A DNA stretch of 64,000 bases from an uncultured Gammaproteobacteria bacterium. Its GTDB lineage: Bacteria > Patescibacteriota > Patescibacteriia > UBA1558 > S5-K13. Location: NCBI GenBank assembly GCA_964424195.1, contig CAYRHT010000003.1, forward strand, positions 112,396 through 176,395, in the 5' to 3' direction. The notes under the pieces were generated by a model. It was given only the letters and a program-made list of their open reading frames with translations, was not told the DNA's origin and did not search any database. The position numbers were made by a program, and so were the translations under genes. The stretch's first letter is position 1. Each line of letters opens with the position of its first letter. This document shows, piece by piece, positions 1 through 64,000 of this stretch.

Positions 1-494
1 AAAGCAGCGTCATAATCATTCTGAGAAACACATATTATTTTATCCTTAAAATTAGCACTGAATTTTTCTAAGAAGAGATAGAGACTCTTTTTAAACTTAC
101 TTAGATTTTCTTTAAAGACCCAACCATGAGCAGTATAGACTATCTTTTTTACTCCAGCTAATTTACCAATATATGAACCAATAAATCCAGCCTTAGAGCT
201 ATGAAGGTGTAAAATATCAAACTTATTCTTTAAAAGAAAGAAAAGAATCTCCCCACCAACCATTTTATCTTTGAATATGTTTATATCTCGAACTAAAAAA
301 TTAAGCTTTTTAAACTTTATTCGAGGATTAGTGATATATTTTTGTAATTCTTCTTTTTTACCCTCTCCAAAAGCTATGGTAATTTCAAAAGAATCATCAA
401 GGTTATTAGCGATATCGCAGATATATTTTTGAGCACCACCAAAATGAGTTTGAGTGATAAGGTGGCAAATTTTTATTTTATTATTTACTTCCAT
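1..494 (-). CDS. Glycosyltransferase, GT4-like (partial; 3' end lies outside the window, start codon at 492-494)
   Basis: The reverse-strand translation begins MEVNNKIKICHLITQTHFGGAQKYI, a typical GT-B N-terminal glycine-rich motif. The open frame continues to the window edge. Confidence 0.6.
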   Translation of the reverse strand, partial: MEVNNKIKICHLITQTHFGGAQKYICDIANNLDDSFEITIAFGEGKKEELQKYITNPRIKFKKLNFLVRDINIFKDKMVGGEILFFLLKNKFDILHLHSSKAGFIGSYIGKLAGVKKIVYTAHGWVFKENLSKFKKSLYLFLEKFSANFKDKIICVSQNDYDAA

Positions 495-587
495 ACCTTT
501 ATTTTATATGAATAAGGAATAAGAGACAAGGAGGTTGATTTTTAACCTGTTTTATTGTATTCTATGGATATAATTTAATTTAAGATT

Positions 588-2144
588 ATGCGCATTTTAA
601 TTACAGGTGGTGCTGGTTTTGTTGGTGCCAATTTAACTAAATATTTACTAGATCAAGGACAAGAAGTTGTGGTGGTTGATAATTTTACTAGTGGTAAAAA
701 AGAAAATATCAAAGAGTTTTTTAATAATCCAAAATTCAAGTTGATTGTTCATGATATTCGAGAACCTTTGAAACTTAATGGTATTGATCAAATCTATCAC
801 TTAGCTTCTTTAGCTTCCCCAGATCATTATCTTTTTGATCCGGTAGCAACTTTAGAAACTAATATTTTAGGAACTAAAAATATTTTAGACTTAGCTTTGA
901 GTAATAAGGCTAAGATTTTATTTACTTCAACTTCAGAAGTTTATGGAGATCCTCAAGTTCATCCTCAAAGAGAAGATTATTTTGGTAATGTAAATCCAAT
1001 TGGTAGAAGATCTTGTTATGATGAAGGGAAACGAGCTGCAGAAACTCTATTCATGGACTATCATCGAGAGCATAAAGTTGATATTAGGATAGTAAGACTT
1101 TTTAATGTTTATGGTCCTAAGATGTCTATGAATGACGGACGAGTTATTTCCAACTTTGTTTTTCAGACTTTGAATAATGAACAGATAACAATTTACGGAG
1201 ATGGTTCACATACTAGAAGTTTTATGTATATTGATGATCTTTTACCGGCTTTGACAAAAATTATGGAACAATCAGAGGATATTGGGCCAATTAATCTAGG
1301 TAATCCAGAGGAAAAAACAATTTTAGAGTTAGCTGAGAGTGTGCGAGAAATTATGAATTCTAAGCGAGATTTTCATTTTATTGAAAAAGAACTTCATGCT
1401 GGTCGAATGGATGATCCTAAACTTAGATGTCCTGATATTAATAGGGCTCAATCTTTAATTGAATGGAATCCAGGAATTAGTTTAAAGAATGGATTAGAAA
1501 AGACTATTGAATACTTTAAAGAAGAGAATGAAAAGAAGAATAAGGTATTAATATTTACTACATCTTTCTATCCTTTAGAAGGTCCAGCAGAAAAGATGAC
1601 TCGGAAGATAATTAATAGATTAGGTTTTTGGGATTTTGATGTTATTACAGCTAAGTTAGATTCTAGTTTGAAGAGTGAAGAAAATATTAATAATGTTAAT
1701 GTTTATCGTTTAGGTAAAGGATCTAAGTTGGATAAATATCTTTTACCATTTTTAGCTTTGTCTAAAGCTAAAAAACTTTACAAAGAAAATGATTATAAGA
1801 TTATTTGGTCAGTAATGGCTACTTATGCATCTTTTGCTGGTCTATTATTCTCATTGTTTGTAAAAAAGTTACCATTTTTAATTACTATGGATAAAAATGA
1901 AAAATCAAAAAGAGTCCAATCTAAAATTGAATGGATTTATCCTATTTACAGATTATTATTTAAAAAATCACATACGGTAATAACTTTTGATCAAGAATTG
2001 AAGGATAAATTAGATATGATTTACTATGATAGTAAGATAGTTAATATTCCTTTTAATGAAGAAAGTTCGAAGTGGGATATTGTTGCTAAAAAAGTAAAAG
2101 AAGCTTTACAAAGACTAGAAATACTTGGTACTAGATTAAAATAA
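588..2144 (+). CDS. UDP-glucuronate decarboxylase (UDP-xylose synthase, SDR family) fused to a C-terminal GT-B N-terminal-half-like domain
   Basis: N-terminal ~315 aa match the UXS pattern: GGAGFVG NAD site, STSEVYGDP, YDEGKR, NVYGP, NLGNPEE. The C-terminal ~200 aa (from ~nt 1530) is paralogous to the N-terminal half of the next GT: KVLIFTTSFYPLEGPAEKM versus KILIFSTNYFPHVGGAEMA. Confidence 0.85.
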   Translation: MRILITGGAGFVGANLTKYLLDQGQEVVVVDNFTSGKKENIKEFFNNPKFKLIVHDIREPLKLNGIDQIYHLASLASPDHYLFDPVATLETNILGTKNILDLALSNKAKILFTSTSEVYGDPQVHPQREDYFGNVNPIGRRSCYDEGKRAAETLFMDYHREHKVDIRIVRLFNVYGPKMSMNDGRVISNFVFQTLNNEQITIYGDGSHTRSFMYIDDLLPALTKIMEQSEDIGPINLGNPEEKTILELAESVREIMNSKRDFHFIEKELHAGRMDDPKLRCPDINRAQSLIEWNPGISLKNGLEKTIEYFKEENEKKNKVLIFTTSFYPLEGPAEKMTRKIINRLGFWDFDVITAKLDSSLKSEENINNVNVYRLGKGSKLDKYLLPFLALSKAKKLYKENDYKIIWSVMATYASFAGLLFSLFVKKLPFLITMDKNEKSKRVQSKIEWIYPIYRLLFKKSHTVITFDQELKDKLDMIYYDSKIVNIPFNEESSKWDIVAKKVKEALQRLEILGTRLK

Positions 2145-2150
2145 TATACT

Positions 2151-3284
2151 ATGAAAAAGATATTAATATTTTCTACTAATTATTTTCCTCATGTTGGTGG
2201 AGCTGAAATGGCGATCCGAGAAATCTGTAAGCGCTTACCTGAAAATGAGTATCATTTGGTGACAACTAAATTTGAAAAAGGTATTTCTAATTATGAAAAG
2301 ATAGAAAATATTCATGTCCATCGAGTAGGCTTTGGTTATAAAATAGATAAGTATCTATTTTTTATTTTAGCTCAATTTAAAGCTCATTCTTTAGATATAA
2401 AACATAGTTTTGACTTTTGTTGGGGGATGATGGCTTCTTATGCTGGATTAAGTGCTTGGATTTTTAAAAAGTTTCATCAGAATGTTAAATATCTTTTAAC
2501 TCTCCAATCTGGAGATAGTGATCAGTTTATAACTAAAAGAACTTGGTGGTGGAAAGGAATCTACAGAAAGATATATCAAGATCCAGACTATATTCAAGCT
2601 ATTTCTAATTTTTTAATAGATCGAGCTAAAAGATATGGATATCAGGGTGAAAATATTGAATTAGTTCCGAATGGAGTAGATATTCAGAATTTTACTAAGA
2701 AGTTAAGTGAAGAAGAAATAAAGACTAAGAAAGAAGAACTAGGAATTAAAGAGGGAGATAAGATTATTATTTCATTATCTAGATTAGCGATGAAGAATGC
2801 CATGAATGACTTAATTGATTCTTTACAATATCTACCCGAGAATTATAAGCTTATAATTTGTGGGACTGGACCTTTAGAAAATAAGTTAAAACTACAAGTA
2901 ATGGTTTCTAAACTAGAAAACAGAGTTAAATTTATTGGCTTAGTGGACTATAAAGAATTATATAAATATTTGAATATAGCTGATGTGTTTTGTCGACCTT
3001 CCTTGTCGGAAGGATTAGGTAATGTATTTTTAGAAGCTATGGCTGCTCAAGTGCCAGTTGTTGCGACTAAAGTTGGCGGAATACCAGACTTTTTAGAAGA
3101 TCAAGAAACTGGTTTGTTTTGTGAAGTTAAAAATCATCAGAGTATTGCTGAAAAAATCAGATTGTTAATAGAAGATAATGAATTAAGGAATAGAGTTGTC
3201 CAGAATGGATATCAGATGGTAATAGAGAGTTATAGTTGGAAGAGTATTTCTAAAAAAATGAATAATATATTTAATAAGTTATGA
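2151..3284 (+). CDS. Glycosyltransferase family 4 (GT-B)
   Basis: N-terminal HVGGAE motif and C-terminal EGLGNVFLEAMAAQVPVVATKVGG (E-X7-E region). Confidence 0.85.
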   Translation: MKKILIFSTNYFPHVGGAEMAIREICKRLPENEYHLVTTKFEKGISNYEKIENIHVHRVGFGYKIDKYLFFILAQFKAHSLDIKHSFDFCWGMMASYAGLSAWIFKKFHQNVKYLLTLQSGDSDQFITKRTWWWKGIYRKIYQDPDYIQAISNFLIDRAKRYGYQGENIELVPNGVDIQNFTKKLSEEEIKTKKEELGIKEGDKIIISLSRLAMKNAMNDLIDSLQYLPENYKLIICGTGPLENKLKLQVMVSKLENRVKFIGLVDYKELYKYLNIADVFCRPSLSEGLGNVFLEAMAAQVPVVATKVGGIPDFLEDQETGLFCEVKNHQSIAEKIRLLIEDNELRNRVVQNGYQMVIESYSWKSISKKMNNIFNKL

Positions 3285-4396
3285 AAATATTGATTACAAC
3301 TGGAATTTATCCACCAGAATCTGGAGGACCAGCTACTTATGTTAAGAATTTAGCTCGAGTTTTAGTTGAGCAAGGACATCAAGTGGGTGTAATTACTTAT
3401 TCCGATCAATCTAGCTATAATGGTGATGATTCTTTAAATTATAAATTAATTAGAATTAAAAAAGGGAATAAAATTCTAAATTATATTAAGTTTTTCAAAG
3501 TAGTAAATAAAAATGTTAAAAACTTTGATTTAGTTTATTGTTTCGATCATTTTAGCGCCGGTATTCCTTCTGTTTTAGCTTGTAAATTAAATAAAAAGAA
3601 AATAGCTATTCGAGTCGGTGGTGACTTTATTTGGGAGCGTTATGTAGAGAAAACAGGAGAAGAAATAAGTTTAAAAGAATATTATTCTAAGAAAAAAAAT
3701 AATAATGACTGGAGATTTAAAGTAATTAATTTTATTTTTAAATTAACTGATTTGTTAATTTTTAGTACTGATTTTCAAAAAGATATCTTTGAAGAGCATT
3801 ATGCATTAAATTATAAAAAGATTAAGATTATTCCGAATCCAATTATTGTTGAAAAAGAGACAGAGAATTCTCTAAATAGAAATAGAGAAATAGTGTGGGC
3901 TGGAAGAATGCTAAAATTAAAAAATTTATTTAATCTAGTTTTAGTCTTCTCAGAAATTAAAAATAATAATTTTAAATTAGTTCTTTTTGGTGAGGGAAAT
4001 ATTAAAAAAGACTTAGAAGTTTTTATTAAGAAAAATAATTTTCAAAATATAGAAATTAATGACAAGATCTCCCAAAAAAGTCTTAACGAAAAGATAAAAT
4101 CTTGTCATGCTTTTGTTTTACCTAGTCATACAGACATTAGTCCTAATATTATTTTAAATTGTATTAGATATAAAACTCCATTTTTAATGACTAAGGAAAA
4201 TGGATTTAGTTTCCTAGAAGATAAAGCTCTTTTTTTTGATCCCAAAGACAATTCTCAATTAAAAGATTGTCTCGAAAAAGTAATGGATTCTAATTTTTAT
4301 GAACAATATAAAGATAGAGTTTTAGAGATAAATTATAATCACACTCTTAATGAGATTACAGAAGGCACTTTAAAATTATTTGAAACTTTAGTATGA
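3281..4396 (+). CDS. Glycosyltransferase, GT-B fold
   Basis: N-terminal GIYPPESGGPATYVKNLA motif. ATGA overlap with the upstream gene. Confidence 0.7.
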   Translation: MKILITTGIYPPESGGPATYVKNLARVLVEQGHQVGVITYSDQSSYNGDDSLNYKLIRIKKGNKILNYIKFFKVVNKNVKNFDLVYCFDHFSAGIPSVLACKLNKKKIAIRVGGDFIWERYVEKTGEEISLKEYYSKKKNNNDWRFKVINFIFKLTDLLIFSTDFQKDIFEEHYALNYKKIKIIPNPIIVEKETENSLNRNREIVWAGRMLKLKNLFNLVLVFSEIKNNNFKLVLFGEGNIKKDLEVFIKKNNFQNIEINDKISQKSLNEKIKSCHAFVLPSHTDISPNIILNCIRYKTPFLMTKENGFSFLEDKALFFDPKDNSQLKDCLEKVMDSNFYEQYKDRVLEINYNHTLNEITEGTLKLFETLV

Positions 4397-5439
4397 AAAT
4401 TCTAAGCCTAGGAATGGATAAAAATTTAGTTAATAAAAGTTCACAAGTTAGTGAGAGAGTTTTAGAATATGCTAATTTAGTTGATAAATACACAATAATA
4501 AGTTTGGCAGATCAAGATGGTTCTTTAAATTTAAGTCAAAACGCAGAAGTTTTTTTAATTAATCAAAAGAATAAGATACTGGCTCTTTGGAAAATGAAAA
4601 AGAAAATTAAAAAAGTTTTGAAAAGTGATAATTATGATTTAATAACGGTGCAAGATATTTATTTCATAGCTTATTTAGCGATTAGAATGGCTAGTAGATT
4701 TAAAATTGATACAGAGATTCAAGTCCATGGATTTGAAAAGTTTAAAGGCTTCAGAAAGAGACTTGTTAAATATGTTTTAAAAAGAGCAAATTCAATTAGA
4801 GTTGTTAGTGAAAGATTAAAAAAACAATTAATTCAAAATTTTAAAGTTTTAGAAGACAAAATTACAGTAGTGCCAGTTTATGTAAAAACTGAAATTAAAG
4901 AGAAAGAATTGAAATCTAAAGAAAATGATAAATTTATTTTCTTAACAGTAGGGAGATTGGTTCCAGTTAAAAATATAGAAATACAAATCAAAGCTATTGA
5001 TAAATTAAAAAATAAATACGAAAATATTGAATTATGGATCGTGGGTGATGGTTTAAAGAAGTATGAATTAAGAGATAATATTAAGTTTTTTGGATATCAA
5101 GAAGATTTGAGTAAATTCTATCAGCAGGCCGATTGTTTTCTGCTTACTTCTAGTTATGAAGGCTGGGGAATCGTTATTATTGAGGCAGCGAGTTATGGAT
5201 TACCAATTATTATGACTGATGTTGGTTGTGCTGGTGAATTTATTAAAGATGGTCAGAATGGAAGTGTCGTCGCAATACAAGATCAAGAAGCATTAGAAAG
5301 CAAAATGATTGAATTGATTGAAAATGAAGGTTTAAGAGCTAAATTAGGAAATAACGCTAAAGAGTCAGTAAAAAGTTTATTAAGTAAAGAAGAAACTTTA
5401 AATTTATATAAACAATCATGGGAGAAAGCAATAAAATAA
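4393..5439 (+). CDS. Glycosyltransferase family 4
   Basis: C-terminal EGWGIVIIEAASYGLPIIMTDVGCAGEFI motif. Confidence 0.85.
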   Translation: MKILSLGMDKNLVNKSSQVSERVLEYANLVDKYTIISLADQDGSLNLSQNAEVFLINQKNKILALWKMKKKIKKVLKSDNYDLITVQDIYFIAYLAIRMASRFKIDTEIQVHGFEKFKGFRKRLVKYVLKRANSIRVVSERLKKQLIQNFKVLEDKITVVPVYVKTEIKEKELKSKENDKFIFLTVGRLVPVKNIEIQIKAIDKLKNKYENIELWIVGDGLKKYELRDNIKFFGYQEDLSKFYQQADCFLLTSSYEGWGIVIIEAASYGLPIIMTDVGCAGEFIKDGQNGSVVAIQDQEALESKMIELIENEGLRAKLGNNAKESVKSLLSKEETLNLYKQSWEKAIK

Positions 5440-6467
5440 AATTACTTATTTGTACTCAAAAAGTAAACATGAACGATTCTGTTCTTGGTTTTTTTCATGA
5501 ATGGATTAAAAAAATCGCAAAACATTGTGATCAGTTAACTGTTATTTGTTTAGAAAAAGGAGATTATGAGCTACCAGAAAATGTAAATGTTTTGTCTTTA
5601 GATAAAGAAAAGAAAGTTGGTAAATTTAAGTATATTTTGAAATTTTACAAATATCTTTGGAGATATCGTAAAGATTATAATGCTGTTTTTGTGCATATGA
5701 ATAAAGAATATGTGTTCTTAGGCGGTATTATTTGGCGAATTACGAAGAAAAGAGTTGCTTTTTGGTATAATCATGTTTATGGAGATTTAATGGCCTCTAT
5801 AAGTGGATTATTGGCTAATAGTATTTGTTATACTTCTGGATTTTCTTTTTTTAGAAAATGGAAAAAGTCTATTAAGATGCCAGTAGGAATTAATACTGAT
5901 TTATTTAATATTGATAGTTCGGTAATTAAAAAAGAAAATTCTCTTTTATTTTTAGGAAGGGTATCAAAAGTGAAAAATATTCATATTTTGATTGAGGTTT
6001 TGAAAAATATAAATAAAAAAGGTATTAATTTTCATTTAGATATTGTTGGAGGGAAGAAAGATGGAGAAGAAGAATATTTTACTGGAGTAAAAAAGCAGGC
6101 AGAATCTTTAGTTGAAAATGGAAAAATTTCATTTCTAGGAGAAATTCCTAATCATAAATTGAGTCAAATTTATAATGAAAATCAAATTTTTATTAATTTA
6201 ACTAATTCTGGATCTCTTGATAAAACAATATTTGAAGCTATGGCTTCTGGTAATTTAATTTTAGTTAGTAATAAAAATTTAGAAGAGCATATTTCAAAAA
6301 ATTTATTATTTAAAGAAGATAATCAGGAAGATTTAGAAAATAAAATTATTCATCTTTTAAATCTTTCAGAGCTTGAAAAAGATGAGATGCGTAAAGATTT
6401 GAGAAAAGTGGTAGTAGAAAGACATGGTCTAGATGAGTTAGTAGATAAATTAATAAAATTATTATGA
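5418..6467 (+). CDS. Glycosyltransferase, GT-B fold (divergent)
   Basis: FEAMASGNLILVSN motif. Sits within the glycosyltransferase operon. Confidence 0.6.
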   Translation: MGESNKIKLLICTQKVNMNDSVLGFFHEWIKKIAKHCDQLTVICLEKGDYELPENVNVLSLDKEKKVGKFKYILKFYKYLWRYRKDYNAVFVHMNKEYVFLGGIIWRITKKRVAFWYNHVYGDLMASISGLLANSICYTSGFSFFRKWKKSIKMPVGINTDLFNIDSSVIKKENSLLFLGRVSKVKNIHILIEVLKNINKKGINFHLDIVGGKKDGEEEYFTGVKKQAESLVENGKISFLGEIPNHKLSQIYNENQIFINLTNSGSLDKTIFEAMASGNLILVSNKNLEEHISKNLLFKEDNQEDLENKIIHLLNLSELEKDEMRKDLRKVVVERHGLDELVDKLIKLL

Positions 6468-7336
6468 ATCAGACTTCTTGTAAAATATGTGCCTCAGTAA
6501 CTGAATTTAATTTCAAAAAAGATAATTTTGATTTTTATAAGTGTAAAAATTGTAATTTAACCTTTGTTCATCCACAGCCTCAGAATTTAGATGTTTTTTA
6601 TGGTAAGTCTTATTATAAATCAGATGTTTTAGATAAGGATTTTTTTGGTTATGCTGACTATGAAAAAGATAAGGAACCAATGAAATCAAATTTTATTGGT
6701 ATATTAGAGTATATGAAAGCTAAAGTTCCTGCTCAGAGTGTTTTCGATGTTGGAGCGGCAACAGGATATTTCTTAGACATTGCTAAATCAAAAAATTGGG
6801 CAACTTATGGGTCAGAAATATCTAATTATTCTTATGGTTTAGCTAAAGCTAAAGGACATAGAATAGTTTTAGGAGAGTTAGATAAATATGAAGATAATTT
6901 GCAATTTGGAATGGTTACTATGTGGGATGTTTTAGAACACTTGAAGGATCCTAGTTTATATATAAAGAATGTGAATAAGATTTTGAAAGATGATGGATGG
7001 GTACTTATTAATACTATCAATGCTGATAGTTTATGGGCTAAATTATGGGGAAAAAATTGGAATATGATTATCCCTCCGGAACATTTATTCTATTTTTCCA
7101 AAGAGAATATAAGTAGGCTTCTAGAAGATAATGGATTTCAAGTTGTTGAATATAAAAAGATATTTAAAAAGTTTTCTTTATCATATATTTTTAAAGTTTT
7201 ATATAATTGGCGAAAGATAAGGGTGTTTAAAAAATTATCTATTATTTTTGATAATAGTTTTTGGAGAAAACTTAAAATTCCAATATATTTAGGAGATAAC
7301 ATTTTTGTTCTAGCTAAAAAAGTAAAGAATATTTAA
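6464..7336 (+). CDS. Class I SAM-dependent methyltransferase with N-terminal CxxC...CxxC zinc ribbon
   Basis: N-terminal CKIC...CKNC ribbon, then the methyltransferase motif I VFDVGAATGYFLD. Confidence 0.7.
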   Translation: MNQTSCKICASVTEFNFKKDNFDFYKCKNCNLTFVHPQPQNLDVFYGKSYYKSDVLDKDFFGYADYEKDKEPMKSNFIGILEYMKAKVPAQSVFDVGAATGYFLDIAKSKNWATYGSEISNYSYGLAKAKGHRIVLGELDKYEDNLQFGMVTMWDVLEHLKDPSLYIKNVNKILKDDGWVLINTINADSLWAKLWGKNWNMIIPPEHLFYFSKENISRLLEDNGFQVVEYKKIFKKFSLSYIFKVLYNWRKIRVFKKLSIIFDNSFWRKLKIPIYLGDNIFVLAKKVKNI

Positions 7337-7337
7337 T

Positions 7338-9023
7338 ATGCTTAAAAAACATTATTTAGCAATTTTATTATCTATTGTTATAGCTTTATTAACTTTTTGT
7401 CCTCAATTTTTATCTATTAATTCAATGGAGGATTCTTGGCAAGGAGTTTATCCAATAAATACTGCAGATGACATTTATTATTTAGCTAGAGCACAGGATT
7501 CCCTTGATGGACATATATTTTTATCTAATCCCTATTTATATGAACATAAAGATAGTAGTCCAATGCAATTTTGGTTAGCAGATTATTTCCTGGCTATGCC
7601 AGCTAATTTCTTTAATATTAATGTGGCTGAAGTTTATGCTTTCTATGATCTTTTTTTAGTAATTATTTTAGTTTTACTAACTTATAGCATTCTTTATAAT
7701 CTGAGTAAGAATAAATTATTATCTTTATCTAGTACTACTTTTTTACACCTAGCTTTATTTTTAGATAGATTTGGTAGATCTCCTAGTCCACAATTTAATT
7801 TTATTTTTTGGCTCTTATTAACTTTATTTTTAATTAAATACATAAAGACAAATAAAAAGATTTATATTATTCTTTCGGGATTGTCTTTTGGTTTGCTTTT
7901 CCATCTTTATACTTATTACTGGACATTTTGGTTGTGTTTATTGGGAATTTTATTTTTAGTTAATATTTTCTTGAAAGAAAAGAAAATTAAGGAATATTTT
8001 TATGTTATTTTAATTGGAATACTTATTGGTATTCCTTATTTTATAACGATGTTTCAGAGTCTTAAATTACCATTTTATAATGAATCAATATATAGATTAG
8101 GAATGATTGATACTCATTTTCCTTCTGGATTTAAAATAGTTTCCTCAGCAATTCTGATTTTATTTATTTATTTTGTTCTATGGAAAAAGAAAGTAGTAAA
8201 AAATGATGCATTAACTAGACTTTTATTAATAGGAACTGTATCAACTGTAATTTGCGTTAATCAGCACCTAATAACTGGTAAAAATTTAGAATTTTCCAGT
8301 CATTATTTAGTATTAAGTGTTTTTTGGTTTATATTCTTTTTTACTTATTTATTTAATAAGATATTGCAGAATAAAAAAGATCCTAAAAGAATAGTGACTA
8401 TTCTTTTTATATTAATTTTATCTTTTTCTTTTTTAAATATCAAAAATAAATTTTTATCAGATATTAAAGCTAAGAATTATGAAATAAATTGGCAAAGATA
8501 TGTAAAAATTTTAAATTGGTTAAATGATAATACAAATTTAGATTCTATAGTTTATGCTGATAGTGAAATGAGCAATTTAATTCCAGTTTATACGCATAAT
8601 AATATTTATTATAATAGATTTGCTAATTTATTTTTTATTTCAAACAAGGAATGTCAAGAAAGATTCATCATTAATAATTATTGGGACGAATTTACTGATG
8701 AATATATATTAGATTATCAGAGGTATATTTGGGGGGTTCATTATATTGATGAATATGGGCATAATCAAAGTAAAAATAAAATTAAAAAGATTTTAGGTTT
8801 GGAAATCAATGAAAATGAAATAATTCCAAGAGTTAAAAAGAAAAGCTTTAAAAAATTAAGCGATGAGATTAAAAGTAAGAGTATAGAAGAAAGTCTATTT
8901 AGTTATAAGGTAGATTATTTAATTTGGGACAAAACAAAAAATCCTCATTGGCTTATTGAGGATTTGAAATTTTTAGAAAAGGTTTTTGAATTTAATGATA
9001 TTATAGTGTATAAGATTATTTAA
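7338..9023 (+). CDS. Polytopic membrane protein, possible GT-C-type glycosyltransferase or polymerase
   Basis: About 12 predicted TM helices. Located in the glycan operon. The specific family is not resolved from sequence. Confidence 0.5.
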   Translation: MLKKHYLAILLSIVIALLTFCPQFLSINSMEDSWQGVYPINTADDIYYLARAQDSLDGHIFLSNPYLYEHKDSSPMQFWLADYFLAMPANFFNINVAEVYAFYDLFLVIILVLLTYSILYNLSKNKLLSLSSTTFLHLALFLDRFGRSPSPQFNFIFWLLLTLFLIKYIKTNKKIYIILSGLSFGLLFHLYTYYWTFWLCLLGILFLVNIFLKEKKIKEYFYVILIGILIGIPYFITMFQSLKLPFYNESIYRLGMIDTHFPSGFKIVSSAILILFIYFVLWKKKVVKNDALTRLLLIGTVSTVICVNQHLITGKNLEFSSHYLVLSVFWFIFFFTYLFNKILQNKKDPKRIVTILFILILSFSFLNIKNKFLSDIKAKNYEINWQRYVKILNWLNDNTNLDSIVYADSEMSNLIPVYTHNNIYYNRFANLFFISNKECQERFIINNYWDEFTDEYILDYQRYIWGVHYIDEYGHNQSKNKIKKILGLEINENEIIPRVKKKSFKKLSDEIKSKSIEESLFSYKVDYLIWDKTKNPHWLIEDLKFLEKVFEFNDIIVYKII

Positions 9024-9855
9024 TTATATAATTTTTACCAATTTTAGCGATTAATTTTTCTATATAATTAGTTGATTTCAAAATTTCTTCAAGAAGATGT
9101 AGTGTTAAAAATATTCCATAAATTACTACAATCCAGGAAGTCAAAGGATAACTCTGAGGATTGTTAAGGAATATTTTTTCTATTATTAAACTGAAAAATA
9201 TAATCCACATAGCCATAAAGAACTGTCTTAATTGAAATCTTATGGCTAATATTTTTCTGATAAAACTTTTATTTAATATTTTTTTATTAACAATGGACTC
9301 TTCGGATAATTCATTGTTTTTTATTCCCCACATATCTGAATTTTTGAGATAATATTTACAACATAGGTGAAATGGTAATTGTCCGTTTGCTTTAAGCATG
9401 CTCCAAGCTAATCCACCAAAAATTCCAGTTAATAAAACTAATTCTGAATTTAAAGAAGATACTTTAGAAATATTATAAGTCAAGGCAAATAAGAATAAAG
9501 ATGGACCTGCTAAATGATAAATACCATCTACATATAGTCCCTTTAAGGAAAAAAGATTATTATATCTGGCGATATCTCCATCTACACCATCTAAGATTAA
9601 ACAAAGCCATAAAAGTAATAAGGCAACTATTTTCAACCAAAAGTCAGAAAAAAAGAGAAGTATAGAAGCGAGAAAGCTTAAAATTACAAAAAAATAAGTA
9701 ATTTGATTAGGAGTTACTTTTATATTATGTTTGAGAATGAAATGGCTTAGATAAAGAGCAGGATTTTGATTAAATCGTCTATGTCCCCACATATATTTCA
9801 TTCGTTCTCTCTTGTTTCCGTGAAGTTTTTCTCCTAATTTTTTAATAGTTTCCAT
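9016..9855 (-). CDS. CDP-alcohol phosphatidyltransferase family membrane protein
   Basis: Signature DGVDGDIARYNNLFSLKGLYVDGIYHLAG, i.e. D-G-x2-A-R...G-x3-D-x3-D. Multiple TM helices. Confidence 0.7.
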   Translation of the reverse strand: METIKKLGEKLHGNKRERMKYMWGHRRFNQNPALYLSHFILKHNIKVTPNQITYFFVILSFLASILLFFSDFWLKIVALLLLWLCLILDGVDGDIARYNNLFSLKGLYVDGIYHLAGPSLFLFALTYNISKVSSLNSELVLLTGIFGGLAWSMLKANGQLPFHLCCKYYLKNSDMWGIKNNELSEESIVNKKILNKSFIRKILAIRFQLRQFFMAMWIIFFSLIIEKIFLNNPQSYPLTSWIVVIYGIFLTLHLLEEILKSTNYIEKLIAKIGKNYIIK

Positions 9856-9856
9856 A

Positions 9857-10360
9857 TTATATTTCTTTATCGATTATTGTTCTAATTTTTGTTGATGAAG
9901 TAGTCTTAGTGTAGGGAAAATAAATCACTTCTACATTTACTTTTTTTAACTTTCTTTCATATTCGTTCCAGCTTGGAGTATCTTTCCAACAATCTGCTAC
10001 AAATAAAACATCAAATTCTATTTTTTCCCATGCTTTATATTTATCTATTTCATCTTGAGAAACAACCTCATCCACACATTTAATATTTTCAACTATTTCC
10101 ATTCTTTCTTTATGAGGTATGAAGGCTTTTTTATTTTTATAACTCACTAATTCATCATTAGTTACGCCTACTATTAGTTTATCACACATTGATTTAGCAT
10201 TGCGTAAGATATTTAAGTGTCCAATATGAAACAAATCAAATACGCCAGCAGTATAACCAACTATTATTTTTTTGTCTCTTATCTTTTGAGAAATATTTTT
10301 CTTTTTCATATTTTTATAATTTATAATAGTAATTTTATAGTATCTAAAAGCTTTTTGCAA
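9857..10360 (-). CDS. Glycerol-3-phosphate cytidylyltransferase-like (TagD family). Start may be the internal ATG at 10311.
   Basis: GYTAGVFDLFHIGHLNIL HxGH nucleotidyltransferase motif. The 12-29 aa N-terminal extension relative to TagD leaves the start uncertain. Confidence 0.8.
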   Translation of the reverse strand: MQKAFRYYKITIINYKNMKKKNISQKIRDKKIIVGYTAGVFDLFHIGHLNILRNAKSMCDKLIVGVTNDELVSYKNKKAFIPHKERMEIVENIKCVDEVVSQDEIDKYKAWEKIEFDVLFVADCWKDTPSWNEYERKLKKVNVEVIYFPYTKTTSSTKIRTIIDKEI

Positions 10361-10389
10361 TAAGAAGGATAAGGTATTATAATAGATGT

Positions 10390-11529
10390 ATGGATATTTT
10401 ATATATCACTCAGGCTAGAATTCCTACTGAAAAGGCACATGGAGTTAATATTACTTCTATGTGTAAATTTTTTAATAAAGGAAAAAATAATATTAAATTG
10501 ATCATTCCTAGGGTTAAAAATAAAATAAAAGAAGATACTTTTCAATATTATGATATAAAAGATCATTTTGAAATTGTTAGATTACCAGCTATATCTATCT
10601 TTAAACTAGAGAAAATATTAGGAAAGTTAACTTTTTTTACCCAATTATTAAGCTTTTATATTTCAGTATTATTTTATTTACTCTTACAAAAAAGAAGTGA
10701 TAAAGTTCTTTATACTAGAGATTATTTACCATCTTTTATATCTTTATTGGGTTATAAAGTTGTTTATGAATGTCATAGTATTCCCAGGAAAAGAAAGATG
10801 TTTTTTTTAATAACTAAATTATTTAGTAAAGTAATAGTTATTTCTAAGGGATTAAAAGAAGATTTTCTAGAACAAGGTTTTAAGGATAATAAGATATTGA
10901 TAGCGGCAGACGCAGTTAATTTAAATATTTTTATCAAAAGTATTACTAGAGAGGAAGCTAGAAAAAAATTGAACCTTCCTGAAAATAAAGATATTATTTG
11001 TTATTGTGGTAAGTTTAAAACAATGGGAATGGATAAAGGAATTAAAGACATATTGTTATCTCTTACTTTTTTAGAAAAAGAAGTTTTATTTTTAGCAGTT
11101 GGTGGTGATCAAAAAGATATAAACTTTTACCAAAAAATGGCGGATGATTTAAAAGTTAGTAAGTTAGTCAAATTTATCGGACATATTAAACAGAATGAAT
11201 TAGCTGTTTACCAAAAAGCCGCTGATATATTATTAATGCCTTTTCCTAATATAGAACATTATAGTAAGTTTATGTCTCCTATTAAGATGTTTGAGTATAT
11301 GGCTAGTAAAAGACCAATTATTGCTTCTAATCTACCAACTATTAAAGAAGTATTAAATAATGACAATTGCTTATTCTGTGAACCAGATAATCCTCGGGAT
11401 TTAGCAATTAAAATTGAAGAATTGTTGAATAATAAGGAAAGGGGTGATAAATTATCTCAAGTAGCATTTAAAGATGTTCAGAGATATACTTGGGAAAATA
11501 GAGTAAAGATGATTTTAAAATTTATATGA
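10390..11529 (+). CDS. Glycosyltransferase family 4
   Basis: GT-B C-terminal region with FEYMASKRPIIASNLP. Confidence 0.8.
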   Translation: MDILYITQARIPTEKAHGVNITSMCKFFNKGKNNIKLIIPRVKNKIKEDTFQYYDIKDHFEIVRLPAISIFKLEKILGKLTFFTQLLSFYISVLFYLLLQKRSDKVLYTRDYLPSFISLLGYKVVYECHSIPRKRKMFFLITKLFSKVIVISKGLKEDFLEQGFKDNKILIAADAVNLNIFIKSITREEARKKLNLPENKDIICYCGKFKTMGMDKGIKDILLSLTFLEKEVLFLAVGGDQKDINFYQKMADDLKVSKLVKFIGHIKQNELAVYQKAADILLMPFPNIEHYSKFMSPIKMFEYMASKRPIIASNLPTIKEVLNNDNCLFCEPDNPRDLAIKIEELLNNKERGDKLSQVAFKDVQRYTWENRVKMILKFI

Positions 11530-12434
11530 AATATGGTTTTCCTAAAAAATTAGTAGAAGCATTAATTTGTAATTGTGGTGGTGATTTGGAAAGTATTAAT
11601 TCCGTCGAGTCTGATGATAATTCTATTTATTCAGGTTGTTTAGAATGTTCAGACTGTAAAAAGAAATATAAAATTGAAGAAGGAGTAATTAATTTTTTAG
11701 ATAAACAAAATGAGCTTGGAAGAGTAATGCAAGACGAGATAAAAGCTAGAGACAAAGAATCTCCTGTTTATGACAAACGTTTGGCAGCTAGATATTTTAA
11801 AGAAATTCCTTCTACTATAAATAAATTAGGGGAAATTAAAGATAAAAATATAATTGAATATGCTTGTGGTACTGGTAGAATAACAACTGAAATAATGAAG
11901 GATTGTAAATTTTTATTAGCTAGCGACTTTTCCCTTCAATCTCTTATTGTATTATCAAAAAAATTAGGTAATATAACTAACGTTGGTTTAGTATTGGGTG
12001 ATTCTGTTCAATTTAAAACTAAAGCGAACTTTTTTGATATAGCTTTGTCTACTCAATTTTTAGAACATATTCCTGAAAAAGAGCAAAGAGAAGAATTCTT
12101 TAGAAATATTTATAATACTTTAAAAAATAAGGGCAGATTAGTTTTAACTGCTTATCATCAAGATTTTCGAAGGATAGTTAGGAAGATGCCTAAGGAAGGA
12201 ATGCATAAGACAAAAATATTCTTTCATTATTTTTCTTCTAAGGAGTTAAGAGATGAATTAAATAAATTGTTTAAAGTGATAGATTTGCATCCTATAGATA
12301 TAACTTTACCACTAGAGTTTAGATTAAAATTACCAGCTAAATTTTCAGGATTAATATCTCGGTTATTTGAGAGAATACCTTTAATTAATAAATTAGGGCA
12401 TTTACTTATTGTCGATGCCAAAAAAGATGAATAA
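11526..12434 (+). CDS. Trm112-like zinc-ribbon fused to a class I SAM-dependent methyltransferase
   Basis: N-terminal CNCGG...CLECSDC ribbon. Motif I EYACGTGRIT. Confidence 0.7.
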   Translation: MKYGFPKKLVEALICNCGGDLESINSVESDDNSIYSGCLECSDCKKKYKIEEGVINFLDKQNELGRVMQDEIKARDKESPVYDKRLAARYFKEIPSTINKLGEIKDKNIIEYACGTGRITTEIMKDCKFLLASDFSLQSLIVLSKKLGNITNVGLVLGDSVQFKTKANFFDIALSTQFLEHIPEKEQREEFFRNIYNTLKNKGRLVLTAYHQDFRRIVRKMPKEGMHKTKIFFHYFSSKELRDELNKLFKVIDLHPIDITLPLEFRLKLPAKFSGLISRLFERIPLINKLGHLLIVDAKKDE

Positions 12435-13146
12435 TAAGAAACACTATTCAAAAGGATTTATACTTCCATTTTTTCTGAAAAAAGATTGGTTTTGGTTTAC
12501 TGATCCTAAGGATGTGAAAAATTCAGCTATGGTTAACTTTTTTTCTTATAAAGATTTTAATATTACAGGATTTAAGAAAAAAGAGGGGCTGACTACAGTG
12601 ATAGATTTAGAACAATCTTTGGATGACATTTGGTTAAAATTTAGAAAAAAATTTATTGCTAAACAAATAAAAAGAGGTGAGCGTAATAGTGTAATTATTA
12701 AACTAAGTAAAGATTATAATGATTTTAAAAAAATTTATAAAAAGTTTAGGGAAGAAAATAATCTGGGTAAGGAAAAGTTAGATCTTTTATTTAAAAATAC
12801 ATTTTTTATAGCTGCTTATTATCAAAATAAAATGGTTGCTGGTGGTATTTTTGTTAATGATGAGGAAAATATGAGAGCTTTAGTTTTAGCTTCTTTAAGA
12901 GGAGATGGTAATAGAGAGATAATTGGTCAAGCTAATCGTATGTTAATTTGGGAAATTATAAAGTATGCTAAAAACAGGGGTATTAAACTATTTGATTTGG
13001 GAGGAATTGCAGTTAATTCTGAATACAGGCATCAGGTAACTCTAGCTGAATTTAAGGAAGCTTTTGGGGGTTATCGAAAAAAATGTTATTACTATTATAA
13101 AGTATACTCACCTTTATTAAGATTTTGGATAAAAATAAGAAAATGA
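12409..13146 (+). CDS. FemAB-like / GNAT-fold acyltransferase-like protein (tentative)
   Basis: Weak resemblance to FemAB-family C-terminal regions. Within the glycan operon. Overlaps its neighbours by 26 and 22 nt. Confidence 0.35.
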   Translation: MSMPKKMNNKKHYSKGFILPFFLKKDWFWFTDPKDVKNSAMVNFFSYKDFNITGFKKKEGLTTVIDLEQSLDDIWLKFRKKFIAKQIKRGERNSVIIKLSKDYNDFKKIYKKFREENNLGKEKLDLLFKNTFFIAAYYQNKMVAGGIFVNDEENMRALVLASLRGDGNREIIGQANRMLIWEIIKYAKNRGIKLFDLGGIAVNSEYRHQVTLAEFKEAFGGYRKKCYYYYKVYSPLLRFWIKIRK

Positions 13147-14255
13147 AAAATATTTTGTTCTTAACAAATAAATTGCTAATTGGGGGTGCTGAAATGGTTA
13201 TGCTTAGTCAGGCTAATTCTTTAGATGCTGAGAAATATAAAGTATTTTTTGGTCTTCTTTATAATACAAATCAAGAAAATACTTTATATCATAAATTAAA
13301 AACAAAACGTATATTTCATTTTGGTTTTTCTAGGCTTTTTGATATAAAGGGATTTTTTAAGTTTTATAGATTTTTGAAGAAGAATAAAATTGAAATAATA
13401 GTTTCTGCTCTTTTTGAGGCTAATTTAGTAGCTAGAATCTTAGGTAGGTTAGTAGGAGTTAAGATTATAATTAGTTCTGAACAAAGTTGTTATTATAATA
13501 AAAGCTGGTGGCAAAAAAAAGTAGATCTACTTTTGTCTTATGTGACGGATGTTATTATTGGAGTTTCAGAAGAGGTTGTTAAATTTACTTCTCAGCAAGA
13601 AAATATTCCTTTTAAAAAGTTTAGAGTTTTAGATCAAATTAGTGATTTAGATATAAATAATTTATTTTCTAAAGAATATCTATTAAAGAAATTTAATTTA
13701 AAAGAATCTTGTTTTGTTTGTATGAATATTGGCCGTTTCAGTCCAGAAAAAGATCAAAATAGGATAATTGAAATAGCTAACGAAATAGTTAATAAGAAAA
13801 ATATAAAAGATATGTATTTTTTTATTGTTGGTTATGGTGATTTAGAAAAAAATCTTATTGATAGTATTAAAAAGTATAAATTAGAAAAAAATGTTAAAAT
13901 AGTTGTAGATCCTAAAAATGCTAAAGAATATTTAGTATTAGCGGATTTATTTTTACTTACTTCTGATAGAGAAGGTATGCCTATTGTAATTTTAGAAGCA
14001 ATGAATAGCAATTTGCCTTGTATATCTTCAAATGTTGGTGGTGTGAAAGATATAGTCAAAGACGGAGTTAATGGCTATTTAGTTGATAATCGAGAAGTAG
14101 AGGATTTTGTAGATAGGATAATTTATCTATTTAATAATAAAAAAATTGTAAGTAAAATGAAATTGGAAGCTAAAAAAATAGTTGATAATAAAAAGGGTAG
14201 AATAGATCAGTTAGAATTAATTATTGATGAGCAGATTAATAAAAAATATTTATGA
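13125..14255 (+). CDS. Glycosyltransferase family 4
   Basis: GGAEMVM N-terminal motif and EGMPIVILEAMNSNLPCISSNVGG C-terminal motif. Confidence 0.85.
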   Translation: MDKNKKMKNILFLTNKLLIGGAEMVMLSQANSLDAEKYKVFFGLLYNTNQENTLYHKLKTKRIFHFGFSRLFDIKGFFKFYRFLKKNKIEIIVSALFEANLVARILGRLVGVKIIISSEQSCYYNKSWWQKKVDLLLSYVTDVIIGVSEEVVKFTSQQENIPFKKFRVLDQISDLDINNLFSKEYLLKKFNLKESCFVCMNIGRFSPEKDQNRIIEIANEIVNKKNIKDMYFFIVGYGDLEKNLIDSIKKYKLEKNVKIVVDPKNAKEYLVLADLFLLTSDREGMPIVILEAMNSNLPCISSNVGGVKDIVKDGVNGYLVDNREVEDFVDRIIYLFNNKKIVSKMKLEAKKIVDNKKGRIDQLELIIDEQINKKYL

Positions 14256-15190
14256 AATTTATTATTACAGTAGATGTAGAAGCTGATAATCAATGGAAAA
14301 ATAATAATATTGGCTTAGAAAATGTAAAATCTTTGCCACATTTTCAGTTATTGTGTGAGAAGTATGGTTTTAAACCAACATATTTGCTTTCTTATGAGGT
14401 AGTTGAAGGAGCTAATATTGATAATCTAAAAGATTGGGAAAATAGAGGAGTTGCAGAAATAGGTTCTCATTTACATCCTTGGACTACTCCACCATATTCA
14501 AAAAATCATAATATAAATATTCATACTTATCCGCATGAACTTGAAGAAGATAATTTAGTTAACAAGTTAGAGAGTTTAACTAATATAATAAAAGAAAAAT
14601 TTAATAAACAACCTATTTCTTTTCGAGCTGGACGTTGGGGTTTTGATGAGAGAGTTGCTGAGAAAATTAAAAGATTAGGTTATGAAATAGATTGTTCTGT
14701 AACTCCTAAAATTAATTGGCAAAAGACAGTAGGAGATCATAATAAAAATGGTGGATCAGATTTTAGATTTAATTCTATTTACCCACATGATATTCAAGGA
14801 ATATTAGAGGTTCCAATGACTATTTTATTTACAGGATTATTAAAGAAAGAAAATTCTAAAATAGCTCAATTATTTTTAAGATTGCCAGAGAGTTTTTTTA
14901 AGAAAGTTGTTAATAGATTGTTTTTTAAACAGAAATGGTTAAGAATTTTTTCTAATAGTTCTACTAAAGATTGGGAAATGATATATAAATCAGCTCAAGA
15001 AAATAATTTACCAGTTTTAGAATTTATGATACACTCAAGTGAGTTAATGATTGGAGGAAGTCCCTATTCTAAAGATAAAAAATCATTTGATTTTATATAT
15101 AATCAATTAGAAGTAATGTTTAAATATTTTAAGGAAAAAGATATTGAAGGAATAACTTTGAGTGATTTTAGAAAGTATTTTAATAATTAA
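14252..15190 (+). CDS. Polysaccharide deacetylase-like (NodB/CE4-fold) protein (tentative)
   Basis: N-terminal FIITVDVEADN with later conserved His and Asp residues. The family assignment is uncertain. Confidence 0.4.
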   Translation: MKFIITVDVEADNQWKNNNIGLENVKSLPHFQLLCEKYGFKPTYLLSYEVVEGANIDNLKDWENRGVAEIGSHLHPWTTPPYSKNHNINIHTYPHELEEDNLVNKLESLTNIIKEKFNKQPISFRAGRWGFDERVAEKIKRLGYEIDCSVTPKINWQKTVGDHNKNGGSDFRFNSIYPHDIQGILEVPMTILFTGLLKKENSKIAQLFLRLPESFFKKVVNRLFFKQKWLRIFSNSSTKDWEMIYKSAQENNLPVLEFMIHSSELMIGGSPYSKDKKSFDFIYNQLEVMFKYFKEKDIEGITLSDFRKYFNN

Positions 15191-15199
15191 TTTAAAGTC

Positions 15200-15943
15200 A
15201 TGGAAAATTTTAATAAGCATGATGTTAAATGGACAGAAGAAAAAATAAATAATTTTTGGAATTATTTTGTTATGAATCATGGTCTTTTAGAGTTGTCATT
15301 TGCTCGTGAAACTGGAGAGAAAATAATAAAAATAGTGAAAAAATATATTAAAAAAGACGGTAATAATCTTGACTATGGATGTGGAGCTGGGTATCTTATA
15401 AATTTTTTATTTAAACAGAGAATAGCTTGTAGTGGATTAGACGCATCTAGAGAATCTTTAATTGAAGTTGAAAAAAAATTTAAAGATAATAAATTATTTA
15501 AAGGTGTTATTTTAGCGGACAAAATTCCAAATGAAGATATAGGTGATAATACTTATGATTTTATTTTTTCTTTAGAAATGATAGAACACATACTTCCAGA
15601 AAAATTAAACAACACATTGGAGGAGATGTATCGAATATTAAAACCTGGTGGATATATTTTTATTTCTACACCAAGTAATGAGAATTTAAATAAATATAAA
15701 GTAATTTGCCCTGATTGTGCAGCAGTTTTCCATAGAGTGCAACATGTTAGTTCTTTTTCAGAAGGAAAATTATCTAATTTAATGAAAAATATTGGATTTA
15801 ATAAAATAAAATGTGAATCTGTTTTATTAAAAAAACATAGTAGTTTGATTGATGGAATTAAGTGGTTATTAAATTTTTTGAAAAAAAATTTGTTTGGTAA
15901 AAAAGGATTTACTCCTCATTTAATATATTTAGGTAAAAAATAA
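15200..15943 (+). CDS. Class I SAM-dependent methyltransferase
   Basis: Motif I LDYGCGAGYL and motif post-II ILKPGGYIFIS. Confidence 0.75.
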   Translation: MENFNKHDVKWTEEKINNFWNYFVMNHGLLELSFARETGEKIIKIVKKYIKKDGNNLDYGCGAGYLINFLFKQRIACSGLDASRESLIEVEKKFKDNKLFKGVILADKIPNEDIGDNTYDFIFSLEMIEHILPEKLNNTLEEMYRILKPGGYIFISTPSNENLNKYKVICPDCAAVFHRVQHVSSFSEGKLSNLMKNIGFNKIKCESVLLKKHSSLIDGIKWLLNFLKKNLFGKKGFTPHLIYLGKK

Positions 15944-15954
15944 TTAAATAAAAT

Positions 15955-16728
15955 ATGATTTTTAAAGAATTCAAAGAAAAAGCACATGCTCCTAAAAAAT
16001 CTAAAATATTAGGGGATAGATTTTATAGATTAGAGAGAAATATTTCAGTTAGAATTAGTTGGATATTATTGAAAATATTTCCAGAAATAAAACCAAATTT
16101 TATAACTTTTATTTCTTTTTTATTATTATTAATAGTGTTGATAATAACTTTTATTCCCAGATTTCAAGGAATTATTTATATTACTATAATACAATTAATA
16201 CTTTTATATTGCATTACAATAACAGATAAAATTGATGGCGAAATAGCACGGGCTAAAGATTATTTTACTCAAAAAGGTATTTATTATGATTATACAGTTC
16301 ATTTTTTTTATCCTTTTGTTTTTTATTTCGTAATTGCTAATTATTTTTATAAAATTTCAAATAATCAAATTTTATTTTTTTTAATTATTATATTATCAAT
16401 TTTTACAATGGCTTTAATTCTATTGAGATCTACTAAAGCTGTTGTTTGTCAAATTCTTAAAAGCAATAATTCTAATATTAGAGATTTAATATTAGAATCA
16501 GATAAAAAAAAGAAGAGACTAGTTCTGCCTCTGAGAATTTTAAATTATTTAACTTTTATGATATACTCTTGGACTTTATTTTATTATATTGTCCTTATTA
16601 TAATTAGTTTATATAATTGGAATTTAGCTTATATTCTTTGCTATATTCATGTTATTTATTCTTTATTAGTTATTTCTTATAAAGTATTATGGAGCTATCC
16701 AAGAAATAAATTATTTAAAGCTAATTAG
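15955..16728 (+). CDS. CDP-alcohol phosphatidyltransferase-like membrane protein
   Basis: DKIDGEIARAKDYFTQKGIYYDYTVH matches the D-x2-DG-x2-AR...G-x3-D-x3-D pattern, followed by several TM helices. Confidence 0.55.
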   Translation: MIFKEFKEKAHAPKKSKILGDRFYRLERNISVRISWILLKIFPEIKPNFITFISFLLLLIVLIITFIPRFQGIIYITIIQLILLYCITITDKIDGEIARAKDYFTQKGIYYDYTVHFFYPFVFYFVIANYFYKISNNQILFFLIIILSIFTMALILLRSTKAVVCQILKSNNSNIRDLILESDKKKKRLVLPLRILNYLTFMIYSWTLFYYIVLIIISLYNWNLAYILCYIHVIYSLLVISYKVLWSYPRNKLFKAN

Positions 16729-17977
16729 ATATTTTATTAAAATAATATTTATATAGTAAAGTAGTATAGATATCAATAATTATTCTACTAATTACTAAAC
16801 CGATTAGTCCGTAGAATTTTATAGCTATAAAATAAATAATTAATTTACCAAGTGATCCTAAAATCCTTAATCTATATAGGGATTTTATTTGTTTTTTAGC
16901 AGATAAAGCGGATGACATTAAAGAGCTAGGAACTAAGATAATAGAGATAGCTAAAATCTGAGATAAAAAGGCTGAGTCAACATATTTAGGGAAGAAAATT
17001 GAAAATAACCAAGGAGCTAAAAGTATATAAATTACTATTATTGGTATGGTAATTAGAGATGCTTTCAATATTTTTTTTAGTAAAGTTTTCTTTATTACTT
17101 CTGTTTTAGCCTTGCTTAATTTAGGAAAAGCTAAAGTCTTTAAATTAAGTATGAAAGTTTTAATTTGTCCGATTGGTGAGATAGCAATAGAGTAAATAGC
17201 TAATTCAGCTCCACCAATATAGTGATAAATTAATATTTTATCAGCCTCTTCAGCTATGCTTTTAAAAAGTTCTATAAAGCTAAGATGTTTACCATATTCT
17301 ATTACTCCCTCATCTTTTTCTTTGTTAGGAGGAAATTTTTTCTTTGTTAAATATAAAGCAATTAGTCTAGTTATGGTTTCAGATGATAAATAAGTTAAGA
17401 GGATGAAAAGTACATTATTAGTTAAAAATAAACTGATAACTACTGATATTGTTACTGAAATTTGACTGAGAGATCTATATTTAGTTAGTTTGCTGAATAT
17501 CTTTTTACCACTCAGGTATGATATATAAAAATTAAATCCATTAAAAAAAGGAACAATTATGGCTATAATACAAAAACTAATTGCTAAAGTATAATTATTC
17601 TGTATAAAATAATAAAAAGCCAGTATAAAGCTAGCTAAACTTCCCAGGGAACCCCATTTAATTTTGGTCCATAATATTTCTTCAAAATTTCCTTCGTAAC
17701 CTCTAGCTATTGATTGTATAAAAGCAGTTCCAAATTTTTTTAAACTTGGTATTGATAATAAAGCTAGTATTGATATGAGATATTTATATGTTCCGTATGT
17801 TTCTTTTGGTAGTAGATTGGCAAAAGTAATTGTTAATAAAAGAGCTGAAATAAAAGCAATTATTTGTCCTAATGATAGCCATAAGCCGCCTTTAGTTAAA
17901 TATATCATATCTGTCTTGGTATATTTTTCACTTTGACGTAATAGATTGTAAGATTTATTTTTTATTTTGTTTAACAT
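16721..17977 (-). CDS. Polysaccharide biosynthesis flippase (Wzx/MOP superfamily)
   Basis: About 12 TM helices. The architecture is typical of Wzx-type O-unit flippases. Adjacent to the epimerase and the initiating transferase. Confidence 0.7.
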   Translation of the reverse strand: MLNKIKNKSYNLLRQSEKYTKTDMIYLTKGGLWLSLGQIIAFISALLLTITFANLLPKETYGTYKYLISILALLSIPSLKKFGTAFIQSIARGYEGNFEEILWTKIKWGSLGSLASFILAFYYFIQNNYTLAISFCIIAIIVPFFNGFNFYISYLSGKKIFSKLTKYRSLSQISVTISVVISLFLTNNVLFILLTYLSSETITRLIALYLTKKKFPPNKEKDEGVIEYGKHLSFIELFKSIAEEADKILIYHYIGGAELAIYSIAISPIGQIKTFILNLKTLAFPKLSKAKTEVIKKTLLKKILKASLITIPIIVIYILLAPWLFSIFFPKYVDSAFLSQILAISIILVPSSLMSSALSAKKQIKSLYRLRILGSLGKLIIYFIAIKFYGLIGLVISRIIIDIYTTLLYKYYFNKISN

Positions 17978-17980
17978 TGA

Positions 17981-18937
17981 TTAATTATTTTTATAATATT
18001 CAATGGTTTTCTTTAGGCCTTCTTCAAAATCAACAATTGGTTTATAATTTATCAATTTTTTGGCCTTAGAAATATTAGCTAAAGAATCTTTAATGTCACC
18101 TTCTCTTTCTTCTTTAAATATAGGTTTTATATCTTTACCTAAAGATTTATTTATAATATTTAATAGATCTAAGAGGGAATAGGATTTTCCACAGGCAACA
18201 TTTAAAGTTTCTCCAGACTTAGTATCTGATTCCATAGCTAGAATATTAGCTTGAACATTATTGGCTACATAAGTAAAATCTCTGCTTTGTTTTCCGTCAC
18301 CATAAATTACAGGTTGTTCATCATTTAAAATTGCTTTAATAAATAATGGGATAACAGCTGAGTATGGAGAATTGGGGTCTTGGTTCGGTCCAAAAACGTT
18401 AAAATATCTCAAGCAGACGGTTTCTATATCATAAACATGAGCAAAAACTTTCATATAGTATTCTCCAACTAATTTGGTTGCTGCATAGGGAGAAAGTGGT
18501 TGAGGCTTCATGTATTCTACTTTATAATCTTCTTCTCTATTACCATAGGCAGAAGAAGAAGCGGCATAGATTATTTTTTTAACTTTAGTATTTTTAGCAG
18601 CAGTTAATAATTTAATAGTTGCTGTGGAATTATTATTATGTGTTTCTAGGGGATTATCTATGGATCTTTGAACTGAAGGTAGGGCTGCTTGATGAAATAT
18701 TGTGTTAATATCTTTAAAATATTTTTCTAAGTCATTAGTTTTGTAAATATCATCCTCAATAAACTCTATATTATTAATTATAGAGTTTAGATTATTTAAA
18801 TTACCAGTAGAAAGATTATCAATAACTTTTACATTATATCCTCGTTTTACTAATTCTATTGTTATATTACTACCAATAAAACCAGCACCACCAGTAACTA
18901 AAACTTTTTTATTATTTGTCATATTATTACATTCCAT
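17981..18937 (-). CDS. NAD-dependent sugar epimerase/dehydratase (UDP-sugar 4-epimerase-like SDR)
   Basis: VLVTGGAGFIGSN Rossmann motif and the YAASKLVGE catalytic YxxxK motif. Confidence 0.85.
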   Translation of the reverse strand: MECNNMTNNKKVLVTGGAGFIGSNITIELVKRGYNVKVIDNLSTGNLNNLNSIINNIEFIEDDIYKTNDLEKYFKDINTIFHQAALPSVQRSIDNPLETHNNNSTATIKLLTAAKNTKVKKIIYAASSSAYGNREEDYKVEYMKPQPLSPYAATKLVGEYYMKVFAHVYDIETVCLRYFNVFGPNQDPNSPYSAVIPLFIKAILNDEQPVIYGDGKQSRDFTYVANNVQANILAMESDTKSGETLNVACGKSYSLLDLLNIINKSLGKDIKPIFKEEREGDIKDSLANISKAKKLINYKPIVDFEEGLKKTIEYYKNN

Positions 18938-20291
18938 GACCCCTAATAATAGTATTAAGAGTTTTTAAAATTATTGATAAATCTAACATAAAAGTCCTAT
19001 TTTTAACGTAATAGAGGTCATATTGAAGCTTTTCTAAAGCATCTTGAACTGTATTACCATAAGGATAATTTATTTGAGCCCAACCACTAAGTCCTGGTTT
19101 AGCTAATAATCTTTCTTTGTAAAAAGGTATTTCATTTTTAAGATCTATAATAAATTCTGGTCTTTCTGGGCGAGGACCAACTAAACTCATATCTCCTTTA
19201 AGAATATTAAATAATTGAGGAATCTCATCTAATCTACTTTTTCTTAAGAATTTACCTATTTTTGTAACTCGAGAATCATTCTTAGTTGCCCATTGGGGAC
19301 CATTTTTCTCAGCATCTACTTTCATAGTTCTTAACTTAATGGCTAAGAAGTCTTTATTATTTTTCCCAGTTCTAATTTGAGTAAAGAAAATAGGGCCCCG
19401 AGAATCTAATTTAATGAGGATAATTATAAAAGGTAAAAAAATAGTTGAGGGAATTAAGAAAATAAAACTAAATACTTTGTCTAAAAAGTTTTTAATTAAA
19501 TCAAAAGTCCATTTTTCATTTTCATTAAAATTATTTATCAACCAAACTTTATCAATATTATCAATAGAAACTTTACCTAAGAATTTTTCATAGAATTCAG
19601 TAGTTCTGATAAAACCAACTCTTAATTCTAAACATTTAAATAATTCTCGAGATATTTCTTTGTTAACTAATAATTCATCATCAATGATTATAGTTTGAAT
19701 TTTATTCTCTTTAACAAAATTAAATAATTCATTTAAATCAACGCTTTCTAGATTGCTAAAAACAATATTATTATCTAAATTAACTGAAGCTTTAATATTT
19801 AATTCTAATTCAGGTTTTTTAAATATTTCCTTAATTAAATTTTGATTATTAGTAATTGCTAAACAATTTCTTTTTGTAGTTCGAGGATAAAGAATTTTGT
19901 TAGCTAATGTTCTCCAAAGATAGAAAATGATTCCAAAAACAAGAATGTTAATAACTAAAATGGTCTTAGGAGAGATTAAGCTTTGGGGAATAATGTAAAA
20001 GAATAAGACACTTAAAAAGAAGTTGATGATAGAAATGTTAAGAATATTAAGGAATAAGTTGTATTTCTTAACTAAAGCTTTATTAGTTTCATAAGATCGG
20101 AAAGAAAATATAATTATTAACCAAATACAAAATAAGATAGTGAAATATGGTAAATGTTTAATAAATAACTGATTATCATATCCAGAACGGAATCTAATTA
20201 GAAGAGTTAAGAATAATGCAAAATAGAGAGACATAATGTCTCCTAAAAGTAGAGCTATTTTCTTAATTTTTAATTTGAAATTTATATTCAT
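18927..20291 (-). CDS. Polyprenyl-phosphate sugar phosphotransferase (bacterial sugar transferase, WbaP/CpsE-like)
   Basis: C-terminal KLRTM...RLDEIPQLFNILKGDMSLVGPRPE signature. N-terminal TM helices. Confidence 0.9.
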   Translation of the reverse strand: MNINFKLKIKKIALLLGDIMSLYFALFLTLLIRFRSGYDNQLFIKHLPYFTILFCIWLIIIFSFRSYETNKALVKKYNLFLNILNISIINFFLSVLFFYIIPQSLISPKTILVINILVFGIIFYLWRTLANKILYPRTTKRNCLAITNNQNLIKEIFKKPELELNIKASVNLDNNIVFSNLESVDLNELFNFVKENKIQTIIIDDELLVNKEISRELFKCLELRVGFIRTTEFYEKFLGKVSIDNIDKVWLINNFNENEKWTFDLIKNFLDKVFSFIFLIPSTIFLPFIIILIKLDSRGPIFFTQIRTGKNNKDFLAIKLRTMKVDAEKNGPQWATKNDSRVTKIGKFLRKSRLDEIPQLFNILKGDMSLVGPRPERPEFIIDLKNEIPFYKERLLAKPGLSGWAQINYPYGNTVQDALEKLQYDLYYVKNRTFMLDLSIILKTLNTIIRGHGM

Positions 20292-20396
20292 TGTTATATA
20301 CTTAATATATGTTATATTATATACAATATAAGTATATTATCAGATTATTCTTTATTTTTCAATATTAACTAAATATTATCAATAATTAAATATAAA

Positions 20397-21713
20397 ATGA
20401 AAAAAGTAATAATTATTATCGTTCTGAGCTTATTTTTAAGTAATTTACCCTTGAATCTAGTTAAAGCAGAAGTAAACTTCAGTGATATAGAAGTTTATGA
20501 AATGAAAAATGGTGGAGCTAAATTAAAATGGCGTACTGATTCTGCTACTAAAGCAGAGATTTTCTATGGTTTAGATCAAGATAATCTAGATAGATTCATG
20601 GGTTATAGTATTTACACCTATCCACATGAAACATTTTTGAGTGGTTTAGAAAATGATCAAACTTATTATTTCAAGATTAAAGCAATAGAGGAGTCTGGAG
20701 AAACAACAGAATCCTTGATCCAAACTTTCTCTACAGAAGATATGGAAGATACTATTAGACCAGAATTTGGGGATTACGAATTCTTACAAGTCACCGACGA
20801 TGCTGTTGCTCTTTTATGGTATACAGACGAAGATACTGAAGCTATTATCTACTATGGTCAAAATTCTAATGATCTATCAGAAACTACTACATATACTACT
20901 TCTCGAACTAGACATATTAAGTTAATATATAATCTTTATCCTAGTACTAGATATTATTTCAAGATTAAAGCAATTGATGAAGATGAGAATTATCGAGAAA
21001 AAACTGTTCAAGCTACTACTCGTTCTAGTAAAGACTATACTTTAGAAATTAGTAATATTCGTCCTACTACAGTTAATGATGAATTAATTACTCCTACAGG
21101 GGCATCAATTAGATGGGAAAATAATTTAGTTTCTAAAGGCTTACTCTATTATGGTAGTAAAGTCAATAAGATAAATAATAGACTATATAGTGATAATTAT
21201 TTTGATCGAGAGCATCAAGTTGGAATTAGTGGTTTAAAACCAGACACAACTTACTACTACAAAGTTAAATCATATCAAAGTCTCTATGATGAAAGCGAGA
21301 CTTCAAGTATTATGTCTTTTAAGACTAAATCTTTAGATGAAAGTTATCCTATCGGAACTTTAGTTAAGGGTTCTGGTCCTGAAGTTTATGCTCTTAGAGA
21401 AGGTATGGAAAAGATTTGGATTAAAAATGAAGAAGTTTTTAATGGTTTAAATTATCGTTGGAATATGATTAAGAACGTTAGTGAAGATTATTTAGATATG
21501 TATGAAACAACAATTACTGTTGATGATGCTTCTCGTCATCCAAGTGGTAGTTTAGTTAAATATCAAGGAAACTCTACTGTGTTTATGATTTATTATGGTG
21601 AAAAACGACCTTTTTTTACTGCTCAAGCTTTAGAACGAAGAGGTTATTCTTGGGATGATATTATAACTCTACCAGATGATAGAACTTATCCCACTGGTGA
21701 TGAAGTATTTTAA
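20397..21713 (+). CDS. Secreted protein with three fibronectin-III-like repeats and a C-terminal domain
   Basis: Signal peptide. Repeated ...YYFKIKAIEE/D..., ...TYYYKVKSYQ... units. Confidence 0.6.
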   Translation: MKKVIIIIVLSLFLSNLPLNLVKAEVNFSDIEVYEMKNGGAKLKWRTDSATKAEIFYGLDQDNLDRFMGYSIYTYPHETFLSGLENDQTYYFKIKAIEESGETTESLIQTFSTEDMEDTIRPEFGDYEFLQVTDDAVALLWYTDEDTEAIIYYGQNSNDLSETTTYTTSRTRHIKLIYNLYPSTRYYFKIKAIDEDENYREKTVQATTRSSKDYTLEISNIRPTTVNDELITPTGASIRWENNLVSKGLLYYGSKVNKINNRLYSDNYFDREHQVGISGLKPDTTYYYKVKSYQSLYDESETSSIMSFKTKSLDESYPIGTLVKGSGPEVYALREGMEKIWIKNEEVFNGLNYRWNMIKNVSEDYLDMYETTITVDDASRHPSGSLVKYQGNSTVFMIYYGEKRPFFTAQALERRGYSWDDIITLPDDRTYPTGDEVF

Positions 21714-21739
21714 TTAGAATAAATTATTGTATAAAACAA

Positions 21740-21769
21740 AAGTCTCTTCCGAAAAGAAGAGACTTTTTA
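21740..21769. terminator. Bidirectional intrinsic terminator between the FN3 gene and tRNA-Glu
   Basis: Perfect 10-bp stem AAGTCTCTTC / GAAGAGACTT with a 6-nt loop, flanked by an A-run and a T-run. Confidence 0.7.
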
Positions 21770-21790
21770 TATCCTAATAAAATATATTTA

Positions 21791-21865
21791 TGGTATCGCC
21801 ACGGAGAATCGAACTCCGGTTACCAGGATGAGAACCTGGCGTCCTAGCCACTAGACGATGGCGAC
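21791..21865 (-). tRNA. tRNA-Glu (anticodon CTC), CCA encoded
   Basis: Reverse complement GTCGCCATCGTCTAGTGGCTAGGACGCCAGGTTCTCATCCTGGTAACCGGAGTTCGATTCTCCGTGGCGATACCA folds as a cloverleaf. Anticodon loop is TTCTCAT. T-loop is GGTTCGATTCC. Confidence 0.85.
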
Positions 21866-21884
21866 ATAATAACATTGATATATT

Positions 21885-22877
21885 CTAATACTTTTTAAAT
21901 ATTTTGGCAATATCTTTAATACTTTCAACTTGTACTAAATCTTTTCGCATTTCCTTAGCTTGTTTTTGTCCTTTAGAATAAAAGATTAAGTGTTTTCTCA
22001 TTTCAATTATTCCATAATCTCCTTTACTCTTAAAATTTAATTTAGCATGATCCAATGCTATCTTTTTTATATCTTTCCAAGTTATTTCTTTGGACTTACC
22101 TTTTTTTAAATATTCTTTAATTTCTCTAAATAACCATGGTCGGCCATAGAGTCCACGAGCTAAACCTAGACCATCTGTCTTAGTTAATTCTAATGTTTTT
22201 TGAGCTATTTCGGGGTCAGTAAGATTACCATTAGCTAAAACTAATCCTGAAAATTCTTCTTTTACTTTTTTAACCATCTCATAATCAATTTCACCAATAA
22301 ATGGTTTTTCATAAGTCCGACCATGAATCATAATTGTAGTAATTGCTAAGTCTTTAATTTTCTTAACTAAATCTAAAGCAGTTACTTTGCCAATGACTTT
22401 CCCAGAACTATCTTTCTTGTTTATTGAACTTCTAATTTTTATGGAAACTGGTAAAGGAGTATTATCACAAATATTTTTAATGATATTGTAACAAAGGTCT
22501 AAATCTCTCATTAAAGTGACTCCACCACCATGACCAGCTACTTTCCGAGCTGGACATCCAAAATTAATATCAATACCATCAAAACCTAGTTTAGTGACTA
22601 TCTGACTAGCTTTAATGAACTTCTCGGGATCTTTACCAAATAATTGAACTACAATTGGTTTTTCTTTCTTAGAGAATTTTAATAATTCTAATGTTTTCTG
22701 AGAATCATAATGAAGTCCATCAGCAGAAACCATTTCGGTATAGACTACGTTAGCTCCTTGTTTTCTACATAACTCTCTAAAAGCAGAATCAGTAATTCCA
22801 GCCATCGGAGCTAAAGCTAAAATAGGCTTTCCTATAGAAAGCCAAAAGTTATTCTTCTTGTTAATCTTTTTATTCAT
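21885..22877 (-). CDS. dus: tRNA-dihydrouridine synthase
   Basis: LAPMAGITDSAFRELCRKQGANVVYTEMVSADGL motif. Confidence 0.9.
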   Translation of the reverse strand: MNKKINKKNNFWLSIGKPILALAPMAGITDSAFRELCRKQGANVVYTEMVSADGLHYDSQKTLELLKFSKKEKPIVVQLFGKDPEKFIKASQIVTKLGFDGIDINFGCPARKVAGHGGGVTLMRDLDLCYNIIKNICDNTPLPVSIKIRSSINKKDSSGKVIGKVTALDLVKKIKDLAITTIMIHGRTYEKPFIGEIDYEMVKKVKEEFSGLVLANGNLTDPEIAQKTLELTKTDGLGLARGLYGRPWLFREIKEYLKKGKSKEITWKDIKKIALDHAKLNFKSKGDYGIIEMRKHLIFYSKGQKQAKEMRKDLVQVESIKDIAKIFKKY

Positions 22878-24268
22878 TATTTCTTTTTTAAAGTATAGTT
22901 ATCTTCAGTATCTTCAATATCCCAACCTAACTTATTAATTTCATCTCTTAATCTATCAGACTCACTCCAGTTTTTTTCTGTTCGAGCTTCTAATCTTTCT
23001 TCAGCTAAGGTTTTGATATTAGCAGGAATATTTACTTTCTCTAATTTAATATTTCCTAAATTAAGTCCTAACACTTTATCGAATTCTAAAATAGTAGTCA
23101 ACTTATCTTCATTCTTTAAATTTGATTTTAAAACTTCTGAAATTAAAGCTAAAATCTGAGGCATATTTAAATCATCATTAATAGATTCTAATAATCTTTC
23201 TTTGTATTTAGGACTTATAGCTCCTTTTGTATTTCCTAGACTTTGGATGTCAGAATAAAGGTTATTTAAACCATTCTGAGCTGATTCTAGAGCTTCCCAA
23301 GAGAAACTTAAGGGTTTACGGTAATGAGTCATTAAACAGAAGTAACGATAAGCTAGGGGGTTAATTTGTTTATCTATAGCATCTTGTAAGGTAATAAAGC
23401 TTCCAGCTGATTTAGACATCTTGTCTTTATTCAATACTAAGAATTCCCCATGCATCCAGTAATTAACAGATTCTTTGACTCCTAAAGCACAATTATTCTG
23501 AGCCCTTTCATTAGTATGATGAACTGGAATATGATCAATTCCTCCACAATGAATATCAAAATGTTCTCCTAGATATTTAATAGACATAGCTGAACATTCA
23601 GCATGCCAACCAGGAAATCCTTTTTTACCAAAAGCTTTCCATTCCATAATTCTTTCTTCATTAGCTTCAGAGAACTTCCATAAAGAAAAATCATGAATAT
23701 CTTTTTTCTCTCCTAAATCAATTCTCTTACCAGCTTGAAGTTCTTGGCCATCTAAAAGAGCTAGCTTACCATACTCAGGATATTTAGTTGTATCAAAGTA
23801 GATTCCATCTTTAGTTTCATAAGTATATCCTTTTTTAGTAAGTATTTTAACTAATTTAATCTGTTCTTTGATATGTTTAGTAGCCTTAGTGTATCTATTC
23901 GGTTCTTTAATATTTAACTTTTTTAAATCTTCTTGAAAAGCTCTGGTATATTTCTGAGCTAGTTTCATCATTGATCTCTTACTGGGCTCTAGATTTTCTC
24001 TCTTCAAAGCTTTCATCATCTTGTCTTCACCTTCATCAGCATCAGAAACTAGATGTCCAATATCAGTAATATTCATGATATGTTTAACTTTGTAGTTATT
24101 GTATTCTAAAGTCCTTCTTAGAATGTCTTCAAAGATATATGTTCGCATATTACCAATATGTTGATAGTCATAGACTGTTGGACCACAACAATACAAACCC
24201 ACTTTTGGTGAGTTGATTGCTTTAAATTCTTCTTTTTTTCTAGTTAAAGTATTGTAAAGGTATAGCAT
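22877..24268 (-). CDS. cysS: Cysteine--tRNA ligase
   Basis: CGPTVYDYQHIGN (HIGH motif) and KMSKS motif. Confidence 0.95.
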   Translation of the reverse strand: MLYLYNTLTRKKEEFKAINSPKVGLYCCGPTVYDYQHIGNMRTYIFEDILRRTLEYNNYKVKHIMNITDIGHLVSDADEGEDKMMKALKRENLEPSKRSMMKLAQKYTRAFQEDLKKLNIKEPNRYTKATKHIKEQIKLVKILTKKGYTYETKDGIYFDTTKYPEYGKLALLDGQELQAGKRIDLGEKKDIHDFSLWKFSEANEERIMEWKAFGKKGFPGWHAECSAMSIKYLGEHFDIHCGGIDHIPVHHTNERAQNNCALGVKESVNYWMHGEFLVLNKDKMSKSAGSFITLQDAIDKQINPLAYRYFCLMTHYRKPLSFSWEALESAQNGLNNLYSDIQSLGNTKGAISPKYKERLLESINDDLNMPQILALISEVLKSNLKNEDKLTTILEFDKVLGLNLGNIKLEKVNIPANIKTLAEERLEARTEKNWSESDRLRDEINKLGWDIEDTEDNYTLKKK

Positions 24269-24271
24269 AAT

Positions 24272-25195
24272 TTAATCCATCCACTTTTTCTTTTTAAAAT
24301 ATATCCAGAGAGCAAACATACAAAAAATCATAATTCCACCAGCAAACCAGAACCCTAAAGGATGTTTTTGAAAAGGAATTAAGTAATTCATTCCAAAGAT
24401 AGAAGCTAAGAGGGTAGCTGGTAGTAGAATGACTGAAATAACAGTCAAAACCTTCATAGCTTGATTTAGTTTAAATGATATTAATGATTCATTGGTATTA
24501 TGAACAGCTTCAACATTTTCTTTAAGATTTTCTAATATCTCCCAGATTTCTTTAGCTTGGTCTAAAGTATTAGCAAAGTAGATATTTAATTGATCTTTCA
24601 TAAAGTCTTTATGACTCATTTTACCTAGCTTTTTAATAACATTTTTGTGAGACTGAACACTTTTTCGATAATTAACAATATTTCTCTTGGTAATTAATAT
24701 CTCTCTAACCATTTGTTTTTCACGGTTATCAAAGATTTGTTTTTCAATATCTCTTAAATCATGACTAACATGATCTAGAATAGGGAAACAATATTTTTGC
24801 AGAGAGTTTAGGATCTCATAAAGTAAAAAAGTAACATCTTCATTAAAGTATTTTTCTTTATTCCTGTTATTCAACTGACAAGATTCAAAGATTTCATTTA
24901 AAGGAGTTAAATTTCCATCACTCAGAGTAATTAAATAGTCTTTACCAATGAAAATATCAACTTCTGAAAGAGATATTCGTCTAGTTTTTCTATTAAAAAT
25001 TGGATAGTTAAGAATTATGAAAAGATAATCATCATATTCATCTAATTTAGCTCGAAGAGTTGGATTAGAACAATCTTCTAAATCCAAAGGATGAAATTTA
25101 TAGTTTTGTTTTAAATATTCAATTGAACCAGTATTAGGCTTACTAATATTAACCCAAGTGAAATTTTTATTTTTTACTTTTTGTATTAAACCCAT
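24272..25195 (-). CDS. corA: CorA-family magnesium/cobalt transporter
   Basis: C-terminal two TM helices with FGMNY (GMN motif). Confidence 0.85.
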   Translation of the reverse strand: MGLIQKVKNKNFTWVNISKPNTGSIEYLKQNYKFHPLDLEDCSNPTLRAKLDEYDDYLFIILNYPIFNRKTRRISLSEVDIFIGKDYLITLSDGNLTPLNEIFESCQLNNRNKEKYFNEDVTFLLYEILNSLQKYCFPILDHVSHDLRDIEKQIFDNREKQMVREILITKRNIVNYRKSVQSHKNVIKKLGKMSHKDFMKDQLNIYFANTLDQAKEIWEILENLKENVEAVHNTNESLISFKLNQAMKVLTVISVILLPATLLASIFGMNYLIPFQKHPLGFWFAGGIMIFCMFALWIYFKKKKWMD

Positions 25196-25324
25196 TTTAA
25201 GATTTTTATTTTTTAATTCATTTTAATTATATCATCCAATTCTAAAATATGCTATAATTATTTTAGTTAAAAGTTTCAAATCTAAAATTGAAATTGTTTT
25301 GTTTTAAATTTTTTAATTAAAATT

Positions 25325-25828
25325 ATGCCAGAAATACAAAAAAGACCAGAATCAAATTTAAATGATTTAGATCATCAAGAAGTATCATTATCTGAACAAG
25401 AACAAAAAGAAAATATACCAAGTTCGGAAAAAGTTATTGAGAAAGATGTTTCCTTAGATGATAAAAAGTCTGAAGATCAATCTCAAAGTAGCACTCAGGT
25501 TTCTGAAAATCAATCTCAGACTTCAAATACTCCTATAACTACTTCTTTAAAAGAAGATATTGATGATATTTTAGAAGAAGGTCTAGAAGATATATATTTA
25601 AATATGTCCAAAGAAGAGCAAAAGAAATTTAAAATAAAGGGTGAAGAAACTACTAAAATAGTACTTAGTCTTTTAGGTGAAACAAAAGTTAGAGTTAAAA
25701 AAATAGTCCAAGCTATTGTAGAATGGTTAAAAATGATTTCCGGAGTTAATAAGTTTTTCATTAAACAAACTGCTAAAATAAAAACAGATAAAATATTAGA
25801 TGCTAAAAAAGAGTTATTAGAAAAGTAA
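25325..25828 (+). CDS. Hypothetical acidic, S/Q/E-rich protein
   Basis: ORF with an extended -10 (TGCTATAAT, 25250-25258) upstream. Low-complexity acidic N-terminal half. Confidence 0.5.
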   Translation: MPEIQKRPESNLNDLDHQEVSLSEQEQKENIPSSEKVIEKDVSLDDKKSEDQSQSSTQVSENQSQTSNTPITTSLKEDIDDILEEGLEDIYLNMSKEEQKKFKIKGEETTKIVLSLLGETKVRVKKIVQAIVEWLKMISGVNKFFIKQTAKIKTDKILDAKKELLEK

Positions 25829-25859
25829 TTCATTAGCCTAATTAAAATAAAAATAAAAT

Positions 25860-28349
25860 ATGTATTTTCAAATTAACAATGTTCTAATACCCCTATACTT
25901 TTTTATTATTCCAGTGATATTAATTTTTTTATCACTTTTTATTTTTCTAAAATTTTTCCTAAAAAGGAAGATAGATTCTGCTTTTTCTTTAAAACTACTA
26001 AAAGTTAGAGTTCCGAGAATTAGTTCATCTAAAGATGAAGAGTCTTTACAAAAAGATAATCAGGAGAAAATCAAGGAGCAAATTGCTGCTGTAGAGAATC
26101 TCTACAGTACTTTAGGTGGTTTAAAAGCTCAGAGAGGTTTAAAAGGACTTTTAAAAACTAGAGATGATCATTTTTCTTTTGAAATAGTTTCTCATAAAGG
26201 ACAAATATTCTTCTATATCGGAGTTCCAATTAATAATGTTCATTTCTTTCAAGAAAGAATTCAAGCTGTCTACCCAGATGCGGAAATAACAGAAATTGAA
26301 GACTATAATATTTTTAGTCCTCAAGATACTGTGATTGGAGCAAGAATGACTCTAAAAGAAAACTATGTTTTTCCTTTAAAAACTTATAAAAATATTGAAA
26401 TTGATCCTTTAGATTCATTAACTAATTCATTAACTAAGTTAAGTAAAGAAGATGGAGCTGTAATTCAACTTATCACCCGAAGTGCTCATCGTCGTTGGCA
26501 TACTAAGAGCAGTATTTTTACTAGAACTGTTTCTAAAGGTAAAAGCATTGCTTATGCTAAGAAACTCTCTGGTATGAGAGGAGTTTTTGGTATTCTTTCT
26601 GTTTGGTTTGGTGGTTCTGGTGGTTTCTTTCAGACAACAAAGAAAGATGATCCTTTAAAGAAAACAGATGAAAATGTTCAGCTTTCTCAAATGGAAAATG
26701 AAATGATTAAAGGTGTGGAAGAAAAGAATTCTAAAGCTGGTTTAGATGTTAATCTTCGAATCATTGTTAGTTCTCATAATGAAGCTTTAGCTAAAACTTA
26801 CTTAGATAATATTATTAATTCTTTTTCTCAGTATAATCTCTATCAATATGGTAATTCTTTAAGAAGTTCTCGAGGAGCTCAGAATCTCTTAATTAATGAT
26901 TTCATATATCGAAACTTTAATGAAAAACATAAATTAATATTAAATACTGAAGAGCTAGCTAGTCTCTATCATTTACCATTATCATCTACTAGTACTCCTA
27001 ATATATCTTGGTTAGAAGCTAAAACAGCTGTAGCACCTAGTAATATGCCAGGAGAAGGTTTAACTCTAGGTGAAAGTGTTTATCGAGATACTAAAACGAC
27101 AGTAAAGATTAAGGACTTGGATCGGAATAGGCATATGTATGTGATTGGTAAGTCTGGTACTGGTAAATCATATTTTCAAGTTAATATGGCTATTCAAGAT
27201 ATTCAGAATGGAGATGGAGTTTGTGTTTTAGATCCTCATGGAGATTTAATTGAAGACATTCTTAAGCATATCCCTAAAGAAAGAATTGAAGATGTAATTC
27301 TTTTTGATCCTTCAGATACTGAAAGACCTCTAGGAATTAATATGTTAGAATTTGATACTCAAGAACAGAAAACCTTTGTAATTAATGAAATTCTAAAGAT
27401 ATTTGATAAACTCTATGATTTAAAAGCAACTGGTGGTCCAATGTTTGAACAATATATGCGGAATGCTATTCTTTTAATTATGGAAGATATAGATTCGGGA
27501 GCTACTTTATTAGAAATTCCAAGAGTATTAGCAGATGAAGATTTTAGAAAATTTAAGCTTTCTAAATGTAATGATTATTTAGTAAAAGACTTTTGGGAGA
27601 AACAAGCTCAAAAAGCTGGTGGAGAAGCTGCTTTAGCTAATATGGTTCCCTATATTACTAGTAAATTAACTCCTTTTATCTCCAATGACATTATGCGACC
27701 AATTATTTCTCAACAAAAGTCTTCTTTTAATTTTAGAAAGGTAATGGATGAAAAGAAGATATTATTAATCAATTTATCTAAAGGTAAAATTGGAGAATTG
27801 AATAGTAATTTAATTGGTATGGTTTTTGTTGGTAAGATACTAATGTCAGCTCTATCCAGAACTGATGTTCCTCAAGAAAAAAGAAATGATTTCTATCTCT
27901 ATATTGATGAGTTTCAGAACTTTATCACCGACAGTATTGCTGTAATCTTGTCAGAAGCTAGAAAGTACAAATTAAATTTAACAATTGCTCATCAATATAT
28001 ATCTCAATTAATTGAAAAAGGAGATGAAAAGATTAAAGATGCTGTTTTTGGTAATGTTGGAACTTTTGTTTCCTTTCGAATTGGTGTCAAAGATGCTGAA
28101 ATAGTAGCTAAGCAATTTGCTCCAGTATTTAGTGAATATGATTTAATTAATGTCCCAGCCTTTAATGCCTATATCAAACTACTAATAGATAATCAAAATC
28201 CACCAGCATTTAGTATGCAGACTTTAACTAGACCAAAATTAGAGAAAGATTATGTAAAAGAAATAAAAGAATTATCTCGATTAAAGTATGGTCGAGATCG
28301 TCAGGTAGTTGAAAATGAGATTAAAGAGAGAATGAAAATGGGAACTTAA
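25860..28349 (+). CDS. T4SS-type P-loop ATPase (VirB4/VirD4/HerA-FtsK superfamily) with N-terminal TM helix
   Basis: N-terminal TM helix. About 400-aa N-terminal domain. Walker A VIGKSGTGKS followed by VLDPHGDL. Walker B LYIDEFQNF. Confidence 0.7.
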   Translation: MYFQINNVLIPLYFFIIPVILIFLSLFIFLKFFLKRKIDSAFSLKLLKVRVPRISSSKDEESLQKDNQEKIKEQIAAVENLYSTLGGLKAQRGLKGLLKTRDDHFSFEIVSHKGQIFFYIGVPINNVHFFQERIQAVYPDAEITEIEDYNIFSPQDTVIGARMTLKENYVFPLKTYKNIEIDPLDSLTNSLTKLSKEDGAVIQLITRSAHRRWHTKSSIFTRTVSKGKSIAYAKKLSGMRGVFGILSVWFGGSGGFFQTTKKDDPLKKTDENVQLSQMENEMIKGVEEKNSKAGLDVNLRIIVSSHNEALAKTYLDNIINSFSQYNLYQYGNSLRSSRGAQNLLINDFIYRNFNEKHKLILNTEELASLYHLPLSSTSTPNISWLEAKTAVAPSNMPGEGLTLGESVYRDTKTTVKIKDLDRNRHMYVIGKSGTGKSYFQVNMAIQDIQNGDGVCVLDPHGDLIEDILKHIPKERIEDVILFDPSDTERPLGINMLEFDTQEQKTFVINEILKIFDKLYDLKATGGPMFEQYMRNAILLIMEDIDSGATLLEIPRVLADEDFRKFKLSKCNDYLVKDFWEKQAQKAGGEAALANMVPYITSKLTPFISNDIMRPIISQQKSSFNFRKVMDEKKILLINLSKGKIGELNSNLIGMVFVGKILMSALSRTDVPQEKRNDFYLYIDEFQNFITDSIAVILSEARKYKLNLTIAHQYISQLIEKGDEKIKDAVFGNVGTFVSFRIGVKDAEIVAKQFAPVFSEYDLINVPAFNAYIKLLIDNQNPPAFSMQTLTRPKLEKDYVKEIKELSRLKYGRDRQVVENEIKERMKMGT

Positions 28350-28465
28350 GTTTAGTATTTAACAATTCTCTTAATTTATTGTATAATATAGGAGAAAATA
28401 GAAACAAAAATAAATACAAAAATACAAAGGTTTTTAAAATAAAAATACAAAAAGAAAACAAAAAT

Positions 28466-29077
28466 ATGTTTAATAAGTTTGATGAGTTAAAAGACATCAT
28501 CGCTAAAATAGAATTAGAATTAAATAAAGCTAAGTCAATTTTTGATGAGTTAGGCGTTGATACTACTTCTAGTGTCAACGATTTTAGTTCTAAAGCTCAA
28601 TCTGTTGGTTCAGAAAAGATAGAAGGTGGTAATAAAGTAGTCGAAGGTGTTTTTGATGGTCAACAAATGATAGGTCCTGATGGTAAAAGGTATTCTATTC
28701 CAGCTAATTACTGTTCTAAATCAAAGTTAGTAGAAGGAGATATTTTAAAGTTAATTGTAAAGCCAGATGGTGGATTTATATACAAACAGATTGGTCCAAT
28801 TGAAAGAAAGAGGTTGAAAGGTATTCTAAGTAAAGATCCACTTACTGGAGAATTTAAAGCTCATGCTGGAGATAAAGAATACAAGCTCTTAAAAGCTTCT
28901 GTTACCTATTTCCATGGTGATGCTGATGATGAAGCTGTAATCTTAGTTCCTGAAGATGGTGAATCAGTTTGGGCAGCTGTAGAGAATATTATTAGTAAAC
29001 TAAATGCTAATAATAACCCAGAAGATGAAGGTGAATCAGATACTTATGATAATGATTTAAATGAATTTGATATTTAG
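28466..29077 (+). CDS. Hypothetical protein with acidic C-terminus. Start moved to the ATG at 28466.
   Basis: The 28379 ATG of the long ORF lies inside an extended -10 promoter (TTGTATAAT, 28378-28386). The next in-frame ATG is at 28466. Confidence 0.5.
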   Translation: MFNKFDELKDIIAKIELELNKAKSIFDELGVDTTSSVNDFSSKAQSVGSEKIEGGNKVVEGVFDGQQMIGPDGKRYSIPANYCSKSKLVEGDILKLIVKPDGGFIYKQIGPIERKRLKGILSKDPLTGEFKAHAGDKEYKLLKASVTYFHGDADDEAVILVPEDGESVWAAVENIISKLNANNNPEDEGESDTYDNDLNEFDI

Positions 29078-29211
29078 TTAGTTTTTAAATATGTTTGAGT
29101 TAAAAGAACCATATTAAGTTGGTTTTTTTATTTTACTAAAAGTTATACCCATCTTGTAATTAATATTCATTTAAAGTAAAATTATTTTAGATTCAAAAAT
29201 TTAAAAAACAA

Positions 29212-30822
29212 ATGAGCGAAACACTATATCGAAAACATCGGCCTCAATTCTTTAAAGAGATAATTGGTCAAGAACATATTAAAATTACTCTTCAAAATGA
29301 AATTGAGAATAACAAAACAGCTCATGCTTATCTTTTTTCTGGTCCTCGAGGAATTGGTAAGACAACTATGGCTAGAATCTTTGCTAAATCAATAAATTGT
29401 AAAGTTAAGAAAGCTAATGAATTTGAACCTTGTAATGAATGTGATTCTTGTAAATCTATTACTGAAGGAAGTAATTTAGATATAGTAGAAATAGATGCTG
29501 CTTCTAATCGAGGTATTAATGAAATTAGAGAATTAAGAGAAAGAATTAAATATGCTCCTAGTAATGGTGAATACAAAGTATTTATCATTGATGAGGTTCA
29601 CATGTTAACCATTGAAGCTTTCAATGCTTTGTTAAAAACTCTAGAAGAACCTCCAAAACACGCTATCTTTGTCTTAGCTACTACTGAATTACATAAATTA
29701 CCAGTAACCATAGTATCTCGTTGTGAAAGATTTGATTTCAAGGTAGTTGATATTGAAAAATTAAGAGCTCATTTAAAGAATCTTTCTACTAAAGAAAAGA
29801 TTAAAGTTAGTGATAATGTTTTAGATAAAGTAGCTAGATATAGTCAGGGATATGTTCGAGATGCATTATCAATGTTAGGACAAGTTCTGTCTCTAGCAGA
29901 GAAGAACGAAGTTAATGATGATACTGCTAGTTTAGTAATGCCTAAATCAGATTCTCAGTTAATAGTTGATTTAATTGATAATATTGTTGATGAAAAGTTT
30001 GATTCAGCTATTAGGAATTTAAATACTTTAGTAGTTGATGGAATTAATTTAAGATATTTTACTGAAGAGTTAATTAATTATTTAAGAAAAGTTCTCTTAG
30101 TTAAAATATCTGGAGCTTCAGAAAAATATTTCTTTGATATTGAAAAAGAAGTTGAAGAAAAGATAATTGCTCAATCCGAGAAACTTACTTTAGAAATCTG
30201 GCATGGTATTCTCCAAGAATTCTACAATATCTTTGAGTATCTTGATAATGATGGATTTAAACAATTGCCTTTAGAAATGGCAGTAATATCTATTAAGAAT
30301 AAGTATTTTAAAGATAAGCCTATAGAAGTAGAACAAAATCCCCTGACACCAACTAAAAATGATTCTAATATAGAAAAAGAGGATCAGGACTCAGTAAAAA
30401 AAAACGATAAAATAGTAAAAAAAGAAGAAATTAAAGAAGTTCCAGTTCAGAATATAGATGTTTCTGTAGCAGATGTGATTAAAATCTGGTCTCAATTACT
30501 AATTAACCTTAAAGATTACAACCATTCTTTGTCAGCTTTTGTAAAAGTAGGACATCCCTTAGAAATTAAAGGAAATAGATTGCACTTAGGTTTTAAATTT
30601 AAGTTTCATTTAGATCGAGTATCCCAAGATGAATCTAAAAAGACAGTAGAAGATATCTTACAAAGCTTACTAAATACTCAAATATTAATCTCCTGTGAAT
30701 TAGATGATAATTATGAGAAGAATCATGAAAAGATGACTTCTTCTATCTACAAAGAAAAAGGTGAAGACAATGTTATGATTAGTAATTTAATTCATAATTT
30801 TGGTGGGAAAGTCGTTAATTAA
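29212..30822 (+). CDS. dnaX: DNA polymerase III subunit gamma/tau
   Basis: GPRGIGKTT Walker A, clamp-loader Zn module CNECDSC, DEVHML, SRC motif. Confidence 0.95.
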   Translation: MSETLYRKHRPQFFKEIIGQEHIKITLQNEIENNKTAHAYLFSGPRGIGKTTMARIFAKSINCKVKKANEFEPCNECDSCKSITEGSNLDIVEIDAASNRGINEIRELRERIKYAPSNGEYKVFIIDEVHMLTIEAFNALLKTLEEPPKHAIFVLATTELHKLPVTIVSRCERFDFKVVDIEKLRAHLKNLSTKEKIKVSDNVLDKVARYSQGYVRDALSMLGQVLSLAEKNEVNDDTASLVMPKSDSQLIVDLIDNIVDEKFDSAIRNLNTLVVDGINLRYFTEELINYLRKVLLVKISGASEKYFFDIEKEVEEKIIAQSEKLTLEIWHGILQEFYNIFEYLDNDGFKQLPLEMAVISIKNKYFKDKPIEVEQNPLTPTKNDSNIEKEDQDSVKKNDKIVKKEEIKEVPVQNIDVSVADVIKIWSQLLINLKDYNHSLSAFVKVGHPLEIKGNRLHLGFKFKFHLDRVSQDESKKTVEDILQSLLNTQILISCELDDNYEKNHEKMTSSIYKEKGEDNVMISNLIHNFGGKVVN

Positions 30823-30844
30823 ATAATTTATTATTTTAGATAAC

Positions 30845-30872
30845 AAAAAATCGGAACTAATCCGATTTTTTT
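30845..30872. terminator. Bidirectional intrinsic terminator between convergent dnaX and the DEAD-box helicase gene
   Basis: AAAATCGGA / TCCGATTTT 9-bp stem, ACTAA loop, T-run. Confidence 0.7.
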
Positions 30873-30893
30873 ATTTAAACTAATTTATATATA

Positions 30894-32594
30894 TTATCTT
30901 CTTCGACCTCTAGATCTACCTCTACTTCTATTTCCTTGATATCTACTATTACTTCTACCACCAGACCTTCTACTTCTCTTTCTAGGAGGACGAGCTGGTC
31001 CTGGATCTTCATCAGTAATATCAATGTCTATTTTCTTACTTCTGTAAGAAGTAATAGCTAAGAATTTAAGGGCTTTAGTAGCAAATTTTTCTTCTACTGA
31101 AAATACAGTATGTTCAGACAAGATATTTATTCTACCAATTATAATCCCCTTTAAACTTCTATTTGAATTAATTAATTCGAATAAGGTTTTAATATCAAGA
31201 CCATGTCTTTTACCAATATTTATTTTTAAATTAACAGTATGGATATTTACATGTTCTTGGTTATGAGATCTAACATCAGTATTTAAATCACGAGCATTTT
31301 GATAGGCATCAATAAATCTACTGAATTTAGCATCAATAAAATGTTTGATTAAGTCTTCTTTCTTTATTTCTTTTAATTTAGAAACCATTTCTTGATAATC
31401 TTTGTTATCTTTGGTCTCTGAAGTCTTAGATTCTTTTATTTCATTAACAAAATTATCAATTTGATTATTTAAGATTATCTCTCCACTAGGAACTTTCTTT
31501 TGTTCAAAGACTTTTCCTAACATATGTTCTAATCTTTTCATTACTCCTGTTTCTCTCATATTTACAATAGAGATACAAACTCCAGACTTAGAAGCTCGAC
31601 CAGTTCTACCACTTCGATGAGTATAGACTTCATTCTTGTCAGGTAAATTGTAATTAATAATATGAGAAAGGTCATTAACATCAATTCCTCGAGCTGCTAC
31701 ATCAGTAGCTACTAGTAATTGAACTCTTTTTTGTCTAAAGCTATCCATAATCTTAGTTCTCATACTTTGAGAAATATCTCCATGCATTGCTTCAGTATTG
31801 TAATGAGCTTGTTTTAAACGATCAGCAATTTCTTGAGTTTCTCTTCTAGTTCTACAAAAAAGAATACCATAAACACCAGGAAGTGAATCTAGAATCCTCT
31901 TTAAAGCTTCAAAACGGTCCTGAGCGTGGACTACATAGTATTCATGACTAACATTCTCTGCACCAACATTTTTCTCAGCTACGCTAATTTCTTGAGCCTT
32001 TTTCATATATCTCTTAGCAATAGAGCTTACACTTCGAGACATAGTTGCTGAAAAAAGTAATGTTTGTCTATTCTCTGGAGTTTCTTCTAAGACAGCATCT
32101 AAATCATCTTTAAATCCCATATCTAGCATCTCATCAGCTTCATCCAATATTAACCATTTAATATTTTGTAATTTCAAATCTCCTCTGCGAATTAAATCAC
32201 AAACTCGCCCAGGAGTTCCAACCACAATATTTGTTCCTTTTTGTAAGGCTCTAATTTGAATATCAATTCTTTCACCACCATAAACTGGAGTGACTGAGAC
32301 TCCTTTAGAATGTTTAGCATATGTTTTTAAATCTTTAGATATTTGAATACATAATTCTCGAGTAGGACAGAGGATAATAGCTTGTAATCCTTTAGGAGTT
32401 ATTTGATTTAAAATTGGTAAACCAAAAGCAGCAGTTTTACCAGTTCCGGTCTGCGCTAGAGCAATTAAATCTTCCTTAGATTTTAGAATAAAAGGAATAG
32501 TTTTACTTTGAATTGGTGTTGGTTCTTTAAATCCTAAGTCTTCTAGACTTTTCATGATATCTGAACTTAAACCAAGTTCTTTAAATTTTGTCAT
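30894..32594 (-). CDS. DEAD-box ATP-dependent RNA helicase with DbpA-like C-terminal RNA-binding domain and RG-rich tail
   Basis: Q-motif, AQTGTGKT, DEAD, SAT, HRSGRTGR motifs. Arginine/glycine-rich C-terminal ~40 aa. Confidence 0.95.
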   Translation of the reverse strand: MTKFKELGLSSDIMKSLEDLGFKEPTPIQSKTIPFILKSKEDLIALAQTGTGKTAAFGLPILNQITPKGLQAIILCPTRELCIQISKDLKTYAKHSKGVSVTPVYGGERIDIQIRALQKGTNIVVGTPGRVCDLIRRGDLKLQNIKWLILDEADEMLDMGFKDDLDAVLEETPENRQTLLFSATMSRSVSSIAKRYMKKAQEISVAEKNVGAENVSHEYYVVHAQDRFEALKRILDSLPGVYGILFCRTRRETQEIADRLKQAHYNTEAMHGDISQSMRTKIMDSFRQKRVQLLVATDVAARGIDVNDLSHIINYNLPDKNEVYTHRSGRTGRASKSGVCISIVNMRETGVMKRLEHMLGKVFEQKKVPSGEIILNNQIDNFVNEIKESKTSETKDNKDYQEMVSKLKEIKKEDLIKHFIDAKFSRFIDAYQNARDLNTDVRSHNQEHVNIHTVNLKINIGKRHGLDIKTLFELINSNRSLKGIIIGRINILSEHTVFSVEEKFATKALKFLAITSYRSKKIDIDITDEDPGPARPPRKRSRRSGGRSNSRYQGNRSRGRSRGRRR

Positions 32595-32698
32595 ATATTA
32601 TTTGTTTTAAAAAAAATTCCATCCCTGGATCAATAGATCTTGTGAATGGAAATATTAACGTTCTTAACTCTACCATAATCAATTTAAAAAGTCAAGAG

Positions 32699-33100
32699 TT
32701 AAAAATTTAGATTAAGTGTATAGGCGATTATTAAGCTAAGAATCGAACCATTTATTAGTTCAATGAATATAATTTTATTAGGATAAGAAGTTTGAACCCA
32801 AGTGTCACAGAGACGAGGAACAACTCTAATAATTATTAAAAGCAGTCCTAAATATAATGTATTTAAGGGAGAAATATAATTATAAATGATGATTATACCT
32901 AATATAGGGATAAACCCAGCAATTAGAAGAGTACTTAATAAATATTTTCCTTTTGATGGCCATTTTTTCATGGCAGGATGGTTTTCATATTTTTTGTAAA
33001 TTTTAGCAACAAGAGGATTCATATAAACAACTCCACCAACAATAAACCAAATTATTGTGATAATAATTGCTCTAAGTAATGTTTGAAAAATAATATTCAT
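32699..33100 (-). CDS. Small membrane protein (4 TM)
   Basis: Hydrophobic ORF, third gene of a minus-strand operon. Confidence 0.5.
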   Translation of the reverse strand: MNIIFQTLLRAIIITIIWFIVGGVVYMNPLVAKIYKKYENHPAMKKWPSKGKYLLSTLLIAGFIPILGIIIIYNYISPLNTLYLGLLLIIIRVVPRLCDTWVQTSYPNKIIFIELINGSILSLIIAYTLNLNF

Positions 33101-33110
33101 ATTTTTTTTA

Positions 33111-33509
33111 TTATATTTTATTTAAAAAGGTAATAGTTAGTTGTAAAACAGTAGCAAATGAAACCCAAAGTAGATAAGGGATTTGAATATATGTAATCCA
33201 GTGAGCATGAGGATAGATAACTATCATTGCCCAGATTAAAGTTCCTAGAACTAAAAGAATATCAATAGCTGCTAAGGTGTTGCTTTTTAATCCAAATTGA
33301 AAATATGTAAAAGTAAGATTAAAAAGAAGATTTAGTATAAAAGGAAGAATTATTAAGAAAGGAATCTTTTTTTGAAAAAATAAGAGAAATACTTTTCCAA
33401 AAGAAATAGCTATTAAAATATAAAGTGCTGTCCAAACTGGACCAAAGAGATAGGAAGGTGGTGCCCAAGTTGGTTTAATTAATTGAGAATACCAAGTATA
33501 GTTTTCCAT
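33111..33509 (-). CDS. TspO/MBR-like tryptophan-rich membrane protein (short)
   Basis: N-terminus WYSQLIKPTWAPPSYLFGPVWTALY fits the TspO W..L.KP.W.PP..F.PVW..LY signature. 132 aa. Confidence 0.55.
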   Translation of the reverse strand: MENYTWYSQLIKPTWAPPSYLFGPVWTALYILIAISFGKVFLLFFQKKIPFLIILPFILNLLFNLTFTYFQFGLKSNTLAAIDILLVLGTLIWAMIVIYPHAHWITYIQIPYLLWVSFATVLQLTITFLNKI

Positions 33510-33522
33510 AGTTTTGTTTTTA

Positions 33523-34113
33523 TTATTTATTATTTATTTTTTTACGAATAATTCCTAGAATAAGTAATAATACGGACAAATCAAAAAGGAAAAGATAAAG
33601 AGGATAAGCAACATCAGAGAATACAAAGCTTTTTACTGCAAATAAAGAGAGGAGTCCAGAAAAAGCAGAGAATGACCAAGCAAGATATGTTTCAGATTTA
33701 GGAGATTTAAATGTTTTTATAATAGTTGGTAAACCAAAGAAAAAATCAGCAATGATAGCACAAATAAGGGCAAGGATTGGAAGATTTAATGTTTGCCATA
33801 ATACTAAACCAAGTACTCCTAAACCAAAGAAAATATAATCATAAGTTGAGGTAGACCAAACACCATTCTTTCTAATAATTGAATATATGGCAATAATTAG
33901 GCATGAAAGTGTATTAGCAAATAGTATAGCAACAGTCCATTCACTACCTGATGCTAGCATTGCAAAAGCACCTAAAGCTGTAATAAAAGCCCAACCAATC
34001 CATGATAGAATATGAGGCTGAATTCTATTTCTATGAACACCAATAAGATAAGGTATTCCACCTAATAGAATAAAGATAGCTGAAAGTATTCCAAATATAG
34101 CTTTAGTTTCCAT
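33523..34113 (-). CDS. Small polytopic membrane protein (about 6 TM), possible substrate-capture/transporter component
   Basis: Hydrophobic ORF. First gene of the operon, preceded by a structured leader. Confidence 0.5.
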   Translation of the reverse strand: METKAIFGILSAIFILLGGIPYLIGVHRNRIQPHILSWIGWAFITALGAFAMLASGSEWTVAILFANTLSCLIIAIYSIIRKNGVWSTSTYDYIFFGLGVLGLVLWQTLNLPILALICAIIADFFFGLPTIIKTFKSPKSETYLAWSFSAFSGLLSLFAVKSFVFSDVAYPLYLFLFDLSVLLLILGIIRKKINNK

Positions 34114-34249
34114 GTGTTATATTGTTTTTAATTTTATGGCTCTCTTGGATTGATGAATTTCGAAAGCACTTTACCTCTAATGCTGAGAGAGCATTTATTC
34201 CGAAGTTGATTTAATTTTACTCTCTGGGATAGTTTTAATCAAGAAAGTA

Positions 34250-34278
34250 TTGACTAAACAATACATTTAGAATAAAAT
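34250..34278 (+). promoter_or_regulatory. Conserved promoter module, copy c (TTGACT-N17-TAAAAT), driving 34309..34614
   Basis: TTGACTAAACAATACATTTAGAATAAAAT. The same ~50-nt module recurs at 35171-35216 and 38641-38686. Confidence 0.65.
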
Positions 34279-34308
34279 CAAAATAAATATATTTAGGAGG
34301 AATAGATT

Positions 34309-34614
34309 ATGTTTATAGAATTACCAGGATTACTAGGACTTAAAGAAGGTTATAGAATCTTCTGGATTTTTGATGACGACGAGTACATTTATTTTGATGA
34401 TGGTCAGGGAAATATTTTTCAGATAAAGGAAAATAAGAGTGTTCATAAAGTATTTGTGCCTTGTTTCTTAAGGACTGCTCCTGACTTAGCGGAAAGAAAA
34501 AAATATTTTGTTGATCTTGCCGCTTTTCTCGCAGTTTTTGATGGACTCAAAGTTAGCAAAGCTAAAGAGCATAATAATGCTATTTATGTTGAGCTTCGAA
34601 AAATTAAAAAATAA
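34309..34614 (+). CDS. Hypothetical small protein (101 aa)
   Basis: ORF with AGGAGG RBS 8 nt upstream. Driven by the conserved promoter module. Confidence 0.5.
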   Translation: MFIELPGLLGLKEGYRIFWIFDDDEYIYFDDGQGNIFQIKENKSVHKVFVPCFLRTAPDLAERKKYFVDLAAFLAVFDGLKVSKAKEHNNAIYVELRKIKK

Positions 34615-34636
34615 TAAATCTTCAAAGATTTTATCA

Positions 34637-34666
34637 ATCGGTTCAAATTTCTGAGCCGATTTTTTA
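34637..34666 (+). terminator. Intrinsic terminator
   Basis: ATCGGTTC / GAGCCGAT 8-bp stem (one G.U pair), then a T-run. Confidence 0.6.
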
Positions 34667-34680
34667 TTTTAAAAACTCGA

Positions 34681-34754
34681 TGGCTCGGGGACTAGGAGTC
34701 GAACCTAGATTAACTGGACCAGAACCAGTCGTCCTGCCATTAGACGATCCCCGA
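34681..34754 (-). tRNA. tRNA-Gln (anticodon CTG), CCA encoded
   Basis: Reverse complement TCGGGGATCGTCTAATGGCAGGACGACTGGTTCTGGTCCAGTTAATCTAGGTTCGACTCCTAGTCCCCGAGCCA. Acceptor stem TCGGGGA/TCCCCGA. Anticodon loop TTCTGGT. Confidence 0.85.
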
Positions 34755-34820
34755 ATATTACATAATATATTATAACATTAAATTCAGATAGTAAAGAGTA
34801 TTGATTAAACTTTAATAAAT

Positions 34821-34848
34821 AAAAAAGACAGAGAGAAATTTCTCTGCC
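34821..34848 (-). terminator. Intrinsic terminator for the 34864..35163 gene
   Basis: CAGAGA / TCTCTG stem with U-run on the minus-strand transcript. Confidence 0.5.
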
Positions 34849-34863
34849 TTATAGTTTATTATT

Positions 34864-35163
34864 CTAATCTCTTGGTTCAATCTTTTGTTGGTACTTTTTA
34901 CTATCTTCATCAGATGTGTTTACAATAACATATGGTTCTTCTGTGTCCTCACTGTAATCTTCAACATCATCTGTGAAAAAATAAAAAGTTATTCCTTCTT
35001 CAGATATGAAAATATAAGATTGTCCCATTTTTTTAGAGAGTATTCCATTACAACTACATCCTGCTCCTGAGCTTTTTGGACAAGCCCCTTCTAAACAAGA
35101 AATTTTAACCTTTCCTTTTCCTAACATATCATTAAGTATCGTTAATAACATAATTCCCTCCAT
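34864..35163 (-). CDS. Small Cys-rich, acidic-tailed hypothetical protein (99 aa), paralog of 38313..38624
   Basis: Shares ILNDMLGKGKVKISCLEG / ILDFLKDCDEVKISYLNPEN and the C-terminal KIEP motif with its paralog. Sits behind the conserved promoter module. Confidence 0.5.
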   Translation of the reverse strand: MEGIMLLTILNDMLGKGKVKISCLEGACPKSSGAGCSCNGILSKKMGQSYIFISEEGITFYFFTDDVEDYSEDTEEPYVIVNTSDEDSKKYQQKIEPRD

Positions 35164-35184
35164 AGATTAATTTTATTTGCCTTC

Positions 35185-35213
35185 ATCTTATTCTAAATAT
35201 TTTATTTAGTCAA
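35185..35213 (-). promoter_or_regulatory. Conserved promoter module, copy a (TTGACT-N17-TAAGAT), driving 34864..35163
   Basis: Minus-strand TTGACTAAATAAAATATTTAGAATAAGAT. Module spans 35171-35216. Confidence 0.65.
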
Positions 35214-35269
35214 TTCATTATCTCGTGATACAATAAGGTAAGTTTTAAATATAATATTTATACTTCCCT

Positions 35270-36655
35270 ATGACTTACGGAGACGATTTTACAACTAATT
35301 TCAAACCTAATTATTCTCGAACTAAAAAGAAGCAATCTTTTGGAAGAAAGATTTTTACTATTAGGAAACCTCGAGACTTTGATTTAACTCCAGAAAAAGA
35401 AGCAGTAATCTATACTTTAGAAAATACTAATCAGAATATATTTTTAACTGGTAAAGCGGGGACTGGTAAATCTAACTTCCTTAAATACTTTAGAGCTACT
35501 ACAAACAAGAATATTGTAGTTTTAGCCTTTACTGGTGTAGCTGCTTTAAATGTTCAAGGACAAACTATTCATTCTTTCTTTAAATTTCATCCTCAAACTA
35601 CCATTGATGGTATTTATCGAAAGAAAGATGATGATAATGAGATCTACAAAGAATTAGATTTGATCATTATTGATGAAATTTCAATGGTTAGAGCTGATTT
35701 AATGGACTTTATTGATAAATTCATGCGTTTAAATGGTAAATACCCAGAAGAACCATTTGGTGGTGTTCAAATCTTAGCTATTGGTGATCTGTATCAGATT
35801 CCACCAATTGTTGGTCGGGAAGAAAAGAGGTTCTTTAGTGAATATTATCAAAGTCCATATTTCTTTGATTCTCATTCTTACCAGCAAGCTAATTTTGTTC
35901 AAAAAGAATTAACTGAAATGTATCGTCAGGATCAGAAAGCTCAGAATAAATTCATTAAAACCCTGGATAACTTAAGAACTTGTTCTTTTGATCAAAATGA
36001 TATTGATTTAATTAATACTCGTTTAGAAGTTAATTACCAGAAGCCTAAGGGTAAGTTTGTGATTAGTTTAGTACCAACTAATAGTAAAGCTGAAGAAATT
36101 AATAGTTTTGAATTAGATAAATTAAAAGTTCCGGGACAAGTCTACAAAGGAACTATTTCTGGTAAATTCCCAGAGAAGAATCTTCCGACAGCTAAAAGGT
36201 TAGTTATTAAAAAAGGAGCTCAAGTAATGCTTTTAAATAATGACCCAGAAGGTAAATGGGTTAATGGTGATATTGTGAAGGTGATGAGAACTAGTTATGA
36301 TTATGTGCGAGTTTTGTTTGATGATGGTCGATTAGAAGATATTAGAGCTATTAAGAGAGATTCTATTAGATTTATCTTTGATGAAGAAGCTCAAACAGTT
36401 GAACCAGAGATTATAGGGAGTTTTACTCAATTACCAATTAAATTAGCTTGGGCAGTTACAATTCATAAGGGGCAAGGTAAAACTTTTGATCAGGTTCATT
36501 TAGATTTTGGAACAGGTATTTTTGCTTCTGGGCAAGCCTATGTAGCCCTGAGTCGTTGCAGAACTCTAGAAGGAATGACCTTAACTTCCCCATTAAAGTC
36601 TGATTATATTTTTACTGATAAGAGGATTAGGGAATTTATGAACTCAAATGCTTAA
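35270..36655 (+). CDS. Pif1-family (RecD-like SF1B) DNA helicase
   Basis: Walker A LTGKAGTGKS, Walker B IIDEISMV, the Pif1 motif GGVQILAIGDLYQIPP, and C-terminal TIHKGQG...ALSRCR (UvrD_C_2-like). Confidence 0.85.
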   Translation: MTYGDDFTTNFKPNYSRTKKKQSFGRKIFTIRKPRDFDLTPEKEAVIYTLENTNQNIFLTGKAGTGKSNFLKYFRATTNKNIVVLAFTGVAALNVQGQTIHSFFKFHPQTTIDGIYRKKDDDNEIYKELDLIIIDEISMVRADLMDFIDKFMRLNGKYPEEPFGGVQILAIGDLYQIPPIVGREEKRFFSEYYQSPYFFDSHSYQQANFVQKELTEMYRQDQKAQNKFIKTLDNLRTCSFDQNDIDLINTRLEVNYQKPKGKFVISLVPTNSKAEEINSFELDKLKVPGQVYKGTISGKFPEKNLPTAKRLVIKKGAQVMLLNNDPEGKWVNGDIVKVMRTSYDYVRVLFDDGRLEDIRAIKRDSIRFIFDEEAQTVEPEIIGSFTQLPIKLAWAVTIHKGQGKTFDQVHLDFGTGIFASGQAYVALSRCRTLEGMTLTSPLKSDYIFTDKRIREFMNSNA

Positions 36656-36714
36656 GTGTTGATTAAAGTAGTATTGAGGAGTAGAATTTAGGTATATAAA
36701 TAAGATAAAATGCA

Positions 36715-37203
36715 GTGGATAATAGACAGAAAAAATTTGATGAGATTAAAAATGTTGCTCAGAGAGAATATAGAAAGTTAAATAGTGTATTTAATCCATT
36801 TTTAAGTGAAAAAATAAATTTTAATGCTAAAGGACTAGATCACATAAAAATGAAAGAATGGAATAAAACTCGTCCAATTGGTGATCAATTTCTTAGATTA
36901 AAGTTTCTAGATTTAGCTCCAAAAATTTTAAAATCCACTACTACTCTACAAGAATTTAAAAAGACAAAAAACTTTGAAAGAGTTAGAAGTAACGGTAAAT
37001 GGAATTTTAAAGCAAAATTTGTTGAATATTATGGATTTATTGCTTTGTGGAATTACAAAATTAAAGTAAAAATAATTGTTAAAAGAGTAGAAGGTGGAGA
37101 GCCCTTTTTTTGGAGCATTATTCCTTTTTGGAAAACTAAAAATGATCCTATTCTAAAAACAACAAAAAAAGTCTTCCATGAAGGAGACTTAGAAATAGAT
37201 TAA
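36715..37203 (+). CDS. Hypothetical basic protein (162 aa)
   Basis: ORF between the Pif1 helicase and radical-SAM genes. Lys-rich and Trp-containing. No recognisable family. Confidence 0.45.
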   Translation: MDNRQKKFDEIKNVAQREYRKLNSVFNPFLSEKINFNAKGLDHIKMKEWNKTRPIGDQFLRLKFLDLAPKILKSTTTLQEFKKTKNFERVRSNGKWNFKAKFVEYYGFIALWNYKIKVKIIVKRVEGGEPFFWSIIPFWKTKNDPILKTTKKVFHEGDLEID

Positions 37204-37370
37204 CTTTTTTTGTATGATATTTGTCTGCAGTTTTATGTATTTAACCGCGGGAGAACCAAAGTCCTCACAAACATCATAAATAAACAATAGCATATTTATA
37301 AAAAAAAGCAATAGATAATAAATTTATAAGGCTTCAAACCCTTATTTTTTATTTATGCTACAATTACTCT

Positions 37371-38276
37371 ATGGTTTTAAATATAAAAGTTAAAGAAATA
37401 GAAACTAAGACAGCTTTACATCGTTTAGGTAAGAGAATGTACCCATATAATTATGATTTAAATATATACAGAGGTTGTTCTCATAAATGTGTGTATTGTT
37501 ATGCTTTGTATTCACATAAATACTTTGAAAAACAAGGAGGTTTCTTTGATACTATTTTTGTTAAAAAGAATATATTAGAACCATTAGAAAAGAAATTAAG
37601 TTCTTCTAGGTGGAAGAAAGAAGTTATTAACTTTGGGGGAGTTTGTGATTCATATCAATATATTGAGAAGAAATACAAGTTAATGCCTGAGATCCTTAAA
37701 TTAATGATTAAGTATGAAAATCCGATGATTATATCTACTAAATCTGATTTAATTTTAAGGGATATTGATTTAATAAAGGAGTTAGCTAAAAAGACCTATG
37801 TAAATGTAGCGGAAACTATTACTTGTATGGATGAAGGTTTAAGAAAGAAGATTGAACCTTATGGAGTATCTTCTTTAAGAAGGTTTGAAGTATTAAAGAT
37901 ATTTAGAGAAAAGACTAATGCTGGTATTGGAGTTCATTGTATGCCTATTCTACCTTTTTTAACTGATAATCAAGAGAGTCTAGAAGCTTTAATTAAGAAA
38001 ACTAAAGAAATTAATGCTCATTATATGATAACTTCTGGTTTAAATTTAATTGGAGATACTAAAAAGCATTATTATGACTTTCTAAAAAAAGAATTTCCAG
38101 ATTTAGTTTCTAAATACCATCAATTATTTACTAATACTCAAATTAAAAAAGGATATAATTCTAAATTATACCCTTTAATTAAAAAACTTAAATATAAATA
38201 CAAAGTTTCTTCTGATTACCAGAAAGTTATTAAAGAGAAGTTAAAAGTAAAAGACCAATTGAAGATGTTTGAATAA
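37371..38276 (+). CDS. Radical SAM protein of the SPL/COG1533 (DNA repair photolyase-like) family
   Basis: N-terminal YRGCSHKCVYCYA (CxxxCxxC) matches the COG1533/SplB-type signature. -10 TACAAT at 37353-37358. Confidence 0.8.
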   Translation: MVLNIKVKEIETKTALHRLGKRMYPYNYDLNIYRGCSHKCVYCYALYSHKYFEKQGGFFDTIFVKKNILEPLEKKLSSSRWKKEVINFGGVCDSYQYIEKKYKLMPEILKLMIKYENPMIISTKSDLILRDIDLIKELAKKTYVNVAETITCMDEGLRKKIEPYGVSSLRRFEVLKIFREKTNAGIGVHCMPILPFLTDNQESLEALIKKTKEINAHYMITSGLNLIGDTKKHYYDFLKKEFPDLVSKYHQLFTNTQIKKGYNSKLYPLIKKLKYKYKVSSDYQKVIKEKLKVKDQLKMFE

Positions 38277-38281
38277 AAAAG

Positions 38282-38303
38282 GACTAGCTTAGGACTAGTC
38301 CAT
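38282..38303. terminator. Bidirectional hairpin between convergent genes
   Basis: GGACTAG / CTAGTCC 7-bp stem with A/T runs on both sides. Confidence 0.5.
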
Positions 38304-38312
38304 AAAAACTGA

Positions 38313-38624
38313 TTATTTTGGTTCAATTTTTATTTTAACAATAAGAACTGGGTCTAAAATATCACCTGGTTGAACACCAACAACAATTAGACAATTGTTA
38401 TTTACGTCTAAATATGTAACAGAAATTTTATCGTTGAAAAATGCTTTTATGTCATCCTTCTCTCCGACATGAGTTAAACGACATAGATCATTTATTTCTA
38501 TTAATACAGCTCTATGATTAGAAATAGACGTATCATTTTCTGGATTCAAATAGGAAATTTTAACTTCGTCGCAATCTTTTAAAAAATCCAAAATTTTTCG
38601 GACATCTGCTTGATTAATTTTCAT
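38313..38624 (-). CDS. Small hypothetical protein (103 aa), paralog of 34864..35163
   Basis: See paralog. AGGAGG RBS. Driven by conserved promoter module copy b. Confidence 0.5.
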   Translation of the reverse strand: MKINQADVRKILDFLKDCDEVKISYLNPENDTSISNHRAVLIEINDLCRLTHVGEKDDIKAFFNDKISVTYLDVNNNCLIVVGVQPGDILDPVLIVKIKIEPK

Positions 38625-38654
38625 TTTCCTTCCTCCTAAATTTTATTTACCTTC

Positions 38655-38683
38655 ATCTTATTCTAAATATCTCGTTTAGTCAA
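38655..38683 (-). promoter_or_regulatory. Conserved promoter module, copy b (TTGACT-N17-TAAGAT), driving 38313..38624
   Basis: Minus-strand TTGACTAAACGAGATATTTAGAATAAGAT. Module spans 38641-38686. Confidence 0.65.
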
Positions 38684-38753
38684 TTTAAATACTTCTCTAT
38701 ATTGACTTTTAGAAGAATAGTGTTAATCTGAACTTATAAATTTAGGAGGAAAA

Positions 38754-39095
38754 ATGAAAATAGAATATGTTTTCTTGTTATTAGGATTTATTTTAATTTA
38801 TTACATAATTAAGAATATTAAAGAAGACAAGATTATTTTTGCTTTCTTTATTCCTATTTATGCAATATTTTTATCCTTAGTTCAGTTTTTGGACTGGACT
38901 TTTTTACAGTTAGTAACTGTCTTTATTTCTATATTGGCAATCTGTTTCTCGGGTTTTATTCTCTATTTAAGTATGAGAATAATTTTCTGGAGAGAAGAAG
39001 AAGCTAAAGAGAATCTAGGAATAATATTGTTAATTAATTCTTTAATATCAATTTATGAAGCTGCTTGTGGTCTAATTCCCATTGTAATTCTTTAG
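38754..39095 (+). CDS. Small membrane protein (3 TM)
   Basis: Hydrophobic ORF with AGGAGG RBS. Confidence 0.45.
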   Translation: MKIEYVFLLLGFILIYYIIKNIKEDKIIFAFFIPIYAIFLSLVQFLDWTFLQLVTVFISILAICFSGFILYLSMRIIFWREEEAKENLGIILLINSLISIYEAACGLIPIVIL

Positions 39096-39151
39096 TTAAC
39101 AGTATTGTCTTAGGATAGTACTGTTTTTTTATTCTATGTTATAATATTCAT

Positions 39152-39622
39152 ATGATTCAAGCTACAACTTGCTTATTAAGAAGAGAAGGAGAAATTTTAC
39201 TTGCTATGAAAAAGCGAGGCTTTGGAGTTGGTAAATGGAACGGTGTTGGTGGTAAGCAAGATGATAATGAGGGTATTGATGAAACTGCTGTACGAGAGGT
39301 TGAAGAGGAAATTAAAGTAAAAATTAATCCTCAAGACTTGGAAAAAGTAGCTACTTTAAAATTCTATTTCCCTTACAAACCAGAGTGGCATATGGAAGTT
39401 CATTTCTATTTCTGCTATAAATGGAAAGGAGAACCAGAAGAAACAGAAGAAATGAGGCCTAAGTGGTTTGATTTAAATAAACTTCCTTATGAAAAAATGT
39501 GGAGTGATGATATTTATTGGCTTCCTAGAGTTTTGAAAGGTGAAAAGCTAGAAGGAGAATTGTATTTTAATGAAGATAATAACACCTTAAATCCAGATAA
39601 AATAACTATAAGAAAAATATGA
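39152..39622 (+). CDS. NUDIX hydrolase (MutT-like)
   Basis: Nudix box GKWNGVGGKQDDNEGIDETAVREVEEEIKV (Gx5Ex7REUxEExGU). Confidence 0.85.
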   Translation: MIQATTCLLRREGEILLAMKKRGFGVGKWNGVGGKQDDNEGIDETAVREVEEEIKVKINPQDLEKVATLKFYFPYKPEWHMEVHFYFCYKWKGEPEETEEMRPKWFDLNKLPYEKMWSDDIYWLPRVLKGEKLEGELYFNEDNNTLNPDKITIRKI

Positions 39623-40389
39623 TAGAAATTGAATCAAAAGATAATTCAAAGATTAAACATCTAAGAAAGTTAAGTAATAAGAAATATCGGAATGAATATT
39701 CTGAGTTTTTAGTTGAGAACTTTGTGACTATTAAAGATGCTTTTCAAGATGGTTTTAAATTTAAACAACTCTTTCTAAGTTCTAAATTCTTAGAGAAAAA
39801 CAAAGCAGAAATTGAAAATATGTTAGTAGAGGAGACTTACTTAATTGATGAACGAATAAATGAAAGTTTTTCTAATCTAGACACTGCTTCTGGTATTTGT
39901 GCTATATATGACAAATTAGAAACTAAAATTGATTTTGAAAAACCAATCATCTATCTCAATGCTCTTAATGATCCTGGTAATCTAGGTACAATCTTACGAT
40001 CAGCTCTAGCTTTTGAATTAAAAAATATAGTTTGTGATGAACATTGTGTGGATTTGTATAATCCTAAGGTAATTAGTGCTTCTAAAGATGCTATTTTTAA
40101 ACTAAATATTAAAGTTGATCAAAACTTAGAATTATTAAAAGAAATAAAAAAGAAGATGAAAGTTTTTTCTACTAGATTAGAAGAATCTAGTAATTTAAGT
40201 ACTTTAGAGAAAGAAAAGAAGTTTTGTTTAATTCTAGGTAATGAGTCTCATGGAGTATCTCAAGAGCTACAAGACTTGTCAGATGGTCATATAAAGATTA
40301 AGATGAATGCAGAAATAGAATCTTTAAATGTAGCTAACTCAGCAGCAATTATATTTCATTATATTTACAATACCCTTCAGGGTAAATAA
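39619..40389 (+). CDS. SpoU/TrmH-family RNA 2'-O-methyltransferase (RlmB-like)
   Basis: SPOUT motifs LNDPGNLGTILRSALAF, LILGNESHGVS, LNVANSAAII. Confidence 0.85.
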   Translation: MIEIESKDNSKIKHLRKLSNKKYRNEYSEFLVENFVTIKDAFQDGFKFKQLFLSSKFLEKNKAEIENMLVEETYLIDERINESFSNLDTASGICAIYDKLETKIDFEKPIIYLNALNDPGNLGTILRSALAFELKNIVCDEHCVDLYNPKVISASKDAIFKLNIKVDQNLELLKEIKKKMKVFSTRLEESSNLSTLEKEKKFCLILGNESHGVSQELQDLSDGHIKIKMNAEIESLNVANSAAIIFHYIYNTLQGK

Positions 40390-40427
40390 AATAAATAATC
40401 CTTATATTAAATAAGGATGCAGGAGGA

Positions 40428-40616
40428 ATGATGGTTACACCAGTAGAAGCAGCATTTACATTGGGAGAAGAAGATTGTCGTTTATCTGGAACAATTAAAA
40501 AATTACATTGTACAGAATGTGGGAAAACAGTTCTTCATTCAACTGGCATAAAAAAAGAAGGAGGCGAGGAAGTTAAGTCATGCATATCCTGTGGGAAAAC
40601 AACTATTATAGAATAG
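40428..40616 (+). CDS. Small zinc-ribbon protein (62 aa)
   Basis: CTECGK...CISCGK double CxxC. AGGAGG RBS. Followed by a terminator. Confidence 0.5.
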   Translation: MMVTPVEAAFTLGEEDCRLSGTIKKLHCTECGKTVLHSTGIKKEGGEEVKSCISCGKTTIIE

Positions 40617-40632
40617 TTATCAAATCATTTTA

Positions 40633-40656
40633 AAGGGATCCTAGATCCCTTTTTTT
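40633..40656 (+). terminator. Intrinsic terminator
   Basis: AGGGATC / GATCCCT stem followed by TTTTTTT. Confidence 0.65.
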
Positions 40657-40706
40657 CTTAGGTAAATTAGGATATAATGAAGACTGATAATAAATAAAAT
40701 AATAGT

Positions 40707-41024
40707 ATGAAGATTAAAAAAATCAAACCATATTTAATGGGATTATTTCAAGCTCTAGGAATTTCTGCCTATTGTATTCTAGTAGTATTGTTTTTTAAAG
40801 TAATGGAAAATAGTAATCTCCAACCTAATCAAATGGTTGTTGGAGCTCTAGTATTAATTGTTTTAGTATTATCTGCTGCTATTTGTGGTTTAATTGTCTT
40901 TGGTCGACCTTTGTATCTAGTAATTAACAAAAAGGTTAAAGAAGCTTTGATTATTCTTAGTTATACCTTCCTTTATCTCTTAGCTATTATTCTAATTATT
41001 ATCTTCTTACTTCATTTAAATTAA
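40707..41024 (+). CDS. Small membrane protein (3 TM)
   Basis: Hydrophobic ORF. Confidence 0.45.
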   Translation: MKIKKIKPYLMGLFQALGISAYCILVVLFFKVMENSNLQPNQMVVGALVLIVLVLSAAICGLIVFGRPLYLVINKKVKEALIILSYTFLYLLAIILIIIFLLHLN

Positions 41025-41027
41025 TAT

Positions 41028-41486
41028 ATGTTAGATATTAAAATAGTTTCTATTGGTAAGGTAAAAGAAGAGTATTTTAATAATGCTATTCAAGAGTATT
41101 TAAAAAGATTAAAACCCTATGCTAGAATAGAGTTTTTAGAATTAAAAGCAGAGTCTTTTAATGAATCAAATAAAGAAGTTATTAGAGAAGTTGAAAGTAA
41201 AAAGATAATTAAAACTTTAGAAAAGTATCATCAGAATGAAGTATTTTTACTTCATGAGACAGGAAAAGCATTAAATTCCTTAGAATTTTCTAAGTTTATA
41301 GATCAAAATCAGAAAATTATCCTAGTTATTGGTGGTTCCTTGGGTTTTTCTGAGGAATTATTAAGTAAATATCAACAAATATCCCTCTCTAAGCTAACTT
41401 TCTTACATGAAATGGTTAAAGTTATCTTATTAGAACAAATATATCGTGCAGTTACTATTTTAAAATCTAAAAATTATCATCATTAA
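41028..41486 (+). CDS. rlmH: 23S rRNA (pseudouridine1915-N3)-methyltransferase RlmH
   Basis: Typical RlmH/YbeA SPOUT sequence: ...LVIGGSLGFSEEL...LSLSKLTFLHEMVKVILLEQIYRA. Confidence 0.9.
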   Translation: MLDIKIVSIGKVKEEYFNNAIQEYLKRLKPYARIEFLELKAESFNESNKEVIREVESKKIIKTLEKYHQNEVFLLHETGKALNSLEFSKFIDQNQKIILVIGGSLGFSEELLSKYQQISLSKLTFLHEMVKVILLEQIYRAVTILKSKNYHH

Positions 41487-41500
41487 AAAAAGAAGCATCC

Positions 41501-42088
41501 TTAGGATGCTTCCATAATTTTAGAAATTTTTTCATTTAGGTATATTAAGAATAATTTAGCTTCTTCTTTTTTTACTCCTAAATTTTTAAGTTCATAAAGT
41601 TTGGTGTTTATAATTTTATTTAATACACCAATAATTGAATAATCTTCTATTATTTCTTCCGATTTTTTAATTTTTATTTCTAAATTATAATCTTTTCTTA
41701 ATTCAGATAAAAAAATATGAAAATCTTGTTCGGGCAAATCTTTAACAGAATTTAAAATTCGAATTACGTTTTCTCTAATTTGAACTTTTTTAATTTCTAC
41801 TTTTTTTGGTTCTTTTTGTAATTTTTCAATAGCTATTTTACAAATTTTTTCAATTTCAAAATCCAACTTATCCTCGATGGTTTGAGTCTCTTCATTTTCT
41901 CGCATTATCTTTTCTAAAACATTTAATATTTTTGAATTGCAAGATTTAGGAAATTCATCAAATTCAGAAATTATAAACAAAACTATAGTAATTGGTGTCC
42001 AAGAATTGAATTGATCTAATTCCTTCTCTAAAGAAACATCTTTTTGAATAATTTTTAAAATGAAATCACAGAAAACCTTATTAATCAT
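41501..42088 (-). CDS. Hypothetical protein (195 aa)
   Basis: ORF. No recognisable family. Confidence 0.45.
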   Translation of the reverse strand: MINKVFCDFILKIIQKDVSLEKELDQFNSWTPITIVLFIISEFDEFPKSCNSKILNVLEKIMRENEETQTIEDKLDFEIEKICKIAIEKLQKEPKKVEIKKVQIRENVIRILNSVKDLPEQDFHIFLSELRKDYNLEIKIKKSEEIIEDYSIIGVLNKIINTKLYELKNLGVKKEEAKLFLIYLNEKISKIMEAS

Positions 42089-42215
42089 TTTTCCTCCTGT
42101 TTTTTTGTTTGATTATATAAATTACTCTAAATATTACAACTTGTCAAGATATTTAATTTGACACGATATAGTAAATAATCTAAAGTAAAATAAATTAAAT
42201 AAAAAAGGAGGATTT

Positions 42216-42785
42216 ATGAAAGGGAGATCTTGGATCACTGGGATGTTGGTTTTAATTTTAACTATCGGTTCATTTATTGTAATTTATCACTTCTTAAATG
42301 AAGAAGGTTTTAGTAGAATTCAGAAAGAACGGGCATTTGTAATTACAAATATTATAATTATAGTTACTTGTAGTATCATTAGTAGTGAAAAGAAATTATC
42401 TTATCTGACCCTTAAGCTAGTACTTTTTGCTATACCAGTTTATTTTATAGTCACTCTACCTATCATACCAGTTTTGGTATCTTATGTGTTTTTTATTGCT
42501 ATAACTGTAGTCTTAACTTTATCCGGTATTATAAAGATTGGAAAATATTTTAAAGCTAATCTTGTCATTTCTGGAACCACTGTTTTTCTACTCTTACTTT
42601 CTTTTAGGATTAATAGTTTTTTTATAGCAAGATCTATGGTTATTATTCTCTGTATTCTGGTCGTTATAACTACAATAACTATGATTATACTTGCTATAAT
42701 CAATGCTATAACTAATTTTGTTGATCCGAAATTTGGAGAAAAATTAGATGAAAAATGGGCTCCTGCTCAAGAATGTGAAGTATAG
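42216..42785 (+). CDS. Membrane protein (about 5 TM)
   Basis: Hydrophobic ORF with GGAGG RBS. Confidence 0.5.
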   Translation: MKGRSWITGMLVLILTIGSFIVIYHFLNEEGFSRIQKERAFVITNIIIIVTCSIISSEKKLSYLTLKLVLFAIPVYFIVTLPIIPVLVSYVFFIAITVVLTLSGIIKIGKYFKANLVISGTTVFLLLLSFRINSFFIARSMVIILCILVVITTITMIILAIINAITNFVDPKFGEKLDEKWAPAQECEV

Positions 42786-42822
42786 TAGGGATAAAAATTA
42801 AATGTTAGTAATTAAAATGCTG

Positions 42823-42842
42823 AAGTAATTCAGCATTTTTTA
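42823..42842 (+). terminator. Intrinsic terminator
   Basis: ATGCTGAA / TTCAGCAT stem plus a T-run. Confidence 0.6.
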
Positions 42843-42912
42843 TTTGTAAAAATATTTTGTATATTTTTACAAAATTCATTATACTTAAGTAGTTGAATAA
42901 ATAAAATAAATT

Positions 42913-43686
42913 ATGGATAAATATCAAAAAGTTGCTCTAAAAGTAGCAAGAGAATCTAGTAAAGTATTAATTGAAAAGTATAATAATTTTAATCGAGGAG
43001 ATGTTAAACTTAAATCAGCTCATGAAATTGTCACTAAATATGATGTACTTTCCGAGAAGATAATTTTGGCTGGAATTAAGAAGAATTTTCCTGATCATGC
43101 TATTTTTTCAGAAGAAAAAGGTCGGAATAACAAGAAATCAGACTATCTATGGTTAATTGATCCTATTGATGGAACTACTAATTTCTCAATGCATAATCCA
43201 ATTTGGTCAATATCTATCGCTTTAGCATACAAAGGAGAGATTATCATGGGCTTAGTTTTTGCTCCGATTTTAAGAGAAATATTCATGGCCTCTAAGGGAA
43301 AAGGAGCCTTTATGAATGGTAAAAGAATTAAAGTTTCCAATGTAAATTCTGGTAAAGTCTTAAATACTTTTTGTCATGGTAGTAATATTAAAGACATTAA
43401 AAGAGCAATTAAATATTATACTCAGCAAAAACTAAATCATTTAGATTGTCGTCAATTAGGTAGTGCTGCTATTGAATCATCTTATGTAGCTTGTGGGAGA
43501 ATAGAATCAATTGCTATTCCTGGAGTCAATTCTTATGATGTTGGAGCTGGAGTTTTAATAGTCAGAGAAGCTGGTGGAATAGTTTCTGACTTCAAAGGAA
43601 AAGAATGGAATTTAAAATCTAAAGACATCTTAGCAAGTAATAAAAAGGTTCATAAATCTCTTTTAAAATCTTTAAAAAATATCTAG
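42913..43686 (+). CDS. suhB: Inositol monophosphatase family protein (SuhB-like)
   Basis: WLIDPIDGTTNF and the downstream IMPase motifs. Confidence 0.85.
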   Translation: MDKYQKVALKVARESSKVLIEKYNNFNRGDVKLKSAHEIVTKYDVLSEKIILAGIKKNFPDHAIFSEEKGRNNKKSDYLWLIDPIDGTTNFSMHNPIWSISIALAYKGEIIMGLVFAPILREIFMASKGKGAFMNGKRIKVSNVNSGKVLNTFCHGSNIKDIKRAIKYYTQQKLNHLDCRQLGSAAIESSYVACGRIESIAIPGVNSYDVGAGVLIVREAGGIVSDFKGKEWNLKSKDILASNKKVHKSLLKSLKNI

Positions 43687-43777
43687 AATTTAGATGGACA
43701 AAATCATCATATTCTGCTAAACTAACTGGTATAAAAACTATAGTATAGCTATAGTTTCTTTAATAATAAATTCTACT

Positions 43778-45208
43778 ATGACTAGCTTAAAAGCAAAAGA
43801 TATTACATCTTCGGTTGGTAAAGTTGGTAAGTCTGTAAGAAAAGTTACTAAAAGAATAGCAAAACCTTTTCATCCTAAAAAAAGGAATTTAAAGAAGCTA
43901 ACTATTGGATTAGAAGCTGAGTTTTTTATTTTAGATAAAAAAGGGAAAATAGTTGACAAAGCAGATGTTATCTTGAATAAATTAAATAAAAAGAAGCATA
44001 TTCTTGGTTCAGAGATAGTTAAAGAAGTTGGTAAATCTATGATTGAAGTTGGTTCATATCCTCATGAATCTAGTGTTGATACTATGCAATCTCTGATTAA
44101 AAACATAAAAACTCTAATCTATGTAGCTGATGAAGAAGGTTTAAGATTATGCCCTTTAGGTACCTATCCAGGTAAATTTACTCCTCAAGTTAGAACAGAT
44201 GCTAGATACAAAACTAAGGAAATATTATTAGGTAAAAAGAGATTTATGAAATCCGCTACTGCCTGTGGTTTTCATTTACATTCTGAACTTCCTTGGGGTG
44301 TTTTTGATAAAAAGAAATTAAAATTAAAAAGATTAATTAATTCTAAGAATAAGGAATGTTTAGTTAATGCCTATAACTTCTTAATTGCTATTGATCCAGC
44401 TATATCTACTTTCATGCAATCTTCTCCTTTCTATCAAGGAAAATACATGGGAAAAGATTCTCGAATGTTAATCTATCGTGGTAGTCAAGAATTAGAACAT
44501 TCAGATGCTTTGTATTACAATTTTCCTCAATTTGGTGGTCTACCTTCCTACAAACATACTGGAACTAATATTATTGACCTCATTGATCAAAAATACAAAG
44601 AGTGGTTTAAACTTTTAAAAGATCTTAAAATTACTAAAGCTAATTTGCCAAAATACAGATCAATCTTAGAAGTTGGTTGGACTCCAGTGAAAGTGAATGC
44701 TCATGGAACTTTAGAACAAAGAGGGATGGATATGAATCATCTTTTAATTATGCTTTCTGTCTCTGTGGTTTTAAGAAGAATTTTAAGAGCTATTCAAGAT
44801 GGAAATTACAAAGTAGTTGCTTCTGATATTGCTATCAAAGAACCTTTTAAATTAGATAAAAAGACAATATATATTCCTCCAGACATCTATGTTAAGAATG
44901 AATTACAAAGAGCTAGTGCTTATGAAGGTTTAGCTAATGAAAAACTGTGGTACTATTGTAAACGATTTTTACATCTTTCTAAAATGTTGGACAAGAAGTC
45001 TGTAAATGGTTTCTTTAAAACTTTAGAAGAAATGATTGAAAAGAAAGAAACTGTTTCAGACCAAATCATTAAACAAGCTAAGAAATTAGGTCATAAAGAT
45101 TTAACTAAAGACTTACCTAATGATATTGCTGCTGAAATAGCTTTAGAACATTCTAAACAATTGTTTCAAGAGATAGTTTTAGCTGAGAAATATGCTAATG
45201 AAATTTAA
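43778..45208 (+). CDS. Glutamate--cysteine ligase family 2 (GCS2) / carboxylate-amine ligase-like protein
   Basis: IGLEAEFFILD N-terminal motif typical of the GCS2/YbdK family. About 100 aa longer than YbdK. Confidence 0.55.
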   Translation: MTSLKAKDITSSVGKVGKSVRKVTKRIAKPFHPKKRNLKKLTIGLEAEFFILDKKGKIVDKADVILNKLNKKKHILGSEIVKEVGKSMIEVGSYPHESSVDTMQSLIKNIKTLIYVADEEGLRLCPLGTYPGKFTPQVRTDARYKTKEILLGKKRFMKSATACGFHLHSELPWGVFDKKKLKLKRLINSKNKECLVNAYNFLIAIDPAISTFMQSSPFYQGKYMGKDSRMLIYRGSQELEHSDALYYNFPQFGGLPSYKHTGTNIIDLIDQKYKEWFKLLKDLKITKANLPKYRSILEVGWTPVKVNAHGTLEQRGMDMNHLLIMLSVSVVLRRILRAIQDGNYKVVASDIAIKEPFKLDKKTIYIPPDIYVKNELQRASAYEGLANEKLWYYCKRFLHLSKMLDKKSVNGFFKTLEEMIEKKETVSDQIIKQAKKLGHKDLTKDLPNDIAAEIALEHSKQLFQEIVLAEKYANEI

Positions 45209-45211
45209 ATT

Positions 45212-47053
45212 ATGTGTGGTATTATAGGGTATATAGGTAAAAAACAAGCAGTTCCAGTCCTTATTAAAGGATTAGAAAGATTAGAATACCGCGGATATGA
45301 TTCGGCGGGTTTTGTTATTTTACAGGAGAAAAATTTAAAAACAGTTAAAGAAATTGGTAAAATTAAAGAGTTGAAAAAGAAGATTAAAAAAGATAAATTT
45401 GATTCCCATATTGGTATTGCTCATACTCGTTGGGCTACTCATGGTCAACCATCAGAAGTAAATGCTCATCCTCATTCTGATTGTCATAATGAAATATCTA
45501 TCGTTCATAATGGTATTATAGAGAATTATCGATCTTTACGATCTGAATTAATTAAAAGAGGTCATAAATTCCTTTCTGAGACAGATTCAGAAGTAATTGC
45601 TCATTTAATTGAAGAAATGCCTGGAGAAACTTTGTTAGCTAAAGTGCAATTAGCTACTAAAAAACTTAAAGGAGCTTATGGTATTTTAGTAATAGCTAAT
45701 GACTTTCCAGATGAAATTATTGTAGTTCGGAATGGTAGTCCCATACTTTTAGGCTTAGGTAAGAATGAAAATTTTGTAGTTTCTGATGCCGCTGCATTAT
45801 TGGGCTATACTAAGAAAGTTATTTACTTAGAAGATAAACAAATAGTAGAATTAAAAGCAGACTCACACCAAATTGTAGATTTTTCTGAAAAGGTAATTAA
45901 ATCCAAAATAAATGAAATTGATTGGGATTTAGGAGAAATAGAAAAAGCTGGTTATGATCATTTTATGCTTAAAGAAATCCATGAACAATCTCAAAGTATT
46001 AGAGATACTATTGCTGGTCGAGTAAGAGAAGACCAAATAAAATTAGGTGGTATTAAGAATAGATTTAATGAATTATTAGATTCAGAAAATATAATTTTCT
46101 CAGCTTGTGGAACATCTTGGCATGCTTGTTTAATAGGAGAGATTCTTTTTGAAATTTTAGCTGGTAAACCAGCAGAGGTTACTTATGCTTCTGAATTAGT
46201 TAGTGCTGTTCAGCCTCAATTTTCTAAAAAATCAGTAATGATTGTTACTAGTCAATCTGGTGAAACTAAAGATACTGATTTGGCTGTTCAAAAAATGCAG
46301 GATAAAGATATGCCAGTTTTTGGAATTTGTAATGTTGTTGGTTCAACTATTGCTCGAAGATGTGGCGCTGGAATATATACTCATGCTGGTCCAGAAATCG
46401 GTGTTGCTTCTACCAAAGCTTTTAGTACTCAAATTATTGCTTTGTTAATGATGGCTTTTAATATTGGTGATGAAACTGACTTTATTAACAAAAACTTTCC
46501 TAAAGATTGGAAACTTGGCTTTCTAAAAGAAATATTGAAAATACCAGAACAAATTCAAGAAATATTGAAAGGGGAGGCGGAAGTTAAGAAATTAGCTAAA
46601 TTATTATACCAAAAAACAAACTTTCTCTTTTTAGGAAGAGGAATCAATTTCCCAGTTGCTTTAGAAGGAGCTTTAAAACTTAAAGAAATATCATATATTC
46701 ATGCTGAAGGTTATCCAGCTGCAGAAATGAAACATGGTCCAATTGCTTTAATTGATGAAAATATGCCAGTAATATTCATCGCACCAAAGAGTGATGCTGT
46801 TTATTCTAAAATATGTTCTAATATTGAAGAAGTAAGAGCTCGTAAAGGTATTGTTATTGTAATTGCTACTGAAGGTGATCAATATATTCAGAAAATAGCT
46901 GATCATGTTATCTATGTACCAGAAACATCTTGGCTTTTAACTCCTATTCTAAATACTATTCCTTTACAATTACTAGCCTATCATATAGCTGTTTTAAAAG
47001 GTTGCAATGTAGATCAACCTCGTAATCTAGCTAAGTCAGTAACAGTAGAGTAG
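45212..47053 (+). CDS. glmS: Glutamine--fructose-6-phosphate aminotransferase (isomerizing)
   Basis: MCGIIGYIG N-terminal nucleophile and two SIS domains. C-terminal ...KSVTVE. Confidence 0.97.
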   Translation: MCGIIGYIGKKQAVPVLIKGLERLEYRGYDSAGFVILQEKNLKTVKEIGKIKELKKKIKKDKFDSHIGIAHTRWATHGQPSEVNAHPHSDCHNEISIVHNGIIENYRSLRSELIKRGHKFLSETDSEVIAHLIEEMPGETLLAKVQLATKKLKGAYGILVIANDFPDEIIVVRNGSPILLGLGKNENFVVSDAAALLGYTKKVIYLEDKQIVELKADSHQIVDFSEKVIKSKINEIDWDLGEIEKAGYDHFMLKEIHEQSQSIRDTIAGRVREDQIKLGGIKNRFNELLDSENIIFSACGTSWHACLIGEILFEILAGKPAEVTYASELVSAVQPQFSKKSVMIVTSQSGETKDTDLAVQKMQDKDMPVFGICNVVGSTIARRCGAGIYTHAGPEIGVASTKAFSTQIIALLMMAFNIGDETDFINKNFPKDWKLGFLKEILKIPEQIQEILKGEAEVKKLAKLLYQKTNFLFLGRGINFPVALEGALKLKEISYIHAEGYPAAEMKHGPIALIDENMPVIFIAPKSDAVYSKICSNIEEVRARKGIVIVIATEGDQYIQKIADHVIYVPETSWLLTPILNTIPLQLLAYHIAVLKGCNVDQPRNLAKSVTVE

Positions 47054-47074
47054 ATTTAAAGATAATATTTCTTA

Positions 47075-47098
47075 AAACAACCTTTAAGGTTGTTTTTT
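47075..47098 (+). terminator. Intrinsic terminator after glmS
   Basis: ACAACC / GGTTGT stem plus TTTTTT. Confidence 0.6.
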
Positions 47099-47100
47099 GT

Positions 47101-47129
47101 TTGACATTATTCATAATGTGTGATATATT
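47101..47129 (+). promoter_or_regulatory. Sigma70-type promoter TTGACA-N17-TATATT. Shares 25 nt with the promoter at 49521.
   Basis: TTGACATTATTCATAAT is identical at 47101 and 49521, each directly after a terminator and upstream of a T9SS-CTD gene. Confidence 0.6.
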
Positions 47130-47259
47130 AAGACATCGTTCTTTGAAAATAATCATTACTAATTAGTAATGTATATATAAATTAATAGTTAAAATGAAGT
47201 AAATATAATCGTTAACCAAAAGAAGAAAGACGAGCAAGGAGCTCGCAAAAGGAGAAAAG

Positions 47260-49467
47260 ATGAAAAAGTTAACATTAGTCACACTGTTAGTAGCAATCTT
47301 AATAGTTGCAGGAAATTTGGTAGCACAAGTAAATTTGTATTCTACAAGTGAAACTGTGAATTGTGGACCGGACATTGTCAATCAAATGAACTTATATTTT
47401 GAAATCAGTGGCGGTGATCAAGTAACATCAATAACAATGAAGTATGATGGAATTGATGTTGGTTGGCTTGATTATGATAGATTTTCCAATATAGAAACTG
47501 GTGAAAGAATTAACTGTTCAGTTTTTTCTGATAATATTAATCAAGAAAAGGTGGTAACATTTATAGAACCTCTTACTGGATTTATTGGTATTACATCTAC
47601 AACAACTGTTTTTCTGCATAATACGCCAAGCTTTCATCCTTATATTGAAAGTGCTGAAGACATAGAATCTTCATCTGGAAATGTAAATGGTATTTTTCCT
47701 CTTATTGGAAATAATATTTACATATATGGAAATCTCTTTAACGTAATGGGAGATACTATTCAAAGTGGAATTAATTCTGCTCAAAATGGAGATGTGGTTT
47801 TGGTTCAATCAGATATTTATTATGAAAATCTAACTTTAGTAGATAAGGATATTAGAATTATATCTATGAATGAACTTTTAGGACCTACTTATCCAATTGG
47901 AGAAACTATTATCAATGGTAATAGTTCCGGAAGATGTTTTACTGCTAATTTCAGTAGCTTTGAAATAGCTGGCTTCACTTTTACAGACGGAGTTACTTCT
48001 GATAATGGTGGTGGAATCAACATAGATATGTGTCATAATTCTGTCATAAGAAATTGCTTGATAATAGGTAATCAAACTACTAACGGTTATAATGGTTCGG
48101 GCGTTTATATGAGTTATAGTAATAACGTTACTATTTCAAATGTAGAAATATCGGATAATTCTGCAACTGGCTTTGGTGGTGGAGTTGCCTGTCACAATTC
48201 AAGTGTTGATATAGTTGAAAATTGTCATATAGCAAACAATGAATCTAATGATAACGGTGGTGGATTATATGCATTCAATAGTGAAATTTTTCTTAAAGAT
48301 ACTTTTGTTATGGAGAATCAATCAAATAATTGTGGTGGTGGATTATATACAGAAAGCTCAGAATTAAACATTGATTCATATGTAGAATTCAATAGTAATT
48401 CAACTCAATATCAAGGTGGTGGTATTTATGCTGAATCTTGTACTCTTCAAATTTATGGATCTAATTTCTTTGAAAATGAAGCCGAAACTGCCGGAGCATT
48501 AGCTTTAATCTATTCTCCTTCTGAAATAGAAGGATGTTTCTTTGTTGGAAATCAAGCTAATAGTTTAGCTGGTGGAGTATTTAACTCACATGGCAATATT
48601 TCTATAAAACATTGTGAGTTTAGTAATAATATTGCTACTTGGACAAGCGGCGGAGCATTCTACAATCAATATAGTGAATTTACTATTGAAAAATGTTTAT
48701 TTCATGATAATCGTTCTGGTATTATGACCGGTGGTGGTAGTGCTATTTTCTTAAATGAAAGTGAAAATGGAAAAATCATTGGTACAACTATAGCACATAA
48801 TTATCCAGTTGAAGGTCAAGATTTTTGCCCCGTGATTTATAGTCACGACTCTGAAGAAACCTTATTACTGAATTCTGTTATTTATCAAAACATTGGACCT
48901 TCGGTTGCTGGAAATTCTCCTGTTCGATGTGTTCATTCAGATTTGTATGGAAATAATGGTGATTGGACTGAAAATACTATTGATGATCAAGGTAATATTT
49001 CTTTAAACCCTCAATTCACTCCTTATTACTTGCCCGAACAAAATTCACCTTGCATTGATACTGGAATTGACTATTTTGAATGGAATGGAGAAGTTTATGA
49101 AGTGCCGGAATATAACGATTTTGCTCCAGACATGGGATTTAGAGAAACCAATTATCCTGTATTTGTAAATCCTGAAGGAATTCCTGAGGTCAAAACAAAT
49201 CTTATCGGAAATTACCCAAATCCATTTAATCCGTCAACTGCTATCAATTTCAACGTCGCTAAACAAAGTGATGTTGAACTATCAATCTACAATGTCAAAG
49301 GTCAGAAAGTTACAACTTTAGTGAATGAGCAAATTAATGCTGGTTCACATACAAGAATATGGAACGGAACTGATCAAAACAACAATGCTGTATCTTCCGG
49401 AGTTTATTTCTACAAATTAACTTCTGATAGATACAGTGAAATCAAAAAGATGATCTTAGCTAAATAA
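47260..49467 (+). CDS. Secreted right-handed parallel beta-helix repeat protein with T9SS (Por) C-terminal sorting domain
   Basis: Signal peptide. Many NxGGG(I/L)Y-type beta-helix repeats. C-terminal NYPNPFNPSTAINFNV...IYNVKGQKV...SGVYFYKLT...KKMILAK matches the TIGR04183-type CTD. Confidence 0.85.
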   Translation: MKKLTLVTLLVAILIVAGNLVAQVNLYSTSETVNCGPDIVNQMNLYFEISGGDQVTSITMKYDGIDVGWLDYDRFSNIETGERINCSVFSDNINQEKVVTFIEPLTGFIGITSTTTVFLHNTPSFHPYIESAEDIESSSGNVNGIFPLIGNNIYIYGNLFNVMGDTIQSGINSAQNGDVVLVQSDIYYENLTLVDKDIRIISMNELLGPTYPIGETIINGNSSGRCFTANFSSFEIAGFTFTDGVTSDNGGGINIDMCHNSVIRNCLIIGNQTTNGYNGSGVYMSYSNNVTISNVEISDNSATGFGGGVACHNSSVDIVENCHIANNESNDNGGGLYAFNSEIFLKDTFVMENQSNNCGGGLYTESSELNIDSYVEFNSNSTQYQGGGIYAESCTLQIYGSNFFENEAETAGALALIYSPSEIEGCFFVGNQANSLAGGVFNSHGNISIKHCEFSNNIATWTSGGAFYNQYSEFTIEKCLFHDNRSGIMTGGGSAIFLNESENGKIIGTTIAHNYPVEGQDFCPVIYSHDSEETLLLNSVIYQNIGPSVAGNSPVRCVHSDLYGNNGDWTENTIDDQGNISLNPQFTPYYLPEQNSPCIDTGIDYFEWNGEVYEVPEYNDFAPDMGFRETNYPVFVNPEGIPEVKTNLIGNYPNPFNPSTAINFNVAKQSDVELSIYNVKGQKVTTLVNEQINAGSHTRIWNGTDQNNNAVSSGVYFYKLTSDRYSEIKKMILAK

Positions 49468-49487
49468 CTTAGTTGAGATTGCAATAT

Positions 49488-49518
49488 ACGAGCTTAGAGA
49501 AATCTGAGCTCGTTTTTT
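49488..49518 (+). terminator. Intrinsic terminator
   Basis: ACGAGCT / AGCTCGT stem, 12-nt loop, TTTTTT. Confidence 0.6.
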
Positions 49519-49520
49519 AT

Positions 49521-49549
49521 TTGACATTATTCATAATTCATGATAATTT
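49521..49549 (+). promoter_or_regulatory. Sigma70-type promoter TTGACA-N17-TAATTT (duplicate of the one at 47101)
   Basis: See 47101 promoter. Confidence 0.55.
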
Positions 49550-49593
49550 ATTATGATACTTTTTAAAAAAATAAAAGAAAAATAGGAGGAAAA

Positions 49594-50394
49594 ATGAAAA
49601 AAATCATGAGTTTAATTGTGGTAATCTTAGTGATTACTGGAAGTTTGTTTGGTATTGCTAGTTTTGAGATTATGGAACAAGATATTGTTCCCCTTATTCA
49701 AAACGGTGTAGATGGACCAATAGTAAGTATTGAAATTAATGGTCTTGTTCAAAGTAGATGCAGTATTTTTTCAGTTGATACTTCGGAAACTTCACCTAGT
49801 CATACAGCTACAATCTATTTTGAAAACTTACGATGGGTAGAAGAGTCGACAGGTTGGGAATCAAGCACAATTGTTAATTCTTACGGAGAAATAATTGTCC
49901 CGGCTTGGATGTATTGTTTTAATAATGAAACAAAAATCTATACGCTGTGGGGGAAGATTTTTCTGGAATGTCTTGAGAATGAAGGTCAATTTGAAATTGC
50001 TTGGCCTTCAGCAGACTTTTTATGGATTTCAGACAATACTGAGATTGAAGACAATTTTCCACAGTACAAAAGTATTATGATTGTAGAAAATCTTGAGGCA
50101 GACGAAGTCTTACCGATTGTTCAATTTAATTTGAAAAATTATCCAAATCCTTTTAACCCCTCTACAACAATTTCTTTTACACTAACTCAAGAAAGTCCGG
50201 TGAAATTAGAAATCTACAATTCTAAAGGACAGAGAGTAAAAACTCTAATAAATCAGCAGATTGATGCTGGTTTACATGAAATAATTTGGTATGGAAAAGA
50301 CGAAAATGACAATCCTATAGCTTCTGGGATGTACTTTTACAAGCTCACTGTTAATAGTTTCACAAGAATCAAAAAAACAATGTTATTAAAGTAA
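49594..50394 (+). CDS. Secreted protein with T9SS (Por) C-terminal sorting domain
   Basis: Signal peptide. C-terminal NYPNPFNPSTTISFTL...IYNSKGQRV...SGMYFYKLT...KKTMLLK. Confidence 0.8.
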   Translation: MKKIMSLIVVILVITGSLFGIASFEIMEQDIVPLIQNGVDGPIVSIEINGLVQSRCSIFSVDTSETSPSHTATIYFENLRWVEESTGWESSTIVNSYGEIIVPAWMYCFNNETKIYTLWGKIFLECLENEGQFEIAWPSADFLWISDNTEIEDNFPQYKSIMIVENLEADEVLPIVQFNLKNYPNPFNPSTTISFTLTQESPVKLEIYNSKGQRVKTLINQQIDAGLHEIIWYGKDENDNPIASGMYFYKLTVNSFTRIKKTMLLK

Positions 50395-50545
50395 TTTAAT
50401 TAATACTTTACAATCTATAAGCCTGGAAAATTCTAGGCTTATTTTTTTATTCCTTAAATCATTAAAAAACTTGACAATATTTCATTTATGGTCTACTATA
50501 AAGAGTCAATTTAGAGTAATTTTGAATTGATATCAAAAACTAGAA

Positions 50546-52375
50546 ATGACTAAAAAAACAATCAAAAAAGTATTAATAATTATTATTACTATATTCATAA
50601 TTTATGGAATTTGGTTGGCTTTAGGACCTTTAAAACACATTTATGCTGCTAGTAAAAATATCCCTCCAGCAATTGAGAAAATAGAAGAATATATTGATAA
50701 TAATGATTATATCTCTGCTAATATCTATATTAATCAAACTAGAGATAATATTGTAGTTATTAGAGATAACTTAAAATATGTTGGGTTTATAAAACTTATT
50801 CCTTTTTTAGGAGATAAATTAAGTAAAACTGAAGTAATTTTAGATGATGCTCAATTAATTTGTCTTAATTCTAGTAAGATTATTGAATCTTTAGCTGAAT
50901 TAGGTGAAGTTAATAAATATACTTTGATATCTAATCTAAGTAATTATCCAAATGAAATTCAAGATTTAATTAAGAATTTAGATTCTTTAATGAATAATGT
51001 AGATTTATTATCCAATATATTTAAAATCAGTGATAATAAAGCAATTGATAGTGTTTCTTTTGTATCAAAGTTATTAAAAATAATTCAACCCCTAGAAAAT
51101 CATTTGTTTGAAATTCTAGCTTATGGTGAAGAACAAAGATATCTATTATTATTTCAAAATAATACTGAGCTTCGACCAACTGGTGGATTCATTGGAACTT
51201 ATGGAATCTTAGAAATTAAAGATGGTCAAATGAAGAATCTATTCATTGATGATATCTATCATTTAGATTCTAAAGTAATTGGAGAATTAAATAATGAAGT
51301 TCCAGCTCCTTTAAAAAAGTATTTAAAAATGAAAGAATGGTATTTACGAGATTGTAATTGGAATCCTAATTTTCCTTCTACAGCTCAAGATTGTTTAAAT
51401 CTTTATGAAATAGAAAGTGAAGATGAAAAAGAAATAAATGGAATTATAACTCTAACTCCTAATGTAATTGCTGATCTATTTGAAATAATTGGAGCTCAAG
51501 AAGTAGGCGGAGTATTATTTGAAAGTGATAATTTTATCAGCGATTTACAAAAAGCTGTTGAACTTTATTACCAAGAAAGAGGAGCTACTCACTGGGAAAG
51601 AAAAGATATTATATCTGCTTTAGCTAATGTAATTATAGATCGTTTTCAATATTTAGAATTAGGTGATTATCAAGAAGTTCTTGATCTTTTAATTAAGAGT
51701 TTAGAAAGAAAAGATATTTTGGTATATAGTAAGAATCAGAATCTCCAAGAAACTTTAAGTGAAGTAAATTGGAGCGGAGAAATATTAAATGTAGACCATG
51801 ATTATTTAATGGTAGTGGATAGTAATTTAGCTAGTTTTAAATCAGATCAATATTTAGATAGAAGTGTTCATTATCAATTAGAAAAGAATACTGAAGATGA
51901 ATTAATTGTTAATTTAAAATTAGAGTATCAGCATAATGGTGATTTCTCTTGGAACTCAACTAGATACCGAACTTATACTAGAATCTTAGTTCCTCAAGGC
52001 TCAGAATTAATTGAAGTCAAAGGAGCTATGGATAATGATCGGAGTGATAAAAAGGGTGAAGTAGACACATATAATGAACATGGTAAAACAATATTTGGTA
52101 CTTTCTTAGCTATTGAACCTGGACAAAGTAATTCTTTAAGTTTTAAATACAAATTACCTGATTATTTAAAGAAACAAATTGAAGAAAAAAAGTATAATCT
52201 ATATCTTCAAAAACAAGCTGGTGTGAGTAATATTCAATATTTAGTAGATATTAACTTAAAAGAAGATTTTAGTAATTATCAGGTAAATATAGATGAGATT
52301 GTTGAAAATAATCTATCTAGTTTTAAAGGGAAATTTAAATTAAATAAAGATAAATTAATAAATATAAATTGGTAA
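50546..52375 (+). CDS. DUF4012-like membrane-anchored protein
   Basis: N-terminal TM helix. Conserved LLLFQNNTELRPTGGFIGTYG motif as in DUF4012 proteins of cell-wall polymer loci. Promoter TTGACA-N17-TACTAT at 50473-50501. Confidence 0.5.
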   Translation: MTKKTIKKVLIIIITIFIIYGIWLALGPLKHIYAASKNIPPAIEKIEEYIDNNDYISANIYINQTRDNIVVIRDNLKYVGFIKLIPFLGDKLSKTEVILDDAQLICLNSSKIIESLAELGEVNKYTLISNLSNYPNEIQDLIKNLDSLMNNVDLLSNIFKISDNKAIDSVSFVSKLLKIIQPLENHLFEILAYGEEQRYLLLFQNNTELRPTGGFIGTYGILEIKDGQMKNLFIDDIYHLDSKVIGELNNEVPAPLKKYLKMKEWYLRDCNWNPNFPSTAQDCLNLYEIESEDEKEINGIITLTPNVIADLFEIIGAQEVGGVLFESDNFISDLQKAVELYYQERGATHWERKDIISALANVIIDRFQYLELGDYQEVLDLLIKSLERKDILVYSKNQNLQETLSEVNWSGEILNVDHDYLMVVDSNLASFKSDQYLDRSVHYQLEKNTEDELIVNLKLEYQHNGDFSWNSTRYRTYTRILVPQGSELIEVKGAMDNDRSDKKGEVDTYNEHGKTIFGTFLAIEPGQSNSLSFKYKLPDYLKKQIEEKKYNLYLQKQAGVSNIQYLVDINLKEDFSNYQVNIDEIVENNLSSFKGKFKLNKDKLININW

Positions 52376-52379
52376 ATAT

Positions 52380-53297
52380 ATGATTGATAATGGAATGACG
52401 AAAACTGAAAATATAATTGATGATTTAGTAAAGAATAAATTATTTGTTTTGCTAACTATTTTTCTATTCGTTTTAATAGCTAGTATTCTAACTAGTTTTC
52501 AAAAGAAAGAATACTCATCAACAGCTAAGATTCTAATTATTCAAGAGCAAGAACATAAGATGGATGCCTATTTAGCATCTAAATCTTCTGAATCTCTAGC
52601 TAAAAACCTAAAGAAAGCTATCTCTACATCTTCTTTTAGGAATAAAGTTCTGGAAGATCTATCTGATGTTGAAATAGGTGTTTTTCAAAATGAGAAAAAG
52701 AGAAGAAAAGAATGGTTAAAAATGGTTAACATTAAAACTATTCCTAATACTTCTATTCTAGAAATTACTAGCTATCATAAAGTAGCTTTTCAATCAGAAA
52801 AGATTTTGAATAAAGTTTTAAATACCTTATTAGAAAATCATCAACTCTATCATGGTGGAGATACTGGAGTAAGATTAGAAATTATTGATAATCCTTTAAC
52901 ATCTCTACGACCTACTAGACCAAATTGGGCTTTAAACTTATCCCTTAGTTTTGTTTTAGGAATATTCTTCGTTATTACTCTCTTAGTTCTATTCCCAAAC
53001 AAGATTAATTTACTTGATGCTAAATTAAGAAAAAAGCCAACTCAGAAGAATAAGGATATTAATGAGAAGAAAGGTAATTTTAAAGTATTTGATTATTTAG
53101 AAGGTTCTTCAAATAAACAAACTGATTTACCAGATGATTTATTTGAAGAGGATGAAGAATCAGAAGAAGAAAGCTTTTTTGAAAAAGAAGAAGGTCTTTT
53201 TAATTCTCAAGGAGAAGAGGATAATATTATTGAAGTTGAGAATAATAAAGAAATTAAAGAGATTATTGGTAATAATCATTATTTAAAAAGAAAATAA
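52380..53297 (+). CDS. Polysaccharide co-polymerase / chain-length determinant (Wzz/CpsC-like) with acidic tail
   Basis: Two TM helices flank a periplasmic-type domain. N-terminal KKEYSSTAKILI resembles the Wzz motif. D/E-rich C-terminus. Confidence 0.55.
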   Translation: MIDNGMTKTENIIDDLVKNKLFVLLTIFLFVLIASILTSFQKKEYSSTAKILIIQEQEHKMDAYLASKSSESLAKNLKKAISTSSFRNKVLEDLSDVEIGVFQNEKKRRKEWLKMVNIKTIPNTSILEITSYHKVAFQSEKILNKVLNTLLENHQLYHGGDTGVRLEIIDNPLTSLRPTRPNWALNLSLSFVLGIFFVITLLVLFPNKINLLDAKLRKKPTQKNKDINEKKGNFKVFDYLEGSSNKQTDLPDDLFEEDEESEEESFFEKEEGLFNSQGEEDNIIEVENNKEIKEIIGNNHYLKRK

Positions 53298-53417
53298 TTT
53301 AGATTTAAGCTCTAAATCTTAGGCTTTAAGTATTTTACTTATAGTCTACAATTTATAGCTTATGGCTATACGAGTATAAATGCACATTGATAATTAAATA
53401 AAAAAATAAATCGAGCT

Positions 53418-55133
53418 ATGCTCGAAGGAGGAATTGTGAAAAAGTTAGTATTAGTTATGGTAATCTTGTTATTTACTCTGATTATTCAGGCAGAATGGAT
53501 ACGAGAAGACACAGTGTTGGGATCAAAACTTCAGAACAAAGATTTACAAGGAGATTATTTCAAAGTAATGAAGTCTGATGAAAATGTAGTTGGTTTAAAA
53601 AAAAGCTTAGAATTAAAATTTGGTCCTATAACTGCTGATTCTCTAATGTTTGTATTTGAACACGGAGAAGTTGAAGCTGTTAGATTTTCGGAAAAGAAAA
53701 ATTCTATCACACCTAATATGCGTTTGGGATTGTTTATTTTTGGAGGAGATTCTTCTCCAAAAGTTAAGATTAGCCGTTCAGCTGCTCTTTATATGGAAAA
53801 TATGGAACATGTCGATGAGCCTGGAGTTAAGTTCTATGCTTCTTGTTTAAGATGGAGCTGGATAGTAACACTAGAGGCTTTAGAAGAGATTTATGAAACT
53901 GATCCAGTGATTAAGAAAAGACTAACAAGATGGGACTTGGAAGAAAATGGAGAAATTAAACTTACTGTTAATTATTTTCAGGATGGTTTAGATGGTAAAG
54001 ATCTGTGTAACAATGTTTATTCTGGTTTTGATCAAGTTATACCTCATCTAGTACCTTATCCGGTCCCCGGACCCTCTCCTGATCCAGAAATTATTTACAA
54101 AGATCGTATTATCTATATTGAAATCCCACCAAAAGAAAAGAAATGTCCAGGAGCAAGAACTTTTTGGTCCGGTTATACTTCGTTTAGTAAAACATGGATG
54201 AGAAAGGGAATTGAAGATGGTTCCAATGAAAGCATTCTTTTTGATGCCAAATGGGACGATAAACAATCAGATGATGAAATCTTAAATCTCAAGATAGCCA
54301 GAGGCTATTATGAAAATCGTTGGTTCTTAGAAGCAGAAGGTCAATTAATTGATCGAGTGTTTAATGGAAATTTCCATAGTGGATTTGAAACTGTCTTTAA
54401 GAAAAGATTACATTGGCACTTTGGAGCTTGTAGTCAACAAAGAAGATTTAGTTTCTATCTAGCTGGTGAGAATCAAGGCAATACAACTTATTACTATCAA
54501 AAGAAACCATGGGTTTCTTATTATGTTGGTTTCTTTAGTCAAATTGACTTCTGGTTTGGAGTAAGAAAATCTCAATTCCAAAAACAATTGGAAGCAATGA
54601 ACATATTTTTGCCTATTAGAAAAAAGTATCAAAGCTTTATTTCTTTATATGCAGAAGTAAATAGTGAACCCTGGAAAGTTTGGGAAGAAGCTCAATTAAC
54701 TAAATGGCTTGTTAAATTCGAAGGTAAAATCAAACCAAAACCTCTGTATTCTTATTTTAATATAGAGTACAAGGAGTTCTCTAGAGAGGAGATCATTTTG
54801 GAAGGTAGTATTCTTGATAAACCTAAAGAAAAAAGTCTCTATACTCATCTCAGACTCGGTGTTAGTTTAAGAGACAATCTAAGCATCTTTGGACTAGGAC
54901 AGTATATCAATTATGACATTTCTAAATCTAATGATATTACTGATTCTAACTTTCAAATTGCTGATGGTGGTATTGGTGTTGAATGGGAAATTCCTGGTTT
55001 TGAAATAACAGGTATCGTTACCTATCGAGAAACTTGTGAAAGATTGGATATCGGGAAACCTTGGGGTAAAGAACTTCATAACGAAGGTATTAACTTTCTG
55101 ATTAAAGTCGTTAAATTGGAGGTGAGATTATGA
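53418..55133 (+). CDS. Secreted protein with a beta-barrel-like C-terminal half. Start may be the GTG at 53436.
   Basis: Signal peptide KKLVLVMVILLFTLIIQA. AAGGAGG RBS at 53425-53431 favours the GTG at 53436. The C-terminal region has alternating hydrophobic beta-strand patterns. Confidence 0.5.
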   Translation: MLEGGIVKKLVLVMVILLFTLIIQAEWIREDTVLGSKLQNKDLQGDYFKVMKSDENVVGLKKSLELKFGPITADSLMFVFEHGEVEAVRFSEKKNSITPNMRLGLFIFGGDSSPKVKISRSAALYMENMEHVDEPGVKFYASCLRWSWIVTLEALEEIYETDPVIKKRLTRWDLEENGEIKLTVNYFQDGLDGKDLCNNVYSGFDQVIPHLVPYPVPGPSPDPEIIYKDRIIYIEIPPKEKKCPGARTFWSGYTSFSKTWMRKGIEDGSNESILFDAKWDDKQSDDEILNLKIARGYYENRWFLEAEGQLIDRVFNGNFHSGFETVFKKRLHWHFGACSQQRRFSFYLAGENQGNTTYYYQKKPWVSYYVGFFSQIDFWFGVRKSQFQKQLEAMNIFLPIRKKYQSFISLYAEVNSEPWKVWEEAQLTKWLVKFEGKIKPKPLYSYFNIEYKEFSREEIILEGSILDKPKEKSLYTHLRLGVSLRDNLSIFGLGQYINYDISKSNDITDSNFQIADGGIGVEWEIPGFEITGIVTYRETCERLDIGKPWGKELHNEGINFLIKVVKLEVRL

Positions 55134-55918
55134 AAAGATACTTATTTCTTATCCTCCTAATCTTCACTTTATTAGCTTGCGAGGATGGAAATGTCTTTCG
55201 GATTAGGCTCAATTCATTTATTTTAAGGATAAAAGAGTTACCTGATAAGAATATAATTCTGCGGGGTAGTTTAGTCAATGGTTATGACTTACCTTGGGAT
55301 TATGAACAAATCGTATCTGGAACAGAGGTAGAAATACCTTTAGATTCCATTTTGACCGATGCTGGAGAATTTTACTTAGAAATGATTACTATCGAAGAAA
55401 CAACTCCAGATTCTCTTTACAGTATACCAATCAGTGCTTTAGTTGGAATTGAAAATACTATAATGGGAAGTAATTATGTTATTGATGGTTTGCAAACCGC
55501 TAATGAAATGTTCTATTTCCCAGACGGAGATTCAATTTCTATTCCTAGGAATTATCAGTGGAAAATTTCCTTTGATCCGGAAGATAGTCCGCCAATTGAT
55601 TGGCAAAGCACAGAAATAATCTCAGTCATAATAAAGATTCCAGATTCTCCAGATTATTTTGCAGAGAGATATTGGATTGTTTATCACACTGGAAGTGCTT
55701 TTAAAAAGTCTATTTTTAAATCCAGAGAAATAAATCTCTGGATTCCTGAAACAAGCTTGTATGCACTTCAAATATTTGATCAAGATTGGAAAAAAGTTAA
55801 AAGTATTGAGGTAAGAACAACTCTTAATACTCTAATCCTAGATAAACCTCGTCTTATTGATGGAAATTATGTTTTCATTTTTGAATTAGATGATGGCTAT
55901 CTAACAAAAATAAACTAA
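55130..55918 (+). CDS. Lipoprotein
   Basis: Signal peptide with LLAC lipobox. ATGA overlap with the upstream gene. Confidence 0.6.
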   Translation: MKRYLFLILLIFTLLACEDGNVFRIRLNSFILRIKELPDKNIILRGSLVNGYDLPWDYEQIVSGTEVEIPLDSILTDAGEFYLEMITIEETTPDSLYSIPISALVGIENTIMGSNYVIDGLQTANEMFYFPDGDSISIPRNYQWKISFDPEDSPPIDWQSTEIISVIIKIPDSPDYFAERYWIVYHTGSAFKKSIFKSREINLWIPETSLYALQIFDQDWKKVKSIEVRTTLNTLILDKPRLIDGNYVFIFELDDGYLTKIN

Positions 55919-55931
55919 AAAAGGAGGAAAA

Positions 55932-56507
55932 ATGAAAAACATTTTTCTATTTATCGTAGCATTATCTATTATGGTAATGTTGATGTCTGGATGCAGCTCA
56001 AATACTTTGCATCCGGCAGCTAATTATGCAGAGCAAGTTGGAAAACCGGTTGATAAAATCGTAGAAGGAAGATTTAAAGTTTATCCTATTTACGAATTGA
56101 ATGATAAAGGTGAAAATATTCTAACAGAATCTTCATTAGTAGAATATTACATTCCTCATGGTCCTGCATTTCATGCTTTCATTGATAATGAAGAATTTCC
56201 GGAAAAAAGTTTGGAAGAGATAGAATATATTCTTTTAAAAGGAAAAACTTATTTTGTACCGGAAAAATCGTCTGATGGAATTTTAGCAAAGTATAATCAA
56301 AAAAATCGTAAGATTATAGCTGAAGTACCAAATAAATTGGTCGAGGGAAATTTTAGAGCCGTTTATTCTAAGAAAAATGGTGAAGATGGAACTGATGCTG
56401 TATTTACCCATGTCTGGGATTCTCCTGCTGCTTATATCAAAGGAGATATTTACAAGTTCTTGGCAGAATGGAAAAACAATCAATATATTCCCAGAGGCAC
56501 GCCTTAA
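55932..56507 (+). CDS. Lipoprotein
   Basis: Signal peptide with LMSGC lipobox. GGAGG RBS. Confidence 0.6.
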   Translation: MKNIFLFIVALSIMVMLMSGCSSNTLHPAANYAEQVGKPVDKIVEGRFKVYPIYELNDKGENILTESSLVEYYIPHGPAFHAFIDNEEFPEKSLEEIEYILLKGKTYFVPEKSSDGILAKYNQKNRKIIAEVPNKLVEGNFRAVYSKKNGEDGTDAVFTHVWDSPAAYIKGDIYKFLAEWKNNQYIPRGTP

Positions 56508-56536
56508 AAAGTGCCTTATGGAATAAGAAAATCAAA

Positions 56537-56564
56537 AAGGGATTCTTAATTGAATCCCTTTTTT
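56537..56564. terminator. Bidirectional intrinsic terminator between convergent genes
   Basis: AAGGGATTC / GAATCCCTT 9-bp stem. An A-run upstream and a T-run downstream. Confidence 0.7.
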
Positions 56565-56578
56565 CATATCTAAAAGTG

Positions 56579-57922
56579 TTATTCAGCTAGTAAATAGGCG
56601 ATATATGTCCATAGAACCCATTGTAAGCCCGTAGAGAGCATAATATTATCTACTAAGCTTATTAAATAGATAATTATAATTCCAATAAAAGTAATTAAGT
56701 ACCTTTTATCCTTTGATTTAATAAACTTTCTGAGAATATTCTTAAGAGTTTGATAGATGAGATTGAGGTAAAGTAATAGACCAAGGAATCCTAATTCAAT
56801 AACTATTTTTAAATAGTCATTATGAGCATAAAGACTTTCTGTAACATCAGATACTTGTTTATTCCTTAAAAAACGATAAGTATCTAATCCAAAACCAATA
56901 ACTGGAGCTTGATAGACATATTCTGTCATTTCCGTCCAAGTTTTAATTCTCCATTCCCAAGAAGAAAGTAAATTAGAAGAAGTAGTAACTCTTCTTACTA
57001 AAGAAACAGTATTCCAATCAAAATATTTTAAGGCCGTATAATTATTTAAGATTAAAAAGATAAAGATCAAGCTAATTCCTAATATTGAATATTTAATTAA
57101 TCTCTTTCGTTCATAGATTATTAGAATAATTGCTATAAATAATATTAAACCTATCCAAGCACTTCTAGTTAAAGTAAATAATATCAAAGCCATTAGGATC
57201 ATTAAATACAAAAAGGTCTTCTTAGAATGCTTTTTAGAATTAAAATAAAGACCAGTAAAGATAAAGAAAATAAAGAATAAATTAAAAGCAAAACTATTAG
57301 GATGAAAGTATGTTCCATTGATTCTAAAAAAACCTTCAGCACCATGAAATCCCTTCTGAGTTATAACTTGATAAATACCTAAAATACAAGGAAGTAAATA
57401 GGATATAAAAAGAGCTTTGATAAAAAGGTCTTTCTTTCCTTTATTCTCTTGAAAATATATAAAAGCAATAATAAAGATGAAGAAAGTACTGATTAACCTC
57501 ATTAGAGTTTTAATACTACTAGCTTGATCAACAGAATAGATAATACTAATTGCTGAAAATGCTATAAATAATAACCAAGGGATTATTAAAGGAATTTTCT
57601 TCCAATCAATTCTTTTCCTAATTATAGTTATAATTCCAAAAAAGATAACTAAAACTCCTAATAAAGAAGAAAAATTTAAGGTAATAACATTAAAGAAATT
57701 TAAAAAAATACTTTCAGTATAAAGGTCTGTACTGTTTCTAATAATAATTAATATTAAAATAGTATAATAGGGAATTATTAGAAAGAGAGGAATAATCATT
57801 GTAATTAATAATACTCCAATAGCTGAGCTGGGAGTTAAATTATTAAAAACAATAAATAAAAGAGCTAAACTAAATAAAACTAGCTCAGAAATAAGAAATA
57901 ACTTTTTTTGTTTTGAAATCAT
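56579..57922 (-). CDS. O-antigen ligase/polymerase family membrane protein (Wzy_C / WaaL-like)
   Basis: About 12 TM helices. LTRSAWIGLILFIAI matches the O-antigen ligase domain motif. Confidence 0.7.
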   Translation of the reverse strand: MISKQKKLFLISELVLFSLALLFIVFNNLTPSSAIGVLLITMIIPLFLIIPYYTILILIIIRNSTDLYTESIFLNFFNVITLNFSSLLGVLVIFFGIITIIRKRIDWKKIPLIIPWLLFIAFSAISIIYSVDQASSIKTLMRLISTFFIFIIAFIYFQENKGKKDLFIKALFISYLLPCILGIYQVITQKGFHGAEGFFRINGTYFHPNSFAFNLFFIFFIFTGLYFNSKKHSKKTFLYLMILMALILFTLTRSAWIGLILFIAIILIIYERKRLIKYSILGISLIFIFLILNNYTALKYFDWNTVSLVRRVTTSSNLLSSWEWRIKTWTEMTEYVYQAPVIGFGLDTYRFLRNKQVSDVTESLYAHNDYLKIVIELGFLGLLLYLNLIYQTLKNILRKFIKSKDKRYLITFIGIIIIYLISLVDNIMLSTGLQWVLWTYIAYLLAE

Positions 57923-58031
57923 GTCTTTATCTTACTATTAAGATTAAAATTTGTCTATTTTTACTACCAATAAGTCTTTACTTTTCTAAGAAATATGTTA
58001 TAATCAAAAGTCATTAAATAGCATTAAATTA

Positions 58032-59249
58032 ATGAATATATTACAAATTAATAAATTCTATAATTTTCAAGGTGGTGCTGATAAGCATTTTATAGAATTA
58101 TCTCAACTTTTAGAAGCACATGGTCATCAGGTGCATCTTTTTAACACTCAAGATCAGAATACTCCGGATAATAACTATAGAAAGTATTGGCCTCCATACT
58201 TTGATTTATCAAAAAGTTCTCAGAATAAATTAATTAATATATTTAAAATTTTCTATAACTGGCAGGCTGTTCAAGGGTTAAAAAGATTATTAAAAGATCA
58301 TCGAATTGATATAGCTCATATTCATAATATCTATCATCACCTTAGTCCCGCTATTCTTAAAGTATTGAAAAAAAATAATATTCCAGTAGTGATGACAGCT
58401 CATGATTACAAATTGATTTGTCCAAATTATAATCTATTTAACTTTTCTGAGAATAAAATATGTGAAAAATGTAAGGCTAATAACTATTTCCAATGTACTA
58501 AAAATAAATGTATTCAGAATTCTAGATTTAAAAGCCTCTTAGGAACATTAGAAATGTATTGGCAAAGATTATTTTTCCCTTATCATAAATTAGTAAATAA
58601 ATTCATAGCTCCTAGTCAGTTTATGAAAGATAAGTTATTAGAGTTTAACTTCCCTAATTCAAATATAGAAGTGTTATACAACTTCAATAATCAAGAAATG
58701 AATTTTAGTACTTCAGATACTAAAGATTATTTTCTTTACTTCGGCAGACTATCTACTGAAAAGGGATTAAAAGAATTTATTCAAACTCTTTCTAAACTAA
58801 AAAAAGACTTCCTTTTCTACATCGCTGGTCAAGGACCAGCAGAGAAAGATTTAAAGAAGTTAGTAAAAGAATTATCTTTAGAAAACAAAGTTAAATTCTT
58901 GGGATATTTTAGTTCAGATAGAAAGCAAGAATTAGAAGAAATCATTCAACAAGCTAAATTCATTGTAGTTCCTAGTATTTGGTATGAAAATTGCAGTTTA
59001 AGTATTGTAGAATCTCTAGCTAGAGGAAAATTTGTTTTAGCTTCTAATCTAGGTGGAAATTCAGAGTTAATTAATAAAGAAAATGGTTGTTTGTATAATT
59101 TAAATAATGAGGCGGATTTACTTGACAAAATTAGTATTTTAATAGATAATAAAGGATCAAATTTAGAAATTAAAATCAAGACTCTGGAGAAGTTTGATTC
59201 AGAAAAATATTATCAAAAATTAATTAAAATATATCAAGATCTAGTTTAA
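58032..59249 (+). CDS. Glycosyltransferase family 4
   Basis: N-terminal FQGGADKH, C-terminal ENCSLSIVESLARGKFVLASNLGG. Extended -10 TGTTATAAT at 57985-57993. Confidence 0.85.
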   Translation: MNILQINKFYNFQGGADKHFIELSQLLEAHGHQVHLFNTQDQNTPDNNYRKYWPPYFDLSKSSQNKLINIFKIFYNWQAVQGLKRLLKDHRIDIAHIHNIYHHLSPAILKVLKKNNIPVVMTAHDYKLICPNYNLFNFSENKICEKCKANNYFQCTKNKCIQNSRFKSLLGTLEMYWQRLFFPYHKLVNKFIAPSQFMKDKLLEFNFPNSNIEVLYNFNNQEMNFSTSDTKDYFLYFGRLSTEKGLKEFIQTLSKLKKDFLFYIAGQGPAEKDLKKLVKELSLENKVKFLGYFSSDRKQELEEIIQQAKFIVVPSIWYENCSLSIVESLARGKFVLASNLGGNSELINKENGCLYNLNNEADLLDKISILIDNKGSNLEIKIKTLEKFDSEKYYQKLIKIYQDLV

Positions 59250-59253
59250 TTCT

Positions 59254-60354
59254 ATGAAAATAGCATATATTGGACAGAAAGGAATGCCAATGACTCAAGG
59301 TGGTGTTGAAGCTCATGTTGAGAACTTGGCTTTAGAAATGGCTCAAAAAGGTCATGATGTTTTTGTTTACACTAGAGCTAATTATACTAATCCAAAATTA
59401 AAAGAATATCAAGGAGTTCAATTAATCTCTTTGCCAAGTATTAAAACCAAACATCTTGATGCTATTAGTCATACCTTTTTTGCTTCTCTCCATGCTTTAT
59501 TCCAAGGCTATGATATTATTCACTATCATGCTGTTGGTCCATCATTATTTTCCTTTATACCTAGACTATTCTCTAGAGCTAAAATCATTGGAACTTTTCA
59601 TTGTATAGATAGGTTTCATCAGAAATGGAATAAATTTGCTCAAATGATTTTAAAACTAGGAGAATGGGCTATTTGTAAATTCCCACATACTACCATATCT
59701 GTTAGTCCTCATATTCAAAAATATTGTTTAGAGAAGTATAATCAAGAAACACTATTTATTCCTAATGGTTTTAAGATCAAGCAAAATTCTAATGATGATA
59801 TTTTAAAAACATATAATTTAACTCCTCAGAAATACTTCTTAGCTGTCTCTCGAATTATTAAACATAAAGGTTTACATTATTTAATAGAAGCTTTTCAGAA
59901 GTTAAATAATCCAGAGTATAAATTAGTGATTGTCGGAGATACTTTCCATGATCAAAAATACAAAGAATATTTAAAAGAAATTTCTCAGAATCAAGAGAAT
60001 ATAGTTTTTACAGGGATTCAAAGCGGAGAATCATTAAATCAATTATTTACTAAAGCTTTTACATTTGTTTTACCATCAGAGGATGAAGGGCTTTCTATAA
60101 CCCTTTTAGAGGCTGTAGCTCATCAATTACCAGTAATTGCTAGTAATATTGAAGCTAATGCTCATTTAACAGAGAAAGGGTTGGTATATAGCTTTAAGAA
60201 CAAGAATGTTGATGATTTAAAAGATAAAATGCAATATGTTTTAGATAATCTAGAAGATAACCAAAGAATGCTTAGTAAAGCATATGATTATGTTAAAGAT
60301 AATTTTTCTTGGAATCATATAGCTAATCAAATAGATCAAGTTTATAATAATTAA
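59254..60354 (+). CDS. Glycosyltransferase family 4
   Basis: N-terminal TQGGVEAHV, C-terminal EDEGLSITLLEAVAHQLPVIASN. Confidence 0.85.
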   Translation: MKIAYIGQKGMPMTQGGVEAHVENLALEMAQKGHDVFVYTRANYTNPKLKEYQGVQLISLPSIKTKHLDAISHTFFASLHALFQGYDIIHYHAVGPSLFSFIPRLFSRAKIIGTFHCIDRFHQKWNKFAQMILKLGEWAICKFPHTTISVSPHIQKYCLEKYNQETLFIPNGFKIKQNSNDDILKTYNLTPQKYFLAVSRIIKHKGLHYLIEAFQKLNNPEYKLVIVGDTFHDQKYKEYLKEISQNQENIVFTGIQSGESLNQLFTKAFTFVLPSEDEGLSITLLEAVAHQLPVIASNIEANAHLTEKGLVYSFKNKNVDDLKDKMQYVLDNLEDNQRMLSKAYDYVKDNFSWNHIANQIDQVYNN

Positions 60355-60374
60355 AATAAAACACAGGAGGAAAG

Positions 60375-60794
60375 ATGAAAATTATATTGATAGTTTTTTT
60401 GATTTTAATAAGTCTAATCCTAAATACTGAAAATACGGAAGATAAGGAAGCTCTTCGTAAAGCAATGTTAGGAGATCATAGAATTATTTATGATCAAGAA
60501 GAAGCTCCAAAACTGTCTAAGTCAAAATCTGAAGTCCAAGAATTAATTGAACAAAAAGAAAAACAGATTCTTAAGAAAGAAAAAGAAATTGAAATCTTAA
60601 AATCTGAAATTGCTCAATTAAAAAAACAAGATCAAACTTCTGATTCTGATTCGTCAGAAGGAAATTATTACCCAGAGATAAGTAATCATGAAAATGAAGA
60701 AAGTACTCTTTCTCAAGAATTAAAACTTACTAGAGAAAGAAGAATCAATGCTGAAAATGAATTAAAGGAACTTTATGAATTATTAAACAAGTAG
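60375..60794 (+). CDS. Small secreted coiled-coil protein
   Basis: Signal peptide or TM helix followed by heptad-like K/E-rich sequence. GGAGG RBS. Confidence 0.45.
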   Translation: MKIILIVFLILISLILNTENTEDKEALRKAMLGDHRIIYDQEEAPKLSKSKSEVQELIEQKEKQILKKEKEIEILKSEIAQLKKQDQTSDSDSSEGNYYPEISNHENEESTLSQELKLTRERRINAENELKELYELLNK

Positions 60795-60807
60795 AAGATA
60801 AAAAAGT

Positions 60808-60838
60808 AGCCATGTTATTTATACACATGGCTTTTTTT
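60808..60838 (+). terminator. Intrinsic terminator followed by the secD promoter (TTGACA at 60841)
   Basis: AGCCATG / CATGGCT stem plus TTTTTTT. Confidence 0.65.
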
Positions 60839-60901
60839 ATTGACATTAAAGAATAAATAATATATTATTTTACTATTGATTTTTAAAGAATTTAAATACT
60901 T

Positions 60902-62590
60902 ATGTCTAAAACTAACAAAACTAGATTCACCTTTTTATTCATTATTGTCTTAACAGCTTTGACTGTGATGACAGTATATCCTAAGCTACCAGATAATTTT
61001 CCGGGTAGTTCTTTTTTTAGTAAATTTACTCCTCATTTAGGACTTGATTTACAAGGGGGAGCTCATTTAGTATATGAAGCTAACTTAGAAGCTATTGATA
61101 GCTTAGATAAAGCTTCATCTTTAAATGGAGCTAGAGATGTTATTGAAAAAAGAGTGAATACCTTTGGAGTGGCTGAACCAGTAGTTCAAATCAGTGGTAA
61201 TAACAGAATTATCATTGAATTAGCTGGAGTCTTTGATATTAAAGAAGCAATCTCTCTAATTGGAGAAACTCCACTTTTAGAATTTAAAGAACCTGGTAAT
61301 CAAGAATTGAGCGAAGAAGGAAAAAATGAAATAATAAATATAAATTTAGAAAAAGAAGTGTTAGCTCAAGGAATTTTAGAAAGAGTAAAAAATGGAGAAG
61401 ATTTTGCTAGTTTAGCTTCAGAGTTTAGTGAAGACCCAGGGTCTAAAAATAATGCTGGAATTATTGATTTTGTAAACAGAGAAGTATTGGCTCCAGAATA
61501 TGCTAATGCTATCTTTGATACTTTAAAAGATGGAGAAGTTACTAATGAATTAGTAGAAACTCAATATGGTTATCATATTATTAAAAAACTTGAAGAAAGA
61601 ATGTCTGATGATCCTATTGATCCTGCAACAGCTACAACACCCGTTAGAGAAGTTAAATCTCAACATATTCTTTTTATGATTCAACCTTTAGAGGGTCAAT
61701 TTGTTTGGCAGAATACTGAATTAGGTGGAAAACAATTAAAAGTATCTAATGTTCTTTTTGATAATACTACTGGTAATGTTCAAATTGGTTTAGATTTTGA
61801 TAGTGAAGGTAAAGAAATGTTTGCTGAAATTACTGCTCGAAATATTGGTCAACCAGTTGGTATCTTTCTAGACGGTGATTTAGTAACCATGCCAACAGTT
61901 AATGAAGAGATTAGAGATGGTAGCGCTGTTATCACTGGTAGTTTTAATTTAAATGAAGCTAAAGAAATATCTCAAAGATTAAATGCTGGTGCTTTACCAG
62001 TTCCAGTTAATTTAATTTCTCAACAAACTGTTGGAGCAACTCTTGGTCAAATATCTTTAGAGAAATCATTATTCGCTGGTTTGATTGGTTTAATTATCCT
62101 AGCTCTATTCATGATTATCTATTATCGTTTACCAGGATTATTAGCAGTTTTAGCTTTAAGTATTTATGCTTCAGTATCTTTAGCAGTTTTTGAATTAATT
62201 CCAGTTACTTTAACATTGTCTGGTATTGCTGGTTTCATATTGTCAGTGGGAATGGCTGTTGATGCTAATGTTTTAATATTTGAAAGATTTAAAGAAGAGT
62301 TAAGAGATGGAAAGATACTATCAATTGCTATTGAAGAAGGATTTCAAAGAGCTTGGACATCAATTAGAGATTCAAATGTTTCTTCTCTAATCACTTGCTT
62401 TATCCTGTATGCTTTTGGAGCTAGTATGGTTAAAGGTTTTGCTTTAACTCTAGGTATTGGTATTTTTGTCTCTATGTTTAGTGCTGTAGTTATCACTAGA
62501 AACTTCTTAAGAATAATGACTAACCCTAAGATGGATAAATATCTTTGGTTATTTGGTGTAAATAAAAAAAATAATTTAGAAAATAAATAA
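60902..62590 (+). CDS. secD: Protein translocase subunit SecD with an embedded parvulin-type PPIase-like segment
   Basis: SecD N-terminus (TM helix, LGLDLQGGAHLVYEA), P1 head and C-terminal 6-TM domain. The inserted segment (~61330-61710) contains FASLASEFSEDPGS...GYHIIK, the parvulin hallmark. Confidence 0.9.
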   Translation: MSKTNKTRFTFLFIIVLTALTVMTVYPKLPDNFPGSSFFSKFTPHLGLDLQGGAHLVYEANLEAIDSLDKASSLNGARDVIEKRVNTFGVAEPVVQISGNNRIIIELAGVFDIKEAISLIGETPLLEFKEPGNQELSEEGKNEIININLEKEVLAQGILERVKNGEDFASLASEFSEDPGSKNNAGIIDFVNREVLAPEYANAIFDTLKDGEVTNELVETQYGYHIIKKLEERMSDDPIDPATATTPVREVKSQHILFMIQPLEGQFVWQNTELGGKQLKVSNVLFDNTTGNVQIGLDFDSEGKEMFAEITARNIGQPVGIFLDGDLVTMPTVNEEIRDGSAVITGSFNLNEAKEISQRLNAGALPVPVNLISQQTVGATLGQISLEKSLFAGLIGLIILALFMIIYYRLPGLLAVLALSIYASVSLAVFELIPVTLTLSGIAGFILSVGMAVDANVLIFERFKEELRDGKILSIAIEEGFQRAWTSIRDSNVSSLITCFILYAFGASMVKGFALTLGIGIFVSMFSAVVITRNFLRIMTNPKMDKYLWLFGVNKKNNLENK

Positions 62591-62591
62591 T

Positions 62592-63596
62592 ATGTATCAT
62601 TTTAATATAATCAACAAGACTAAAACTTGGTATACAATCTCTGGAGCTTTAATTATCCTAAGTATTGCTAGTCTTTTAATCTTTGGCTTAAATTTAGGAA
62701 TAGATTTTACTGGTGGTTCTATGCTTGATATTGAATTTAATGAAATCAATCGACCAAGTATTAATGAAGTAGAGGAGTCTTTAAGTAGTTTTGAATTAAC
62801 TAATTTAAAAGTTCAACCAACTGGAGAAAAAGGATACATTATTCGAATGCAAAATATTGATGAAGAAACTCATCAAGCTATTCTTAGTGCTTTAAATGAT
62901 AGCTTTACTACTACTGAAGATAATAAAGAAGAAAAGAATGAAGATTTAGAAATAGTTCAAGTTGAAGGTAGTGGAGAAATAGAAATAAATGGTGCTGTAA
63001 TAGAAGAAACAAATACAGTTATTGAAAAGAGATTTGATTCTATTGGTCCAGTTATTGGCGAAGAATTAAAAGAAAAATCTATTTGGGCTATGTTAATTGT
63101 TTTAATTGCTATTGTTCTTTACATTGCTTATGTCTTTAGAAAAGTATCTAAACCAGTAGAGTCTTGGAAATATGGTATTTCAGCTATTGCTGCTTTAGCA
63201 CATGATGTAATTATCATTATGGGTATCTTTAGTATTCTAGGATACTTCCTGGGGGCTGAAATTGATGCTTTCTTTATCTCAGCTCTTTTAACTATTCTTG
63301 GTTTCTCAGTTAATGATACTATTGTTACTTTTGACAGAGTTAGAGAGAATCTACATAAGAAACAACATTTAACTTTTAAGGAATTAATTAATACTAGTAT
63401 TAACGAAACATTAACTCGATCAATTAACACTTCTTTAACTACTTTCATTGTCCTCTTATCAGTATTTATCTTTGGTGGTGGAACAATTAGATTCTTTGTC
63501 TTAGCTCTAATTTTAGGTGTAATTATTGGAACCTACTCTTCTATCTTTATTGCTTCTCCCTTATTACTATTCTGGTACAAGAGAAAGTATAACTAA
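62592..63596 (+). CDS. secF: Protein translocase subunit SecF
   Basis: GIDFTGGSMLDIEF and the C-terminal 6-TM SecDF membrane domain. Confidence 0.9.
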   Translation: MYHFNIINKTKTWYTISGALIILSIASLLIFGLNLGIDFTGGSMLDIEFNEINRPSINEVEESLSSFELTNLKVQPTGEKGYIIRMQNIDEETHQAILSALNDSFTTTEDNKEEKNEDLEIVQVEGSGEIEINGAVIEETNTVIEKRFDSIGPVIGEELKEKSIWAMLIVLIAIVLYIAYVFRKVSKPVESWKYGISAIAALAHDVIIIMGIFSILGYFLGAEIDAFFISALLTILGFSVNDTIVTFDRVRENLHKKQHLTFKELINTSINETLTRSINTSLTTFIVLLSVFIFGGGTIRFFVLALILGVIIGTYSSIFIASPLLLFWYKRKYN

Positions 63597-63617
63597 AATT
63601 ATTTAAATATTCTATTA

Positions 63618-63644
63618 AAATCAACCTTAATGGTTGATTTTTTA
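63618..63644 (+). terminator. Intrinsic terminator after secF
   Basis: AAATCAACC / GGTTGATTT 9-bp stem plus a T-run. Followed by the promoter TTGACA-N17-TATGAT (63656-63684). Confidence 0.7.
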
Positions 63645-63714
63645 TTTCAATTTCCTTGACAAATATCAAAAAATAAAGTATGATGAACAGTTATAAAATA
63701 TATAGGAGGATAGC

Positions 63715-64000
63715 ATGAAATATACAAAAAAAATACCGTCTGAAGTCGAAGAAGAAATCAAAAAATTAGGAAAAGGAGAAGTGTTTGAATGGAAAGATCC
63801 TATTACTGGTATAACTTTAATACATAAAAAAAGTAAAAGTAATGGTTCTAAATTGAAAGTATCAGATTTAGGAATTAGTATTCCTAACAATCCTACAGCA
63901 GAAGTAGTATTATTCCGCTTTTTCAACAATAGCGGACTCTTTATTGAAGATGTAGTTGCTGAAGATTTTATCTCAGAAGGTATTACTACTATTACTGATG
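63715..64000 (+). CDS. Hypothetical protein (partial, 3' end outside the window)
   Basis: AGGAGGA RBS 4 nt upstream of the ATG at 63715. Open to the window edge. The antisense ORF 63666..63929 is rejected. Confidence 0.45.
   Translation, partial: MKYTKKIPSEVEEEIKKLGKGEVFEWKDPITGITLIHKKSKSNGSKLKVSDLGISIPNNPTAEVVLFRFFNNSGLFIEDVVAEDFISEGITTITD

Follow-up and report, generated by a model that had tools for sequence, protein, structure and literature searches.

The window analyzed here, a stretch of 64 kb (64,000 nucleotides), carries on its forward strand the gene of a fusion protein, ORF1 (588..2144, with the stop codon at 2142-2144), which is followed after a gap of 6 nt by ORF2 (2151..3284, forward strand). 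The products have 518 and 377 aa, respectively, and both ORFs are present as the first-pass annotation had described them. ORF1 consists of a UXS (UDP-glucuronate decarboxylase) domain at aa 1-315, a linker of approximately three residues, and a half-GT module at aa 318-517. As first proposed, this is a canonical UXS joined to one half of a GT-B glycosyltransferase (GT), namely the Rossmann half on the acceptor side; it is a paralogue of the downstream GT4 that comes without the donor half. The AF2 model of the fusion features two modules (pLDDT 87.3, pTM 0.86), the GT part being predicted as a β/α domain at 318-486 and a helix at 496-517, about three residues from the UXS part. Ten contigs carry the exact ORF1 protein, and an identical protein on a 953-kb contig bears the source name "UDP-glucuronate decarboxylase." Current labels of fusion proteins are "UDP-glucuronate decarboxylase," "SDR family oxidoreductase," "GDP-mannose 4,6-dehydratase," and "hypothetical", so that the second module is missing from annotation.

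The UXS domain (588..1532, forward strand) belongs to the extended SDRs, as judged by its hUXS1 match and by Pfam (Epimerase/GDP_Man_Dehyd). It aligns with human UXS1 (4gll) at ~58% identity (E=7.3e-106, 358 bits), compared with at most 140 bits for the next-best SDR classes in the PDB, and stand-alone bacterial UXS, enzymes of ~310 aa, share 56-60% identity with ORF1. The NAD motif GGAGFVG occupies aa 7-13, where G7, G8, A9, G10, F11, and G13 are invariant among 65 family members. The segments STSEVYG and CYDEGKR, which hold the catalytic motifs T/S-E...Y-x-x-x-K, match hUXS1 residue by residue; in the fusion family, S114, S116, E117, Y144, and K148 are invariant, and T115 reaches at least 90% conservation. 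No catalytic or NAD motif of human UXS1 (PDB 2b69/4gll) is missing. NCBIfam offers no UXS equivalog to pass, and all of its other models stay far under their cutoffs for ORF1. Judged by its motifs, the domain is an active-looking UDP-glucuronate decarboxylase that is predicted to make UDP-xylose. To our knowledge, UXS proteins are either single-domain or, in eukaryotes, equipped with an N-terminal membrane anchor, and none has been described with a C-terminal GT-B half.

The half-GT module begins with a catalytically degenerate, GT4-type N-terminal (acceptor/membrane-side) Rossmann domain at aa 318-486 (1539..2045, forward strand), recognized by BLASTP, hhalign, AF2, and Foldseek. ORF1 aa 319-474 and ORF2 aa 3-158 align without gaps in BLASTP (30% identity, 55% positives, E=6e-27), and a profile-profile alignment of the half-GT family with the ORF2 family by hhalign spans 157 columns at E=3.3e-56. 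Of the GT4 models, Pfam assigns to ORF1 only those of the N-half (PF13477, 31 bits); the donor half, Glycos_transf_1, is absent from ORF1 by Pfam, and a donor-half HMM finds no match on the ORF1 frame (-0.2 bits). The best Foldseek matches of the module are the GT4 N-domains of MshA, TeSPS, BshA, and PimA (probability 1.00). Also among the top matches is the engineered A-domain of TeSPS, the Thermosynechococcus sucrose-phosphate synthase (6ldq, residues 27-220+406-426; E=1e-7, TM 0.74-0.75 on the target, 14% identity), which folds and crystallizes alone (PMC7264703). Its topology is identical to that of the ORF1 module; however, 6ldq was engineered in the laboratory from a GT4 that is unrelated, whereas the module is a natural, selected version.

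The N-domain is followed, up to the protein end, by a C-terminal crossover helix at aa 496-517 (2073..2141, forward strand), assigned by DSSP on AF2 models, hhalign, and the topology of 6ldq. A second hhalign alignment places the ORF1 tail on the GT4 C-terminal helix 356-377 with E=0.014. This profile alignment, together with the fold topology, is the reason for the assignment, and not the pairwise alignment, which is nonsignificant for the tail against the ORF2 C-terminal helix alone (shuffle p=0.11). The extreme C terminus, L-E-I-L-x-x-R-L, is among the best-conserved segments, with E505, Q508, L510, E511, I512, L513, R516, and L517 each conserved to at least 90%. The GT part had originally been equated with residues 1-160 of the downstream enzyme: the N-domain homology to ORF2 holds, but the module is more than this because the crossover helix is included. 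Of the two Rossmann domains that define a GT4 and enclose its active site in their cleft, ORF1 has the N-domain only, plus the crossover helix. The module is, in other words, a GT-B enzyme from which the donor-binding domain has been cleanly excised.

Two loops of the N-domain have lost their family motifs. The Gly-rich loop P-L-E-G-P-A-E at aa 329-335 (1572..1592, forward strand) is degenerate compared with P-x-x-G-G-A-E of the full GT4 family, where G17 is 100% conserved; in the half-GT family, this position is Pro at 89% (GG to GP). The second, I-T-M-D-K-N-E at aa 432-438 (1881..1901, forward strand), occupies the catalytic-loop position, where column profiles give L-T-L-Q-x-G-D as 97-100% conserved in ORF2-type GT4s and neither Q nor D as conserved in the half-GT family. 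The two positions align with the P-S-V-G-G-S and T-L-H-G-T-D loops of BshA, respectively. In TeSPS, the His of the loop equivalent to T-L-H-G-T-D is essential, and H158A is inactive (PMC7264703). The donor-contacting N-domain motifs of the subfamily (the G-G loop and L-T-L-Q-x-G-D, akin to H-G-x-D) are accordingly missing from the module. Other features are kept. The signature R374-L-G-K-G-S-K-L-D382-K383 (R-x-G-x-G...D-K; 1707..1736, forward strand) is conserved in both families, with R374 at 100% and both Gly, the Asp, and the Lys at 91-100% in each, and 20 of the 23 doubly conserved family-signature positions are identical between half-GTs and GT4s. The module is also strongly basic, with a mean net charge of +11, whereas that of the UXS part is 0. 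The helix that follows D-K-Y is basic but, contrary to what was expected of a membrane-binding feature, not amphipathic (muH 0.16); helix 441-460 (muH 0.45, charge +5) is a candidate only. From these patterns, the module is most likely catalytically dead while keeping a family-specific surface.

A split arrangement had also been considered. In such a split GT, the half-GT and a separately encoded donor half would rebuild an active GT-B in trans in the style of Alg14/Alg13 or EpsE/EpsF. Such split GT-B enzymes exist, with the N-half forming a separate, membrane-side recruiting unit, as Alg14 does (PMC8993221), and the Gly loop of the module is kept in part (P-x-x-G-x-A-E). However, the second Gly and the LTLQxGD loop are lost, and the crossover helix is present in cis, whereas the donor half supplies it in Alg13/14, where it holds the complex together (PMC8993221). 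The known pairs, furthermore, are of the MurG-like GT28/GT1 lineage and become active with their donor half; the ORF1 module is of GT4 lineage, lacks a donor half, and has lost its catalytic motifs. When the A and B domains of TeSPS are expressed apart and mixed, the result is inactive (PMC7264703). A separate donor-half-only ORF was found neither in the window, by six-frame search, nor in any of the 20 related loci examined. A frameshifted GT C-terminal half downstream is likewise absent: in all six frames of 1-12000, the donor-half HMM matches genuine full-length GT4 genes only. Short "N-only" database matches are truncated or nonsense-interrupted full GT4s. Taken with the degenerate Gly loop and QxGD, this renders a split GT very unlikely.

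Homologues of the C-terminal module were collected by an exhaustive phmmer search, and its related loci were gathered with a narrow alignment. Over 70 protein clusters from across the Patescibacteria share the fusion architecture of ~515-525 aa, with identities as low as 44%, and the ORF is intact in clusters from many samples and assemblers. The half-GT is a widespread conserved family, so that its initial designation as an "orphan" half-domain is misleading. Candidates for stand-alone half-GTs were rejected: 28 "N-only" representatives have the full-GT4 signature (VGGAE, LQEGD, VPNGVD) followed by junk tails, and the one case viewed in context, in locus L019, is a full GT4 with a single in-frame TAA and no true split. 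In a neighbor-joining tree, the branches that bear on a common origin of UXS-linked and epimerase-linked half-GTs have bootstraps of 16-18%, too low to decide for or against it. The module of the window is not sister to the neighboring ORF2 in the tree, and the duplication is therefore ancient. The dN/dS of the module (0.10-0.13) is equal to that of the UXS part (0.07-0.15) and of ORF2, indicating purifying selection. These data bear on two other origins of ORF1, a tandem GT4 duplicate in decay and two genes joined by an assembly or frameshift error, for which the paralogous GT4 directly downstream and the missing half of the enzyme could be taken as signs. A reading frame that stays intact in so many clusters, an exact protein on ten contigs, low dN/dS, a highly conserved extreme C terminus, retention of the fusion across CPR classes, and the age of the duplication refute decay, and the more than 70 independent clusters rule out a sequencing frameshift; the chance of either origin is negligible. 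Literature searches for the fusion, or for GtrA in CPR, found nothing, and the UXS-half-GT fusion appears undescribed.

ORF2 is a full-length GT4 (Pfam Glyco_transf_4 + Glycos_transf_1), whose nearest solved relatives are BshA and PimB', and its family is common across Patescibacteria. It is the paralogue of the module and its probable functional partner. Downstream, outside the fusion itself, 3281..9023 (forward strand) encodes three GT4s, a methyltransferase, and a polytopic membrane protein of 561 aa, possibly a GT-C/polymerase (Pfam, NCBIfam); these ORFs are co-directional and overlap or lie 1 nt apart. The rest of the glycan-assembly cluster, given as context by Pfam, covers 9016..20291 and encodes CDP-alcohol phosphatidyltransferases, a cytidylyltransferase, GT4s, methyltransferases, a FemAB-like protein, a Wzx-type flippase, a second SDR, and a Bac_transf initiating phosphoglycosyltransferase. 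Within the 64-kb window, neither a GtrA homologue (tblastn and HMM) nor UGDH (Pfam on candidate ORFs) was found, and a promoter scan gave 60 sites versus 58.5 in shuffled sequence, i.e. no excess.

In related loci, the module has recurrent partners. The gene directly after the fusion is an ORF2-type GT4 in the window and in L013, L015, L016, L017, and L018, and a GtrA-type membrane protein in six distinct loci; in 4 of 16 fusion loci (L002, L003/4, L011, and L014), it is neither. Covalent links occur as well. An ORF2-type GT4 is fused to GtrA in P0142 and P0148, and SDR, half-GT, and GT4 form a single protein of 870/876 aa in L005, a locus orthologous to that of the window, and in P0254. L021 carries a split orthologue of the L005 fusion (488 + 381 aa; 72% and 84% identity) at the equal syntenic position, and upstream of the window-clade fusion the gene order agrees with that of L005, L002, and L021. 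The unfused operons of L019 and L020 have the order UGDH-SDR-UXS-[ORF2-type GT4], with UXS directly before the GT4, and a PMT_2-type GT-C lies near the L020 operon. In L005, L021, P0254, and P0302, the fused SDR is other than UXS; the link is therefore to an SDR sugar-nucleotide enzyme, and not to xylose specifically.

The GtrA loci raise the prospect of a composite enzyme, in which the SDR replaces the lost donor domain and UDP-xylose from the UXS site would pass straight to a lipid acceptor that the half-GT, with GtrA, holds in place. The six loci with fusion and GtrA only are away from any GT, the acceptor-side residues are kept, and the PMT_2-type GT-C near the L020 operon is of a kind that uses lipid-P-sugar. 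Retaining GT-B chemistry, moreover, requires no enzymic nucleophile. Against this, the motifs lost from the N-domain are precisely the donor-contacting ones, and UXS sits on the N terminus of β1, which, from GT-B topology and the three-residue linker, should lie away from the cleft. In hUXS1 structures, the sugar is buried against NAD+ in the UXS, and the operons with unfused UXS and full GT4 show that an ordinary route exists. Such an enzyme is thus highly improbable, and for the UXS-half-GT + GtrA pairs of six CPR lineages as a self-contained lipid-xylose synthase or channeling enzyme, with the SDR in place of the donor domain, we see a chance that is hardly larger.

We favor, at slightly better than even odds, that the half-GT is a noncatalytic adaptor tethering UDP-xylose synthesis to membrane-associated GT4/GtrA machinery, in line with the scaffolding or coupling role suggested at first pass. 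This reading draws on the observed anatomy of the domains, the topology of the excision, the motifs lost and kept, purifying selection, phyletic spread, and the fusion/neighbor network—above all the fused and split orthologues, the GtrA partners, and the UGDH-UXS-GT4 operons, which point to a coupling of UDP-Xyl production to a transferase. The module would dock the dimeric UXS onto the machinery of a full-length ORF2-type GT4 and/or a small GtrA-type membrane protein, whether as a pseudo-dimer partner that imitates the N-domain of the GT4 itself or by keeping the GtrA-, membrane-, or acceptor-binding face of the N-domain. R374, G-x-G...D-K, and W..MA.Y, together with the strong positive charge, may provide the surface for this. 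UDP-xylose would then be made at the site of its consumption by the transferase; for the window, the predicted partner is ORF2, the next gene after a gap of 6 nt. Physical docking, membrane association, channeling, and use of UDP-Xyl by the ORF2-type GT4 are what we infer from this arrangement. Weighing against the adaptor are the lack of GtrA and UGDH in the window, the four fusion loci with neither partner next to the gene, the fused SDRs other than UXS, and the helix that is not amphipathic.

The same kept surface could instead serve regulation, with the acceptor-side pocket binding a lipid-linked acceptor or nucleotide sugar and allosterically tuning UXS, no protein docking being involved. 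The kept family residues R374, D382-K383, and P-x-x-G-P-A-E probably face a ligand, the short rigid linker and the pTM of 0.86 suggest a fixed interdomain geometry able to pass a signal, and the four loci without an adjacent partner gene would fit. A sensor, however, does not account for ORF2-type GT4 and GtrA recurring as gene neighbors and covalent fusion partners, and standard GT-B topology would place the UXS attachment point at the β1 N terminus opposite the cleft. As far as we know, an added domain that controls a UXS allosterically would be without precedent. Regulation is accordingly unlikely, if less remote than the enzymatic alternatives.

For the favored adaptor, the closest functional analogy is offered by two accessory Sec system proteins, GtfB and Asp1, noncatalytic paralogues of GT4-like enzymes that act as substrate-binding or membrane-targeting partners: GtfB is the substrate-binding partner in GtfA/GtfB, and Asp1 is an anionic-lipid-binding targeting factor (bioRxiv 10.1101/219105). 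Both differ from the ORF1 module in that they keep both Rossmann folds and are unfused to a sugar-nucleotide enzyme, whereas the module has no donor domain. ORF1 also resembles ArnA, a UDP-GlcA-decarboxylating SDR fused to a second module of one glycan-modification pathway. In ArnA, however, the partner is a catalytic N-terminal formyltransferase and the SDR stops at UDP-4-keto-pentose, whereas the partner in ORF1 is a noncatalytic GT remnant; Pfam finds no formyltransferase domain in ORF1, and on the ArnA equivalog model, whose cutoff is 777 bits, it reaches 99. The Arn pathway runs in the order Ugd-ArnA-ArnC-flippase-ArnT, with ArnE/F among its components, and the overall logic of L020 (UGDH-SDR-UXS-GT4/GtrA ... 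PMT_2 GT-C) appears comparable. A tether in the form of a protein module, in place of the TM anchor of eukaryotic UXS, might be regarded as an analogous solution. A comparison with the multi-component transmembrane glycosylation systems that contain GtrA applies to the relatives, where GtrA follows the fusion in six loci and is fused to GT4 in two; none was found in the window. In such systems, GtrA proteins occur together with GTs of the cytoplasmic face and with GT-C enzymes (PMC8035078). In classical GtrA systems, a GT-A (GT2) makes the C55-P-sugar, whereas the associated enzyme in the CPR loci is a GT-B (GT4).

These loci probably represent a pathway for a xylose-containing surface glycan or glycolipid in CPR bacteria. 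If the UXS-half-GT + GtrA pairs were a lipid-xylose synthase, the ORF2-type GT4-GtrA proteins would be the first enzymes of GT-B type to parallel the GT-A polyprenyl-phosphate glycosyltransferases. The fusion also provides the domain boundary at which a GT-B N-domain on its own would fold stably. If the module is an adaptor, it would be a natural GT pared to one Rossmann domain that now serves for docking, and donor-sugar synthesis would be physically coupled to consumption at the membrane in CPR/Patescibacteria. The envelope glycobiology of these bacteria, which are not culturable alone, is almost unexplored, and UXS-half-GT, ORF2-type GT4, and GtrA offer a concrete three-part system for it.

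The window is AT-rich, with a GC content of 21–33%, and carries seven closely packed, co-directional ORFs at 588–9023. ORF1 (588–2144, plus strand) encodes 518 residues, and its stop lies 6 nt ahead of ORF2 (2151–3284, plus strand), which encodes a complete GT4 enzyme of 377 residues with the Pfam domains Glyco_transf_4 and Glycos_transf_1. Residues 3–306 of ORF1 match Epimerase/GDP_Man_Dehyd in Pfam, and aa 2–316 align with human UXS1 (4gll) at E = 7.3e-106, with the catalytic motifs STSEVYG and CYDEGKR being identical. This part is an ordinary member of the UXS (UDP-glucuronate decarboxylase) family, as the first-pass annotation had stated. The Pfam scan yields just a weak N-half GT4 model for aa 340–466 (PF13477, 31 bits) and no Glycos_transf_1 in ORF1. 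The homology to the N-terminal half of the next gene's GT4, also proposed in that annotation, is borne out by an ungapped alignment of the C-terminal 203 aa of ORF1 with aa 3–158 of ORF2, which has 30% identity at E = 6e-27, far beyond chance.

The AlphaFold2 model of ORF1, based on the family alignment, has a pLDDT of 87.3 and a pTM of 0.86. The last UXS helix (299–314) is followed, after approximately 3 residues, by the C-terminal module: a domain of seven strands in alternating β/α order (318–486) and a long helix (496–517). The module alone gives the same fold (pLDDT 85.9). In a Foldseek search against the PDB, it matches GT4 N-domains, namely MshA (E = 1e-8), then TeSPS, glycogen synthase, BshA, PimA, and PglA, and also 6ldq with a TM score of 0.74–0.75 normalised to the target. 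The latter is an engineered sucrose-phosphate-synthase "A-domain" consisting of residues 27–220 and the C-terminal helix 406–426, which was reported to fold, crystallise, and superpose on the full enzyme; a mixture of the separately expressed A and B domains of TeSPS was inactive (PMC7264703). At the profile level, the module family aligns with aa 2–158 of the ORF2 family at E = 3.3e-56. The next-best profile alignment (E = 0.014) places the tail G-W-D-Y-V-A-K-K-T-K-E-x-F-Q-x-L on the GT4 C-terminal helix 356–377; this pairing is also the best pairwise local alignment, which alone is not significant (p = 0.11). It is this crossover helix that completes a GT-B N-domain. A donor half, already described as missing, was not found in any frame of window 1–12000. 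From the fold matches, the profile alignments, and the lack of a hidden donor half it follows that the module is a GT-B enzyme lacking its donor-binding Rossmann domain (ORF2 aa ~186–352), which has been cleanly excised, with the crossover helix kept.

In the N-domain, 23 positions are at least 80% conserved both among half-GTs (65 sequences) and among ORF2-type GT4s (110 sequences), and 20 of the 23 carry the same residue: F323, P329, G332, A334, E335, E365, R374, G376, G378, D382, K383, A394, L397, W407, M410, A411, Y413, F421, I457, and Q465. R374 is invariant in the 65-sequence alignment and 100% conserved in the GT4 family as well. Approximately 30 module positions are at least 90% conserved in the same alignment, among them residues of the extreme C-terminus, L-E-I-L-x-x-R-L. 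The differences between the families are concentrated in two motifs. The Gly-rich loop, which contacts the donor phosphate in GT4 structures, reads P-x-x-G-G-A-E in GT4 (99–100%) and P-x-x-G-P-A-E in half-GT (Pro 89%). The catalytic loop reads L-T-L-Q-x-G-D in GT4 (97–100%) and V-S-L-Y-E-G-K in half-GT, where the positions of Q and D vary; the sequence in the window is I-T-M-D-K-N-E. An ORF2–BshA alignment pairs the first motif with the BshA loop P-S-V-G-G-S and the second with T-L-H-G-T-D, and the His of the latter loop is essential in TeSPS, where H158A is inactive (PMC7264703). The mean net charge is +11 in both half-GT and the GT4 N-domain, and the UXS part is neutral. As judged by these alignments, decay has affected the elements that face the donor and catalysis, with the remaining family-specific surface maintained. 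The module hence fails the defining tests of an active GT4, namely two domains and donor motifs. It likewise fails those of split GTs of the Alg14/Alg13 type, in which a partner half and the helix are supplied in trans (PMC8993221): a trans-complemented split GT is highly improbable given that the crossover helix lies in cis, the motifs are gone, and the window and 20 related loci contain no partner half. Just as improbable is a composite enzyme with the SDR (the sugar-nucleotide enzyme class that includes UXS) in place of the donor domain, with both the topology and the motif loss speaking against it.

The fusion is widespread. Clustered at 90% identity, more than 70 clusters of proteins of 515–531 aa match 98–100% of the ORF1 query, with identities ranging between 44% and 91%, and ordinary UXS proteins of approximately 310 aa rank only below these full-length matches. 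The hosts are Magasanikbacteria, Komeilibacteria, Wolfebacteria, Parcubacteria, and unnamed Patescibacteria (CPR), and the identical ORF1 protein occurs on 10 contigs, the longest of 953 kb. Between the window and two relatives, L017 (89% protein identity) and L018 (75%), dN/dS is 0.10–0.13 for the module, 0.07–0.15 for the UXS part, and 0.16 for ORF2. This conservation and the low dN/dS exclude two readings that the first-pass annotation had left standing, a decaying tandem duplicate and a sequencing frameshift joining two genes, and decay or artefact of any kind retains a negligible probability. ORF1 comprises an intact UXS and a GT4 N-domain that is non-catalytic and under selection and is closed off by its own crossover helix. 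In a crude NJ tree, the half-GT lineages fall outside the clade of full-length N-domains, and ORF2 is not the sister of the window's module, which indicates an ancient duplication behind the two; the tree is compatible with a single origin of the half-GTs as well as with several.

The module has only 613 relatives at E ≤ 1e-3 among 1.84 billion representatives (exhaustive phmmer). The architectures of the best 150 of these plus related proteins comprise ordinary GT4; GT4–GT4 doubles; UXS/SDR–half-GT; SDR–full GT4 (P0302, P0145); SDR–half-GT–GT4 (P0254, 876 aa); and GT4–GtrA (P0142, P0148), GtrA being a small membrane protein family. Among 16 distinct loci with a UXS–half-GT gene, the next gene is GtrA-family (119–147 aa) in six (L001, L006, L007/L012, L008, L009, L010), an orthologous ORF2-type GT4 (456–617 bits, family HMM) in the window, L013, L015, L016, L017, and L018, and another gene or the contig end in L002, L003/L004, L011, and L014. 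In the six GtrA loci, the GtrA gene lies 0–29 nt from the fusion gene or overlaps it, usually outside any glycan cluster, beside PGI and transketolase genes. L013, L015, and L016 also carry GtrA, as a separate gene or as a GtrA–GT4 fusion, 2–4 kb further downstream. The recurrent genetic partners of the fusion are hence the full-length paralogue and GtrA. L009 and L010 (CAZEWH010000012.1, CAYZIE010000027.1), whose CPR-type pairs are 59–64% identical to Patescibacteria versions, belong to MAGs titled "uncultured Gammaproteobacteria bacterium" and are probably mis-binned or mis-labelled.

An ORF of L005 (GCA_049325475.1, 7128–9740) encodes a triple fusion of 870 aa consisting of SDR, half-GT, and full ORF2-type GT4; here, the gene caller chose an internal Met (P0146, 579 aa), and the true start lies further upstream. 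L021 carries the split counterpart, a 488-aa SDR–half-GT and a 381-aa GT4 with an 8-nt overlap, which are 72% and 84% identical to the matching L005 parts. The SDR of L005, L021, and P0254 is GalE-like, which points to a general principle of SDR sugar-nucleotide enzyme, half-GT, and GT4. In two half-GT-free loci, L019 and L020, the stop codon of a stand-alone true UXS (478 and 482 bits, UXS HMM) overlaps the beginning of an ORF2-type GT4 gene, and UGDH, an enzyme of UDP-GlcA supply, is encoded two genes upstream. The L020 version of this GT4 is a GtrA fusion, and a few genes downstream there is a PMT_2-type GT-C. Neither GtrA nor UGDH is detectable in the 64-kb window. The gene network ties together UDP-GlcA/UDP-Xyl synthesis, ORF2-type GT4, and GtrA, and the half-GT appears to be an optional connecting module within it. 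GT4 and GtrA are fused in both orders (L020:7001–8569, P0148; P0142; L013:10766–12391; L016:3775–5433), the membrane part being a four-helix domain of the GtrA/DPMS type. Such GtrA-anchored GT-B enzymes appear to be counterparts to GT-A polyprenyl-phosphate glycosyltransferases. The GT4 of L019 (4001–5182) is broken by a single in-frame TAA between LGTKKD and KVIITVSRL, so that the gene caller reports two pieces, an N-half of 216 aa and a C-half of 167 aa. A nonsense mutation or sequencing error could account for this stop, or the gene may be a recent pseudogene, and such a codon would explain many "N-only" database entries.

The divergent CPR loci L002, L005, L017 (a close relative of the window), L020, L021, and that of P0167 share an upstream block of a DUF5667 protein, an unannotated protein of approximately 1,230–1,310 aa without Pfam match, an O-antigen-ligase-like Wzy_C protein with TPR repeats (700–800 aa), and a reverse-strand GT4, inside which the window starts (1–~500, minus strand). 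Across L002, L005, L017, L021, and the P0167 locus, where the large unannotated protein has ~1,240–1,300 aa, four states therefore occupy one conserved position: GT4 alone; SDR–half-GT and GT4 as two genes, as in the window; the triple fusion; and the fusion alone.

The seven-gene string ends with a 561-aa polytopic membrane protein (7338–9023, plus strand), a possible GT-C or polymerase, which lacks a Pfam match and has just a weak NCBIfam match to the LA_3751/LA_3752 putative glycosyltransferase family. The glycan cluster also contains two CDP-alcohol phosphatidyltransferase-family genes (9016–10360, minus strand; 15955–16728, plus strand) and a cytidylyltransferase, three methyltransferases, and a FemAB-like protein, which suggests that the glycan bears phospho-alcohol and methyl decoration. 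At its far end, a second extended, non-UXS SDR of 318 aa (17981–18937, minus strand; 155 bits, UXS HMM) lies between a Wzx-type flippase and a Bac_transf initiating transferase. Beside housekeeping genes, this small CPR genome encodes an 829-aa VirD4/TraG-like type IV coupling protein (25860–28349, plus strand; T4SS-DNA_transf, TraG-D_C, TrwB). A second, smaller glycan locus (56579–60354) carries two GT4 genes and, on the minus strand, a Wzy_C-type protein of 447 aa, and is followed by a secreted-looking coiled-coil protein of 139 aa (60375–60794) with no family match.

Public annotations of the fusion proteins name the SDR part alone, and full-text searches of the literature turned up neither a described UXS–GT fusion nor any account of CPR GtrA systems. 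The partner domain of ArnA is unrelated to the ORF1 module. Closer in the proposed role are GtfB and Asp1, inactive GT-B paralogues that serve as substrate-binding partners or lipid-targeting factors (bioRxiv 10.1101/219105), although they keep both Rossmann folds and the module has one. By a narrow preference, we favor an adaptor role for the module, in which it docks UXS to the GT4/GtrA machinery at the membrane; an allosteric sensor domain is unlikely. As an adaptor, the module could pair with the GT4 N-domain as a pseudo-protomer, which would explain its direct fusion ahead of GT4, or could keep the GtrA/membrane/acceptor face of the N-domain, which would account for gene pairs of the fusion and GtrA that parallel the GT4–GtrA fusions. 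In either case, UDP-xylose would be made next to the transferase, and, since UXS enzymes are dimers, the docked assembly would be bivalent. As a domain architecture, the fusion is conserved and had gone unannotated, and an adaptor function is plausible for it.

What the first reader, a model, noticed from the sequence alone, without database searches (positions are those of the whole stretch)
34250..38686. Triplicated ~50-nt promoter/leader module driving three small proteins that bracket tRNA-Gln and a Pif1/radical-SAM cassette
The same module occurs three times: at 34250-34300 (+), 35171-35216 (-) and 38641-38686 (-). Its form is TTGACTAAA-yrAkAyATTTAGAATAA-rAT...AAATAAAAT: -35 TTGACT, an exactly 17-nt spacer whose 3' half ATTTAGAA is invariant, -10 TAARAT and a conserved leader. 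Each copy sits directly upstream of a 99-103 aa ORF. Two of these ORFs (34864..35163 and 38313..38624) are recognisable paralogs (ILNDMLGKGKVKISCLEG vs ILDFLKDCDEVKISYLNPEN; C-terminal KIEP). Conservation extends beyond what a sigma70 promoter needs. That suggests a dedicated operator and a small regulon, or a recently duplicated module. Copies a and b are direct repeats 3.4 kb apart and flank the Pif1-helicase / 162-aa unknown / SPL-type radical-SAM cassette. Copies c and a flank tRNA-Gln in inverted orientation. That geometry resembles a tRNA-associated accessory island, although no integrase is present.
Basis: seen in the sequence. Interest (0 to 1): 0.7.

Follow-up and report, generated by a model that had tools for sequence, protein, structure and literature searches.

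The report
Three-copy promoter module before orphan genes
A small uncultured bacterium (Patescibacteria) carries three copies of one unusually well conserved promoter within 4.4 kb, each driving a different ~100-residue protein found in no other organism; it is a real, modestly interesting case of promoter re-use or co-regulation, not a mobile island.

Summary
TTGACTAAA-N7-TTTAGAATAA occurs exactly three times (34250+, 35213-, 38683-) and nowhere else within 3 mismatches in about 84 kb of this genome. Each copy reads as a sigma-70-type promoter (TTGACT, 17 nt, TAARAT), followed by a short unstructured A-rich leader, a GGAGG ribosome-binding site, a 95-103 aa ORF with host-like codon usage, and an intrinsic terminator.

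The three proteins are species-restricted orphans. The claimed paralogy of two of them is not statistically supported.

The module is not the genome's generic promoter. The two conserved blocks are 19/19 identical between copies, while the 7 nt between them and both flanks are randomised. A relative whose Pif1 is 74% identical (L033) keeps the same blocks at the orthologous position. That argues for selection beyond the two hexamers. The cause is probably an operator (dyad CTAAA-N7-TTTAG) or a second overlapping promoter, but no factor was found.

The island reading fails. tRNA-Gln and Pif1 are syntenic core genes in relatives, and there is no att repeat, integrase or composition shift. The slots around them are, however, hypervariable.

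The closest known concept is propagated ("putative mobile") promoters. Interest is modest.

The parts
34249..34295 (+). Module copy c: -35 TTGACT (34250-34255), spacer AAACAATACATTTAGAA, -10 TAAAAT (34273-34278), A-rich leader; the dyad CTAAA-N7-TTTAG lies at 34254-34270
34309..34614 (+). P_c, a 101-aa orphan ORF preceded by AGGAGG; in-frame codon score 0.34, against a genome mean of 0.35
34636..34661 (+). Intrinsic terminator of P_c
34681..34754 (-). tRNA-Gln(CTG). A conserved anchor that sits next to Pif1 in relatives; context, not part of the module
34825..34850 (-). Intrinsic terminator of P_a
34864..35163 (-). P_a, an orphan ORF: 99 aa from the first ATG, more likely 95 aa from the ATG at 35151, which follows the GGAGG ribosome-binding site. 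Acidic (pI 4.5), 4 Cys
35169..35215 (-). Module copy a: -35 TTGACT (35213-35208), -10 TAAGAT (35190-35185), leader GAAGGCAAATAAAAT. Divergent from Pif1
35270..36655 (+). Pif1-family helicase. A syntenic core gene (context); its own upstream region AATAAGGTAAGTTTTAAATATAAT matches the Pif1 upstream region of relatives by eye
38281..38301 (-). Intrinsic terminator of P_b
38313..38624 (-). P_b, a 103-aa orphan ORF preceded by AGGAGG; pI 5.0
38639..38685 (-). Module copy b: -35 TTGACT (38683-38678), -10 TAAGAT (38660-38655), leader GAAGGTAAATAAAAT. 91% identical to copy a over 47 nt
42119..42147 (-). Weakly related promoter TTGACA-AGTTGTAATATTTAGAG-TAATTT (4 mismatches), upstream of a 195-aa ORF. 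It shares ATATTTAGA at the same spacer position

Best explanation
The module is one sigma-70-type promoter (TTGACT, 17 nt, TAARAT) with a short unstructured A-rich 5' leader. It has been propagated locally to three intergenic slots around the conserved tRNA-Gln, Pif1 and NUDIX backbone of a marine Patescibacteria genome. Each copy drives a separate monocistronic unit: ribosome-binding site, a roughly 100-aa species-specific protein, then a terminator. The three otherwise unrelated orphan genes therefore share one transcription signal.

Shown:
- Three exact copies, with sharp module boundaries.
- The ORFs look like real coding genes.
- The proteins are orphans.
- The same blocks are conserved in one relative.
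- The leader has no RNA structure.

Inferred:
- The spacer bases held constant (AAA after the -35 and ATTTAGAA before the -10, which together form the dyad CTAAA-N7-TTTAG) are contacted by a sequence-specific protein in addition to the sigma hexamers.
- That protein is most likely a dimeric repressor. Its operator overlaps the core promoter, so all three genes would switch together.
- Copies a and b also share recent ancestry (14/15 leader bases), so duplication of the promoter itself is part of the history.
For: - Three perfect 19/19 matches and none within 3 mismatches elsewhere in 64 kb, and none within 2 mismatches in 20 kb of added flank, where the nearest site has 3.
- Hexamers and 17-nt spacing.
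- Block identity is 9/9 and 10/10 in all within-genome pairs, against 4/7 in the centre, 7-18/40 upstream and 5-7/16 downstream.
- The L033 relative (Pif1 74% identical) keeps TTGACTAAA-N7-TTTAatATAAGAT plus AAATAAAA in front of a small ORF divergent from Pif1. Everything else between tRNA-Gln and Pif1 there is unalignable.
- Other strong promoters in the window have unrelated spacers.
- Ribosome-binding sites and terminators flank each ORF.
- In-frame codon scores of 0.24-0.34 compare with a genome mean of 0.35 and with -0.6 to -1.6 out of frame.
- The coding regions are not detectably homologous.
- No leader structure and no Rfam match.
Against: - No candidate regulator was identified. No DNA-binding domain was recorded in the genes from about 28.3 to 48.6 kb.
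- The dyad arms are only 5 bp and AT-rich, so the symmetry alone could be chance.
- The L033 site changes TTTAG to TTTAA while keeping CTAAA, which weakens the dyad.
- There are only four sites in total.
- The conserved blocks can also be read as hexamers of two overlapping promoters.
- Only about 84 kb of roughly 950 kb was searched, so 'local' is not proven.
- No expression data are available.
- All sampled copies of the genome are 100% identical, so there is no polymorphism test.
Confidence: 0.5

Rival explanations
1. Two overlapping sigma-70 promoters and no dedicated regulator. P1 is TTGACT-17-TAARAT. P2 is TTTAGA-16-TAAAAT (TATATT in copy c). The conserved 'spacer' and 'leader' blocks would then simply be the hexamers of the second promoter.
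For: - The consensus scan lists both P1 and P2 for all three copies: 35213/35197, 38683/38667 and 34250/34266.
- L033 keeps TTTAAT and a downstream TAAAAA.
- This reading explains why AAATAAAAT is conserved without any RNA structure.
Against: - TTTAGA is a poor -35 (4/6).
- The invariant AAA after TTGACT and the A before TTTAGA remain unexplained.
- A-rich leaders such as AAATAAA also follow unrelated promoters in the window, so the leader match may be generic.
- Promoter-like hits are not enriched over shuffles in this AT-rich DNA (95 found against 87.7 expected).
Confidence: 0.2
2. A neutral remnant of recent duplication. A promoter-plus-gene unit was copied three times, and the similarity is only what has not yet decayed.
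For: - Copies a and b are 91% identical over 47 nt, including 14/15 leader bases.
- Other duplicated promoters exist in this genome (47101/49521) and in relative L031.
- P_a and P_b show a marginal global collinearity (p=0.02).
Against: - The differences are not spread evenly. The centre and the flanks are at background identity while 19 positions are 100% identical in all pairs.
- The ORFs have no detectable similarity.
- The blocks survive in L033, where neutral intergenic DNA is fully randomised.
Confidence: 0.1
3. A promoter for an alternative sigma factor, for example a sigma-H/ComX-like factor that recognises a GAAT-containing -10 (TTTAGAATAA resembles TACGAATA). The extended blocks would be its -35 and -10 elements.
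For: - The motif is bipartite, with long invariant blocks separated by a free centre.
- AGAATA lies inside block 2.
- The comparison with sigma-H/ComX boxes comes from my own knowledge and was not tested.
Against: - Block 1 is a near-consensus sigma-70 -35, 17 nt from a TAnnnT hexamer.
- No AGGA-type -35 is present.
- No alternative sigma gene was seen near the locus. One Sigma70_r4 protein lies about 12 kb beyond the window end.
Confidence: 0.07
4. A tRNA-Gln-associated accessory island whose ends are marked by the module repeats, with Pif1, the 162-aa protein and the radical SAM protein as cargo.
For: - Repeats a and b flank Pif1, the 162-aa ORF and the radical SAM gene.
- The 162-aa and radical SAM genes are absent from relatives L031, L033, L038 and L042.
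- The locus differs in every relative.
- L031 carries a 13-nt copy of the tRNA 3' end 85 nt beyond the tRNA.
Against: - Pif1 sits next to tRNA-Gln in all relatives where both flanks were seen, so it is core.
- There is no tRNA-end direct repeat in the window.
- No integrase or recombinase domain was recorded from about 28.3 to 48.6 kb.
- GC and codon usage are host-like.
- The repeats are promoters, each with its own gene, not att sites.
Confidence: 0.04
5. A conserved cis-regulatory RNA leader (riboswitch, attenuator or sRNA target) shared by the three mRNAs.
For: Conservation extends about 15 nt past the -10 in copies a and b.
Against: - The leaders fold at 0 kcal/mol for a and b. Copy c reaches only -5.2 kcal/mol with z=-1.7.
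- No Rfam hit at E<=1.
- The transcribed conserved part is about 10 nt and A-rich, like other leaders in the window.
Confidence: 0.02

Closest known systems
Putative mobile promoters / promoter propagation (Matus-Garcia, Nijveen & van Passel 2012, PMC3488235)
   Same: Highly similar upstream sequences of roughly 50 nt sit within one genome in front of non-homologous genes, with no IS, MITE or riboswitch signature.
   Different: - The family has only three copies, all within 4.4 kb.
- The lengths (46-52 nt) and identities (77-91%) sit at the lower edge of that study's 50-100 nt, >=80% criterion.
- The conservation is patterned: two invariant blocks around a free centre. It is also retained in a distant relative, which points to selection rather than only recent mobilisation.
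Dyad operators embedded between or over the -35 and -10 elements (for example LexA/SOS boxes, phage cI/Cro-type or Xre-type operators); from my own knowledge
   Same: An inverted repeat (CTAAA-N7-TTTAG) overlaps the core promoter. The half-sites are invariant, the centre is free, and several promoters share it.
   Different: - No cognate regulator was found.
- The arms are short.
- The sequence matches no operator consensus I know.
- The genes driven are orphans, not the adjacent DNA-repair-type genes.
Families of repeated strong early promoters in phages and mobile elements that drive small orphan genes; from my own knowledge
   Same: Near-consensus sigma-70 promoters with extra shared bases, each in front of a short, acidic protein without homologs.
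   Different: - No phage or mobile-element gene lies nearby.
- The small ORFs have no PHROG hit, and the motif is absent from IMG/VR.
- The backbone is chromosomal and syntenic.
tRNA-linked genomic islands
   Same: Variable gene content next to a tRNA gene.
   Different: No integrase, no att duplication, no compositional shift, and the supposed cargo gene Pif1 is core.

Membership tests
Putative mobile promoter (PMP) family | Two or more upstream regions in one genome, 50-100 nt long with at least 80% identity | tested here: inconclusive
   a/b 47 nt at 91%; c/b 46 nt at 80%; c/a 52 nt at 77%. These fall at or just under the published thresholds (PMC3488235 abstract).
Putative mobile promoter (PMP) family | The downstream genes are not homologous | tested here: met
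   BLASTP finds no alignment for P_a/P_b and E=3 for P_c/P_b. Smith-Waterman local scores are not significant for any pair among P_a, P_b and P_c.
Putative mobile promoter (PMP) family | Not part of an IS, a MITE or a riboswitch | tested here: met
   No Rfam hit. No further repeats around the copies. No transposase among the genes called from about 28.3 to 48.6 kb.
Sigma-70 (housekeeping) promoter | -35 and -10 hexamers with a 17 +/- 1 nt spacer, correctly placed upstream of a gene | tested here: met
   TTGACT-17-TAAAAT/TAAGAT, 31-36 nt upstream of the start codons.
Sigma-70 (housekeeping) promoter | A mapped transcription start | not testable with these tools
   No expression data are available.
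Transcription-factor operator / regulon | Dyad or direct-repeat symmetry with conserved half-sites and a free centre | tested here: met
   CTAAA-N7-TTTAG is perfect in all three copies, and these are the only perfect sites in the window. The centre is 4/7 identical. The arms are short, however, and the L033 site reads TTTAA.
Transcription-factor operator / regulon | A cognate DNA-binding protein is identified | tested here: not met
   No DNA-binding domain in the neighbouring products. The three small proteins have no family hits, and the AlphaFold models of P_a and P_b are unusable (pLDDT 49 and 46).
Transcription-factor operator / regulon | Further sites elsewhere in the genome, upstream of co-regulated genes | not testable with these tools
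   Only about 84 kb of the 952-kb contig was accessible. The source genome is absent from the scannable collections.
tRNA-linked genomic island | An integrase or recombinase next to the tRNA | tested here: not met
   None among the genes called from about 28.3 to 48.6 kb. The nearest rve-domain gene lies about 12 kb beyond the window end.
tRNA-linked genomic island | A direct repeat of the tRNA 3' end at the far border | tested here: not met
   No second match to the tRNA 3' end within 2-3 mismatches.
tRNA-linked genomic island | The cargo is absent from related genomes and compositionally distinct | tested here: not met
   Pif1 is present next to tRNA-Gln in L031, L033, L038 and L042. GC, GC3 and codon score are host-like. 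Only the 162-aa and radical SAM genes and the small ORFs are variable.
cis-regulatory leader RNA | A stable or conserved secondary structure, or an Rfam match | tested here: not met
   Minimum free energy is 0 kcal/mol for leaders a and b. No Rfam match at E<=1.

The most novel reading that the evidence does not exclude
The module is a fixed 'expression socket' of this Patescibacteria lineage. It would be an operator-bearing promoter recognised by an unknown lineage-specific regulator (or dedicated sigma factor), and it would be older than the genes it drives. Fast-evolving or newly born small proteins, for example host-interaction or anti-defence effectors, would be swapped in behind it in hypervariable slots beside DNA-repair genes, all switching on together.
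Probability: 0.15. Interest if true: 0.6.

Novelty: new member of a known kind. Interest (0 to 1): 0.3.

Why it matters
Almost nothing is known about transcription signals or regulators in Patescibacteria, and their genomes are full of small proteins without homologs. A promoter held under tighter constraint than the proteins behind it gives three things: a concrete, testable handle on co-regulation of such orphan genes; a candidate operator to fish for a regulator; and a strong native promoter that could be useful for genetics in these organisms. If it is only promoter re-use, it is one more example of a documented phenomenon.

Tried and rejected
- Genome-wide regulon test. Exact-pattern scans found only scattered single hits in unrelated taxa: 9 in genome contigs, 16 in metagenome contigs and 0 in viral contigs. 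The source genome is not in those collections, so the test could not be done.
- Homolog searches for the three small proteins returned only themselves. The one extra hit for P_a (P0124, E=1.1e-4, five matched stretches in a 506-aa protein) I judged a composition artefact, without checking it.
- Pfam, PHROGs, PADLOC, NCBIfam and PDB sequence searches gave nothing significant.
- AlphaFold2 single-sequence models of P_b and P_a had pLDDT 46 and 49. I ran no fold search because the matches would be meaningless.
- Paralogy of P_a and P_b: not supported by BLASTP or by Smith-Waterman against shuffles.
- Leader RNA: rejected.
- SOS/LexA idea. It was prompted by Pif1, the PA0069-family radical SAM protein, NUDIX, and a perfect motif match upstream of ssb in a Paceibacterota MAG (L002). 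I rejected it for three reasons: the modules drive the orphan ORFs, not the repair genes; the L002 hit is compatible with chance (9 hits in 596 Gb); and the literature describes the Patescibacteria LexA motif as of direct-repeat type (PMC7739468).
- Strain polymorphism test. All sampled copies are 100% identical over 11-20 kb, so no dN/dS or site-variation test was possible.
- The 162-aa protein has no relatives in IMG/VR.
- More distant Pif1 relatives (L034, L036, L037) are not syntenic and lack the motif.
Full report
**What is there**

The 26-nt pattern TTGACTAAA-N7-TTTAGAATAA occurs three times with no mismatch, at 34250 (+), 35213 (-) and 38683 (-). No other site in the 64-kb window comes within three mismatches. 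At the window's base composition I expect about 2.5e-5 perfect matches, so chance is excluded. A repeat search over 33000-40000 ranks these copies first: a/b 47 nt at 91%, c/a 52 nt at 77%, c/b 46 nt at 80%.

Each copy reads as a sigma-70-type promoter: TTGACT, a 17-nt spacer, then TAAAAT or TAAGAT. About 30 nt of A-rich leader follow, then GGAGG and a start codon. The ORFs are 34309..34614 (101 aa), 34864..35163 (99 aa) and 38313..38624 (103 aa). For the second ORF the ATG at 35151 is the one preceded by GGAGG, giving 95 aa, which is also what some gene callers chose. Each ORF ends at a predicted intrinsic terminator. These are therefore three self-contained monocistronic units.

**Are the ORFs genes, and what are they?**

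- Their in-frame codon-usage scores (0.24-0.34) match the mean of 22 long genes of the window (0.35). The out-of-frame scores are -0.6 to -1.6, and GC and GC3 are host-like.
- All three are orphans. The indexed search of 5.8 billion proteins returned only self-hits for P_b and P_c.
- An exhaustive HMMER pass over 1.84 billion representatives returned only P_a itself, plus one weak hit that I read as a composition artefact.
- Pfam, PHROGs, PADLOC, NCBIfam and PDB sequence searches were empty.
- AlphaFold2 without an alignment gave pLDDT 46 and 49, which is too poor for fold searches.
BLASTP finds nothing, the Smith-Waterman local score is ordinary (p=0.755), and only the global score is marginal (p=0.02).

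**Organism and context**

The window is identical to part of a 952-kb metagenomic contig (JGI 3300022916). The same DNA occurs at 100% identity in several other samples. Close Pif1 homologs carry Patescibacteria names such as Magasanikbacteria, Kaiserbacteria and Pacebacteria. I could not place the organism more precisely than Patescibacteria.

Syntenic relatives were recovered through Pif1: L031/L032 (76% identity), L033 (74%), L038 (78%), L039 (77%) and L042-L044.

- In L031/L032, L033 and L042-L044, Pif1 sits on a shared backbone that runs DnaX ... Pif1 ... (NUDIX) ... SpoU. The short contigs L038 and L039 cover only part of it.
- tRNA-Gln(CTG) lies immediately beside Pif1 in L031, L033, L038 and L042.
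- Everything between and around these anchors differs between genomes and cannot be aligned.
- The 162-aa ORF and the radical SAM gene (Rv2578c/PA0069 family) are absent from the relatives.
- Even two genomes whose Pif1 proteins share at least 90% identity (L031 and L042) have different neighbours and opposite tRNA orientation.

The locus is therefore a hotspot of gene turnover, but Pif1 and the tRNA are core genes. There is no second copy of the tRNA 3' end, no integrase domain among the genes called from about 28.3 to 48.6 kb, and no compositional anomaly. The island interpretation fails.

**Is it just the generic promoter?**

No. Other well-formed TTGAC-17-TAnnnT promoters upstream of genes in the window have unrelated spacers. 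Adding 10 kb on either side of the window revealed no further copy. Only the promoter at 42147 (-) shares ATATTTAGA at the same spacer position, and it differs at 4 positions.

**Pattern of conservation**

With the copies anchored on TTGACT, pairwise identity runs as follows:

| Region | Identity between copies |
|---|---|
| Block 1 (TTGACTAAA) | 9/9 |
| Block 2 (TTTAGAATAA) | 10/10 |
| Seven central bases | 4/7 |
| 40 nt upstream | 7-18/40 |
| Beyond position 44 | 5-7/16 |

Copies a and b also share 14/15 bases of the discriminator and leader. Copy c shares 9-10/15.

In L033 a small ORF of 116 aa lies divergent from Pif1, as P_a does here. Its C-terminal similarity to P_a is weak (E=0.005). 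It is preceded by TTGACTAAA-ATTTATC-TTTAATATAAGAT...AAATAAAA: block 1 is 9/9, block 2 is 8/10, and the centre is 2/7. Neutral intergenic DNA between these genomes is fully randomised, so this is a phylogenetic footprint. The blocks are under purifying selection, and more strongly than the protein they drive.

**Mechanism**

The two blocks include the -35 hexamer and part of the -10 hexamer, plus about 8 further bases: AAA after the -35 and ATTTAGAA before the -10. Together these form the dyad CTAAA-N7-TTTAG, which is perfect only at these three sites in the window.

My preferred reading is a housekeeping promoter with an embedded operator for an unidentified dimeric regulator, giving the three orphan genes a common switch. 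The near-identity of a and b shows that promoter duplication also contributed.

The main rival is that the extra blocks are the hexamers of a second, overlapping promoter: TTTAGA-16-TAAAAT, which the scan lists for all three copies. I cannot separate these two readings without transcription start data.

The other readings are disfavoured by specific tests:
- Leader RNA. The leaders of a and b do not fold at all, that of c folds only weakly (-5.2 kcal/mol, z=-1.7), and there is no Rfam hit.
- Neutral duplication. The differences are patterned rather than spread at random.
- Mobile island. See the context section above.

**Comparison with known things**

The closest described phenomenon is promoter propagation, the 'putative mobile promoters' of PMC3488235: similar upstream sequences of 50-100 nt and at least 80% identity in front of non-homologous genes. 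This family sits at the lower edge of those thresholds, and it differs by being tiny, local and patterned.

Re-use of promoters seems to be a habit of this lineage. The window has a second duplicated promoter at 47101 and 49521. Relative L031 has its own, unrelated module of about 55 nt, duplicated on either side of Pif1.

**Limits**

- Only about 84 kb of the genome could be examined.
- No expression data or polymorphism data exist for it.
- No regulator was found.
- The small proteins remain without any functional clue.

**Verdict**

This is a real, non-random, selectively maintained promoter module that is re-used three times for orphan genes in a hypervariable chromosomal neighbourhood. 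It is a new member of a known kind and of modest interest.

Noticed in passing
window 47101-47129 and 49521-49549 (+): A second duplicated promoter. TTGACATTATTCATAAT (17 nt identical), then TGAT, each copy preceded by a T-run. One sits upstream of a 735-aa beta-helix/Por_Secre_tail protein and the other upstream of a 266-aa ORF, so promoter re-use is not unique to the reported module.
   Followed up: partly
L031 7792-7860 and 9403-9470 (+): The relative with 76% Pif1 identity has its own, unrelated promoter/ribosome-binding-site module of about 55 nt (ATTGACAAAAT..TTAAT.AGATTAATATAATA.TAATAATTA), present as direct repeats on either side of Pif1. The first copy has no intact ORF behind it. The second drives a 108-aa membrane-like protein.
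   Followed up: partly
L031 about 7434-7446: A 13-nt copy of the tRNA-Gln 3' end (ATGGCTCGGGGAC, the allele seen in the window) lies about 85 nt beyond the intact tRNA-Gln. It could be a scar of an integration or replacement event at this tRNA.
   Followed up: no
L031 9865-10070 (-): A GC-rich non-coding stretch of about 190 nt between the 108-aa ORF and NUDIX. It folds strongly (-65.7 kcal/mol, z=-4.6) and ends in an intrinsic terminator, with no Rfam match. It may be an unclassified small RNA, and it is absent from the window.
   Followed up: partly
L002 1588-1613 (-), Candidatus Paceibacterota MAG JAVHOD010000006.1: A perfect 19/19 match to the motif plus the following GAT, lying between rpsF and ssb. 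It was one of only 9 hits in 596 Gb and is the only one in Patescibacteria. It is probably chance, but it is the sole hint that the motif might exist outside this lineage.
   Followed up: partly
window 35151 versus 35163 (-): The P_a start codon is probably the second ATG (35151, 95 aa). The GGAGG ribosome-binding site overlaps the first ATG and lies 4 nt upstream of the second.
   Followed up: yes
window 42119-42186: Back-to-back divergent promoters whose -35 hexamers lie a few nucleotides apart: 42147 (-) for a 195-aa ORF and 42158 (+) for a 189-aa ORF. The minus-strand promoter shares ATATTTAGA with the module at the same spacer position, and its counterpart in L033 (4971, -) keeps AATATTTA.
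   Followed up: partly
L042 3803-3876 and L038 181-253, compared with window 34681-34754: tRNA-Gln is co-oriented with Pif1, with no gene in between, in L038 and L042. It is inverted, with an inserted small gene or remnant, in the window, L033 and L031. L042 and L031 differ in this way although their Pif1 proteins are at least 90% identical.
   Followed up: partly
L036 1-8235: A 69%-identical Pif1 homolog in another Patescibacteria-like MAG sits directly after type I restriction-modification genes and a Shedu (SduA) gene, which is a defence-island context.
   Followed up: no
L041 11744-13867 (about 12 kb beyond the window end): An rve-family integrase/transposase gene followed by a 386-aa protein with a Sigma70_r4 domain, and further on a form III-like RuBisCO with an IF-2B-family isomerase.
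   Followed up: no

Follow-up and report, generated by a model that had tools for sequence, protein, structure and literature searches.

On balance, we read the region running from the DUF4012 gene to the two GT4 genes of the window (the whole 64-kb stretch of DNA analyzed) as a cell-surface glycan assembly locus of a monoderm Wzy/Wzz/DUF4012 type, into which a replaceable cassette of extracytoplasmic proteins is set. What the analysis shows is which genes are present, their synteny and export signals, how sharply the variable block is bounded and, by similarity, the lineage; the roles given to the proteins below are proposals. The genes are real and together form a conserved cell-surface sugar-polymer module. 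A preliminary description of this DNA had placed the same open reading frames in the same order and proposed a polysaccharide/envelope module, which the domain matches and the shared gene order bear out; it had also suggested that a glycan may be exported through an outer-membrane barrel and lipoproteins, a route that we now consider very unlikely.

The conserved core and its host

The conserved core consists of five genes, encoding a DUF4012 protein, a kinase-less Wzz/PCP, a convergently transcribed Wzy_C protein and two GT4 glycosyltransferases. Its location, with glmS on one side and secDF on the other, is fixed. Its features are as follows.

50417-50442: terminator-like hairpin that closes the inserted island upstream and precedes the promoter-like site
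50471..50499, + strand: promoter-like site preceding the DUF4012 gene (pattern match from a consensus scan only)
50546..52375, + strand: DUF4012 protein, 609 aa (PF13196, E 7e-24, 85.4 bits against a 28-bit cutoff)
52380..53297, + strand: Wzz/PCP-like co-polymerase, 305 aa (PF02706, 32 bits against a cutoff of 25.5)
56579..57922, − strand: Wzy_C-family polytopic membrane protein, 447 aa (PF04932, 73.6 bits against 31.7)
58032..59249, + strand: GT4 glycosyltransferase GT4a, conserved core (41-60% identity to relatives)
59254..60354, + strand: GT4 glycosyltransferase GT4b, conserved core (60-75% identity to relatives)

All five core proteins had above-cutoff Pfam matches. The DUF4012 protein has a single hydrophobic segment at its N terminus, the membrane anchor, followed by a large extracytoplasmic domain, and is 42-72% identical across 10 syntenic loci. 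The Wzz/PCP-like protein has two hydrophobic transmembrane segments (residues 15-43 and 181-214) and an acidic tail of ~90 aa, predicted to be cytoplasmic, that ends in ..NHYLKRK; this motif is kept in 9 of 10 relatives (degenerate in L007 and absent from L022). Its GNVR score was below cutoff (21.3 versus 27.7 bits), its score against the CpsC family model TIGR01006 (39.9 bits) was far under the 296-bit cutoff, and no kinase domain was found in it. The Wzy_C protein has many transmembrane segments, is 47-62% identical to its relatives and matched the RfaL NCBIfam model with an E value of 1e-9, below that model's cutoff. Judged by its sequence, it is an enzyme of the glycan polymerase, ligase or O-oligosaccharyltransferase type. 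A scan of ~50 open reading frames of the window found no Wza/Poly_export, BY-kinase or outer membrane biogenesis domain, in agreement with the earlier remark that a canonical Wza or Wzc kinase is lacking.

The DUF4012 profile picked up 54 genome loci, all of which came from Patescibacteria metagenome-assembled genomes (MAGs) or bore uninformative placeholder titles ("uncultured Gammaproteobacteria" or just "bacterium," for example). The best-matching relative is a "Ca. Komeilibacteria" genome (DUF4012, 72% identity; GlmS, 83%), and GlmS is 83-85% identical to its counterparts in L005 and L059. Going by the similarity of the locus to these MAGs, the host is a Patescibacteria (Komeilibacteria-like CPR) bacterium. 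An outer membrane is proposed to be absent in Patescibacteria (PMC12102498). Because every informatively titled relative of the locus belongs to this lineage, the host is probably single membraned (monoderm), the very situation that the preliminary description regarded as fatal to its export proposal.

The variable slot and its leader

Ten related contigs share the gene order of the window: DUF4012, Wzz, a cassette of three or four genes for exported proteins and a convergently oriented Wzy_C gene. The full order was seen in nine (L002, L005, L006, L018, L021, L022, L059, L060, L061), and the tenth, L007, keeps DUF4012, Wzz and the exported proteins and stops before Wzy_C. A GT4 gene comes next after Wzy_C in every related contig that reaches that far. 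The same genes also co-occur, in rearranged order, in L096, L097 and L106. The cassette of the window comprises the following.

53382..53435, + strand: cassette leader (from an alignment of 8 loci; putative promoter)
53436..55133 (53418 with ATG), + strand: p571, 565 aa from GTG, first cassette gene
55130..55918, + strand: lip262, predicted lipoprotein with an LLAC lipobox, orphan sequence
55932..56507, + strand: lip191, predicted lipoprotein with an MSGC lipobox and an AAGGAGG Shine-Dalgarno sequence
56534..56563, no strand: bidirectional terminator hairpin (12-bp stem) where the lip191 and Wzy_C genes converge, in the variable block

Blastn gave 65-84% nucleotide identity to relatives over glmS, DUF4012-Wzz and Wzy_C-GT4, and no DNA similarity from ~53410 to 56582, with sharp edges. 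At the protein level, the flanking genes were 42-85% identical to those of relatives, whereas p571 was detectable only against L002 (26%) and lip262 and lip191 were undetectable. The slot is filled in 10 of 10 related loci, always by three or four co-oriented exported proteins, and every cassette protein carries a signal peptide or lipobox. In seven relatives, very distant p571 homologues (~14-26% identity) are accompanied by a lipoprotein and one small secreted protein. L060 and L061, whose DUF4012 proteins are 57% identical to that of the window, instead have three unrelated exported proteins, the first combining CBM_4_9 (CBM4_9; E 7e-9) with Por_Secre_tail. The slot of L007 holds a GH114 lipoprotein, and that of L096 holds an exported GHL15 protein. 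Exported proteins at the equivalent position are thus carbohydrate active in these relatives.

A second window-specific insertion, encoding two T9SS-tail proteins, lies just upstream of the core (47260-50394).

We favor reading 53436-56578 as a replaceable cassette whose exported surface proteins are swapped as a set. The alternative, a horizontally acquired island sitting in a permissive intergenic site and functionally unlinked to the glycan genes, we regard as improbable. It would account for the lack of DNA similarity to relatives, for the GC3 of the cassette (0.22-0.24, versus 0.12-0.19 in the flanks) and for the upstream insertion. It fits poorly, however, with constant occupancy of the slot behind the same leader, with cassette edges that showed no sign of an integrase, transposase or repeat and with distant homologues of the large protein in seven relatives, which indicate long residence.

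The leader consists of a GCACATTGA motif (53382-53390), an A-rich tract and an AAGGAGG Shine-Dalgarno sequence, and its motif and Shine-Dalgarno sequence are kept in 8 of 8 aligned loci regardless of cassette type. In the window only, it also contains an 18-nt hairpin insert (53411-53425), which creates a spurious ATG at 53418. The AAGGAGG ends 4 nt before GTG 53436. In the alignment, the ATG start of each homologue falls on this GTG, and the N termini match (MKK/MKR..., then a hydrophobic run). The sequence evidence therefore supports GTG 53436 as the start of p571 over ATG 53418, the choice already preferred in the preliminary description.

The cassette proteins

The first-gene large proteins constitute one family, as judged from a BLAST network and a seven-sequence alignment (A3); L059 holds an eighth member. 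Read from its N terminus, p571 comprises a Sec signal peptide, a ~170-aa domain that carries a conserved C-x-N motif, a Pro-rich, Ser-containing linker whose position is conserved across the family and a C-terminal all-beta domain of ~300 aa, and the sequence ends in ...GINFLIKVVKLEVRL. Neither it nor lip262 or lip191 had a match in Pfam, NCBIfam or PHROGs, and its only database homologue was P0002. AlphaFold returned pLDDT values of 33 and 28 for p571. As far as sequence comparison reaches, the family is undescribed and seen only in this CPR clade. lip262 is translationally coupled to p571, by an ATGA overlap verified in the DNA, with its Shine-Dalgarno sequence GGAGGTGA lying within the p571 tail; BLAST, phmmer and hhalign found no lip262 homologues in the syntenic loci. 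lip191 shows motif-level likeness only (Y-x-[IV]-P-x-G-P-x-F; hhalign probability, 25%) to the small third-gene family of the relatives.

In diderm Proteobacteria, group 4 capsule systems of the Gfc/Yjb type include the GfcB/YjbF lipoprotein, GfcC and the GfcD/YjbH beta-barrel. The layout here, with a PCP-family gene adjoining a large beta-rich signal peptide protein and small lipoproteins, one of them translationally coupled, resembles such a barrel with its lipoprotein partners, and p571 had been read as an outer membrane beta-barrel that, with two outer membrane lipoproteins, forms a noncanonical OPX or Gfc/Yjb-like channel exporting the Wzy/Wzz polysaccharide. The beta-strand pattern of the C-terminal half is real, with 8 to 15 alternating amphipathic segments per family member, conserved across the alignment, but it fits a soluble all-beta domain (beta-sandwich or propeller) as well as a membrane barrel. 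Likewise, 4 of 8 family members have aromatic C termini (...WNIF or ...SINF) resembling an OMP beta-signal, but in p571 itself the corresponding residue is 11 residues internal, and the tail runs on through the Shine-Dalgarno sequence of the next gene. Neither the three cassette proteins nor the seven family members matched Poly_export/Wza, YjbH/GfcD, GfcC, YjbF/GfcB or any OMP family in Pfam or NCBIfam, and the family profile had no credible match among PDB sequences, Wza/OPX and Gfc/Yjb included. Unlike OPX and Gfc components, which are conserved, the cassette proteins are not conserved among close relatives, and no Wzc/Etk kinase accompanies them. L060 and L061 keep Wzz and Wzy_C with unrelated, nonbarrel proteins in the slot, so a pore is not required in the module. 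Given also a lineage proposed to lack an outer membrane, such a channel is the least probable of the readings that we weighed. Of the preliminary description, the envelope glycan module, the conservation of its neighborhood and the GTG start are supported; the outer membrane export route is not supported.

A less remote, though still unlikely, reading is that the cassette products serve an episymbiotic CPR cell as surface antigens, adhesins or S-layer-like proteins that vary by strain, perhaps being acceptors glycosylated by Wzy_C. The Wzy_C family includes protein O-oligosaccharyltransferases (PglL, PilO and WsaB), and if the enzyme here acted like these, the cassette proteins would be targets of the glycan and not its handlers. 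Extreme divergence with sharp edges beside conserved flanks, export or lipid anchoring of every product, the conserved Ser-containing linker and a strong Shine-Dalgarno sequence in a conserved leader of the cassette's own would all suit this idea. Against it, no S-layer, adhesin or pilin domain was detected, the CBM, GH114 and GHL15 proteins in relatives point to glycan binding or cutting, and the Wzz partner suggests polymerization over en bloc transfer to protein.

Known systems and a proposed mechanism

Bifidobacterium EPS loci conserve a DUF4012 gene next to wzz, a pair represented by BL105A_0406/0407 in the EPS/CPS cluster of Bifidobacterium longum 105-A (PMC5412050). As in that cluster, the DUF4012 gene here is followed directly by one for a Wzz-domain chain length determinant. 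The locus also resembles the B. longum cluster and Gram-positive Wzx/Wzy-dependent capsule loci (CpsC/Wzd-type PCP) in its monoderm host (here proposed), in combining GT4-type transferases with a Wzy-type polymerase and a flippase and in framing a strain-specific variable part with conserved genes. Unlike in those loci, the Wzz is kinase-less, with no CpsD/Wze-type kinase or phosphatase found in the window, and its long acidic tail ends in a conserved HYLKRK; exported proteins and lipoproteins, not glycosyltransferases, polymerase and flippase, make up the variable part. Like the serotype-variable centers of capsule and O-antigen loci (for instance, pneumococcal cps, dexB-aliA), the locus has a fixed chromosomal site with conserved flanking genes, a sharp central loss of DNA similarity, atypical GC there and apparent whole-block replacement. 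It differs from these in that the variable block is only 3.1 kb, has one conserved leader and encodes exported proteins, not sugar-specific enzymes.

In Porphyromonas gingivalis, T9SS cargo (CTD proteins) is anchored to A-LPS by the PorU sortase, and A-LPS depends on Wzx, Wzy, Wzz and WaaL. Por_Secre_tail-type proteins are similarly encoded beside Wzz and Wzy_C/ligase-family genes here (47260-50394 in the window, the first cassette gene of L060 and L061, and L111). No T9SS translocon or PorU was detected, however, and the lineage is thought to be without outer membrane and LPS; we offer the resemblance as a lead by analogy.

We propose that lipid-linked repeat units would be made elsewhere, for example at the 1-20 kb locus of the window, which encodes a Bac_transf initiating enzyme, GT4s, methyltransferases and a Wzx-like flippase. 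Wzy_C would polymerize or ligate these units on the outer face of the cytoplasmic membrane and Wzz would set chain length, with the DUF4012 protein perhaps acting as an extracytoplasmic auxiliary partner of Wzz, by analogy with the Bifidobacterium loci. The cassette, presumably expressed from the conserved leader with its promoter and Shine-Dalgarno sequence, would supply p571, lip262 and lip191 as extracytoplasmic, membrane-tethered proteins that bind, trim or display a strain-specific glycan or form an associated surface layer. This glycan-handling role is suggested by their position and by the slot occupants of relatives. Whole cassettes may be exchanged by recombination, much like the variable center of capsule and O-antigen loci. 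Proximity, at 30 kb, suggests the link between the core and the 1-20 kb locus. The latter has its own 7-TM protein (7338-9023), which could be its own polymerase.

Core genes and host lineage

Most CPR (Patescibacteria) are episymbionts that have not been cultured, and little is understood of their envelopes and of the surfaces with which they contact hosts. A preliminary description of the window had proposed an envelope-glycan module with an outer-membrane export route. Its open reading frames all lie at the positions it gave, and Pfam searches bore out those for DUF4012, Wzz-like, Wzy_C, and two GT4 (glycosyltransferase) proteins. The features concerned are as follows.

50546-52375, DUF4012 gene
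52380-53297, Wzz-like gene
53436-55133, plus strand, p571, a signal-peptide protein and first gene of the cassette (53436-56578)
55130-55918, lip262, predicted lipoprotein
55932-56507, lip191, predicted lipoprotein
56534-56563, terminator hairpin between the convergent genes
56579-57922, convergent, Wzy_C gene

The DUF4012 protein is a clear family member (PF13196, 85.4 bits against a gathering score of 28, E = 7e-24, residues 196 to 334). Its neighbor belongs to the PCP/Wzz proteins, combining the Pfam domain PF02706 (32 bits, cutoff 25.5) with two hydrophobic segments (residues 15 to 43 and 181 to 214) and with the acidic tail of the preliminary description, which we find to be of low complexity and to comprise the C-terminal ~90 amino acids. 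The GNVR/G-rich motif before its second transmembrane helix scored 21.3 bits with PF13807, under the 27.7-bit cutoff, and TIGR01006 gave 39.9 bits against a cutoff of 296 bits. A canonical Wza or Wzc kinase had been said to be missing, and we indeed found no Poly_export or BY-kinase domain in the window open reading frames scanned; a P-loop kinase, fused or adjacent to the Wzz-like protein, was not hit in any of them, which places the protein with neither PCP-2a (Wzc) nor PCP-2b (CpsC plus CpsD). The convergent gene product, with at least 10 hydrophobic segments, is a member of the Wzy_C/O-antigen ligase family (PF04932, 73.6 bits against 31.7), and two GT4 genes recognized by Pfam, GT4a and GT4b, come after it. 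Searching DUF4012 and Wzz against PDB sequences yielded no match for either.

The tail of the kinase-less Wzz (53090 to 53297) is cytoplasmic, acidic, and of variable low complexity. Its end motif, ..[IV][IL][GD][NS][ND]HYL[KRN][RKP]K[ED], is kept in eight related contigs (L002, L005, L006, L018, L021, L059, L060, and L061) and could be a docking site for some cytoplasmic partner.

The window has a GC content of 28%. Of the 54 loci that a DUF4012 profile picked up in GTDB species genomes, all were titled as Patescibacteria/CPR or carried an uninformative placeholder title. The best match, at 72% identity, was on L005, a contig of Ca. Komeilibacteria CSMAG_211; L005 and the metagenome contig L059 had the same gene order as the window, with identities of 83 to 85% for GlmS and 66 to 68% for Wzz. 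Given that these relatives are Patescibacteria, for which the absence of an outer membrane has been proposed (PMC12102498), the host is probably monoderm, a circumstance that the preliminary description had itself named as contrary to its export model. Positions 25860 to 28349 hold a gene for a VirD4/TraG-like type IV coupling protein (T4SS-DNA_transf, TraG-D_C). This fits the monoderm-type T4SS of Patescibacteria, which is reported to be widespread among them.

DUF4012 is a widespread family of monoderm bacteria and CPR, of unknown function. An adjacent DUF4012-wzz pair is conserved in the EPS loci of Bifidobacterium (PMC5412050; PMC6744442), and the present locus extends this link beyond that genus. 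We propose that the conserved core would work as a monoderm-type Wzy/Wzz module, with DUF4012 as a membrane-anchored extracytoplasmic partner of Wzz. Judged solely by proximity, the core could be fed by the distal glycan locus at 1 to 20 kb, which encodes an initiating transferase, GT4s, methyltransferases, CDP-alcohol phosphatidyltransferases, and a Wzx-type flippase. Inside that locus, positions 7338 to 9023 encode a 561-amino-acid protein with at least seven transmembrane segments and no Pfam match. Possible roles for it are that of a GT-C-type transferase or of a polymerase belonging to the locus itself; in that event, the Wzy_C protein at 56579 may act on another glycan.

A slot for exported proteins

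P0002, a database homologue of p571, lies on a contig with the order GlmS, DUF4012, Wzz, a 550-amino-acid protein, a 345-amino-acid lipoprotein, a 157-amino-acid secreted protein, convergent Wzy_C, and GT4. With DUF4012 as the anchor, the same frame was found in L005, L006, L018, L021, L022, and L059, where Wzz and Wzy_C enclose a slot with a signal-peptide protein of 515 to 550 amino acids, a lipoprotein of 342 to 376 amino acids, and secreted proteins (one or two, of 142 to 181 amino acids). The recurrence of the frame in related contigs upholds the earlier view of an envelope-glycan module with a conserved neighborhood.

We then compared the window with L059, L005, L060, and L002 by blastn. 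Nucleotide identity was 65 to 84% at glmS, across DUF4012-Wzz (to ~53410), and from Wzy_C onward (from 56582), and no similarity to these four contigs was found between ~53410 and 56582. At the protein level, the flanking genes were 42 to 85% identical, and the cassette proteins were 26% identical or had no detectable similarity. L060 and L061, with a DUF4012 identity of 57%, keep the frame through SecD, and their slot is filled by three unrelated exported proteins, the first of which combines CBM_4_9 with Por_Secre_tail. In L007, the slot is occupied by three lipoproteins, among them one with a GH114 domain, and by a signal-peptide protein. The core genes also occur in L096, L097, and L106, rearranged there around a GHL15 protein that is exported.

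Whatever the cassette type, the leader 5′ of the first cassette gene was kept in all eight aligned loci and runs from a GCACATTGA motif through an A-tract and GGAGG to the start codon. GC3 was higher in the cassette genes (0.22 to 0.24) than in their neighbors (0.12 to 0.19). That the cassette is simply an unrelated island, set down within this frame, seems improbable to us.

The GCACATTGA motif (window 53382 to 53390 and seven other loci) and the A-rich tract after it lie 25 to 45 nucleotides upstream of the first cassette gene despite the unrelated cassettes. To judge from this conservation, they probably act as promoter of the expression slot or as an element that regulates it.

Hypervariability within the population was suspected when P0001, a database protein matching p571, was seen on one contig and Wzz on at least 24. 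It was ruled out: at least five contigs from several samples (L140 to L144) carry the whole region with 100% identity, so no variation was seen within this population, and P0001 is simply one residue off the window protein.

For one CPR clade, the locus makes a conserved frame of surface-glycan assembly concrete (DUF4012, Wzz, Wzy_C, and GT4), and within it lies an expression slot that swaps whole sets of exported proteins between relatives, the pattern expected of host- or phage-exposed surface structures. The cassette products would act outside the cytoplasmic membrane. Because equivalent slots hold carbohydrate-binding and glycoside hydrolase proteins, we lean toward proteins that bind, trim, or display glycan and that co-vary with the strain-specific glycan. 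By family assignment, the Wzy_C product would be a polymerase, a ligase, or an O-oligosaccharyltransferase, and a less probable reading makes the cassette proteins glycoprotein acceptors of the last of these, or else variable surface antigens.

The p571 family and the barrel model

The preliminary description had preferred the GTG at 53436 as the p571 start over the ATG at 53418, and we agree. The GTG lies 4 nucleotides past AAGGAGG and lines up with the ATG and MKK... N termini of all homologues, and the ATG at 53418 sits within an 18-nucleotide hairpin insert particular to the window. The p571 protein has a signal peptide, and its ATGA overlap with lip262 is real, the final 11 p571 codons reading through the lip262 Shine-Dalgarno sequence GGAGGTGA. 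The two lipoboxes (LLAC and MSGC) were also confirmed: ...FTLLAC followed by EDG in lip262 and ...MLMSGC followed by SSN in lip191 fit the sequence pattern of bacterial lipoproteins, the substrates of Lgt and LspA.

A word-indexed search with p571, whether as a single sequence or as a 2-sequence or 7-sequence profile, returned P0001, one residue different, as the sole match. Exhaustive phmmer against 1.8 billion representatives turned up a single homologue, P0002 (550 amino acids, 28% identity, E = 2e-25), and the p571 profile had no hit in a genome scan. A BLAST network joined the large first-gene proteins, and a 7-sequence alignment showed one family, with 14 to 26% identity to the window protein; L059 supplies an eighth member. 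All of them carry a signal peptide and two domains with a Pro-rich linker between them: the N-domain bears a conserved C-x-N motif, and the C-domain is all-beta. This is an undescribed, clade-restricted protein family known from 9 loci.

None of seven family members matched Pfam at E ≤ 1, and the family profile gave only a spurious signal-peptide match to PDB sequences. The three cassette families were compared by hhalign with lip262 and lip191 and with the cassette proteins of L007, L060, L096, and L106; matches were to signal peptides only, except for a short motif that lip191 shares with the third-gene family at 25% probability, and lip262 had no detectable relative. A phage or defense origin of the cassette was considered and is not supported. 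PHROGs had no match for p571, lip262, or lip191 or for the corresponding proteins of relatives.

The preliminary description had read p571 and the lipoproteins as an OPX/porin-like (Gfc/Yjb-type) export route. The strand pattern on which this drew, an alternating hydrophobicity, is real and conserved in the family, and it is compatible with any all-beta domain rather than specific to barrels; our home-made count of it cannot tell a membrane barrel from a beta-sandwich and was taken as evidence neither way. The p571, lip262, and lip191 proteins had no Pfam/NCBIfam match at E ≤ 0.1 to the OPX family (Wza; Poly_export PF02563 plus SLBB) and none to the group 4 capsule proteins YjbH/GfcD, GfcC, and YjbF/GfcB (Pfam YjbH, Caps_synth_GfcC, and YjbF). 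Their counterparts in relatives were equally devoid of Wza/OPX, Gfc/Yjb, or OMP family matches in Pfam/NCBIfam. Four of the eight homologues end in ...WNIF or ...SINF. Window p571 ends in ...INFLIKVVKLEVRL, with no C-terminal aromatic beta-signal; since its equivalent Phe precedes 11 more residues, a strictly C-terminal signal is not kept. AlphaFold2 models of p571 were unusable (pLDDT 33.4 from the single sequence and 27.7 from two sequences, p571 and P0002). With these empty searches and with relatives that are Patescibacteria, an outer-membrane barrel exporter is very unlikely.

It is hard to credit, too, that the p571 family consists of genuine membrane-embedded beta-barrels which, with cognate lipoproteins, serve Komeilibacteria-like CPR as a pore or anchoring station placed in an outer envelope layer, exporting the Wzy/Wzz glycan or attaching the adjoining proteins with T9SS-type tails. 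If true, this would mean a Patescibacteria clade with an outer-membrane-like compartment and a minimal, unrecognized secretion/attachment system. Current views are not overturned unless p571 turns out to be a membrane barrel.

T9SS-type tails and other neighboring features

Two genes upstream of DUF4012, at 47260 to 49467 and 49594 to 50394, encode proteins with T9SS type A sorting domains at their extreme C termini (PF18962, 36.2 and 27.7 bits, respectively, cutoff 27; TIGR04183, 38.1 and 41.6 bits, cutoff 23). By blastn, 47053 to 50535 had no similarity to L059, L005, L060, or L002; this is a 3.5-kb insertion, and the two T9SS-type C-terminal-domain proteins there are present in the window alone and missing from these four close relatives. 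T9SS-type sorting domains (Por_Secre_tail/FlgD_ig, above cutoff) also lie beside DUF4012-Wzz-Wzy_C modules on CPR-like contigs, at L060:12880-13707, L061:6733-7563, and L111:14338-16932. Such domains recur beside these modules in a lineage from which neither a T9SS nor an outer membrane is known.

A different arrangement was seen at ~8300 to 11300 in five Magasanikbacteria-like loci (L009, L010, L014, L016, and L020). Their DUF4012 protein is shorter (~460 to 485 amino acids), is not paired with Wzz, and directly follows a ~500-amino-acid, 5-TM protein starting MLSDYQ(K/R)YRL.EILPG. DUF4012 thus has, besides Wzz, another conserved partner.

Between GT4b and SecD, positions 60375 to 60794 encode a small secreted coiled-coil protein of 139 amino acids with no homologue in the syntenic loci; this is a third small variable spot of the same neighborhood. 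SecD itself (60902 to 62590) has a PpiC-type rotamase (parvulin) domain inserted in it, according to the precomputed annotation of L001 (Pfam Rotamase/Rotamase_3), and would be a translocon accessory protein fused to a foldase.
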